The translations under genes and the position numbers were made by a program. From positions 1-39,487 of the forward strand of contig JAHFAF010000012.1 of the NCBI GenBank assembly GCA_023250715.1: DNA of 39,487 nucleotides, read 5' to 3'. The notes under the pieces were generated by a model. The model did no database searches and was not told the origin of the DNA. It saw only the letters and a list, made by a program, of their open reading frames with translations. The stretch comes from Pseudobdellovibrionaceae bacterium. GTDB taxonomy: Bacteria > Bdellovibrionota > FAC87 > UBA2466. Positions 1-39,487 of this stretch are shown here, one piece after another; position 1 is the first letter of the stretch, and each line of letters starts with the position of its first letter.

Positions 1-687
1 TACTTTGGGTGAAATGTTGCCGGGTTTTAGAGGGCGAATGATCTCCTCCACCCACTTCTGGCCTAACTCCGATTTCCCCCCCTCCATTTTTCTCATCACC
101 TCAGGAGGAGCGTTGGGAAGGATCCGAGTCCCCTCCTGTTTCTGCACGGGGCTTAAGCCCTCGGTGAGGCTCACCCAAAACTCGCCTACGGATCTTTTTT
201 GTTTTGCGGCGAGCGCTGAAAATGCTTTAGGGTCCGTTAATACCGTGTTCAAGAAAATCTGAGCAGCTTCTCGGCTCTCCTTGTGAATGGAAGGATCCTT
301 CGAAAAAAAATCGTAGAAAATAGTACGCTCAGCCAGAGTAGGGAAAACAAAATCTTTCAAATAGCTTTCCTTATCGTTTCCAAAAACCCCTTTGATTTTC
401 GCAAGCGAATCAGGAGCCGCAGTGTTCTTATCAATCCTCTGATCCTCCTTTTGTACAAGCTCTGGTGTAATCTCATGTCCATGATTCTTGAGAATCTGCG
501 CGTAGGTATAGGCGCGCACGAGCTGATCCAATCCCAAGTTTCGATTATCGTCGGGAAAGTAGATTTTAATGACAGCACTTCGGTAGGCAGCGTCCTTCTC
601 GCTAAGCGTGTAATCGCCGACTTTAGCAACGGGCGAATTTCGCGTGCAGGAAAAAAGAAATAGAAGAAGGGGCAAAAAACGGAGCAT
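1..687 (-). CDS. SurA/PrsA-like lipoprotein foldase (parvulin-type chaperone), runs off the left edge
   Basis: Not in the ORF track. Manual translation from ATG at 687 is open to base 1: MLRFLPLLLFLFSC (lipobox), PVAKVGDYTLSEKD (SurA_N/PrsA-like start), a helical region, then LKPGNISPKV (parvulin-like LKPGxxS motif). Confidence 0.7.
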   Translation of the reverse strand, partial: MLRFLPLLLFLFSCTRNSPVAKVGDYTLSEKDAAYRSAVIKIYFPDDNRNLGLDQLVRAYTYAQILKNHGHEITPELVQKEDQRIDKNTAAPDSLAKIKGVFGNDKESYLKDFVFPTLAERTIFYDFFSKDPSIHKESREAAQIFLNTVLTDPKAFSALAAKQKRSVGEFWVSLTEGLSPVQKQEGTRILPNAPPEVMRKMEGGKSELGQKWVEEIIRPLKPGNISPKV

Positions 688-702
688 TCAAAGAAGTATA
701 CT

Positions 703-2990
703 TTAAGGGGTGTAAGAGTAACCAGTGTTTAGATTTCCATTACAGTTACCGCCCCAGAGAATAACCTGCCGGCCCGTAAAGACCCCACTATGACCCCGGC
801 GGTACGCAGTGGCGAAAGCTCCGTCGTACCAGGTGCCATTCGCACCGACGTTCGGATCGAAGAGCTTTGTTTGGCCTTGGTAAAGACTTCCGTCCGTCGC
901 TCCATAAATAAACAACTTCGATCCGGTCCAGACACTGGGAATGGTATTGACCGAATCGTAGAGGAGAACTCTTCCTACGGGCACGTTCGTATTGCTCATG
1001 GCGACCCACGAGCCCTGGCCGCTATAACCGCCGGAATAAGGATCGTACATCGCACCATCCGTTAACTTGTAACCACCGCCCCAGATGAGCATGCGACGGC
1101 CTGTCCAGACCGCAACGTGATTGGTTCTCGCGCTGGGAGCTCCTGTAGTGGTGGTCGTCACCCAGGTATCGGTGTCCGGGCTATACTTTCCACCCGTATT
1201 GCTTCCATTGGAAAATCCGCCACCCCAGATAATCATGTCTCTACCGGTCCACACCACGCTGGCTCCTCCATAGCGGCTCGTCGGAACGTTCGTCGTACTC
1301 ATGGTTGTCCAGGTTCCCACCCCACCCACGCTAAAACCGTTGTAAGGATCAAGACGCGCACCCGATACCTTCGCCTGTGTACTGGAATTGCTGACGGGGT
1401 CAAATTCATAATTTCCAGATCCGCCCCAAACGATAAATTCTCTGCCGGTCCAGACGCTTAAATGTCCAAAACGAGCTGAGGGGGCGCCCGTATTTTCAAT
1501 TGCTATCCAGGTGGAGGCGCCTGTGCCGACGGGATCAAACATCGCACCATCTCCAAGATAGCCGGCAGTGGAGGATCCTCCCCAAATGATCATGTGGCGC
1601 CCTGTCCACGCGTAGGAAAATCCATTTCGGGCGGTGGGGGCATTGATATCCGAAATATCCACAGCCGACCAAGAGTCTGTGGCCGGATCGTAAATGCCTC
1701 CCGTACCCAAATAAGTGCTGACATCCGTGTTGCCACCCCAAATGATCATCTTACTTCCTGTCCACACGGCTGCGTGCCCGTATCTTGCTTCAGGAGCGCC
1801 AGTGCCGTTTGTCGACGATATTTGTACCCAAGTATTGGAAAGATTCGTAATCGGAGGCGTGTAACGTGCGCCCGTACCGACAGCTCCGCCATTCCACCCG
1901 CCCCACATCAGAAATTCTTTTCCAGTCCACGCACTGGCGTAAGCAGCGCGCCCCACGACTTCGGCGGCGGGATTTACCATGGTAGTCCAAGCCGTCGTGG
2001 AGGTGCCGGCGGCATTATCCAACGACGGATCGTAAAGACCGCCAGTATTGGTCGCAGCTCCACCCGTGCCGTTATAGCCACCCCAGATAACTAATTGTTT
2101 ACCGGTCCATTGCGCTTGCACGCCGGCCCTGACCGTGGGAGCTCCCGAGACTGTCATCGGACTCCAGATATCATTGACAGGATCATAACGGCGCCCGTCG
2201 TTAAAGTACGTGGCACCAGGGCATCCTCCGCCTGTGTATCCGCTGATTCCGCCCCAAACCAAGACCTCACGGCCGGTCCACACCATCGAATGCCCCTGGC
2301 GTTTCGTGGGCGCGCCGGCCATGGTAGTTGAACGCCAAGTTCCATTCGGGCCGTCATAGGGATCGAATCTTCCGCCCACGTCCGTTCCGGCGAAGCAGGA
2401 TCCTCCGTCGCCACCCCAGACCACCAATTCCTTTCCTGTCCAAACTCCGATATTGCCGGCCCAGTATCCGATAGAGTACCCGGTGGGAGCATTGGTCGTG
2501 CTCATCGCCGTCCAGGCGTTCACACTATTTCCATTCGCATCCTTAGAGGGATCGTACATCCCGCCGGGTGCAGCGCTGCCAGAAGACCCGCCCCACACAA
2601 GCATGTGCTTTCCCGTCCACACCGCTACATGCATCATCTTGGGAGAGGGCGCACCAGTCGTCGTCGTTTTTATCCAAGTCTGGCTCACTGGATCGAATCG
2701 ACCGCCATTATTCACAGCCGGATAGGAACTGCCTTCATGCGCTTGCCCGCCCCACACGATCATCTCCCTGCCCGTCCAAACTGCAGTGTGATCCTGTCTC
2801 GGGGTAGGAGTATTCGCAGTGACCGGAGTGGAAGTCCAGCTATCAGTTATCGGATCGTACATCGCACCAACCTGAACACTCATCGTTCCGCCCCAGACGA
2901 TCATCTGGCTTCCGGTCCAAACCACAGAGCTTTGAATTTTAGACACTCCAGAAAGCGGCGAGGAAGACATCGTCACCCAGGCCTGGCCGT
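703..2990 (-). repeat. 14 Kelch-like blades, probably two 7-bladed beta-propellers
   Basis: 14 (W/F)TGxx(M/L/V/F)xx(W/Y)G(G/A) motifs. Blades 7 and 14 are each followed by YTP (GARYTP, GYSYTP), which splits the region 7+7. Confidence 0.85.
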
Positions 2991-5900
2991 CATAAATGAA
3001 TTTCGGCGCGCTCGCGTGATTGGAGCTGACCTGATTATCCCCGTTTTTCACGATGACATCCGCTGGCCCGATGGCACCACTGGGAACCGTACAAATAATT
3101 TGCGTGCTGGTCGGAGTCCCCACTATCGGGCAGACAGTGCCGTTCACTGCCGGGCTGTCGCTTCCGCCGATAAGAACGGTGGGCGAGGAAAATTCAGCGC
3201 CCGTAAGTGTAATGGACGTTCCCGATTGTCCAAAGGCCGGTGTGAGGCTCGTAAGGGTCGGAGGGGGTGCGTAGGTAAAGGTGCCAATCGTCCTCAAATT
3301 CTGACTATTCGTCAAAACCAAACTGGCAGCACCCTTGACACCGGGGGGAGTGGTACACTGGACCTGATTGTAACTACTGCCAGTGATCTCGCAAATCTGT
3401 CCTCCGATCGTTACCGAGACTGCAGGAAAATTTGTTCCGGAAATCGTCAGAGGAGTTCCGCCCAACGTAGTCCCAGAGGGAGGACTGATGCTAGTAATCC
3501 CGGGCCGTTCGTGGAAATATCCCACGTAAGTCCTGGTGACGCTTTGTCCATCCCAGTTAGTCACAGTGACGCTCGCGTAATCGGCCGGAGGGTGCGGTGC
3601 GAGATTACATTGAATTTGAGTGGATGTCGCGGAGGTGACCGTGCAAGCAGAGGTGGTAATTGAACCATTCATGTTCTGGTAGGATACCGTCGGCAAGGCT
3701 GGGCTTGTCAGGAAATAATTGCCATTAATCGTTACCACCATGGGCGCTACACCATCGATCGTCCCGTCTGTCGAAAGCGCCCAAGGATCCACGGAACCCA
3801 CCGAAGGTGCATATTGATACTTGAACGTAGCGGAAAGTACCTTCGTTTGCCCATCCGAATTCTGCACTCTAGCGCCCACTAGCTCCTCGTACCAGAGACT
3901 ACTGGTGGTGCAAACGATCTGCGTATCATTGGAGAGGGCACCATTCACCGCACAAGGCTTATCTCCACTGGAGGTCACTAATGCCACTGTCGCTCCAGTG
4001 GAAAACTTAGACCCACTCAAGGTAATTTCCGTTCCGCCTTCAACCGCTCCCCCAGCCGGCGTGACACCTGAAATCACAGGAGCAAACCGGTAGGTAAAAG
4101 TAAGCGCCCCTGAAGTAGTCTGACCATCCGGATTCACCAAGGTGACAGCGACGGCTCCTTCCGTGTGCGCCGGCATGGATACGGTAAGTTTTCCGGAGTT
4201 GACGAAGGTAACAAAAGACGCTGCCAGCGCAGATCCATTCAACTTCACAGTGGGCTTAGTGATGAAATTCGATCCCAATACATCGATGCTGAACCCACCC
4301 GCTGGATCACCGGAAGTGACGCTGAGCGAACTCAATGCGGGGGCCAAATTGTAATCGTACGTTGTTGTTGCCGTTTTATTATCCGTGTTCTTCACTGTGA
4401 CGGTGACCGTGCCGCTTGCATGTGCGGGAATCTTAGCCGTGATTTGAGTGGACGTGATGGAAAGGTCGGAGGGCGCGACAAAGGCACCGCCGAAATCCAC
4501 CGTTAGCTTCGGCAAAAATCCCGTACCGTCAATCGTCATGCTAGCCCCCCCAGCGACAGGACCCGCGGTAGGCGTGCGTGAGATAATCGTCGGTGCTGGA
4601 GAGTTCACATAACTGTACTGGACATTATTCGAACTGGATTGAGTATCCCAGTTGGTGACGACTACTGGTGCACCGCCAACTGCGTGAGCACCCGTTTCGC
4701 AGGTAATCGATGTTCCGGAGCTCGACGTTACCGGACAATTCACCCCTCCGATCGAAACCGCTGGGCTAGGAAGGAAATCCGCTCCGCTAATCACTACACT
4801 CGTTCCACCCCCCGATGTGCCGGAGGTGGGGTTAGTTCCCGAGACCGTGGGAGCACGCTGATAGGTATAGCCATTCGACAATTGACCGGAGAGATCCAGT
4901 CCGAACGTCACTTTCACATGGGTGGCACCCGGGATAACTAATCCCGAAGGCGGCGGTGGCGTATCGGCGGTGATGGAATTTGCGCTCACCACTTGAACGT
5001 TTGTCGCCACGGCTTGCGCTCCCGTTCCCGGATTTACGAAGGTGACAGTCACGCCGGGGAAAAATCCTGATCCCGAAATCGTTACATGCGTGCCCCCCGC
5101 AATCGCCCCTCCACTAAGCGCAATTCCATCGACCGTGAAATTGCTTTTGTACGTGAAAAGTACGGCCCCATTCGTTGCCGTTTGCGGGCCAGGGTTTTTA
5201 ATTGCGACGGATGCGGGATTAACTCCCCCGGAAAAAGCCGGTGTCAAGCAGGTCATGCTCAAGGGCGGATTGGGAATGGGATTCGTGCAAGGCAATCCAT
5301 TGATTTCTGCGGTAGACGTATCCAGGATATTCGTTCCTGTAATTGTCACTAAACTGCCTCCCGCGCTATTTCCAATAGTCGGTGAAATGCTCGTGAGAGT
5401 CGGCGGAGGTGCGTAGAAATAAGAGGGTGACGTCGAATCCGATTGCCCTTCTTCGTTGATCACAACCACGTCCATTACGCCCGTGCCATTGGTCGGGCTC
5501 GCAGGAGTCCTGGCTGTAATCGTATTTTCATTCACAACGACAACACTCGTCGCCAAGGCTTCACTGTTTCCTAACTTAAACTTCACTTGAGCATTCGGAT
5601 AAAAACGCAGTCCCGTAATCGTTACAACGGCATTGCCGGCAACCGGGCCCGAGCCGGGATTTATTCCGGTGGCATCCGGAGCCATCCGATAAATAAATGC
5701 ACCGGTGCGTATGGTATTTTGATCGTCAAGATTGGTGATTTTCACGTCGGCAGGGAAAGGAGTCGTCCCGCTCAGTGCGTGGTTCGCTGCCGCGCAAGTG
5801 AGAATCGTGGCCGAGAAAGTGACAATCGGACAATCGACGTCCGCCACTTTTACCGAAACACCTGACAAGAAATTCGTACCAGTGATCGTCAGTATAGTCG

Positions 5901-8900
5901 GTACTACCGGGGCCGGGTTGCCCGCAACCGGCAATACAGTGGCGATCGAAGGAGCGGAGCTAATTTCGTATGTATACCCACCGCTCAACGTATCTGACTG
6001 GTTGTCGGAGTTTTGTATGAAAACGCCTTTCGCTCCGATGGCTGTATTTCGCGGAGTCACTGCAGTAATCGTGGTGTCATTGACTCGCACAACGCCAGTA
6101 ACCGCTTTTCCGTCAATCTGGACCGTGGGACTCGCCAAGAAGCCCGTGCCGGTAATCGTGATACTCGTACCACCGCCGGTGGAACCATGATTCGGGCTTA
6201 CCGATGTAACATGCGGCGGATTTCGATAGGTAAACTGCCCGGAGAGGCTCGCCGTCTGCCCATCTCCATTCGTCAAGACAATCGGGGGACTTGTGAGATC
6301 CGGCCCGGCCGGCGTTTTTCCCGTAACGGTCGTACCGTTTACCCTCACCACGGTTGTCGCACCGGCACCGCCGAATGCCACGGAAACCGTGCCGAAGAAA
6401 CCGGTGCCCGTCAGCGTGAAATCAGTCCCGCCCGCAGGCGGACCCGCTTGAATATTAATACCCGTGAGGGTAGGCGCCGCATTCAGATAGGTAAAGGCAC
6501 TGAGTTTAGTTCGAGCCTGTCCGAAAGCATCCGTCACGACGACATTCACAAGGCCTGCAGCATGGGCTCCGGTGAGACAGGTAATTTTCGTACTCGGCAC
6601 CACTACGTTCACCGGCCCGCAGGCCACACCAACCGTGTCGGTAGTGCTTTTCAAAATCACGGTATCCGACGATCGCAAACCGGAGCCATTGATGGTGAGG
6701 GCATCTCCTCCCCCGACGAGTCCAATTGCCGGAACAACCGTGTCCACCACCGGCGCATCCTTATAGACAAAGGGCAATGGATACTCGACGATTTGACCGT
6801 CTCCATTAGTGAGCTGAATTGTCGCGTTCCCTGCTGTGGTTGCCGCCGGAGTATGGAAACTCACATGGGTAGAATCGACGACGACGGGGTCCGTGGAGCT
6901 GATTCCACCCACCTTCACACTAGCCCCGGAGAGAAAACCTGTCCCCGTGAGCGTGACGAGAGTGCCTCCCGCCATCGGGCCTTCCAACACATCGGCGCCA
7001 CTCAAGGTGGGTGGCGGATTCGTGTAGGTGAAAGCATTTTGCTTCACGCGCGATTGGCCGTAGGAGTCGGTGACAACAACATTCACCTGGCCCGCGCCAT
7101 GCACGCTCGTCACGCAGGAAATTGTTGTATTCGTAGCAACCAAATTTACCGGCCCGCAGCTCGATCCACTTCCCAATTCCGCAGCGCCGATTAATTTCAC
7201 CGTATCGGAAGAGCGTAAACCAGTACCCACGATCGTAAGAACTGTTCCACCGAGCACGGTACCGGTGGCTGGCGCTACGGAATCCACCACCGGCGCGTCT
7301 TTATAAACAAAATTCTGAGGGTAGGTGACATTTTGTCCGTCTGAGTTCGTCAATTCAATGCTAGAGGAAGCCGCTGCCGTGGCAGGAGGAGTGTGGAACC
7401 TCACATGGGTGGAATCGACGACAACGGGGTCCGATGAGCTCACGCCGCCCACTTTCACGCTGGATCCGAGGAAGCCCGTTCCCGTAAGTGTTACCAGAGT
7501 GCCCCCGGCAAGAGGCCCTTCCAAAACGTCCGCGCCACTCAGGGTGGGGGCCGGGTTCACATATTGAAACGCGCTCAGCTTTACGCGCACCTGACCGTAG
7601 GAATCAGTCACCACTACGTTTACGACGCCGGCGGCATGACTACTCGTCACGCAGGAGATTGTTGTATTGGTAACAACCAAATTTACCGGGCCGCAGTTCG
7701 ATCCGCTTCCAATTTCCGCAGCACCGATTAATTTCACCGTATCGGTGGAGCGCAGTCCGGAGCCTACGATTGTAAGTACGCTGCCGCCACCTGAAAGACC
7801 CGTTGCAGGGGTAACCGAGTCAATAATCGGCGCATCCTTATAGATGAAGGGCTGCGGGTAAGTAACCACTTGAGCATCTGCATTGGTCAATTCAATGGTG
7901 GCGGAAACCGCTTGCGCAACACCCGGAGTGTGGAATCTCACATGGGTGGAATCCACAACAGTCGTGTCAGGAGCTGCGATCGCCCCAACTTTTACGGATG
8001 CACCCGTCACAAAATTTGCACCAGTCAGGGTGACTAAACTTCCGCCCGCAAGAGGCCCTTCCAAAATATCCGCCCCACTCAGAGTAGGGGGTGGGCTCGT
8101 GTAGCGAAAAGCTTGAGGTTTTGTCCTGGACTGATTGAAAGAATCGGTGACGACAAGATCAACCGCGGTCGCACTCGCTGTTCCCGTCGGGGCGACACAG
8201 GAAATCTTGGTATTCGTCTCTAAGACGGCAACCGAGGTACAGGGTCTACCGTCCACCTTCACGGTACTTAACTCATTCAAACCTACACCGGTGATGGTGA
8301 GAAGCGTATTCACATTTGCAAGGCCAGTCGCCGGAGTTACCGTGTCGAGGGTCGGTGCATCTTTATAAGTGAACGCTGAAGTGAGGGAGCGCTTTTGGCC
8401 GTCGCCGTTCGTCAACTCCACATCCACCCCACCCGCCACTTCCTGCGACGGAGTAATAATTGTGACTTTTGTTGAGTCGACGAAAGTTACATTCGAGACC
8501 GACTTATTGCCGAATTTGACGGAGACCGGGCTTCGAAATCCACCGCCATTTAAGTCAACAGAAGTTCCGCCAACAAGTGCTCCTTCGGAGACACTCAAAC
8601 TGGTAAGACTGGGCGGCGGGAAAACATAGGTGAATAACCCTGTTTTACTGGAGCTTTGCCCGTCCGGATTAACGACGGTAATCGTGTAAGAGCCTTCGTC
8701 CGTCTGGGAGGGTGAGGTACAACGCAGCTGCGATGCCGAATCGAATAAAACCGGCGTACAGGATTTGGAGCCCAGCTGAACCGTCGCCCCGTCCTTAAAA
8801 TCATTTCCCGTAATCGTGAGGGACTGCCCACCGCTCGTCGAACCAGAAGAAGGAGAAACTGATCCGACGTTCGGAGGGAGAATGAATGTGAATGCATTAG

Positions 8901-11421
8901 AAAGCGCGTGCTGTTGACCGTCGGAGTTAATCACGGCGACTTCCACGGCTCCGGCAATGTGGGACTTTGTTGCAAAAGTGAGGCTGGTATCGCTAGCGAG
9001 AACTACATTGCTAGCATCTTCTCCATCCAACGTAATGCGTACACCCGAAGTGAATCCCGTGCCGACGGCAGTTACGGCCGTTCCGCCATTAGAGGTTCCA
9101 TGATCTGGGGAAATGCTCGTCAAATGCGGGGCCGGAAAGAGGATATAAGTGTACGGTGAAGTGCCTGACTGCCCATCCGTATTCAACACGCGAACGTCTA
9201 CGCTTCCCGCCGCCTCATGCCGCGGAACTTGGCAAACCAATTGGGTAGAACTTACTCGGGTGGTGTCCGTACAGGGCAATCCCCCGACGAATATCTGAAT
9301 TCCCGATAGAAAGTTTGTTCCCGAAACGGTGATATTATTTCCACCGCCCGTAGAGCCAGAGGCCGGGACTACTGCGGAAATGGACGGGGCTGGAACGGTG
9401 ACAAATCGATAAGATCCCAACAAGGAGCCGACGTTCCCGTCCGTGTTCGTTACGGCAACATCTACGGTGCCCGTTGCGTGCTCCGGTGTCTTGCAAGAAA
9501 TTTGCGTATCACTATCGACCACCACGTTGGAAGCACTGTCATTTCCGAATTTGACCGTCGCCCCAAAAACAAACCCGGTTCCCGTAATCGTGACGATCGT
9601 TCCGCCTCCGATAGTTCCAGAAACCGGCGAAAGGGACGTAACGGAAGGAGCAGGAAGACTAACGTAATTGAATCCATCGGCTTTCGCGCCCGATCGAAGA
9701 TCCGTATTTGTTACTTTGACCTCCGCGATCCCAGCCGCGTGAGGCGAAGTAAGACAGCTCATCTGGGAAGAGGAAATCAAAATAGAGTGAGAACAGGGTT
9801 GCCCGCCAACCTGAATGTTCGCTCCATTCAAGAATCCGGATCCGTTCACGGTAATCGGAGTGCTGCCACCTGTCGTGCCTTGCGCAGGGATCACTTGGGT
9901 GACTGTCGGCGGATCGGAGTCGGAGTAGGTGAAGGCATTACTCAGCTCGGAAAATTGCCCGTCGGTATTGGTAACCCTCGCCGCAACAGCTCCCGCGGCA
10001 TGGTTCCGCGTAAGGCAGGTCAGCTTAATGGAAGATTCGACGACAACATCGTCGCAGATACTATTATCGAGTTTCGCAATAGCACCCGGAAGGAAGTTAA
10101 GACCATTAATAACGATCTGCGTTCTACCACCTGTCGTGCCTTGAGCAGGAACGACGGATAAGACAGCCGGCGCAGGAGGAGTGCCGTAGGTGAACCCACC
10201 GCTTAGAGTTCCGGATTGGAAATCACTGTTTGTGAAAACAACGGAAACCGGCCCTTCGGCGTGCGCTGGAGTAACACAACTTGCTTCCGTCGAAGAACGG
10301 ACGACTGCGGAGCCGCAGGGAGTGCCATCTAGAAAAATTGTTGCCGAGGGATAAAAATTCGATCCCCGCAGGGTAATACTGGTTCCGCCGCCCTTGGTTC
10401 CCGTATTCGGAACCACCTGACTGACCTGAGGAGGCGAAACGACGACATAGGTGAAGCCCGCACCCAATGTAGCTTTCTGTCCGTCGTCACTATTTGTGAC
10501 CTCGACGGCCACAGCACCAGCGGCATGCGTGGAAGAGTTGCAAAGAATTGTCGTGCTAGTGAGACTCGTAATCACGCAAGGGGATCCGCCAAAGGAAACG
10601 GAGGCTCCCGGCTTGAAGTTTTTACCGACGAGAGTCATCGGAGTTCCGCCGCCGGCAAGACCCGATGTTGGACTAACGCTGGAAAGAGTCGGCCCGGCTT
10701 GGTATCGATAACCTCCCACTAACAATGAAGTTTGATTATCGTCGCTAATGTATTCGACATCCACCGTAAGAGCTTCGCTCACGGCCGGAGTGGTACATCG
10801 TACTCGGGTTCCCGAATCCACGCTCACGGAAAGACAATCTTGGTTTCCGATTCGTACGGCACCCCCAGAAGAAAATCCTGATCCCGTAAGAGTGACTTCC
10901 GTTCCGCCCGAGATCCGGCCGGCTACGGGGCTCACGGAGGCCAACAGGGGAGAGGCACGCCCCGTAACGCTGACCTGAACCGACTGACTAGATAGCCCGT
11001 CGTTAAAGCCCAGAATCATTTGCGAAGAAAAAGACCCGCCGATTTCGGGGGAAAACTCGACGATAACGGTGCAGTGTTCATTTCCTTTCAAAGTCGATTC
11101 GCACGTACCGCCCTGGCCCGGAAAGGACCCGCCTACGAAATACCAGGGCGAGGCGACGCTGCCCTCGAGGTGCGTGGCCACCTTGTCCCCGTCGTTAGTG
11201 ATGACAAAAACTATGTTGGAAGATTGACCGACGTGAAGCGTGCCGAAGGGGAAAGAATGGGAATCCGTGGATTGAATCGAATTGCTACTGATTTTCAGAA
11301 GAGCAAGTTGAGTCTCGATTCCGGGACTGAACACACCGGCGTTCTTGAATCGCTGGCAGGAAGAAAAAGCCAGGACACAAATCAGCCCAAGCGCAAAAAT
11401 GTTACGAGTCGATGGCACCAC
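703..11421 (-). CDS. Giant surface lipoprotein/adhesin: ASH/choice-of-anchor-D Ig domain + 30 IPT/TIG domains + 14 Kelch repeats (3572 aa)
   Basis: GTG start with AAGGGA upstream and lipobox LAFSSC. FPFGTL...VITNDG...GGTC...CTVIVEFSP marks the Ig domain. I counted 30 units of P.(V/L)..V.P..G...GGT.VT(I/L).G.(G/N)F...F.Y and 14 C-terminal WTG..(M/L)..WGG units. Confidence 0.92.
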   Translation of the reverse strand: MVPSTRNIFALGLICVLAFSSCQRFKNAGVFSPGIETQLALLKISSNSIQSTDSHSFPFGTLHVGQSSNIVFVITNDGDKVATHLEGSVASPWYFVGGSFPGQGGTCESTLKGNEHCTVIVEFSPEIGGSFSSQMILGFNDGLSSQSVQVSVTGRASPLLASVSPVAGRISGGTEVTLTGSGFSSGGAVRIGNQDCLSVSVDSGTRVRCTTPAVSEALTVDVEYISDDNQTSLLVGGYRYQAGPTLSSVSPTSGLAGGGTPMTLVGKNFKPGASVSFGGSPCVITSLTSTTILCNSSTHAAGAVAVEVTNSDDGQKATLGAGFTYVVVSPPQVSQVVPNTGTKGGGTSITLRGSNFYPSATIFLDGTPCGSAVVRSSTEASCVTPAHAEGPVSVVFTNSDFQSGTLSGGFTYGTPPAPAVLSVVPAQGTTGGRTQIVINGLNFLPGAIAKLDNSICDDVVVESSIKLTCLTRNHAAGAVAARVTNTDGQFSELSNAFTYSDSDPPTVTQVIPAQGTTGGSTPITVNGSGFLNGANIQVGGQPCSHSILISSSQMSCLTSPHAAGIAEVKVTNTDLRSGAKADGFNYVSLPAPSVTSLSPVSGTIGGGTIVTITGTGFVFGATVKFGNDSASNVVVDSDTQISCKTPEHATGTVDVAVTNTDGNVGSLLGSYRFVTVPAPSISAVVPASGSTGGGNNITVSGTNFLSGIQIFVGGLPCTDTTRVSSTQLVCQVPRHEAAGSVDVRVLNTDGQSGTSPYTYILFPAPHLTSISPDHGTSNGGTAVTAVGTGFTSGVRITLDGEDASNVVLASDTSLTFATKSHIAGAVEVAVINSDGQQHALSNAFTFILPPNVGSVSPSSGSTSGGQSLTITGNDFKDGATVQLGSKSCTPVLFDSASQLRCTSPSQTDEGSYTITVVNPDGQSSSKTGLFTYVFPPPSLTSLSVSEGALVGGTSVDLNGGGFRSPVSVKFGNKSVSNVTFVDSTKVTIITPSQEVAGGVDVELTNGDGQKRSLTSAFTYKDAPTLDTVTPATGLANVNTLLTITGVGLNELSTVKVDGRPCTSVAVLETNTKISCVAPTGTASATAVDLVVTDSFNQSRTKPQAFRYTSPPPTLSGADILEGPLAGGSLVTLTGANFVTGASVKVGAIAAPDTTVVDSTHVRFHTPGVAQAVSATIELTNADAQVVTYPQPFIYKDAPIIDSVTPATGLSGGGSVLTIVGSGLRSTDTVKLIGAAEIGSGSNCGPVNLVVTNTTISCVTSSHAAGVVNVVVTDSYGQVRVKLSAFQYVNPAPTLSGADVLEGPLAGGTLVTLTGTGFLGSSVKVGGVSSSDPVVVDSTHVRFHTPPATAAASSSIELTNSDGQNVTYPQNFVYKDAPVVDSVAPATGTVLGGTVLTIVGTGLRSSDTVKLIGAAELGSGSSCGPVNLVATNTTISCVTSVHGAGQVNVVVTDSYGQSRVKQNAFTYTNPPPTLSGADVLEGPMAGGTLVTLTGTGFLSGASVKVGGISSTDPVVVDSTHVSFHTPAATTAGNATIQLTNGDGQIVEYPLPFVYKDAPVVDTVVPAIGLVGGGDALTINGSGLRSSDTVILKSTTDTVGVACGPVNVVVPSTKITCLTGAHAAGLVNVVVTDAFGQARTKLSAFTYLNAAPTLTGINIQAGPPAGGTDFTLTGTGFFGTVSVAFGGAGATTVVRVNGTTVTGKTPAGPDLTSPPIVLTNGDGQTASLSGQFTYRNPPHVTSVSPNHGSTGGGTSITITGTGFLASPTVQIDGKAVTGVVRVNDTTITAVTPRNTAIGAKGVFIQNSDNQSDTLSGGYTYEISSAPSIATVLPVAGNPAPVVPTILTITGTNFLSGVSVKVADVDCPIVTFSATILTCAAANHALSGTTPFPADVKITNLDDQNTIRTGAFIYRMAPDATGINPGSGPVAGNAVVTITGLRFYPNAQVKFKLGNSEALATSVVVVNENTITARTPASPTNGTGVMDVVVINEEGQSDSTSPSYFYAPPPTLTSISPTIGNSAGGSLVTITGTNILDTSTAEINGLPCTNPIPNPPLSMTCLTPAFSGGVNPASVAIKNPGPQTATNGAVLFTYKSNFTVDGIALSGGAIAGGTHVTISGSGFFPGVTVTFVNPGTGAQAVATNVQVVSANSITADTPPPPSGLVIPGATHVKVTFGLDLSGQLSNGYTYQRAPTVSGTNPTSGTSGGGTSVVISGADFLPSPAVSIGGVNCPVTSSSGTSITCETGAHAVGGAPVVVTNWDTQSSSNNVQYSYVNSPAPTIISRTPTAGPVAGGASMTIDGTGFLPKLTVDFGGAFVAPSDLSITSTQITAKIPAHASGTVTVTVKNTDNKTATTTYDYNLAPALSSLSVTSGDPAGGFSIDVLGSNFITKPTVKLNGSALAASFVTFVNSGKLTVSMPAHTEGAVAVTLVNPDGQTTSGALTFTYRFAPVISGVTPAGGAVEGGTEITLSGSKFSTGATVALVTSSGDKPCAVNGALSNDTQIVCTTSSLWYEELVGARVQNSDGQTKVLSATFKYQYAPSVGSVDPWALSTDGTIDGVAPMVVTINGNYFLTSPALPTVSYQNMNGSITTSACTVTSATSTQIQCNLAPHPPADYASVTVTNWDGQSVTRTYVGYFHERPGITSISPPSGTTLGGTPLTISGTNFPAVSVTIGGQICEITGSSYNQVQCTTPPGVKGAASLVLTNSQNLRTIGTFTYAPPPTLTSLTPAFGQSGTSITLTGAEFSSPTVLIGGSDSPAVNGTVCPIVGTPTSTQIICTVPSGAIGPADVIVKNGDNQVSSNHASAPKFIYDGQAWVTMSSSPLSGVSKIQSSVVWTGSQMIVWGGTMSVQVGAMYDPITDSWTSTPVTANTPTPRQDHTAVWTGREMIVWGGQAHEGSSYPAVNNGGRFDPVSQTWIKTTTTGAPSPKMMHVAVWTGKHMLVWGGSSGSAAPGGMYDPSKDANGNSVNAWTAMSTTNAPTGYSIGYWAGNIGVWTGKELVVWGGDGGSCFAGTDVGGRFDPYDGPNGTWRSTTMAGAPTKRQGHSMVWTGREVLVWGGISGYTGGGCPGATYFNDGRRYDPVNDIWSPMTVSGAPTVRAGVQAQWTGKQLVIWGGYNGTGGAATNTGGLYDPSLDNAAGTSTTAWTTMVNPAAEVVGRAAYASAWTGKEFLMWGGWNGGAVGTGARYTPPITNLSNTWVQISSTNGTGAPEARYGHAAVWTGSKMIIWGGNTDVSTYLGTGGIYDPATDSWSAVDISDINAPTARNGFSYAWTGRHMIIWGGSSTAGYLGDGAMFDPVGTGASTWIAIENTGAPSARFGHLSVWTGREFIVWGGSGNYEFDPVSNSSTQAKVSGARLDPYNGFSVGGVGTWTTMSTTNVPTSRYGGASVVWTGRDMIIWGGGFSNGSNTGGKYSPDTDTWVTTTTTGAPSARTNHVAVWTGRRMLIWGGGYKLTDGAMYDPYSGGYSGQGSWVAMSNTNVPVGRVLLYDSVNTIPSVWTGSKLFIYGATDGSLYQGQTKLFDPNVGANGTWYDGAFATAYRRGHSGVFTGRQVILWGGNCNGNLNTGYSYTP
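6485..8100 (-). repeat. Three tandem ~540-bp copies of a two-IPT-domain unit (more diverged fourth copy to ~8620)
   Basis: TCACATGGGT recurs at 6861, 7401 and 7938, and CAAATTTACCGG at 7141 and 7678. The protein unit PTLSGAD(I/V)LEGP...YKDAP(I/V)(I/V)D repeats. Confidence 0.9.
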
Positions 11422-11516
11422 GCCCGTTAAGTCCCTTTTGAAATCGAGTCAATTTTGGAATGAATTCGGATGTAGCAGAAATGGGGAGCAGAACGATAAA
11501 CGCGCAACGAGGAACT

Positions 11517-11529
11517 TGCTACAGTAGCA
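11517..11529. promoter_or_regulatory. Palindromic operator TGCTAC-A-GTAGCA over the predicted start site of the giant gene
   Basis: Perfect 6-1-6 inverted repeat 2 nt downstream of the TATAAT box. Confidence 0.5.
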
Positions 11530-11531
11530 TT

Positions 11532-11560
11532 ATTATACGGGAATTGCCTTACTGCGTCAA
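11532..11560 (-). promoter_or_regulatory. sigma70 promoter of the giant lipoprotein gene
   Basis: Minus strand TTGACG-17 nt-TATAAT. A second weaker one, TTGACC-18-TACACT, lies at 11580..11609. Confidence 0.8.
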
Positions 11561-11617
11561 TGAAGCGATGACATTTAGTAGTGTATTTTCAGATGGTTAC
11601 AGTGGTCAATTATGAAG

Positions 11618-12628
11618 CTAAGGGGAAGAGAAGGTATAGAGTAGGCCTAGCCCTCCCCCTGCCCAAAATCTAGCTTGGTTCAGAATCGTGTTGCGCGTGA
11701 GTTGATAACTGTAGTGCCCGCCGATTTTGATCCAGACTTCGTCGGAGAGAGTGGCATAAGCGCTGATATCCACCCCATGTGCGTAACCGGAAAAAGAACT
11801 CACCTCGCTGGAAAGGGTGGAGAGAAAATAACTTCCGTATCCCATCACTCCTATCGTCAGCGCTTTGGAAAGAGGCTCTTCATAACTCAACCTCAAACCA
11901 ACAGAAGTTGCGGGCACATCGAAAATAGCCAAGTTGTCAGTGCTCACCTCGCGAACAAAGGGAAGTTCTTCGAGATCGAGCTTCAGTCCCAATCGGAAAC
12001 GGTGGCTTGAAAACGGATACCACCCGAGATCCAACTCACCGCCCACCAGATTGAGCTGATTCACAGGGAGCGCTTGCCCTTCCGGTGCGATCATTTCGTA
12101 ATGTTGGAGCCCGACACCCAAACGAAGATCAACTTTAGCGGAAAGAGGAACGAATCCCGCGATATCGACGCCATATATCGTCGGAGAATCCGATGCGGCC
12201 GCCCCTCCCCCCGTGGCGTTGTCTTGGAAGGAGGTATCACTCACCGCAAAATACGGATCGATGAGAATGCGCGTTTGCCGGGAGAACGAAGTTGTTAAAC
12301 TACTCTTGCCATTTACAGAAGCAATTTGCCGAACGATTAATTTCTCGCGCACGCGAGGATCCTTTACCTCGCCCTTGAGCTCTTTCAATACAGACTGGTC
12401 CGAAATTTTTAGGACCGTTCTCCGCACTTTCTCCAAAATTTGATCCTGCGCATTCGCGGGATAAAGCGGGAGCATCTTGTCCAAAAGAAGAAGGAGCTTG
12501 GGATAATCCTCGTTCTTCATCGCTGCTTTCGCATCTCGAATGAGCAGCGCTTTCTGGGAATCACTGGGATCGGCAAACGCCGGCGTCGCCAGAAAAAACA
12601 GGGTCAGAATGTGCGCCCAAGCTCCCAT
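11618..12628 (-). CDS. Outer-membrane beta-barrel protein with N-terminal TPR-like helical domain
   Basis: Signal peptide MGAWAHILTLFFLATPAFA; helical segment AKAAMKNEDYPKLLLLLDKMLPLYP; then about 10 amphipathic strands ending GLGLLYTF near the C-terminus. Confidence 0.72.
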   Translation of the reverse strand: MGAWAHILTLFFLATPAFADPSDSQKALLIRDAKAAMKNEDYPKLLLLLDKMLPLYPANAQDQILEKVRRTVLKISDQSVLKELKGEVKDPRVREKLIVRQIASVNGKSSLTTSFSRQTRILIDPYFAVSDTSFQDNATGGGAAASDSPTIYGVDIAGFVPLSAKVDLRLGVGLQHYEMIAPEGQALPVNQLNLVGGELDLGWYPFSSHRFRLGLKLDLEELPFVREVSTDNLAIFDVPATSVGLRLSYEEPLSKALTIGVMGYGSYFLSTLSSEVSSFSGYAHGVDISAYATLSDEVWIKIGGHYSYQLTRNTILNQARFWAGGGLGLLYTFSSP

Positions 12629-12653
12629 ACAATACGCGGACCCGCGCTTCTTC

Positions 12654-12680
12654 GTATCGGCAAAAAACGTAACTTTCTTA
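12654..12680 (-). promoter_or_regulatory. sigma28 (FliA)-type promoter of the barrel gene
   Basis: Minus strand TAAG-15 nt-GCCGATAC against the consensus TAAA-N15-GCCGATAA, 25 nt upstream of the ATG. Confidence 0.7.
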
Positions 12681-12699
12681 AGGGCTTTCTTAAGGGCTT
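12673..12699. repeat. 12-bp tandem repeat CTTTCTTAAGGG x2.25 overlapping the sigma28 -35 box
   Basis: ctttcttaaggg ctttcttaaggg ctt, read directly. Confidence 0.8.
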
Positions 12700-12995
12700 G
12701 GGATTACCGGGCGCCTTTTTCGGGGCGGCTCCAAACGGCGAGAGATAAAAGCGATTTAATGCTGAATGTCCTTGACGGTTTTTTGAGGATATCGACGAGT
12801 ATTTTGGAAAATAGCGTAAGAAGCCACTCTCTCGATGACAGGAGTCGCCCCGAAAAAAGAGAAGGTCCAAAAACCATGAAAATCGACGAAGCAACCCCTA
12901 CCACCCAAAAGACTCGCCGATCCCCCCCAGCCTAAGCTAGTCTGCGACAGTGGTGACATTTTGTGTCCTAGCGCACGCTGTGTTAGCTTACGAAA

Positions 12996-14135
12996 ATGGA
13001 AATGGCTGACGAGACCTTTCAACGATTCTCCGAACTCGACCTCCCGGAGGCCCTTCACCGAGGCCTCGAAAAGATGAAATTTACGGAGCCAACGCCCGTA
13101 CAGGCCGCGACCATTCCAACGGCTCTAAAGGGCAAGGATGTGATGGGAATCGCGCAAACGGGAACGGGAAAGACGGCTGCTTTCGGAATTCCCATGTTGA
13201 CGAGGCTTCACGACGATCGTTACCCGATTGGCCTCGTATTGGCTCCCACTCGGGAGCTCGCGGCTCAGATTCATAAGGTGCTCGAGCAAATGGCGGGGCA
13301 AGGCCTGAAGATAAATGGCTCGCTCGTGGTAGGAGGGGAGTCCTTTCGAAAGCAGTCCAATCAATACGATAGAGGGATTGATTACATCGTAGCCACACCC
13401 GGCCGCCTCATCGATCATTTGCGACAAAAAAGTGTTTCATTGGAGAGAGCGGAAATTCTTGTCTTGGATGAAGTGGATAGAATTCTCGATATGGGGTTTG
13501 CTCCCCAGATTGAAGAAATCATGCGCCACGTTCCGAAAAAGCGCCAAACCATGCTCTTTTCGGCCACCCTCCCCCCGGAAATTCAAAACTTAGCGGCACG
13601 ATTTCTTCACCACCCCCTTCATGTAAGCATAGGTGGGCCCGTCGCAAAGCCCGTCGATCAGATCGAAGAACAGACGGTGGAAACGACAGCCGCGGCAAAA
13701 CAAGGTTTGTTGATCAAGCATCTGCAGGAAAAAAAGGGGAAGGTTCTTATTTTCGTAAAAACGAAGGATCGCTGCGAAATTCTATTCAAGGTTCTGAACC
13801 GCGAGGGATTCGGCTGCGTTCGCCTGCATGGGGATTGTTCTCAAGGCGAGAGAAAAAAGGCGCTCGAGGACTTCAAGCAGGGGCGCCCCGCCATTATGGT
13901 CGCCACCGATCTGGCCGGCCGCGGAATTGATATCGTCGATATCGAGCATGTGATCAATTACGATCTTCCCCATAGCCGCGAGGACTACATCCACCGCATC
14001 GGCCGAACAGCGCGGGCTGGAAGATCGGGAACGGCGCTAAATTTTCTCACCCCTGGCGATATCGACGGCTATTACGCTATCATGAACAAGAAAGCCCCCA
14101 AGCGAGTAGTATTCCGGTCCCATCGCAAGAGGTAA
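12996..14135 (+). CDS. DEAD-box ATP-dependent RNA helicase (RhlE-like)
   Basis: Q motif (PTPVQ), AQTGTGKT, PTRELA, TPGR, DEVD, SAT, HRIGRTARAG, and a short basic tail. Confidence 0.95.
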   Translation: MEMADETFQRFSELDLPEALHRGLEKMKFTEPTPVQAATIPTALKGKDVMGIAQTGTGKTAAFGIPMLTRLHDDRYPIGLVLAPTRELAAQIHKVLEQMAGQGLKINGSLVVGGESFRKQSNQYDRGIDYIVATPGRLIDHLRQKSVSLERAEILVLDEVDRILDMGFAPQIEEIMRHVPKKRQTMLFSATLPPEIQNLAARFLHHPLHVSIGGPVAKPVDQIEEQTVETTAAAKQGLLIKHLQEKKGKVLIFVKTKDRCEILFKVLNREGFGCVRLHGDCSQGERKKALEDFKQGRPAIMVATDLAGRGIDIVDIEHVINYDLPHSREDYIHRIGRTARAGRSGTALNFLTPGDIDGYYAIMNKKAPKRVVFRSHRKR

Positions 14136-14138
14136 TGA

Positions 14139-14531
14139 ATGCCCGACGACAAAAAAGATGACAATTATTGGAAGGGTAAACTTTCCCCGGAAGAATTCCA
14201 GATCACACGAAAAAAGGGGACTGAGCGAGCCTTCACGGGGGAGTACAACGCTTGTAAAGATCCCGGAACCTACCTCTGCAAGTGTTGCGGTGAGCCTCTA
14301 TTTTCCTCCGATGCCAAATTCGATTCTGGGACCGGATGGCCGAGCTTCTTCAAGCCGTTGGAGAAACAGGTCGAGTCCGAAGATGATTCCAGTTTTTTCA
14401 TGAAACGCACCGAAGTGCATTGCCGCAAATGCGGCGCACACCTGGGCCACGTTTTCGACGATGGACCGGAGCCCACCGGAAAACGCTACTGTATCAATTC
14501 CCTTTCTTTGAAGCTCGAGAAGAAGACGTAG
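14139..14531 (+). CDS. msrB: Peptide-methionine (R)-S-oxide reductase, cytoplasmic
   Basis: GTERAFTG, CxxC pairs, [24 protein letters not shown]. Confidence 0.97.
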
Positions 14532-15147
14532 AAGGATCAAGAACCGATCTTTGAGTATCGACCATCTTTACATAGATCCGCGCCATATCGACCGCATCAC
14601 TGAGTGCCGTATGAAGCGCCCCTTCGCGGATTCCATAATGCTTGATGATTTTCGACGTCGAGGCGGTTCCCTGCGGCAGGACTCCGCAATCGATAAGAAA
14701 CCTTGCCGCTCCCGTCACGTCGATCGTGTGGTGATGGAATCTTTGATTCATAAATTCCCAGCCAAACGTTCGCGTCAATAATGGAATATCGAGTGCACTC
14801 AAACTTTTTCCAAGAAGAATGGGGCGTTCTCCACCGAAAAATTTCTTAATCTTCGGTGAATCGAGATAGTCCGCCACTTCCTGGCGCAGTTTGGATACTG
14901 CAATACCATCGGAATTAGCCCGGCGAATAAGCCCTTCATTGTGCTCGATCACCCAGGGGTTTAACCTGGGCTTCAACTCCTCGAAGGCGGGGCACTGCAC
15001 GAGCCACTCCACCCCGGATTCCTCGAGCACAAGGCCTTCTTGCACATCGATCGGAACAAATGCCAACTGAATCAGGAGGCAATCCTCGGTTAACCCAGTG
15101 GCTTCGGTATCAAGACTCAAGTAGCGATGAGTATTCGGATCGGCCAT
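14494..15147 (-). CDS. DEDDh 3'-5' exonuclease (DnaQ/oligoribonuclease-like)
   Basis: [10 protein letters not shown] (ExoI), ALDIPLL (ExoII), HTALSD (ExoIII). ATG 15147 chosen; TTG 15156 is possible. Confidence 0.85.
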
Positions 15148-15251
15148 TTGAGCCAATATTCACCTAATGCTCGTCAACCGGCAAGTTCTCTGGGATTCCG
15201 AGTCCATTTGGGGTGACGACGCGTTACCGGCCGCAGACTCCTCAAGAATGG

Positions 15252-16763
15252 TTACTTAAATCCCTCGAGAAAAAGTAAGAGCCCAGTCTCCTGAAACAAC
15301 TTTTCTTGGCGCTCGGAGTTTAAGCTTTTCAAGAATGGCCAATATTCCTTCAAGACCGCTTTCCTTTCCTTAGTTACTCTTTTCGGATCTCCCATTTCGA
15401 GTCGTGCGTCGCCAAGAGCATCCAACCTCTTCCTCATTTCCTCCAAAATCGGGACATCTTTTTCGTAGCTCATTTCGATCAAAGCGTCGGAGACGTTCCT
15501 CAGATTTCTGCGCGAGAGCCGAAACCTCTTTGGAAGTACTTTACCGAATGGCCGCACCCGTTGGAAAGATCCATTAGACTCCGGATCAAGACATTGAATT
15601 TCATCAAGTTTAGACGCGTAAGCGTTACAGATTTTTTCCGCCCACGCAAATAGGGGGCCGCCGCCTGAATAACTAGCGTAAGCGACCTTCTCGAGCCATT
15701 TACCGTCCTTGTCTTTAAAAATATAACAGTCCCAGTTATAGAGCTGCGTTGGAAAGCATACAGCGCTGCTTGTGGCTGCGGGTGTTCCGCTAGCTTCAAT
15801 CCATGCAAAAGGGTAATCCCACGCATCCTTCTTGGGGATGTATTGGTAGTCTTTATCATAAAGAGTTATCGTCCGCGCTCCGGCCGCGGTATCATCTACG
15901 ACGCGCTTTTCCACCGGTTTAGCCGCGTAAGCAGCCAAAAAATAGGATTGGAACCCTTTGAGCATGAATTCTCTTTTGATACGACAGTAGATTCCTTTTT
16001 TTCGTACCGACTGAACGTATGGTTTTTCTCGGCTCACTTTCACATACCTTTCGGTCACTGGAATGCTCGCCATAAAGCAATACCCCCCAAGCGCCTCGAA
16101 ATAAGTGGGCTCACCCAGAATATCTAAAGACCCGAAAAGAAGACCCTCTTCAATTTTCGAGTAATCACTCCCAATGATGGGTAACTTCCCCCACCAACCC
16201 AGGTCTTTTTCTTTCAAAGGAGATTGGTCGTCACCAAAGGGCGCTGGGAACCATTGGATTTCATATTCTCCCACACGATTTGTTTCCCGGAATTCAGATA
16301 TAGTGTTCCCCGTGGCTTTCAGATAATGCTTGTTATCGAAACGCCCTTGCAAAAGACTTTCTGGCAAAAGGGAGGGGGGATTTTCAGCATATTTAAGAGC
16401 ACGACAAAGGAACTTGTCTCCCAAAAGTCCGCAAACTTGATTATTTCCCAATGACAGAGAGTTCGCCTTGGCGAGTTCAGGATAGTACGAGACTCTTTTA
16501 TCCTTCCATGACCAGCAATAGAGCATGTTGTCATCTTGAGCACATTGCCCTTTTTCGGAGGAAACGATCTGAGAGATAGGTCCGATGTCGTAAAGAAAGT
16601 CTAAGGACTCCGTTTCTCCCGTTGGCCCAAGACAAAAAAGCTCCTTATCCTGGACTGCACAAAGATGCGTGAGTCCACCCGTGACGGAGGCGACGTGACC
16701 TGGCGCCGGTAAGCACATTAGAAAAAAGGCCAGGTACATCACTTTTTCATTCCAACTATTCAT
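15252..16763 (-). CDS. Secreted Cys-rich protein with RCC1/BLIP-II-like repeats and a helical C-terminus
   Basis: GGGAGG RBS before ATG 16763 (MNSWNEK); signal-like segment; GGLTHLCAVQDKELFCLG and SLGNNQVCGLLGDKFLC repeats. Confidence 0.6.
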   Translation of the reverse strand: MNSWNEKVMYLAFFLMCLPAPGHVASVTGGLTHLCAVQDKELFCLGPTGETESLDFLYDIGPISQIVSSEKGQCAQDDNMLYCWSWKDKRVSYYPELAKANSLSLGNNQVCGLLGDKFLCRALKYAENPPSLLPESLLQGRFDNKHYLKATGNTISEFRETNRVGEYEIQWFPAPFGDDQSPLKEKDLGWWGKLPIIGSDYSKIEEGLLFGSLDILGEPTYFEALGGYCFMASIPVTERYVKVSREKPYVQSVRKKGIYCRIKREFMLKGFQSYFLAAYAAKPVEKRVVDDTAAGARTITLYDKDYQYIPKKDAWDYPFAWIEASGTPAATSSAVCFPTQLYNWDCYIFKDKDGKWLEKVAYASYSGGGPLFAWAEKICNAYASKLDEIQCLDPESNGSFQRVRPFGKVLPKRFRLSRRNLRNVSDALIEMSYEKDVPILEEMRKRLDALGDARLEMGDPKRVTKERKAVLKEYWPFLKSLNSERQEKLFQETGLLLFLEGFK

Positions 16764-16776
16764 TTTCGTTCCTCCC

Positions 16777-18318
16777 TTAACTCGATTCCAATGATAAATA
16801 AAATCCCACAATCAACCCCATCAGGCCCGGCGTTTTAGTCTTCGGATAAGCTGCCATCCGCTCGAAATATGTCTTATGACGCTTTAGCATGTTACCAACA
16901 GCGCTAATCTCCATCGGATGAGGATCGGCTGCGAACTCACCAAGCGCAGCAACGATAGTATCAAGGGTGGCCTTATCATCTTTGCGCGGTAGAAATTTCC
17001 TATGGGAGTTCAATGCGGTGATCAATAACAGCACAGACATCTCCGCCCTCTTTTCATCCGGTGAAAAATCTTGGAGTGATTTAATTCCATTAGCCAAATT
17101 CATAATGGTAAGTTGGCGCAAAAAATTCGTGGGAATATCGTTTCGAAAGTTTGGGATTTCTACATTTTCTAAAACTGGCCTAAGTAAATTAGCAAAAAAA
17201 AGTTCAGTCCCTGGCTGGCCCGCGAGAACCTCTTTCGCCTTGGCCAACACGGCTGCGTCTCGGTCATATAGCAATTCATCAATCCTTCCCAAGGTGTCTG
17301 CCAGAAAAAGGTCTGAGAAATCAAAATAGCTCATCAGTGTGATCGATCCCCTCACGCTAAACGGCTGGTTTGTCTCTCCAGCTTTCGTACATCGAATAGT
17401 TCCAGTATTTGTCACCAAACAGATCTCCTGTCCCACCATAACAGGCTTCGAGATGTCCGTTGGGGGTAGCGCAATAGTGGTGAGTGCGTTTTGACAAAGA
17501 GTTTCATTGGGATAACGACGAAAGCATTTTGAATCCGGGGCCCTTGCTGTCACCCCACATTGGATCGTCCGTTCATCCAAAGAACGAATACAAAAAGCTC
17601 CGTGAGTGTCCGAAAAGATCGGAGAAATATCCGCTGAGAGATTTCCTCTAAAAAAGGTGGAGAATTTCGGATGTTGAGGAAGGCCCTCCAGCCCCTCCTC
17701 CAGCCCAGTGAGATCGGAGCAGGAAAAATGGCCTGTAAAGACGGGCTTCTGTGGTTGAACGCAGAGCGAATTTCCAACAATTAAGGGTTTTACGTCTGGT
17801 GCCAGACCACTGACCGCGTAAGACGCCTTTTCTTTGCCGTTGATTCTCCCCGTACAAAGCAAGCGAGTTGCGGCTGCATCTTCAAAACGGCAGGTAAATG
17901 ACGCTCCCACCAAAGAATCGCTGGTTGCTAACCCCGTTATTGGTGCAAAAGTGTGTTCGACGCAGGAGACTCTCCCTGATTTTTTTCCGCAAGCGTGGTT
18001 TTCTGTGACGTGGATATTACTAATCTCTGTAAACTCCGGGTGGGAATCTAATATCTCGGGGGCTCCCCATTTCCAACAATGCAACGCAAGCGAATCGCGA
18101 ACACATTGAACCGAATCAGTTGAGAAGGTGGCTAGGGGAAGAGTGAACTGTGGAAGCCTTTCCTTCGCTAACGGAACTCCCTTTTCCCAGCATTTGAACC
18201 CATCGGCATCGATCGCACATACTCGATTGGTACCCCCCGTAAAGTGAAGCCACTTAGCGACGGCGCCATAAGCTCCGCTCGGCTGCAATATTAGAAACAC
18301 GGAAAAGAGCAACTTCAC
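16777..18318 (-). CDS. Secreted Cys-rich protein with RCC1/BLIP-II-like repeats and a helical C-terminus (paralogue of the neighbour)
   Basis: GTG start overlapping the upstream stop (GTGA); signal peptide; GGTNRVCAIDADGFKCW and VTENHACGKKSGRVSC repeats. Confidence 0.62.
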   Translation of the reverse strand: MKLLFSVFLILQPSGAYGAVAKWLHFTGGTNRVCAIDADGFKCWEKGVPLAKERLPQFTLPLATFSTDSVQCVRDSLALHCWKWGAPEILDSHPEFTEISNIHVTENHACGKKSGRVSCVEHTFAPITGLATSDSLVGASFTCRFEDAAATRLLCTGRINGKEKASYAVSGLAPDVKPLIVGNSLCVQPQKPVFTGHFSCSDLTGLEEGLEGLPQHPKFSTFFRGNLSADISPIFSDTHGAFCIRSLDERTIQCGVTARAPDSKCFRRYPNETLCQNALTTIALPPTDISKPVMVGQEICLVTNTGTIRCTKAGETNQPFSVRGSITLMSYFDFSDLFLADTLGRIDELLYDRDAAVLAKAKEVLAGQPGTELFFANLLRPVLENVEIPNFRNDIPTNFLRQLTIMNLANGIKSLQDFSPDEKRAEMSVLLLITALNSHRKFLPRKDDKATLDTIVAALGEFAADPHPMEISAVGNMLKRHKTYFERMAAYPKTKTPGLMGLIVGFYLSLESS

Positions 18319-19805
18319 GGATATTCCACCTTCAGCTCGTCAATTCTGTTTTCCACCTGACGCAGTGTCTTTTTGAGCGCGATCGTTTTTTCTGAATCTA
18401 TATTAAGAAGAATCGCCCAGTCGTCCTTATAGGAACTACGTAAACGGGCGACATCCGAGGAATAGATCACTCGCCATTCGAGTTTCATTAATCTTGCAAG
18501 AAATCCCAGTTCCCGAAACAGCGACTTGGTGGATTCCTTCTTAATGAAGGGGGCCAGGGATAAGAGGCTAGCTTCCATAGTAGTCGCGTAAGCCTGAAAG
18601 TCGGCCGCGCTTTTCGAGTCCGGTTCATCGCCCATTGCGATCTCGACGCTAATCAGTTTAGGATCCTTGCGTTTTACGAAATAATCTTCGACGGAGTGAA
18701 TGGGCTCAGTACTCAACTTTCCCTTTCCCACCCTCTTGAAGAAGAAGGGAATCTTTATTGGGGTAAAACGGGTCCGGTTCTTCACGCCAGCGAACCATTC
18801 TTTGAGAGGGGAATGGTACAGTTTTGTTTTTCCCTCTGAATAATCATTGCGATCGATGGTCAATAAACAGTCCGTTTTCAAATCTAGAACCCCGCCTCCG
18901 ACACCGTCACCACCACCAACCCCATCGCCTCCGCCCACTCCATCTCCCCCGCCAATCTTGAAAGTCGCTTCTGTCCTTTTGCAATTTGAAACCTGGAATT
19001 GCAGACCTTGCGTATGGAAGATAGTTTCTCTTCTCGCCTGCTCCTCAGGATTCCACATGAAGTAAGGGCGATACTCTGAAGGCAGGAAGAAATATTCCGC
19101 AAGCCATTCTGAGACCACATGGCTAGGCAATAGAATAGGTTGGTTTTCGACCACCTTTGATTCCGGTGAAAAGAAGGCCACCTCCGATTCATCGATGGAA
19201 ACCAACTTTCTTAACTGACGCGTTAAGAACCCGTACACCAGGTCGCCTCCCGGTGAAAACACAGGCCCCCCGCTCATACCGAACTCCGCGAACCCCATTC
19301 CCAATAGAACTACCTTACTCAGAAGGGGAAAGCCGTGGAGAGACGTTTGTGGAATCAGAACATAACCCCTTTTGTTATGGATGAGTTCTGTTTCGGTAAA
19401 GGAGGCAAATCCCGTAATCACGACCTTCTCATTTTCTTCGAAGAGATGATCCTTCGCGAGCACTTCGAGAGTGGGAAGATCCGTCGACGGGTATCCCGGG
19501 GGGTCTACTTCGTATAGCGCGAGATCATTTCCCGCTTCCGCCGCCAAAAATCGCAGTTTCTTTCGCTCTAGGTTAATATCTGAAAATTCTGCGCAATAAT
19601 CGGTGTTCTCACGAAGTAAGACGGCGTGGCCTGCCCCCAATACGTATTCTTTGTTATCCCGTTGAAAGCGAAACCCACTTCCTTTCCACTTGAGATCGGA
19701 GGTCTCGCAAAGGCCTGAATGGGTCTTTACGATCGCAAGATCCGAAATAGGTACGGCAATCACCGGAAAGGCAACTATCAACGCGAATAAGGCGATATGT
19801 CTCAT
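18315..19805 (-). CDS. Secreted trypsin-like (S1) serine protease with Gly/Asp hinge and C-terminal domains of unknown function
   Basis: ATG 19805 with GGAGG RBS and ATGA overlap; signal peptide MRHIALFALIVAFPVIA; GSGF, LGAGHAV (His), NDLALY (Asp), GMSGGPVF (Ser). Confidence 0.85.
   Translation of the reverse strand: MRHIALFALIVAFPVIAVPISDLAIVKTHSGLCETSDLKWKGSGFRFQRDNKEYVLGAGHAVLLRENTDYCAEFSDINLERKKLRFLAAEAGNDLALYEVDPPGYPSTDLPTLEVLAKDHLFEENEKVVITGFASFTETELIHNKRGYVLIPQTSLHGFPLLSKVVLLGMGFAEFGMSGGPVFSPGGDLVYGFLTRQLRKLVSIDESEVAFFSPESKVVENQPILLPSHVVSEWLAEYFFLPSEYRPYFMWNPEEQARRETIFHTQGLQFQVSNCKRTEATFKIGGGDGVGGGDGVGGGDGVGGGVLDLKTDCLLTIDRNDYSEGKTKLYHSPLKEWFAGVKNRTRFTPIKIPFFFKRVGKGKLSTEPIHSVEDYFVKRKDPKLISVEIAMGDEPDSKSAADFQAYATTMEASLLSLAPFIKKESTKSLFRELGFLARLMKLEWRVIYSSDVARLRSSYKDDWAILLNIDSEKTIALKKTLRQVENRIDELKVEYP
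18891..18953 (-). repeat. (GGGDGV)3-GGG protein repeat inside the protease
   Basis: IGGGDGVGGGDGVGGGDGVGGGV; the 18-bp DNA units differ at synonymous sites. Confidence 0.9.
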
Positions 19806-21712
19806 AATGAGGCCTCCAAGACTTTTGAATGATATCTGGTATGTCTTCCCTTTCCCTCGCGATCGACCAACCCCTTTTCGATCCAACTGGAAAGAATACG
19901 ATTCATGCTGCTTCGTGGTTTCTTGAATTTAAGTTCCAATTCATTACGACTTTGAAAGCCCTGCCAAACGGGCCGTGGAACCACCCCGGCCACCAAGCGC
20001 TCTGCAGATGAGCTAGAAACTAATTTTTTAGAATTTGGAAAGTATCCCGACATCTGCGCCTCATGCGGCCTTCGTTTAAAATCGCAGATACACCAATCAC
20101 CCTCTCCGATAACGAAACCCGCCTTCACACGAAACGTGAAAGTTTCCGGCATTATTTTCTTGAGGCGCGAAAGCAAATTAGAGACCTTGCCACCATGGTC
20201 CAAAAAATCGAACCGAGAAATGTCGAAGACATGCCTTGAAAATTCCTCCAAACTTACAGTGCCCCTTTTCTTTAGGAGGTCCAACGCAAGGACCGCGGAT
20301 TTGGAAATATGATTTCTTCCCTGCCTATCAGTAATTTGATGAAGCGTAAGATCAATGAGGATAATCCTAGCAGGAAAATTCGATGGGACTTTATCTATCA
20401 AAGAACGCAAGGACTCTACGAGAGAAGCAAGACACGTGGGCGCCACTTTGTTGGAGGAAAGAGCAGACTCTATCAATGAACGAAAGAGTAGCTCATCGGA
20501 ACTCCATAAGGGGCTACTCTTGAGATTAAAAAGATACTCGTCAGATTTTGCTATATCTCCGTCTCGCAATGCGACAAACAATTGGATAAAGAGATATTCG
20601 TACTGGAGCAAGGAGTAGCCGGGATTTTCCTTTGATTGGAATAGGGACAAGACTTCTTCGATCTTTGCCTCGCTTTTCGAATCGAAGAGACCAACCCAGC
20701 TGAGAGCATTTCGAATGAGATAATAGTCTTCCCAGGTGGTACGGTGGGACCAATCTAAGTCCAAGTTTTCCACTAGAACCGCGACTTTGAGAAACGGAAA
20801 CTGATTCGGAGCGCAAAGCCATTTCCAAACCCACGAGTAGAGGCGATCCACATGCTCAGATGGCTTGATAATCCTCAGATCATCGGGATGAAAAATACCC
20901 GCTAATGTTCGAAAACGGTAAGCACAGTAATCGATGGTACAACAAGCCCCCGCCAACTCACCCAGAAACTCCCCGCCTGTATCGGCACGATAGCCGGCGT
21001 GGTAAGGAAGCGACTGAAGCCATTCAACGTAATAGGTGGGCTGCTCGACGCCTGAGCCAGCCCCCTCCAAACCTATCTCGATCGCCTTTCTGATCTCGCC
21101 CTTACGAAAAAACAGCCTTTGCTTCAACGCCTTGAGCTGAGATAGGACTTTTGAAACTGTCTTCTTATCCTTTATACCCGATAGAAGGGTCTCGATCTCC
21201 TCTAGTTTGTCATTATAAGGAATCCCCAGGTTCTCTTTGCACAAAACAATGTTGGTCTTCGCGCAGAGTTTCTGAAAAATTGTGGGAGCTTGTCTCTCCC
21301 ATTGAACCAAACTCTCAAATGCCGAGTAGTACTCACCACGACCAAAATCCAACATTGCCTTTTCGTATGAGTAGTAACAATGACTCATCAAGTCTATTTG
21401 TCTTGAGTTTCTTTCGACCTTTTCGAGCATTTCTTTCGAGTAATGATGGGCTTTGTTCGACCTCGCTAAAGAGGAGCTGAGCAGAAGAAGATCAACAATA
21501 CTTTCTCGGTTTGGGGATTTTAGCAACAATTGCACTTCCGCCTCAGAGAGGCTTCCAAGCGGGATTTGTAGTTCCTGTTTGAGCTTCGACAAGAGAGGGA
21601 GACAAGTATCGAAGTCATGATTGATCTTTAGCTCCCATGCTCGATCAATTTCCGCCGCAAGCTTAAGGGACGATTTTTCCCGTGTGGGTGCCACTTCAAT
21701 TCTCGAACTCAA
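19802..21712 (-). CDS. Cytoplasmic TPR-like helical transcriptional regulator with winged-HTH and C-terminal HTH
   Basis: No signal peptide; long helical-repeat N-terminus; VSLEEFSRHVF...VSNLLSRLKK (OmpR/ToxR-like wHTH); SRNELELKFKKPRSSMNRILSSWIEKGLVDREGKGRHTRY (terminal wHTH). Confidence 0.75.
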   Translation of the reverse strand: MSSRIEVAPTREKSSLKLAAEIDRAWELKINHDFDTCLPLLSKLKQELQIPLGSLSEAEVQLLLKSPNRESIVDLLLLSSSLARSNKAHHYSKEMLEKVERNSRQIDLMSHCYYSYEKAMLDFGRGEYYSAFESLVQWERQAPTIFQKLCAKTNIVLCKENLGIPYNDKLEEIETLLSGIKDKKTVSKVLSQLKALKQRLFFRKGEIRKAIEIGLEGAGSGVEQPTYYVEWLQSLPYHAGYRADTGGEFLGELAGACCTIDYCAYRFRTLAGIFHPDDLRIIKPSEHVDRLYSWVWKWLCAPNQFPFLKVAVLVENLDLDWSHRTTWEDYYLIRNALSWVGLFDSKSEAKIEEVLSLFQSKENPGYSLLQYEYLFIQLFVALRDGDIAKSDEYLFNLKSSPLWSSDELLFRSLIESALSSNKVAPTCLASLVESLRSLIDKVPSNFPARIILIDLTLHQITDRQGRNHISKSAVLALDLLKKRGTVSLEEFSRHVFDISRFDFLDHGGKVSNLLSRLKKIMPETFTFRVKAGFVIGEGDWCICDFKRRPHEAQMSGYFPNSKKLVSSSSAERLVAGVVPRPVWQGFQSRNELELKFKKPRSSMNRILSSWIEKGLVDREGKGRHTRYHSKVLEASL

Positions 21713-22472
21713 CGATTTTCTTGTTACCGAACTTGTCTAGGTAGATATCGTTCAGGCCCTCGATCTCCAGAACAATGATGTAGGGAACAGTAGCTGTGGA
21801 GGGGACTTTACGAAACTCCTCATAGAGCTCATTCCGGATCGCAACACTTACTGTAAGGGCTTCATCAAAGGTCTTGGGAACATCTCCTTCATTGGCCTCG
21901 GCGGCTGCGATCACGTCCGCCACTCTATTTTTTACTGATTCAATTTTATTCTGAAAACCTCGGGCGACATCGTGCCGTTCTAGGTCCATTAAAAGACTGA
22001 GAATATTGGTAAATGTCGATAGAGTGTGTTGAGTAATGTAGATTTTTTTCAGGCCTTGGTTTTGGGCAATTTTTTCGGTGAATCGGAGTAATTTATCTAG
22101 AAGAAAACCCGTTTTCCTTGAGGAGATTTCCGAAAAATAGGCTTTGTGAGCCCGGTAATTGTAAATGAGATTTTGAAATTCTTGGAAAGTCTCCGCATGA
22201 CCAATTCCTTTTTCCTTGTCCTCAATTAGATCGAAGACTCGTTTCGAGCTTCCTCTTAGTACGAGAAGCTTTGGCTGATCGGCTCGTTTTACAAAGCCAC
22301 GGACATAGTCAATGACCCTAATCTGCCGGGAAACACAATCCCGAGAATCCATGCACTGAAACTCGGAACTCCCTTCCTCTGGGGTTGGAGGGAGATCCAA
22401 TTTCAGCTCATCCCCAGAGGCCAAGCGAGAAAATAGAATCAGCCCCAACATCAAGAATGCTTGTGCTTTCAT
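21696..22472 (-). CDS. Secreted alpha-helical hypothetical protein
   Basis: ATG 22472 gives the signal peptide MKAQAFLMLGLILFSRLASG; the stop overlaps the regulator start by 17 bp. Confidence 0.7.
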   Translation of the reverse strand: MKAQAFLMLGLILFSRLASGDELKLDLPPTPEEGSSEFQCMDSRDCVSRQIRVIDYVRGFVKRADQPKLLVLRGSSKRVFDLIEDKEKGIGHAETFQEFQNLIYNYRAHKAYFSEISSRKTGFLLDKLLRFTEKIAQNQGLKKIYITQHTLSTFTNILSLLMDLERHDVARGFQNKIESVKNRVADVIAAAEANEGDVPKTFDEALTVSVAIRNELYEEFRKVPSTATVPYIIVLEIEGLNDIYLDKFGNKKIVEFEN

Positions 22473-22492
22473 TACCAGATGCTTATGAAAAC

Positions 22493-22533
22493 TGACACTT
22501 TGTGTCAATTCATTACTTCTCACTTCTTCTCAC
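22493..22533 (-). promoter_or_regulatory. Promoter region with TTGACA, palindrome TGACAC-TTT-GTGTCA and direct repeat GTGAGAAG x2
   Basis: Palindrome at 22493..22507; -35 TTGACA at 22508..22503; CTTCTCAC at 22516 and 22526. The -10 box is poor. Confidence 0.5.
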
Positions 22534-22563
22534 AACCGGTTCTTTTCTATCAAGAGCCCTGGA

Positions 22564-22589
22564 GGGGGAAAGGAAATGACCTCTCCCCC
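22564..22589 (-). terminator. GC-rich hairpin after the 23387 gene (terminator or stabilising stem)
   Basis: Minus strand GGGGGAGAGG-TCATTT-CCTTTCCCCC with no clear U tract. Confidence 0.5.
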
Positions 22590-22598
22590 GAGTTACAA

Positions 22599-23387
22599 CT
22601 ACTCCAATTCTTCTTTGATCGCATAGCGCAAAGCTAGAAGATCAATGGCCTTTCTATCGAGGAATTTTGTTCTCAACAGACGGTCAATGACCGGCCGACT
22701 GTAGTTAATCGCTTCCAGCACAGCCTTTAGTTGAACGCGGACTTCGTGCTTTTCACTTTGTCCAACCGATGCGGCGTACAAACTCGATGCTGCCATTTTT
22801 ACGGGCAGCATGTAGGGGACATACTCAAGCTTCACGTCGAGATGGGGCTCAATCTGCTCCACCTTCCTGATGACAGCTTCCGCTAGAGCGGAGATGATCT
22901 TCGAGTAGGCATGGTAACGAATCTCGTGCTTGTAAATATTTGGATCGAACGCATCATCGAGATCTTCTGCGATTTGCAGAGACTGAGTTACCTTAACATC
23001 GAGAACTCTCACCTCTCCACCGTCGACATGGCGAAATTCAAGGGAATGTACCACTTCATTGATCGCAACGGCATAACTTGGATCGCTGGCAGGTATTAGC
23101 AATGTTGGATGTTTACGATTTCCATTCACCCACACCTCAATTTTGGCCTGGCGATTTAACGCCTCTGCCTGAACGAACGCCGTCTTCACTTTTCGCCAAC
23201 CTTTTTCTAATTCAACTACCTTGACGCTACCCGGGGGCAGATTGAACTTTCCCGATGGCACAGTCACAGTCTCGAACTTCTCTCTCTCTGTGAAAGTCTC
23301 CTCCTCCGCGCTTGCAAAACCCGGTGTCAAAAGGAAAAGGAACGCGGTCAAAAAGACCAAATTTTTAGTTACCGTTTTGAACTTCAT
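22599..23387 (-). CDS. Secreted hypothetical protein (beta-sandwich N-domain + helical C-domain)
   Basis: AAGGAG RBS, ATG 23387, signal peptide MKFKTVTKNLVFLTAFLFLLTPGFASA. Confidence 0.75.
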   Translation of the reverse strand: MKFKTVTKNLVFLTAFLFLLTPGFASAEEETFTEREKFETVTVPSGKFNLPPGSVKVVELEKGWRKVKTAFVQAEALNRQAKIEVWVNGNRKHPTLLIPASDPSYAVAINEVVHSLEFRHVDGGEVRVLDVKVTQSLQIAEDLDDAFDPNIYKHEIRYHAYSKIISALAEAVIRKVEQIEPHLDVKLEYVPYMLPVKMAASSLYAASVGQSEKHEVRVQLKAVLEAINYSRPVIDRLLRTKFLDRKAIDLLALRYAIKEELE

Positions 23388-23421
23388 GGAACTCTCCTTA
23401 GTTAAAAGTTTTTCCGTTGCC

Positions 23422-23487
23422 AGAATGGGGGGGCGAGGAGGCAGACTCAAGCAGTAAGAATATTTCTTGAGAAGAACGTGAGAAGAA
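23422..23487 (-). promoter_or_regulatory. sigma70-like promoter with upstream TGAGAAGAA direct repeat
   Basis: Minus strand TTGAGT-17-CATTCT (23450..23422); TGAGAAGAA at 23468 and 23479 on the plus strand. Confidence 0.45.
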
Positions 23488-23604
23488 AGAGGGAAAGTAG
23501 ATGGATCGGTTTATCCGTTTTAGAGCTCATAATGGCGTGGCGCGAAACATCATTAGTTGTTAACGGTTGAAGACGGGTAAGGAGAGCAGTAAATTCCCAG
23601 GAAT

Positions 23605-24942
23605 ATGAAAATATTTTTCGCATTTCTTCTAGTTAACTCGATCTCTAGCGCCGCTGCGCCGACATCGATCCTCTCATTACCGCATCGAGTCGAGATACTC
23701 CCGAACGGTTTGAGAGTTTTCATGGTGAACTACCCCAGCCCGGGAGCGGTGGCTTATCAACTTCCCGTTCATGCAGGCTCGCGAAACGAAATTGAAAAGG
23801 GAAAGACCGGCTTCGCCCACTTTTTCGAACACCTGATGTTTCGAGGGACGAAGAATTTAAGTGGAAAAGAGTTTGGAAATCTCTACGCAAGACTTGGCTG
23901 CGAGAATAATGCGTGGACCGCGTCCGACATGACCGACTACCACGGCGAAGTCGCGACGGCCTATCTACCGCAGATCCTCGCTGCAGAAGCCGATCGGTTT
24001 GCGAATCTTTCGTTCGATGAAAAAGCTCTAAAAGACGAAGCGGGGGCGGTATTGGGCGAGTACAACAAGGATATCGCTCAACCTGAATTCATGCTGGAAG
24101 AAACGCTACTCGCCGCCGCGTTCAAGCAACACCCCTACGGGCATACGACAATGGGTTACCGTGAGGACGTTCTAAAATTCACGGAAAGGTATAAAGACGT
24201 TTGGCCCTTTTTTCGCCGGTACTATCGACCGAGCAATGTCGCTGTCGTCCTAGTAGGAGACTTCGATTTTGAAAAAACACTTTCGGTAATTCGCGAAAAA
24301 TTTGGCGGCTGGAAAGATCCCGAGGTGGAAGAAGTAAAGATCCCCCAGGAGCCGACCCAAACAGAAGCACGCAATGCGAAAGTAATTTTGAAAAAACCGA
24401 CGCAAACACGATTGGTCGTCGCCTTCAAAACCCCCGCCTTTAGCACTAAGAATATCGATTCGATGACACTGGCCGTACTGGCGGAGATGACTTTTTCCAC
24501 CACTTCGGAATTTCAAAAGACCTATCGATTCGGGAAAAAATGGCTCGATGCCATCGACGCTGGCCCCAATGAGTCTTTCGACCCCGGGCTTTGGAGCATT
24601 TCGGTGCGGCTCGCGGAGGCGGGAGAAAAACACAGAGCGGAAATCTTGAAGGCTATCGACCAGGAAATAGAGAAGCTAAGAAGCCAACCACCCAAACCCG
24701 CACGCCTGAATGCTACAAAGAAGAGGTTTCGAAATGCCGCCCTCACGAGCTGGTTCTCTTCTCCGGAAGCCCTGGCGGGAAGAATCGCTTGGTACACGAC
24801 ACATGAATCAGATTTGGGCGTACTGGATCGTATCTTCGATCGGTTGGATCAGGTAACTCCCCTCGGAGTGCAAACCTACGCGAAGAAACATTTACTCGCG
24901 TCCGCAAAAACGACCGTCAGCTTGGAAGGAAGTGGCAAGTGA
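23605..24942 (+). CDS. M16 (insulinase/pitrilysin) zinc peptidase, catalytic subunit, secreted
   Basis: GFAHFFEHLMFRGT (HxxEH), NAWT, HPYGHTTMG; signal peptide. Confidence 0.95.
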   Translation: MKIFFAFLLVNSISSAAAPTSILSLPHRVEILPNGLRVFMVNYPSPGAVAYQLPVHAGSRNEIEKGKTGFAHFFEHLMFRGTKNLSGKEFGNLYARLGCENNAWTASDMTDYHGEVATAYLPQILAAEADRFANLSFDEKALKDEAGAVLGEYNKDIAQPEFMLEETLLAAAFKQHPYGHTTMGYREDVLKFTERYKDVWPFFRRYYRPSNVAVVLVGDFDFEKTLSVIREKFGGWKDPEVEEVKIPQEPTQTEARNAKVILKKPTQTRLVVAFKTPAFSTKNIDSMTLAVLAEMTFSTTSEFQKTYRFGKKWLDAIDAGPNESFDPGLWSISVRLAEAGEKHRAEILKAIDQEIEKLRSQPPKPARLNATKKRFRNAALTSWFSSPEALAGRIAWYTTHESDLGVLDRIFDRLDQVTPLGVQTYAKKHLLASAKTTVSLEGSGK

Positions 24943-26438
24943 GGATCTCTCTCGTATTTTTCGGCCTGGTGAGCCTTTACGCCTACTCCGCTGTCGCCCC
25001 CACGCAGTTTCTGCCGAAAGGGGAAACGGGGCTTCCCATTACGACGATCAATCTCACCTTTCGCGTGGGATCGGCCGATGATCCCACCGATCAGGCGGGT
25101 GTTGCATTTCTCACGGGTAGAATGCTTCGCGAGGGGGGCGTCAAAAAAATGAAAGACTTGCCCGCACGCAATCGCGCTCAGATCGAGGACTTTCTCTATC
25201 CCTACTCTGCACACATCGATGTCTCCGTGGAAAAGGAACAAACTTCTTTCACGGTAACTATGTCCGCCAAAGAAGCGATGCCACTTTTCAAGGTGCTGGT
25301 CCAAATGCTCCAAACCCCGGCTTGGGACCCGAAGGAATTCGCTCGTATCAAGGCCGAAACGTTGGATGGCCTTACCCAAAGAATGCCCAGGGAAGATCAG
25401 GAGGAGCTCGGAAAGGCCGCACTTGATCAAGCAATCTATGGAAAGAATCACCCTTACGGACATGTGGATGAGGGTACTGTTGCTTCGGTAAAGGCGGTAA
25501 AGCTCGAGCAGGTAAAGAAGTTTTTCACACAGAGCTACACTCTGAATCGACTCAGCGTGGGGCTCGGCGGAGTCGTGGACGAAGACCTGAGAGCTTTTTC
25601 GAATGGCGCTTTTTCATTTCTCTCGGAATCGCCTTCGATAAAAACGGAGATTCCTTTCCCTGAACCGATGAAGGGAAGACAACTTACTATCGTCACCGGC
25701 CCCTTTGAATCCACGGGCATTCATTTGGGCCAAGCAGTTTCTTTCAATCGCGGAAATCCTGAGTTCGCATCAATGTATCTTGCGGCCACTGCGTTTGGAA
25801 AACACCGCTCCTTCGTAGGAAGGCTCATGAAGAGCGTACGCGAAGTCCGCGGGCTGAACTACGGGACCTATTCCTATGTAGAAGACTTTCCGAATGGCGG
25901 CCAGCAACTCGTCCCGCCGACGCAAAGCGCGCGCAGTCGTCAGGCATTTACCGTGTGGGCACGCCCCACGCCGGTTCCGAATGGCTGTTTTCTTTTGCGG
26001 CAAGTCTTGCGCGAAGTAGACAGCCTCACCACGGAAGGGCTTACTCAAGCAGAGTTCGAGTTAGGCCAAAGTCATCTCGTTGGAAGTCTTCCTCTTCTCT
26101 CGGCAAGCCTCGAGCGAAACTTGGGCGAGCAAATCGATAATGCGTTTTACGGAACCTCGGCACCTCTTGTTCCGCAACTCGAAGCACTAAAATTACGGGA
26201 TGTGAATTCCGCTCTAAAGCATCACCTCACACCCAATTCAATTCACATTGTGGTAGTCACACCCGATGCGGAAAAATTCAAGGAAGCGATTTCAAAACCG
26301 CGTTGCGATATTCAATACGCCGCCGGAATCGAAAAACCCGATGAAGTGAAAGCCGAGGACGAAAAGATCGCGACCTATCCTGTTCACATCGCACCAGCCA
26401 ACATCAAGGTAATCACCGCCGAATCCGTCTACCAATAG
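24939..26438 (+). CDS. M16 peptidase non-catalytic subunit
   Basis: GTGA overlap; RVGSADDP, no HxxEH, HPYGH, RLMKSVREVRGLNYG (R/Y pair). Confidence 0.9.
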   Translation: MRISLVFFGLVSLYAYSAVAPTQFLPKGETGLPITTINLTFRVGSADDPTDQAGVAFLTGRMLREGGVKKMKDLPARNRAQIEDFLYPYSAHIDVSVEKEQTSFTVTMSAKEAMPLFKVLVQMLQTPAWDPKEFARIKAETLDGLTQRMPREDQEELGKAALDQAIYGKNHPYGHVDEGTVASVKAVKLEQVKKFFTQSYTLNRLSVGLGGVVDEDLRAFSNGAFSFLSESPSIKTEIPFPEPMKGRQLTIVTGPFESTGIHLGQAVSFNRGNPEFASMYLAATAFGKHRSFVGRLMKSVREVRGLNYGTYSYVEDFPNGGQQLVPPTQSARSRQAFTVWARPTPVPNGCFLLRQVLREVDSLTTEGLTQAEFELGQSHLVGSLPLLSASLERNLGEQIDNAFYGTSAPLVPQLEALKLRDVNSALKHHLTPNSIHIVVVTPDAEKFKEAISKPRCDIQYAAGIEKPDEVKAEDEKIATYPVHIAPANIKVITAESVYQ

Positions 26439-26468
26439 GTACGGCATACCTTTGTGAAGGTAAAATTT

Positions 26469-27034
26469 TCACGGCCCGGACTGAACCTCTGCAGACAATC
26501 CATTTTCAACGGAGAATTTTACCAACACTTTAGATTCTCTTTGGCCGCTTCCAGAGCTAGCGAATAGCGGAATCATGAAAATCCTTTTCCACACCTCTTC
26601 GTTTTTCACGGAGCCGACTATTTCAAATGCCATTTTCACTGAGCGGGGCGCGGCAACGCTTGTCTTCTTGTACGGAGTGATGAAATAGGGACTGTAGGCG
26701 ATTCTTCGTACCGGAAAAACACGAGCTCTGAAAGCATCCGAAGGGGGGATACGAAGAACTACGTCGCTCGGATTACTCTCGTAAATGTTGCCTTGGACGG
26801 TGGCATTTAACTCCAAGACTCCTTAAAATTCGTAACGTTTTGCAGGGCCCCCTGCTTTCTTTCAATTTGAGACTTCGTAATATTCACCGATGTGATCTCC
26901 CAGACTTCGATGGGGTCCTCAGCGATCGGAACAATGGTAAACCCCTCGGGTAATTCATTAGAAAAACCTGGCCGGGGAACGAACGACAAAAATAACAACC
27001 AGATAATCGTCCTTTTAATATTCTTAGTTTTCAT
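26469..27034 (-). pseudogene. Secreted hypothetical protein split by a 1-nt frameshift near 26807..26825
   Basis: GGAGAGG RBS, ATG 27034 and a signal peptide; the frame stops at 26807 while a second frame opens just after a TAA at ~26825. Total 566 bp = 3n+2. Confidence 0.6.
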
Positions 27035-27141
27035 ACGGGCTGACCTCTCCAATTGGGAGGTGACTTAACAAGTTTCAAGGCCTCAATCCACAATTCTCAA
27101 GAATTCCCCATGAGGTTCTGGTTGCGCACCTTGAAACCAGG

Positions 27142-28227
27142 CTAGGAATTCCTTGAAAGGAGGCGGCCCAGAAAACCGTCAGACTTCCCTACTCCCCGAT
27201 ACAAGGTCAGGCGCTTGCCCTCCTGCTGGCCGGCTTTGAAAGACTCGCGATCGCGGTACATTCCGCTCCTGCCGAAAGAAGCGAGCCGGGGATAACGGTC
27301 GCGCACGAAAGACGTCAACCGAGGATCTTCTTTGATCTGAAGTGCAAGAGAGTCGGACTCTACCGCGGGCACCTCCAATTTTTTTCGAAACTCGGTAAGA
27401 AGGCCCAAGAAATAGGACGATTTCCCCCGGACAGAAGCTCCCGTCTCAGAGCGGAAAAGCTTCCAGCGTAATTGAATTTGATTCCACAGAAAATGATAGA
27501 CATACTCAGCCATATCTACATTCGTTCGAGTCCCGAGAATCTCTATCATTTTGAACGTGGTATTAGCTTTCGCATCGAACCGACTCGCATGGATCACGCG
27601 CACAAAAAAATAATCATTCAAAATGGAGGCAATCAAGAAGTGATGCCGCTCCATTCTCTTTTTTCCAGAAGAGATCTCCCGGCTCACATAATCCCGTCTG
27701 ATTCCACTCTCTAGAGTTTCCAAATTATGGCGCGCATAAAGTTCCTGAACTTTTTTCATCGCAGCGGTCGCTTCATGTTGGTTCGAGGAGCCCGCCAAGG
27801 CCAACAACTTTTCCACCCTGCCCTGCAATCGCGCTCTTTCGGGATCGGCAAAGGCCTCTCGCCAGGCCTCAAGCGGAAGGGAAGGATCGGTAACCGACTG
27901 ACACGCCCAATCGGCAACTCCAAATCGCTGGCAAGCCAAGCGAAATAGCGGGCCGTGGCCTTCGTCGGAAAGGTCTTTCTCAGTCACCCACTGATGAGCC
28001 ATCTCATGCTTTAAAATCTCGAGCACCACTGCCCAGGGTTGGGTCTCGATAAGGCGCTGAGAAAGAGTCAGGGTGCGGGTCACCGGGTCCCATTGCCCCC
28101 ACCTACTTTTTTCATTATTCACGCGAATGACAGGACGCCGCAGTTTGGAGCGATAGGCGAAGCAGAAATGCTCGTATTCCCTTTCAAGTTGGGTAACCCA
28201 GGCGCGAATTTGTTCAGGGGCATTCAT
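27142..28227 (-). CDS. SprT-like zinc metalloprotease domain + DUF2786
   Basis: RWGQW, ILKHEMAHQW (HExxH), HGPLFR; RVEKLLALAGSSNQHEATAAMKKVQEL. Start ATG 28227 avoids overlap with the divergent gene. Confidence 0.88.
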   Translation of the reverse strand: MNAPEQIRAWVTQLEREYEHFCFAYRSKLRRPVIRVNNEKSRWGQWDPVTRTLTLSQRLIETQPWAVVLEILKHEMAHQWVTEKDLSDEGHGPLFRLACQRFGVADWACQSVTDPSLPLEAWREAFADPERARLQGRVEKLLALAGSSNQHEATAAMKKVQELYARHNLETLESGIRRDYVSREISSGKKRMERHHFLIASILNDYFFVRVIHASRFDAKANTTFKMIEILGTRTNVDMAEYVYHFLWNQIQLRWKLFRSETGASVRGKSSYFLGLLTEFRKKLEVPAVESDSLALQIKEDPRLTSFVRDRYPRLASFGRSGMYRDRESFKAGQQEGKRLTLYRGVGKSDGFLGRLLSRNS

Positions 28228-28262
28228 GAGAATGTTATAGTTTGTCCTGAATAGGAGGGCGG

Positions 28263-29255
28263 ATGTCAAAATTTGTTTGGTTTCCAGTAGGGCTGCTCCT
28301 TGCACTTCCCTCTTTTGCAGAAGTCCATGCAAAAGGCCTCCTTTTTCGAAAACACACCGCACCGGAAGTGGTAGCAATTCCGGGAAACCTCGACATCCAT
28401 GACTTTAGACTTATCGATAAGAGTCGAGGAGACCGAGAGATTCCGGTACGCGCCTACGTCCCCAAGGGAAAGGGCCCCTTCCCTACGGTTCTTTTTTCTC
28501 CTGGACTCGGAGGATCTCGAGAGACATATGTTTATCTCGCGATCGCCTGGGCAGCGGCCGGTTATTTAGTTTTGATCCCCACCCACGCCGGCAGCGCCAC
28601 GGACGATATGAATACACTGGGAGGAAATCTCATCGGAAAAGGCATCAAGGCCGTTCGGATCGTTTCTGATCAACGAAACTGGACGAACCGGGTGCAGGAC
28701 ATGCAATACCTTCTCGCCCACACTCAAGAAGTGGAATTTCTCGCGGGAAAAATAGACAAGGAGAAAATTGCCTTGGCCGGCCATTCCTTTGGAGCGCAAA
28801 CCGCCTTAGCGGGAACAGGCGCTAAAATTCATCTCTCTGGAAAAGAAAATCCCTCGCTACTGATTCCAGAAGCTAAAATTGCCATCGCAATTTCTCCCCA
28901 AGGCGAAGGGAGAATGGGATTTAAAGATGATTCTTGGAGTGAGCTCTCTAAACCCACGCTCTTTATCCGAGGAGAAAGGGATGCGGGGATCTTCGGAGAC
29001 GCCCCGGAAACACGAGATCACCCTTTCCAACATGCGCCCTCCAACGGAAAAATGTACCATGCGCTGATCCCAGGGGAACACGCGACCCACATGTTCTTCG
29101 TCGGAGACGGGGTAACAGCAAAAGCGAAAGAGTCGGTGAAAGACGTGGAGGAGCTAACCCTTACCTTTCTGAACAAGTTCCTGAAAAAGAACTCTCCCAC
29201 CGAAATCGCGACAGAGGGAACCCGCGAAGGCCGCGTCGTTCTTAAAACAAAGTAA
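28263..29255 (+). CDS. Secreted alpha/beta hydrolase (chlorophyllase/PAF-acetylhydrolase-like)
   Basis: AGGAGG RBS; PTVLFSPGLGG, GHSFG nucleophile elbow, PTLFIRGERD, ATHMFF. Confidence 0.9.
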   Translation: MSKFVWFPVGLLLALPSFAEVHAKGLLFRKHTAPEVVAIPGNLDIHDFRLIDKSRGDREIPVRAYVPKGKGPFPTVLFSPGLGGSRETYVYLAIAWAAAGYLVLIPTHAGSATDDMNTLGGNLIGKGIKAVRIVSDQRNWTNRVQDMQYLLAHTQEVEFLAGKIDKEKIALAGHSFGAQTALAGTGAKIHLSGKENPSLLIPEAKIAIAISPQGEGRMGFKDDSWSELSKPTLFIRGERDAGIFGDAPETRDHPFQHAPSNGKMYHALIPGEHATHMFFVGDGVTAKAKESVKDVEELTLTFLNKFLKKNSPTEIATEGTREGRVVLKTK

Positions 29256-29319
29256 CACCCGCCTGCCAAAATACGGCTGTATTCCAGTAGTCATCAGCGA
29301 ATCCACTGAGAAAAACCCC

Positions 29320-29335
29320 TGGCCTGCCGGCTGCA
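29320..29335 (+). promoter_or_regulatory. Possible sigma54 promoter of the DUF4360 gene
   Basis: TGGCCT-GCCGG-CTGCA has GG-N10-GC spacing. Confidence 0.45.
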
Positions 29336-29357
29336 CTGAAAGGCCGCGGAGGTCCGC

Positions 29358-29939
29358 ATGAGTAAGCTCATTTCTTGCCTGATTCTTTTTGTTGCGTTAA
29401 GCGCCTTCGCCGAAGACATTCAGATTTTGAAAATGACAACCCACGGACGAAAGTGTCGGGGTCAGGATGTTCAACTCCTCCAAAATGGTAACGCTTTTTC
29501 TCTGCTCTTTAATCGCTTCGCAATTGAACTAAACGCAGGCGAAAGCACGAACGGATACGCGGAAGTGGAAACTTGCGTTGTCACCTTGGATATCAGACTT
29601 CCCGCGGATCGCTGCCTCGAGCAGGTCGATCAAGTCTTTAGTGGCGGAATTTTGAAAAGCTCTCGCTCTCGCGGAAGCCTTCTCATCGCCTACAATATTC
29701 ACGGAGTTTACGGGCAGGCCCTAAAACAGTGGCGCTTGAATAACCCTATTAACCCCGAGGATGCGGACTCGATCTTCTCAATCAATTTCTCAAAACGCCC
29801 ACGGCCATCCTGTATTAAAGGCCGGGTCCGGTACACGGCTTTAATCATCATGGAAGCATTCCGATATTCTTTGGCAAACGATCACTTTCTCTCCCAAATC
29901 GACTCAAATGATGCCGAGCTGTTCCTGCGGCTACGCTAA
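29358..29939 (+). CDS. Secreted DUF4360-like protein
   Basis: GGAGG RBS, signal peptide, HGRKC...FSLLFNRF...TCVVTLDIRLP pattern. Confidence 0.7.
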   Translation: MSKLISCLILFVALSAFAEDIQILKMTTHGRKCRGQDVQLLQNGNAFSLLFNRFAIELNAGESTNGYAEVETCVVTLDIRLPADRCLEQVDQVFSGGILKSSRSRGSLLIAYNIHGVYGQALKQWRLNNPINPEDADSIFSINFSKRPRPSCIKGRVRYTALIIMEAFRYSLANDHFLSQIDSNDAELFLRLR

Positions 29940-29948
29940 CCCTGAATC

Positions 29949-30021
29949 TGCGAGCGCAAGCGAAGCAGTCTCACTGTCCTAAGATCGAATGCACATGATT
30001 GCTTCGGGCTTCGCCCTCGCA
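29949..30021. repeat. REP/MITE-like palindromic element between convergent genes
   Basis: TGCGAG/CTCGCA outer stem, CGAAGCAGTC/GATTGCTTCG inner stem, side hairpins GCGCAAGC and GGGCTTCGCCC. Confidence 0.7.
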
Positions 30022-30030
30022 AGTACGGAA

Positions 30031-30477
30031 TTATTTCTTCTTCGCAGCGGGAGTAAATCGCAGACAAACCGAATTGATGCAATACCTCTTCCCCGTCGGC
30101 TTAGGTCCATCATCGAAAACGTGGCCTAGGTGGGCGCCACAGCGGCTGCATTTCACTTCCGTACGGTGCATCCCGTACGCATTATCATCGGTAAGAGTGA
30201 CCTTATCGACGGCAACGGCTTGAAAGAAGCTGGGCCATCCAGTGCCGGAGTCGAATTTTGCCTCCGAAGAAAAAAGTTCCTGGCCGCACGAAGAGCAAAC
30301 AAATGTGCCCTTCTCGGTGAAGTGAGCATACTTACCCGTAAAAGGACGCTCGGTCCCGGCCTCGCGGCAGACGGATATTTCTTCCGGCGTCAGTTTTGTT
30401 TTCCAATACTCGAGAGGTTTTGTTTTCAGATCTTCTGCTGCAAAAGCGGAAACAAAAAATAATATAAGAAAGGTCAT
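30031..30477 (-). CDS. msrB: Second MsrB, with signal peptide (periplasmic)
   Basis: MTFLILFFVSAFAA leader; [32 protein letters not shown]. Confidence 0.95.
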   Translation of the reverse strand: MTFLILFFVSAFAAEDLKTKPLEYWKTKLTPEEISVCREAGTERPFTGKYAHFTEKGTFVCSSCGQELFSSEAKFDSGTGWPSFFQAVAVDKVTLTDDNAYGMHRTEVKCSRCGAHLGHVFDDGPKPTGKRYCINSVCLRFTPAAKKK

Positions 30478-31166
30478 TTGCGTACTTTATACCCGATTCC
30501 ACGCACCGTCACGATGCGGCCTCCTTCTTCTCCCAATTTTTTTCTCAGCGTCATCACATGCACATCAATATTTCGTTTTACTAGCTCACTTTCATTTCTC
30601 TCTAATCGTTTTAAGAGCTCTTCTCGTGAAAAGGCCTTACCGGCATCCCTTGCCAATTCCCAAAGAAGATCGAATTCAGTCGCGGTAAAAGGAACCACTT
30701 CTCCGTGCACCCTTACTTCGCGGGTTCGTAAGTCCATCCGAATGCCGCCCACATGCAGATCATTCAAAACGGGATCATTCAAATTAGGCCCAGACCGCCG
30801 AAGGACCGCGCGAATACGGGCAATCAATGTGCGGACGCTAAAAGGCTTCGCCACATAATCGTCGGCGCCGAGCTCAAGCCCAAGAGTAACATCGGCCTCC
30901 TCCGAATGAGCCGTCACCATGATGATCGGAATCGCTTTGGTTTTGTCTTCTTCACGCAGCCGCTTACAGACTTCAATCCCATTCATTTGAGGCATCGTAA
31001 TATCGAGAAGCACCAACGAAGGTTGAAAGGAATGCACGGCATCCAGACCCGCCTTCCCATCGGCGGCCCACTTCACCCGAAAGCCCTCCCTCTCCAGCCG
31101 TGCTTGAACCATCTCAGCTATCGCGACATCATCTTCGACGATTAGAATTTTCTCAGCGGCGGCCAT
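30474..31166 (-). CDS. OmpR/PhoB-family response regulator
   Basis: ILIVEDD, LLDITMP, GADDYVAKPF, RNIDVHVMTLRKKL, TVRGIGY. Confidence 0.96.
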   Translation of the reverse strand: MAAAEKILIVEDDVAIAEMVQARLEREGFRVKWAADGKAGLDAVHSFQPSLVLLDITMPQMNGIEVCKRLREEDKTKAIPIIMVTAHSEEADVTLGLELGADDYVAKPFSVRTLIARIRAVLRRSGPNLNDPVLNDLHVGGIRMDLRTREVRVHGEVVPFTATEFDLLWELARDAGKAFSREELLKRLERNESELVKRNIDVHVMTLRKKLGEEGGRIVTVRGIGYKVRK

Positions 31167-31205
31167 AAACTAAAATTTGTTCCTTGAAATGAGAAGTCAC
31201 CGATC

Positions 31206-31255
31206 TCTTATCGGTTGGAAATTCCGAAAGAAATAGACGAAATAGACCGATAAGA
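31206..31255. promoter_or_regulatory. Divergent promoter region with 10-bp inverted repeat (ACCGATAA sigma28-like boxes) and GAAATAGAC x2
   Basis: TCTTATCGGT at 31206 and ACCGATAAGA at 31246; GAAATAGAC at 31230 and 31239. Confidence 0.55.
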
Positions 31256-31259
31256 AAAC

Positions 31260-32741
31260 ATGGCCGCCCGCCCTGCACTACCAGCCCTTTTGCCGTTGAC
31301 CAAACGCGTCGCTTCTATCGCGGGTGGAGCCCTAATTCTGCTCAGTTGCTCGGCTCGGCCCTTGTTCGCAATGAACGTAAAGGACGCCTTTTCTTTATTC
31401 CTCTTAGGCATCGCTATCTTGAGTTTGCATTGGCCCATGGCCAAGTATCATCAGTTTCTGGGACGCAGCATTGGAATCAGTCTTTTATTAATTAGTGGAG
31501 GAACTCCTTGGGCCATTCGTTTGCTGGACGCGAGCCTTCTCTTTCTCCCCAGTCCCTCTTCGAAAAAATATTGGCTGGGACAGCTTCTGATTTTGACCGC
31601 GGGAAGCATGGGTTTCTATCAAGCACTAAACTATTCGCTCGAAATGAAAGGCGAGTCCGTCTTTCAACCCCACATGCCGCTAGCAACTCTCTCCGGAGTT
31701 CTCCTCTCCGTGATTGGCTTATTCTGTCTCAATCCCCACCGTGGAATTATCGGGCTTCTTACAAAATCTAGCGCCGGGGGCATGCTGGCGAGAAGGCTTC
31801 TTCCCTGGGCACTTGGAATTCCTCTACTTCTCTGGTGGTTTCGAATTTACGGTCAGGCCCATCACTTTTATTCGGAAGAGCAAGGCTTCGCGCTTTTCTT
31901 CACGCTCACCCTGGTGACCCTCGTGATCCTGATCACACGGACTGCGCTGCGATTACACGACATGGATTCTCAGCGCGCAAAATCTGCCGAAGTAATCGAG
32001 ACCCATCGAAAGGCGCTCCTTTACTCCTCGAAGATGTCGGCCCTCGGAGAGATGGCGAGCGGAATTGCACACGAAATCAATAATCCTCTTTCTGTCATTT
32101 ATGGCGAAGCCGAAGGCCTGCGCGAGCTTGCGACCGCTAAAAAACTCAACTTCGAAGAAGTAGCGCGGCTTGCGACAAAGATTGAAGCGACGACCGAGCG
32201 TATCTCGCGAATCGTGAAGGGTTTGAGAACTTTCGCTCGCGATTCCCGCGAGGAGCCTTTTGTATTCGTGCCCCTCTATCAAATTCTCGAAGATACACTG
32301 GCTTTCTGTCGTGAACGTTTCAAAATTCACAAGACCCAGCTGGAAGTCGCTAAAATTCCCCTTTCCTTGCAGATTGAGTGTAGGCGGGTCCAACTCTCCC
32401 AAGTTTTTCTGAACCTTCTCAACAACGCTTTCGATGCCGTTCACAATCAAGAAGATCGTCAAGTTCGAATTGATTGGAAAGAGATCGGCCCCGACATCGA
32501 ACTTCAAGTTAGTGACAATGGCCCCGGCATCCCTGAAAAAATTCGAGACAAAATATTTCAGCCTTTCTTTACGACGAAGGAAGTGGGAAAGGGTACGGGC
32601 CTTGGTCTCTCAATAGCAAATGGAATTATCGAGGCCCACCAGGGGTCACTCCGGGTCGAAACCCCACCGACGGGAAATGGATCGGTCTTTAAGGTACTCC
32701 TGCCCCGAGTACAGGCGAAAGATCAGAAGAAAGCGGCCTAA
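31260..32741 (+). CDS. Membrane-bound sensor histidine kinase (NtrB-type H box)
   Basis: Multiple hydrophobic segments; LGEMASGIAHEINNPL, QVFLNLLNNA, DNGPG, FQPFFTTK, GTGLGL. Confidence 0.95.
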   Translation: MAARPALPALLPLTKRVASIAGGALILLSCSARPLFAMNVKDAFSLFLLGIAILSLHWPMAKYHQFLGRSIGISLLLISGGTPWAIRLLDASLLFLPSPSSKKYWLGQLLILTAGSMGFYQALNYSLEMKGESVFQPHMPLATLSGVLLSVIGLFCLNPHRGIIGLLTKSSAGGMLARRLLPWALGIPLLLWWFRIYGQAHHFYSEEQGFALFFTLTLVTLVILITRTALRLHDMDSQRAKSAEVIETHRKALLYSSKMSALGEMASGIAHEINNPLSVIYGEAEGLRELATAKKLNFEEVARLATKIEATTERISRIVKGLRTFARDSREEPFVFVPLYQILEDTLAFCRERFKIHKTQLEVAKIPLSLQIECRRVQLSQVFLNLLNNAFDAVHNQEDRQVRIDWKEIGPDIELQVSDNGPGIPEKIRDKIFQPFFTTKEVGKGTGLGLSIANGIIEAHQGSLRVETPPTGNGSVFKVLLPRVQAKDQKKAA

Positions 32742-33694
32742 TCCGCCCTTTCAGCCATATTAATCACCGTATCTAGCATGATATTTCTGGACTGCTCTTC
32801 GATATACTTCAGCTCAGCCCGGAAGTCTCCGGCGGTAAAATACCGGATGTAGCCATCCGAATTTAAAAACCACTGCGAAATTACCCCCCCTGCGACCCTG
32901 GATACGCTCACGTTTACCGTACGCCCACTGGCCAGAACGTCCTCGACATTCACTGGAAACTTAATGGTGGAGGGAGTAGGAATTGTCCCTCCTTCAAGAA
33001 AAAATTCTTCAAGGCCGTCTTTTTCACGCGTTTCAAACTTCTGTTCCGCGTAGTACCCGAAGCCCGTTAGAAACCCCAAAAGTTCCGGACCCCGTACCGA
33101 GATTAGTCCTCGCATGGGGGAACTCTCAATTTCATCCTCCTCCGGCAAGGGTTTGTCCGTCTTTATATCGTAAGGAATGAGATCAAGAATGAAGTAAAAG
33201 CCCCCATGCTTATTCGCATACTGTTTCGCATGAAGGATGGAGCTCCGTAACTTTTCAAACGTAGATTTGAGTTTGCTTGAACTTTTTTCGGCCACCTGAC
33301 AAGAGCCATTCGATATATACCAAACCTCCTTCGCGGCCGTGCCCTGAATTACCCGCTTCTCGGTCTTTTGAGCGGTACAAGGACCGCAAAGAGAAACAGC
33401 GTCAATCCACGAGCTGCGCGCCGAGATCGTATGCTTCTCCTGCGCCTCAACGGCGGATGCCTCCCCCTCTTGCTGGAGAGTTTTTAACTTCTGCTTTTCC
33501 GCATCCAAAGCGACCCGTTTTTCCTCCAGGGTCTTTCGGCATTCCGGATTCTCCATCCGGGCCGCAAAAAACTCGCGAGAGGTTTTTCCACCGGTAAGAA
33601 CCAGATCCACACCGGGTTCCGGAATTTTCGGCTTGTCCAAAGCGGTGGCGGAAGTTGAAACCAATACCCAACCCAAAACTACAAATAAACGCAT
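32738..33694 (-). CDS. Secreted hypothetical protein with coiled coil and CxxC
   Basis: ATG 33694 gives the signal peptide MRLFVVLGWVLVSTSATA; heptad region; SLCGPC. Confidence 0.7.
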   Translation of the reverse strand: MRLFVVLGWVLVSTSATALDKPKIPEPGVDLVLTGGKTSREFFAARMENPECRKTLEEKRVALDAEKQKLKTLQQEGEASAVEAQEKHTISARSSWIDAVSLCGPCTAQKTEKRVIQGTAAKEVWYISNGSCQVAEKSSSKLKSTFEKLRSSILHAKQYANKHGGFYFILDLIPYDIKTDKPLPEEDEIESSPMRGLISVRGPELLGFLTGFGYYAEQKFETREKDGLEEFFLEGGTIPTPSTIKFPVNVEDVLASGRTVNVSVSRVAGGVISQWFLNSDGYIRYFTAGDFRAELKYIEEQSRNIMLDTVINMAERAD

Positions 33695-33702
33695 CTTTCG
33701 GC

Positions 33703-34527
33703 TTATAAAGGGTAGTGGTTTAGAAGCCAATCTTTAAAGCTACGCGCTAATAACACCTTAGATCCTCGAATCGTGGTACGTGGAAAAAGCCGGTACATTC
33801 GAAGCATTAGCCGTCCATTCCAGGTGGGGAAAACCTCGGCCTCCCCCCGGGCAAGTGCAGCCAAAATCTCCCGGGCGACAGTATTCGGAGAAACGAGTGC
33901 CCACTCGAGCCATTTGGGAAAACCAAGAGTCTGCCCCTTTGCCAAAATCGACGTATTTACGAATCCAGGAGAGACGAGACTAAGTTTCACGGAGGAACCC
34001 GAAAGACGGAGCTCTTCTCTCAAAGCGCGAGTGAAACCTACTACCGCATGTTTGGTGGCTACATAGGCAGACATGAAAGGGGGGGCCAAATGCCCTGCAA
34101 CGGAAGCAACATTTACAATTCTTCCCTTCCCACGACTCTCCATATCTTTGAGAGCAAGACGAGTTCCCTTCACCACGGCTTGCAAATTAATTTCAATCAC
34201 GCGATCAAATTGCTCCCCGGTAAGTTTCTTGAATTCCCCAAGCCCAGAGACACCGGCATTATTGATCCAAACATCCACCGGAGAGGCCTCTCTAAGAGCT
34301 CTTTCCAAGGTAGTCTCCTCGGAAACATCTCCGACGACAGGATGAACTTTTTGCCCAAGCTTGCGAGCTTCTCTTTCCCACGCAACAAGGCCGATTTCAT
34401 CGAGGTCCACCGCCCAGACCTCCGCACCCGCTTCCAATAGCTTTTCCCCGAGCGCTCGCCCTATCCCGCCGGCCGCTCCGGTGATGACGACTCGCCGTCT
34501 TTGAAAGGCCTTACCAATTTTGCTCAT
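33703..34527 (-). CDS. Short-chain dehydrogenase/reductase
   Basis: TGAAGGIG, NNAG, NVAS, YVATK. Confidence 0.95.
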   Translation of the reverse strand: MSKIGKAFQRRRVVITGAAGGIGRALGEKLLEAGAEVWAVDLDEIGLVAWEREARKLGQKVHPVVGDVSEETTLERALREASPVDVWINNAGVSGLGEFKKLTGEQFDRVIEINLQAVVKGTRLALKDMESRGKGRIVNVASVAGHLAPPFMSAYVATKHAVVGFTRALREELRLSGSSVKLSLVSPGFVNTSILAKGQTLGFPKWLEWALVSPNTVAREILAALARGEAEVFPTWNGRLMLRMYRLFPRTTIRGSKVLLARSFKDWLLNHYPL

Positions 34528-35350
34528 CGATCCACTCCGCCCCCTTTGGGGTCACAAGTAAAATCTCTTCGAACTTCGCCCCGAAATATTGGGTTCCCAA
34601 ATGAGGTTCGATCGCCCAAAGCCCTACCCAATCCCCTTCGAACTGCGGACCAAGAAGTTGGCCGAAAAGGCCCCGCGACGTCAGCTCCCAATAAGATTGC
34701 CACCCGAAATTCCAAAATTTGAAACGCCTGGCCTTTTCAGAAGTCCGGTGCACCCGATGGCCCAATACGGAAAACGGGTATTTCTGGTGGATATTCTCGT
34801 AACCCTTTTCTTTGATTTTATCGTCGATAATACGCCAGAGATCCCCACCCAGAATCCATTCGGGAATTCCCGCTCGAAGTTCCTCTAAAAAAGCCCGCGC
34901 GCGTTGAAACTCCGGATTCGAGCCCAAGCTCGCCGTGTAGCCGATATCGCAGATAAAACCTTTGAAGACCGGCGCAACATCCAAAATGAAAACTTCGCCT
35001 GGCAGAATAATTCTCTTGGAAGGCGAGTACTCGGCATAGGTCCGAATTCCGTAGAACCGCGTTCTTTCCCCGAACCAGGCAAATGGGTGATGGAAAAATC
35101 CGTTTACTCCGTGGTCGCCCAGGTAGGTGCCGACGAGCTCGGCCGCCTGCTTCTCTGTCCAGCCTTCGCGGATCATCGCCCCCACTTCTTTTACCGCTTC
35201 CTGCGCTAACCGCTGTGCCGAGCGAAACCCAGCGACGGTCTCGGCGTCGGGGACCGAATTCACGGGAGGAGCATATCTTCGGAAAAGGGGAAGAGCGGTG
35301 ACTCGTGAAGCTCTACGAAGAAAGGGCTCCAATCTCAGATCTGTTCTCAA
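34511..35350 (-). CDS. M24 (pita-bread fold) metallopeptidase-like protein
   Basis: LDVAPVFKGFICDIG (D, D), LGHRVH (H), AIEPH (E), KFEEIL (E). Start codon uncertain. Confidence 0.85.
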   Translation of the reverse strand: MRTDLRLEPFLRRASRVTALPLFRRYAPPVNSVPDAETVAGFRSAQRLAQEAVKEVGAMIREGWTEKQAAELVGTYLGDHGVNGFFHHPFAWFGERTRFYGIRTYAEYSPSKRIILPGEVFILDVAPVFKGFICDIGYTASLGSNPEFQRARAFLEELRAGIPEWILGGDLWRIIDDKIKEKGYENIHQKYPFSVLGHRVHRTSEKARRFKFWNFGWQSYWELTSRGLFGQLLGPQFEGDWVGLWAIEPHLGTQYFGAKFEEILLVTPKGAEWIDEQNW

Positions 35351-36182
35351 AAAACTCCCCTAGAAGCCGGTTCACCCGTTGAGGGTCAACCCGGTGCAGC
35401 CAATGATTACCTGGGAGTATACGGCAGGTAAAGTGCGCGGCGAAAGGTCGAAACTCTTCGTAATTGGGAGGAGCCAGAAAGGCGTCCTTTTCCCCCCATA
35501 AGACAAGAACCGGGCAATTTACCGATGGAACGGGATTGCGAAGTGCCCGAGGCAACTCTTTCGCAAATTCACGGTACTGCTGGAGCGGAGCTTCAAGACA
35601 CTCCTGGACCTGTTCCTTCTGCAAAGCAATCGATTCCGGAATCTCGCCCAATTGATGGGCTACTCGTAAGAGTGTCTTTGGAAAAAATTTTACGGCGAGC
35701 TCAGGAACCCGTGGCATCTGGAAAAAATAGATGTACCAGGATTTGAAAAGTTGATGGGGCCGATTGATCCGCCGGGCCATCACAGGAAGTGGAAGGCCGT
35801 TCATCAATACGAGCCCTTTCAATCTATCGCCGAGATAAAGCGCCAGATTCGACGCATGCACGGCCCCCAGATCGTGGCCTACGCAATAGATCGGCCGCTT
35901 TCCCTCAGGATCGACTCGATTTAGGACCTGCAATAGATCGAGCGCCGAGGCCTTAAGACCAAAGCGGTCTTTCTTGGAGCTATTTTCCGAGGGGCCGGCC
36001 CCGCGCGTGTAGGGGCAAATCACCTCATAGCGGGACTGAAAATGTTCGGCCTGAAATTGCCAGGTCTCCGGGGAATCGGGAAAGCCGTGAAGAAAAAGAA
36101 GAATGGGATGGGAAGAATTCCCGGATCGCCACCAAGCGGTACGAAGGCCCCGTAGACGCGCTATTTCCAAATGCCCCGTCAT
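35313..36182 (-). CDS. Epoxide-hydrolase-like alpha/beta hydrolase
   Basis: LHGFPD oxyanion motif, GHDLG Asp nucleophile, SWYIYFFQ cap, WGEKD, NHWLH. Confidence 0.9.
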   Translation of the reverse strand: MTGHLEIARLRGLRTAWWRSGNSSHPILLFLHGFPDSPETWQFQAEHFQSRYEVICPYTRGAGPSENSSKKDRFGLKASALDLLQVLNRVDPEGKRPIYCVGHDLGAVHASNLALYLGDRLKGLVLMNGLPLPVMARRINRPHQLFKSWYIYFFQMPRVPELAVKFFPKTLLRVAHQLGEIPESIALQKEQVQECLEAPLQQYREFAKELPRALRNPVPSVNCPVLVLWGEKDAFLAPPNYEEFRPFAAHFTCRILPGNHWLHRVDPQRVNRLLGEFFENRSEIGALSS

Positions 36183-37180
36183 ACGGCGGTTAGAGTCAAG
36201 GAAGGTTGCGGGTAGGGAATGCCGAAAACGCCGAGGCGCTGTGCCTCAAGGAGAGTTTGCGTGTGGTGACGCGTATTCAGAAGAACACTCAAATAAGGCG
36301 CTGAAACGAATAATCGATGAATCACGCTGGGCCAGGATAGGGAATCAAAGAGAGGAATACAACTGGCAAGCGTTTCGAAGAACGGGTGCACTCCCCTCAA
36401 CTCACGCACCCTAAAAAATTTCTGAAGCTCAGCCAAAACCCACCCCGATGTAAAACATTGCGCTGTCAGGAGATCGGTTTTTGCCAGCAGTGCCTGCTTC
36501 ATCCCTCCTCGTGCGCGGCCCATGAGCTCCAGCATAAGAAAGGCATAATTTCTATGGCGCGATTCTTCCTCGAGATGCCTTAAGTGAAGTTCATGATAAA
36601 GCGGATCCACCAATTCCTTTGAGCGGTGGAGCTCTTTGTAAAGTTGAATAGAAACTTCCTCGACGGTGGCTACCGTCCACCAAAACGCTCCTCCGCCTGC
36701 TTCGGAGTTTTTCAAAATCGTATGCAAGTACCAAGAACCCCAGGTTTTGGGTAACAGCTTCTCTACTAAATCTGGACTGAGCCCCATTTGCTCGCAAAAG
36801 AGATCATTGAACCTGCGAAAAGCGAGAGAATGCTTTTCCTCTTCTTCAAAGAAGAGAACACCTAGCTCCTCCATTTCGGGATTAATGGGATAGGAGCGAA
36901 GGACTCTCGCCCACGCGGGATCTCGCATTTTATTAATGACCGATTCGGTTTCGGCAATCATGGAATTAATGACGAGTCCCAACCACTGCGAGAGAGCCAG
37001 GCGTTGCTCGCCGCTTGCGCCGGGAAAAGCTATCGCGTCCGCATCGAGCGGAAGAAAGGAGCGAGTAAGATCAATACCGCCACCCCAGGAAATACTATCC
37101 TCTAAGTGCCATGCATGCCTTCGCTGGCTCTTGACCTGAGATTGCAGCTTTTGTTCGTCGAACGGGTTCCATCCCGCCAT
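36179..37180 (-). CDS. Ferritin-like diiron protein (AurF/CmlI N-oxygenase-like or 'metal-dependent hydrolase' family)
   Basis: AETE...EEEEKH...VEE...HLRHLEEESRH, a four-helix diiron ligand pattern. Confidence 0.8.
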   Translation of the reverse strand: MAGWNPFDEQKLQSQVKSQRRHAWHLEDSISWGGGIDLTRSFLPLDADAIAFPGASGEQRLALSQWLGLVINSMIAETESVINKMRDPAWARVLRSYPINPEMEELGVLFFEEEEKHSLAFRRFNDLFCEQMGLSPDLVEKLLPKTWGSWYLHTILKNSEAGGGAFWWTVATVEEVSIQLYKELHRSKELVDPLYHELHLRHLEEESRHRNYAFLMLELMGRARGGMKQALLAKTDLLTAQCFTSGWVLAELQKFFRVRELRGVHPFFETLASCIPLFDSLSWPSVIHRLFVSAPYLSVLLNTRHHTQTLLEAQRLGVFGIPYPQPSLTLTAV

Positions 37181-37205
37181 GTCTTAATGTTATAGCTACC
37201 GCATC

Positions 37206-38591
37206 ATGGACGAACTACGCACCGCATTCGATCCCGAACAATTCCGACGGCACGGCCACAAACTAGTGGACCACTTGGCCGACTACTTGAATGGAGTCCT
37301 AGAGGGCAAGGGCCCGGTACACCCTTGGATAGAACCGGAAAAGAGACTGGCAAATTGGCCCAAGATCGAAACTCCAGCACCGAACTTGAGCCAAATTTTT
37401 TCCGATCTCATCGAGCAAAGCCAGCATTTGCATCACCCCTCCTACGTGGGACACCAAATGGCAGTGCCCCTTCCCCTAACGGCTCTAGCCGATCTCGCCA
37501 CATCGGTTTTGAACAATAGTAGCGCCATTTACGAGATGGGCCCCTCAGGCGTTCTCATCGAAAAGAGATGCCTCGAATGGATGGCGAAAACTCTGGGTTA
37601 CAGTCCCGAAGCGGACGGCGTCTTTACTTCCGGTGGGACATTGGGAAATCTCACGGCCCTCTTGGCCGCCCGCCAAAAAAAGGGCGGGGGAAATTGTTTC
37701 CTCGTTTCCGATCAAGCGCATTACTCCATTGATCGGGCGGTAAAAATCATGGGGTGGGGTGAAGAGGGGCTGGAAAAAGTCCCGGTCGATGAGAAATTCA
37801 AGATGCGGGTCGAAGCACTCGAGCCGACACTTCGCAAAGCTCGCGATGCGGGAAAGAGAGTCATCGGCATTAGCGCCAATGCCTGTTCGACTTCGACCGG
37901 ATCGTTTGATCCGCTGCCCGAAATAGCAGCCTTCGCAAAAAAACAGGGCCTTTGGTTTCACGCGGACGGTGCGCACGGGGCGGCCACTTGTTTGAGTGAA
38001 AAATACCGCTCCCTAGTAAAGGGAATCGAGCAGGCCGATTCCGTTGTGTGGGACGCCCACAAAATGCTCATGGTCCCGGCCCTCACTACAGCGGTACTCT
38101 TCAAGGACGGAACGGACTCCTTCGAGACGTTTTCCCAGGAAGCCTCTTACCTATTTCAGAAAAGCGCCCGAGAGGAATGGTACAACCCCTGCCATCGTAC
38201 TTTAGAATGTACGAAGAGAGACTTTGCCTTTCGCCTCTACCTAGTATTGCGCGCATATGGGCAAGGCCTGTTCGCCGATTACGTGACCCGGCAATATGAT
38301 CTGGCCCGAGCCTTCGCGAGAAAGCTCGAGGATACGGATGACTTCGAAATAGCCATTAAGCCAGAGTCCAATATCGTGTGCTTTAGATATACGGCAATGA
38401 AAAGTGCGGACTTGGATAGCTTTCACACCCAAGTCCGTAAGAAAATAATTGCGTCAGGAAAAACTTATCTGGTGCAGGCACAACTCCCCAAGGGAGTTTA
38501 TCTGCGCACCACAATAATGAACCCCTTCACGACGGAAGAGGTTCTTGAAAATGTGATCCAGGAAGTGCGAGCTGAATTCGAGAAGCTCTAG
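37206..38591 (+). CDS. Group II PLP-dependent amino-acid decarboxylase (DABA/lysine/aromatic decarboxylase-like)
   Basis: HHPSYVGHQ, FTSGGTLGN, AHYS, WFHADGAHG, WDAHK (PLP lysine), NIVCFR. Confidence 0.95.
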   Translation: MDELRTAFDPEQFRRHGHKLVDHLADYLNGVLEGKGPVHPWIEPEKRLANWPKIETPAPNLSQIFSDLIEQSQHLHHPSYVGHQMAVPLPLTALADLATSVLNNSSAIYEMGPSGVLIEKRCLEWMAKTLGYSPEADGVFTSGGTLGNLTALLAARQKKGGGNCFLVSDQAHYSIDRAVKIMGWGEEGLEKVPVDEKFKMRVEALEPTLRKARDAGKRVIGISANACSTSTGSFDPLPEIAAFAKKQGLWFHADGAHGAATCLSEKYRSLVKGIEQADSVVWDAHKMLMVPALTTAVLFKDGTDSFETFSQEASYLFQKSAREEWYNPCHRTLECTKRDFAFRLYLVLRAYGQGLFADYVTRQYDLARAFARKLEDTDDFEIAIKPESNIVCFRYTAMKSADLDSFHTQVRKKIIASGKTYLVQAQLPKGVYLRTTIMNPFTTEEVLENVIQEVRAEFEKL

Positions 38592-38594
38592 GGT

Positions 38595-38924
38595 CTACCA
38601 CCAGTAAGGGCGACCAAAGAGAACTCTGCCCGTGAAGCGAACCGCTCTGAAGCCAGCCCAAAATGCCCGGCGACCGAGTCCGAAGGCCAAGCGGCCCGCG
38701 AACCAGCCCGCTCTGCGAACAGGGGCGAAGCATCCGGGTCCCACTCCACCAATGGGGCAAACGGGACGGTAAGGATAAAACGGGCGAGGCCCATAGAATC
38801 CACCGGAGCGAATCGAAAGATTCAGGTTAAAACTGGAAGCGTGGCCACCAGCCCGCGCTTCAGTCGGCAAGACCGCGCTTACCATAAAAAGAGCCAAGAG
38901 GAAGGACACTACCAACTTTTTCAC
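38595..38924 (-). CDS. Small secreted Arg/Gly/aromatic-rich cationic protein (109 aa)
   Basis: GGAGG RBS at 38933..38937, GTG 38924, signal peptide MKKLVVSFLLALFMVSAVLPTEARA, upstream sigma54 box. Confidence 0.8.
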   Translation of the reverse strand: MKKLVVSFLLALFMVSAVLPTEARAGGHASSFNLNLSIRSGGFYGPRPFYPYRPVCPIGGVGPGCFAPVRRAGWFAGRLAFGLGRRAFWAGFRAVRFTGRVLFGRPYWW

Positions 38925-39015
38925 GACAAGAACCTCCGCAATTACAGCACACAAATCCATCAAGTGCCTGAAGACAATCTCCAGACAACCATGTCCCAAG
39001 CTCAACAAAAATTAG

Positions 39016-39030
39016 AGCAAGCTGTGTGCC
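39016..39030 (-). promoter_or_regulatory. sigma54 (-24/-12) promoter
   Basis: Minus strand TGGCAC-ACAGC-TTGC is an exact consensus match. Confidence 0.85.
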
Positions 39031-39184
39031 AGGAATTTAAGCAGTACGATTCAACGTAATGGGGTGCGAAGTGCCAAAAAACGCCACGACAGTTGTTTAG
39101 GGATAAGTCGTATTCATTCGGGCTACTTAATCCCGACAATTCTCTCACTATGGGAAACTTCTTTACCGGGACAGAATGAATCAC

Positions 39185-39487
39185 ATGAAACACCTCTCTC
39201 TACTTATGATCCTCTGGTCTTTGACCACAAACGCAAACTCATATGGCGAGTTCTCCACCCAATACACGCTTGGCTCGGGGAAGACGGCGAAGATCCTAAT
39301 TTTCTCCCCGACAAGCTCCTCAGCGCACCTGCCAATTTTCATTTGGGTTCACGGGACCAATTGCAAATACGACGATTCCATTTCGAGGGGAATTTTGGCC
39401 TCCTTTGCCGAGCGCGGTCTCGTTTCGGCGAGCATCGAGTACGCGGATGGCTATCTCGCGGGAAACAGCTGCAACGTCGTTCAGCCG
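39185..39487 (+). CDS. Secreted alpha/beta hydrolase, runs off the right edge
   Basis: Not in the ORF track. MKHLSLLMILWSLTTNA...LPIFIWVHGTNC...FAERGLVSASIEY is open to the window end. Confidence 0.7.
   Translation, partial: MKHLSLLMILWSLTTNANSYGEFSTQYTLGSGKTAKILIFSPTSSSAHLPIFIWVHGTNCKYDDSISRGILASFAERGLVSASIEYADGYLAGNSCNVVQP

Follow-up and report, generated by a model that had tools for sequence, protein, structure and literature searches.

Locus and gene layout

Within the window (the whole 39,487-nt stretch of DNA that was analysed), we evaluated three genes, P0001, P0002 and P0003, which an earlier note, made from the sequence alone, had described as co-oriented; the ORF listing recovers all three at the same coordinates on the minus strand. 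Their features are as follows.

11618..12628, minus strand: P0001, predicted secreted outer-membrane protein, 336 aa (ORF, translation, AF2 model and fold matches)
12314..12562, minus strand: P0001 predicted periplasmic five-helix head, aa 23-105 (DSSP of the model)
11633..12271, minus strand: P0001 predicted 10-stranded beta-barrel, aa 120-332 (AF2 model and structural matches)
11532..11560, minus strand: sigma-70-like promoter TTGACG-17-TATAAT, 5' of P0002 (11/12 match)
703..11421, minus strand: P0002, probable lipoprotein, 3572 aa, with Ig-like head, 30 IPT/TIG repeats and Kelch propellers
11320..11367, minus strand: P0002 lipobox AFSS/C22 and post-Cys motif C-x9-FSPGIET (read from the translation)
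3322..10944, minus strand: P0002 IPT/TIG array, about aa 160-2700 (Pfam TIG, NCBIfam CoaZ_rpt_PGGG)
706..3084, minus strand: P0002 Kelch beta-propeller region, about aa 2780-3572, about 14 blades (Pfam, W[TSA]G motifs)
1..687, minus strand: P0003, predicted lipoprotein chaperone of SurA type, residues 1-229 of 292 (fold, Pfam matches of homologues)

The genes are separated by 196 bp (P0001/P0002) and 15 bp (P0002/P0003), and P0002 is the longest ORF in the 4.5-Mb assembly. P0003 runs off the start of contig C387; its complete form, P0007, has 292 aa. The promoter-like site ahead of P0002 is one of 7 such sites in total, compared with 8.0 in shuffled sequence and hence no excess, and a weak hint that it is used comes from an RNA-library contig (11369-11525) whose end falls 7 nt past the -10 hexamer. 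Short RNA-library contigs, four in number, map to P0002 at 99% identity or better.

This spacing bears on whether the genes are merely coincidental neighbours, in which case P0001 would be an independent small outer-membrane protein (an adhesin, a protease-like protein or a wall tether like OpcA, OmpT or OmpA), P0002 would get to the surface by other means, for example type II secretion or a flippase, and P0003 would be a general chaperone. The 196-bp gap and the strong promoter-like site of P0002's own fit that explanation, and the neighbourhoods of homologous genes, given below, lead us to consider it improbable.

P0001 combines a small barrel with a helical head

P0001 carries an AxA-type signal peptide, as read from the sequence. 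Its AlphaFold2 model (mean pLDDT 77.6, from a 4-sequence alignment) has helices in residues 23-105 and about 10 strands in residues 120-332 (DSSP), the strand number that had first been proposed, and the best structural matches are themselves 10-stranded: OpcA ranks highest (Z 20.7, rmsd 2.3, 197 aligned), pOmpT matches at Z 17.7, a designed 10-strand barrel is also found, and 10-strand barrels span Z 14.5-20.7. This likeness to OpcA and omptins is at fold level only, with no Pfam OpcA or omptin match (PF07239, PF01278), and to the common fold P0001 adds a periplasmic head and a partner gene. Judging from OmpT and OpcA, a 10-strand lumen would be narrow, which speaks against a folded chain passing through and makes even threading uncertain.

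The head had been read as TPR-like, which is true only in a loose sense. Its five helices align beside the TPRs of homologues, matching residues 148-224 of a 461-aa TPR-headed homologue at G014:C29 (hhalign probability 95, E 3.6e-8), a helical stretch that follows the true TPRs of the longer proteins; P0001 itself matches no Pfam family, TPR included (hmmscan, E up to 0.1). True TPRs are present in three homologues of P0001's own family, from two genomes. Close relatives of P0001 number only 3 among 1.84 billion representatives, and profile matches at 14-26% identity join it to a wider barrel family whose heads are helical, TPR or LysM. LysM is recognised by Pfam in 4 of 23 aligned relatives and more heads appear LysM-like in the ORF listings.

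Seeing a helical head and a barrel encoded beside a lipobox protein (P0002, 196 bp downstream), we evaluated kinship with Slam/type XI systems, which have a helical-repeat head and barrel beside their lipoprotein cargo (PMC7857515) and may perform the same display job. Under this explanation a Slam-related TPR-plus-barrel protein would translocate the adjoining lipoprotein, and it is also favoured by a weak TPR_Slam match (E 0.0073) in 1 of 23 family members. Against it, PF04575 (SlipAM/DUF560) is absent from P0001 (E up to 0.1) and from the 23 family members (E up to 1), the model has 10 strands where 14 are predicted for the Slam barrel (PMC7857515), and many relatives have LysM instead of TPR heads. 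A genome search for PF04575 gave no match but carries little weight, as its control also matched nowhere. The cargo differs too, with its Ig-like repeats and propellers amounting to 3572 aa, and literature abstracts assign T11SS to Proteobacteria, outside which the present phylum lies. We therefore regard kinship with Slam, to which the earlier note had compared the locus, as very unlikely.

P0002 is a giant, probable lipoprotein with adhesin-like architecture

P0002 is probably a lipoprotein, given the lipobox-like AFSS/C at Cys22, in which Phe at -3 is atypical. As first described, it is giant and has neither an autotransporter nor an RTX family in the family scans; Big_1 was likewise not found there. 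Pfam TIG covers 30 stretches and NCBIfam CoaZ_rpt_PGGG 23 (E 1.5e-155), followed by Kelch matches (PF24681, 6.1e-59; PF24981, 1.2e-32; Pfam) and 14 W[TSA]G motifs that correspond to about 14 Kelch blades, or two propellers. Most of the IPT/TIG repeats hold paired Cys, which is compatible with folding in an oxidising compartment. Proline makes up 6.3% of the protein, so the description of it as a Pro-rich substrate does not hold.

Could such a protein instead form a periplasmic scaffold, lying beneath the outer membrane while the barrel and its wall-binding head merely tether the envelope layers? LysM, TPR and OmpA-type heads do bind the wall or periplasmic partners. However, 30 Ig-like domains would make P0002 too long for the periplasm, and together with two propellers they would far exceed its width; the domains of barrel partners (below) are also typical of surface adhesins and fibres, and the P0002 repeat matches the NCBIfam 'choice-of-anchor' class, which marks surface proteins. 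We give the scaffold very little credence.

Barrel genes often adjoin large lipoproteins, many with a shared post-Cys motif

Of 401 genomes sampled from the phylum, 66 contain the barrel family (profile A4). We assessed neighbours at 43 barrel loci, namely the best 40 of 77 listed places plus the window, G014:C29 and G012:C62, using as controls 404 other genes from the same 43 loci. An immediate neighbour of at least 1000 aa was found at 18 loci (25 of 404 controls), and one with a lipobox and at least 640 aa at 21 (20 of 404 controls); 15 of the 43 had no neighbour of at least 640 aa. In the ORF calls, the large partner mostly lies directly downstream on the same strand and overlaps the barrel gene by 1-4 bases in seven loci. 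One member of P0001's own family, the 461-aa TPR-plus-barrel protein at G014:C29, is encoded 4 bp from an FG-GAP lipoprotein of 2811 aa, which bears the motif described next.

This motif, C-x(8,16)-[FYW]-x-P-G, begins at the putatively lipidated Cys and is present in 16 of the 43 barrel neighbours, P0002 among them, compared with 14 of 404 controls and a background of 2 in 229 lipoprotein-like ORFs of the window's genome. The [FYW]-x-P-G element lies 9-17 residues from the Cys (median 14, or about 46 angstroms if extended). The barrel tracks a short motif just past the lipidated Cys.

Partner domains comprise Big_1, Invasin_D3, Lectin_C, Cadherin_5, fn3, Laminin_G_3 and FG-GAP, a repertoire that looks adhesin-like. 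Big_1, Invasin_D3 or lectin domains occur in many partners of LysM-headed barrels, which makes the module look like an inverse autotransporter that has been split in two and whose passenger is tethered by a lipid.

P0003 is a SurA-like protein linked to Kelch genes

The gene 15 bp downstream of P0002 had been called a SurA/PrsA-like lipoprotein, and both parts of that description hold: P0003 has a lipobox, LFS/C14, read from the sequence (the Cys is absent in some homologues), and its model (pLDDT 90.1) has a SurA-class fold, the best 25 structural rows all being of the SurA/PrsA/PpiD/PEB4 class. SurA folds match at Z 7.6-9.5 across 117-152 residues, with the N- and C-terminal chaperone module aligning to SurA 9hga_F at Z 9.5 (rmsd 4.0, 140 aligned). 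P0003 itself has no Pfam match; SurA_N_3 is found in two homologues at 32.7 and 28.5 bits (curated cut-off 27.2), and PF13624 is precomputed for P0008-P0011. The middle domain (model residues 148-261) resembles PAS/Cache-like chains at Z of about 4 and gave no alignment to parvulin domains in the structural comparison. A Rotamase_2 match was weak (E 0.03, and in a single one of the 12 proteins scanned), as was the PrsA parvulin domain in profile comparison (E 0.045), leaving the prolyl-isomerase activity attributed to this gene unsupported. P0003 has in common with SurA, PrsA, PpiD, PEB4 and LIC12922 the N-/C-terminal chaperone module, and differs from them in being, by prediction, lipid-anchored, in having no recognisable parvulin domain and in its genomic tie to Kelch proteins.

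That tie was seen at 9 of 33 SurA-like relatives, which have a Kelch neighbour (recognised through a W[TS]G proxy in 8 cases and through Pfam in 1), compared with 7 of 280 control genes; the other 24 of the 33 have none. The Kelch-adjacent places fall in 4 families of the phylum, and three of these places have the window's gene order. In our reading, the SurA-like chaperone tracks the Kelch portion of its cargo, irrespective of whether the cargo is a lipoprotein.

The earlier proposal turned on whether homologues of the barrel and of the foldase are found together with large lipoproteins, and the outcome is positive for both genes. To return to coincidence, LysM-plus-barrel proteins are widespread and generic, and the 24 of 33 SurA-like and 15 of 43 barrel genes without such neighbours are what that explanation would expect. 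Yet the enrichment over same-locus genes is 11- to 18-fold (with Fisher values that are too favourable, since relatives are not independent and the ORF gene calls are crude), a rare motif is common to the partners, and the linkage persists despite orientation changes and across families of the phylum. Of the dedicated display system first proposed, then, non-coincidental adjacency is supported and the Slam-type route is not; because the chaperone tracks Kelch and the barrel tracks the motif, the 'system' is better described as two independent two-gene linkages that meet on one cargo. On inspection by eye, barrel, giant and SurA-like gene occurred together at no other locus.

A model for surface display

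From the layout of the genes, their folds, the pair of conserved linkages and the motif common to the partners, we propose that P0001 and P0002 are a dedicated pair by which a giant adhesin-like protein is displayed on the cell, with P0003 as a periplasmic, membrane-tethered holdase of SurA type for the Kelch part of P0002, a reading to which we assign a probability of roughly 55%. We infer that P0001 binds P0002, and with it the topology, surface exposure and order of events that follow. P0002 would be exported by Sec, lipidated at Cys22 and transported to the outer membrane, while P0003 would hold the propeller region unfolded until export. The 10-17 residues that follow the Cys and end in [FYW]-x-P-G would then dock in or thread the P0001 barrel during BAM assembly, leaving the lipid in the inner leaflet, with the Ig-like/IPT stalk and Kelch head on the outside. 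The helical head of P0001, whose relatives have LysM or TPR heads, may tie the barrel to the periplasm or cell wall.

The nearest analogues of this arrangement are not Slam but either two-partner inverse autotransporters or complexes in which a lipoprotein is threaded through a barrel. The former, variants of type Ve, include ZirT-ZirS/ZirU, SinH-SinI and Yfr4-Rat-like pairs, in which a barrel gene is followed by one for a separate, barrel-dependent Ig-fold protein (PMC4943183), a layout like that of the present module; the parts of intimin/invasin, namely LysM, Big_1, Invasin_D3 and C-type lectin (PMC6714894), recur in P0001's relatives and their partners. P0001 departs from type Ve in having a helical rather than a LysM head and 10 strands rather than the 12 of inverse autotransporter barrels, and P0002 in having IPT/TIG rather than Big_1 repeats. 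The barrel also belongs to another family: IAT_beta (PF11924) was absent from P0001 and the 23 family members in Pfam scans, and from this genome in a search for which the E. coli control was positive. A further difference is that the present partners are predicted lipoproteins and conserve a motif after the Cys; PMC4943183 never uses the term 'lipoprotein' in its main text. For threading, the precedent is RcsF with OmpA/C/F, assembled via BAM, where a lipoprotein linker runs through a small barrel, lipid and bulk lie on opposite sides and the process is coupled to barrel folding (PMC7857515). By analogy, the partners' median Cys-to-motif stretch of some 46 angstroms would span a barrel. RcsF is a small protein that relies on general porins of high abundance, whereas here the barrel is dedicated and co-encoded, the cargo giant and the threading hypothetical.

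The synteny and motif data also fit a catalytic exporter, in which the barrel would be a sorting or translocation factor instead of a stoichiometric anchor: it would read the post-Cys motif as a signal for surface export, functionally much like Slam, flip or translocate many copies or several lipoproteins with BAM/TAM, and release them. Bacteroidota use a lipoprotein export signal for surface export, and one locus of the family, G107:C33, has two motif-bearing lipoproteins behind one barrel. Slam has been described as a translocon, or as a chaperone acting with another assembly complex (PMC7857515), and two-partner inverse autotransporters have been proposed to secrete several substrates repeatedly (PMC4943183). 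Speaking against export of this kind, a 10-strand lumen would be narrower than that of known translocators, whose barrels have 12 to 16 strands, and there is mostly one barrel per partner; the stop of one gene often overlaps the start of the next, suggesting that the two proteins are made in equal amounts. We consider the exporter unlikely, and retain the dedicated pair as our preferred reading.

More speculatively, and with less confidence than in the pair itself, the module may represent a new branch of outer-membrane protein display that is widespread in this phylum of probably Bdellovibrio-like bacteria, a 'split inverse autotransporter' in which a lipid anchor replaces the covalent link of a small, wall-tethered barrel to its Ig-repeat passenger and Cys-x(~14)-[FYW]-x-P-G both threads the barrel and acts as recognition signal, with the window's IPT/Kelch cargo additionally served by a Kelch-specific SurA-like holdase. 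We found no description of the barrel-lipoprotein module in the literature.

Significance and partner repertoire

To our knowledge, how Gram-negative bacteria outside Proteobacteria and Bacteroidota place lipoproteins on their surface, above all giant adhesins, is largely unknown. Here, a two-gene module recurs across the phylum, pairing an uncharacterised 10-strand barrel, with a head of wall- or periplasm-binding type, with a motif-marked lipoprotein, and its partner repertoire includes invasin-like, cadherin-like and lectin-tipped proteins. If our reading is correct, the module would add a route of surface display, provide a sequence signal by which to predict surface lipoproteins in these bacteria, and form a conceptual bridge among inverse autotransporters, threaded complexes of the RcsF type and systems like Slam. 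The SurA-like lipoprotein linked to Kelch genes would be one of few periplasmic holdases dedicated to a single cargo.

Separately, the large neighbour at three barrel loci is a Peptidase_S74 phage-fibre-like protein, and fibres of the S74 class have been implicated in prey recognition by Bdellovibrio (PMC10769870).

Three co-oriented genes at the contig end and their transcription

Three minus-strand ORFs fill positions 1-12628 of the window, and their listing confirmed the co-orientation and the 15-bp spacing between P0002 and P0003 that an earlier note on this DNA had described; the gap between P0001 and P0002 measures 196 bp. The three genes and a promoter-like site are as follows:

11618-12628, minus strand: P0001, ORF of 336 aa, small barrel protein with a helical head
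11560-11532, minus strand: sigma-70-like site TTGACG-17-TATAAT, 11/12 match, inside the 196-bp gap
703-11421, minus strand: P0002, ORF of 3572 aa, probable giant lipoprotein
1-687, minus strand: P0003, ORF of 229 aa, SurA-like lipoprotein, running off the contig end

The window makes up the initial 39,487 bases of contig C387, in an assembly that comprises 4.5 Mb in 542 contigs, and P0002 is the longest of that assembly's 51 ORFs of at least 1000 aa. DNA identical to the window is present in groundwater metagenome runs from one study, and an RNA-seq library of the same study yielded four short contigs that cover P0002 at an identity of at least 99%, one of which (11369-11525) ends 7 nt past the -10 hexamer of the sigma-70-like site. 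We take this as a weak hint of in-situ transcription from that promoter, given that such contigs cannot prove a start and may reflect DNA carry-over; promoter-like sites over the whole region were not above shuffles (7 versus 8.0). The library had zero contigs on P0001 or P0003, and since its contigs record presence only, this absence is uninformative about their expression. The 15-nt spacer from the P0002 stop to the P0003 start (688-702, AGTATACTTCTTTGA) contains no recognisable Shine-Dalgarno sequence.

From its N-terminus, P0002 carries a lipobox-like AFSS followed by C22, a HYDIN/VesB-type Ig domain, 30 IPT/TIG stretches and Kelch propellers (about 14 blades). The IPT/TIG stretches match the NCBIfam 'choice-of-anchor Z' repeat (23 stretches, E 1.5e-155), and most of the repeats contain a Cys pair. 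A family search matched no autotransporter, RTX or other export domain, which bears out the earlier description of a giant protein with neither autotransporter barrel nor RTX tail. Its supposed Pro-richness did not hold, as a Pro content of 6.3% is not notably high.

P0001 is predicted to be a ten-strand outer-membrane barrel

P0001 had zero Pfam or NCBIfam matches, a PDB sequence search with A1 gave no match, and a word-indexed protein search for relatives returned only the query itself. Just three relatives were found among 1.84 billion representatives (P0004-P0006; 41% identity, 34% identity and one fragment), for which scans of genome and metagenome contigs returned nothing and hence no genomic context. 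An AlphaFold2 model built from the four-sequence alignment (pLDDT 77.6) leaves the signal peptide disordered, places five helices in residues 23-105 and has ten strands between 120 and 332. The roughly ten amphipathic strands predicted earlier were right, and the 'TPR-like head' only loosely so: the helices are there, but no Pfam family matches them. In an all-against-all structure search, 10-strand outer-membrane barrels ranked far ahead, led by OpcA (Z 20.7, rmsd 2.3 over 197 residues) and followed by a Legionella Dot/Icm-associated porin (Z 18.5), pOmpT (Z 17.7) and a designed 10-strand barrel (Z 14.5), with twelve-strand autotransporter barrels at Z of about 10; Foldseek agreed. Two defining features of Slam were sought in P0001 and both were absent, which speaks against the Slam-type system first envisaged.

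Barrel genes recur beside large lipoprotein genes

Searching with a profile built from P0001 and the three sequences related to it brought up two distant homologues, both from the same taxonomic family. One of them, a 461-aa protein that combines genuine TPRs with a barrel (hhalign probability 95, E 3.6e-8, 272 columns), is encoded tail to tail with, and 4 bp from, a 2811-aa FG-GAP lipoprotein. Adding both homologues gave a wider profile that matched in 66 of the 401 genomes sampled across the phylum, a few rows covering the head only. We fetched the best 40 of the 77 listed places by rank, irrespective of context, called ORFs with a crude caller, and compared the immediate neighbours at 43 barrel loci with those of the other ORFs of at least 150 aa in the same loci, excluding the barrels' own neighbours.

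Large neighbours were strongly enriched beside barrel genes, whether counted at 1000 aa or more (18/43 versus 25/404 in the control), at 640 aa or more (28/43 versus 58/404), or at 640 aa or more with a lipobox (21/43 versus 20/404), the control counts being inflated by genes that flank these giants on their other side. Odds ratios ran from 11 to 18, with Fisher values of 1e-9 to 1e-13 that make the enrichment look stronger than it is, since the relatives are not independent of one another. Most commonly the large lipoprotein (hereafter the partner) is encoded directly downstream of the barrel on the same strand, with barrel stop and partner start overlapping by 1-4 bases in seven loci; divergent and convergent layouts occur too. 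Fifteen of the 43 loci had no neighbour of at least 640 aa, one of them being cut by a contig end. Deep nodes of the barrel-family tree were weak, and no order of events was obtained from it.

Several further places deserve mention. The window's own genome has a second barrel-family fragment (C272), with an IPT lipoprotein encoded two genes away, but the contig spans just 3.8 kb, which is too little to count. At L078 (G127:C30, 15024-18088), a second pair was seen by eye, in which the first bases of the gene for a 721-aa lipoprotein (beginning C-N-P-M) lie within a 300-aa barrel-like ORF. In four genomes (L026-L029; G003, G024, G020 and G005), the head region of the P0001 profile has weak matches (E 7e-5 to 9e-4) to lipoproteins of some 660-690 aa whose genes immediately follow a dnaJ-like gene.

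Partners share a motif after the lipobox cysteine

Aligned on the lipobox Cys, partner N-termini display a recurrent C-(N-P-L/F-G)...[FYW]-x-P-G, which in P0002 reads C-QRFKNAGV-FSPGIET and in partners from other families of the phylum ends ...FQPGLET, ...FNPGGET or ...FSPGYET. The strict form, C-x(8,16)-[FYW]-x-P-G, occurred in 16/43 barrel neighbours versus 14/404 control genes of the same loci, and in 2 of 229 crudely predicted lipoprotein-like ORFs of the window's own genome, P0002 being one. By this motif P0002 belongs with the barrel-partnered lipoproteins, irrespective of where its gene lies. The motif aromatic lies 9-17 residues past the Cys, and the median of 14 would correspond to about 46 angstroms in an extended chain. 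The other motif-bearing ORF of that genome lies outside the window (C144:3046-6901; 141 aa, just downstream of a 1112-aa ORF).

Heads and partners vary around this core. The barrels have TPR heads in the taxonomic family of the window, LysM heads in many other families, a FecR-like head in one case, or no head, and the adhesin-like partners carry Big_1 and Invasin_D3 arrays, Invasin_D3 with a C-type lectin, Cadherin_5/Big_9, fn3, Laminin_G_3, FG-GAP or RCC1/beta-helix domains. At two loci (L045, G253:C83, 9374-17803; L047, G209:C28, 9050-14154), a barrel with a LysM or helical head comes before a 184-aa, motif-bearing lipoprotein with a single TIG domain, and a divergent gene encodes a phage-fibre-like Peptidase_S74 protein (2183 aa or 1010 aa); the small lipoprotein may be an adaptor between barrel and fibre.

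The SurA-like lipoprotein follows Kelch propellers

A protein collection supplied the full-length form of P0003 (P0007, 292 aa, 100% identical across 229 residues), whose model from a 20-sequence alignment (pLDDT 90.1) retrieved SurA, PrsA, PpiD, PEB4 or leptospiral LIC12922 in all of its best 25 structural rows, among them SurA in a BAM complex (Z 9.5, rmsd 4.0, 140 residues). Together with two P0003 homologues that pass the Pfam SurA_N_3 cut-off, these rows support the SurA/PrsA-like lipoprotein proposed downstream of P0002. The inserted middle domain (about 165-262) has a PAS/Cache-fold likeness (Z of about 4) and gave no alignment to parvulin domains in the structure search, and Rotamase_2 matched once among the homologues, weakly (E 0.03), so the chaperone label is supported and the prolyl isomerase label attached to it earlier is not.

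Among the 33 other genomes from the window's own taxonomic family, 15 have a relative of P0003, compared with 11 of the 367 from the rest of the phylum sample. Of 33 SurA-like genes, which lie in 31 loci, 9 have a gene for a Kelch protein next to them (8 recognised by a W[TS]G proxy, 1 by Pfam) versus 7 of 280 control genes, and Pfam scans gave confirmation. The nine places come from four of the phylum's families. In three of them the Kelch gene precedes the SurA-like gene on the same strand, which is the order in the window; elsewhere it lies downstream or is convergent. Some of the linked Kelch proteins have neither IPT domains nor a lipobox (G393, G243), and the P0003-type chaperone therefore goes with the propeller rather than with the lipoprotein or the barrel.

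All three genes together were seen by eye at no other locus. At L037 (G024:C109, 1487-13382), a trio resembles that of the window but has other end pieces: a gene for a 348-aa OmpA-domain protein lies 45 bp ahead of that for a 2641-aa IPT/Kelch lipoprotein, and a SurA-like gene comes next, with an OMP_b-brl gene 1.3 kb beyond. Neither the upstream OmpA-domain gene, labelled only as an OmpA-family protein in the Atlas, nor the downstream OMP_b-brl gene is related to P0001 by hhalign.

A proposed barrel-assisted display module

We interpret the barrel-partner pairing as a new form of barrel-assisted surface display that is recurrent across the phylum. A dedicated barrel/lipoprotein system, as the earlier note had surmised, is likely, though it is not Slam, and a prolyl isomerase as part of it is not supported. 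Our best reading is a dedicated pair in which the small barrel would dock, or let through, the short post-Cys segment of its partner, whose lipid would remain in the inner leaflet while the stalk points outward; a helical, TPR or LysM head would fix the barrel from below, and the SurA-like lipoprotein would act as a holdase for the Kelch propellers. The 10-strand lumen would be tight. A serious rival would give the barrel a catalytic role in sorting. The module is readily testable.

The proposed topology would be that of an inverse autotransporter with one cut, at the periplasmic turn past the last strand. LysM, barrel, Big_1/Invasin_D3 and lectin follow one another in this order in intimin and invasin (PMC6714894); in the present loci the chain is interrupted behind the barrel, and a lipobox opens the passenger. 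P0001 has no IAT_beta match and the wrong strand number for an inverse autotransporter. The nearest published idea is that of the two-partner forms (ZirT with ZirS/ZirU, SinH with SinI; PMC4943183), in a paper whose main text never mentions lipoproteins. The proposed barrel/lipoprotein topology also resembles that described for BAM-assembled RcsF-porin complexes (PMC7857515). In our literature search we met no account of small barrels with LysM or TPR heads that pair with lipoprotein adhesins, and the words 'LysM', 'barrel' and 'lipoprotein' are all absent from the main text of the Bdellovibrio MAT-fibre paper.

Other features of the window

Seven co-oriented ORFs (220, 519, 513, 523, 636, 275 and 283 aa) occupy 14494-23450 on the minus strand, nearly all of them with no Pfam match and one with a weak Trypsin_2 match. 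The GC content of this stretch is 0.46-0.48 versus 0.52-0.56, and it is possibly an island or an uncharacterised secreted-protein operon. Further along, 27142-28377 (minus strand) encodes a 411-aa protein with SprT-like, DUF2786 and DUF7168 domains.
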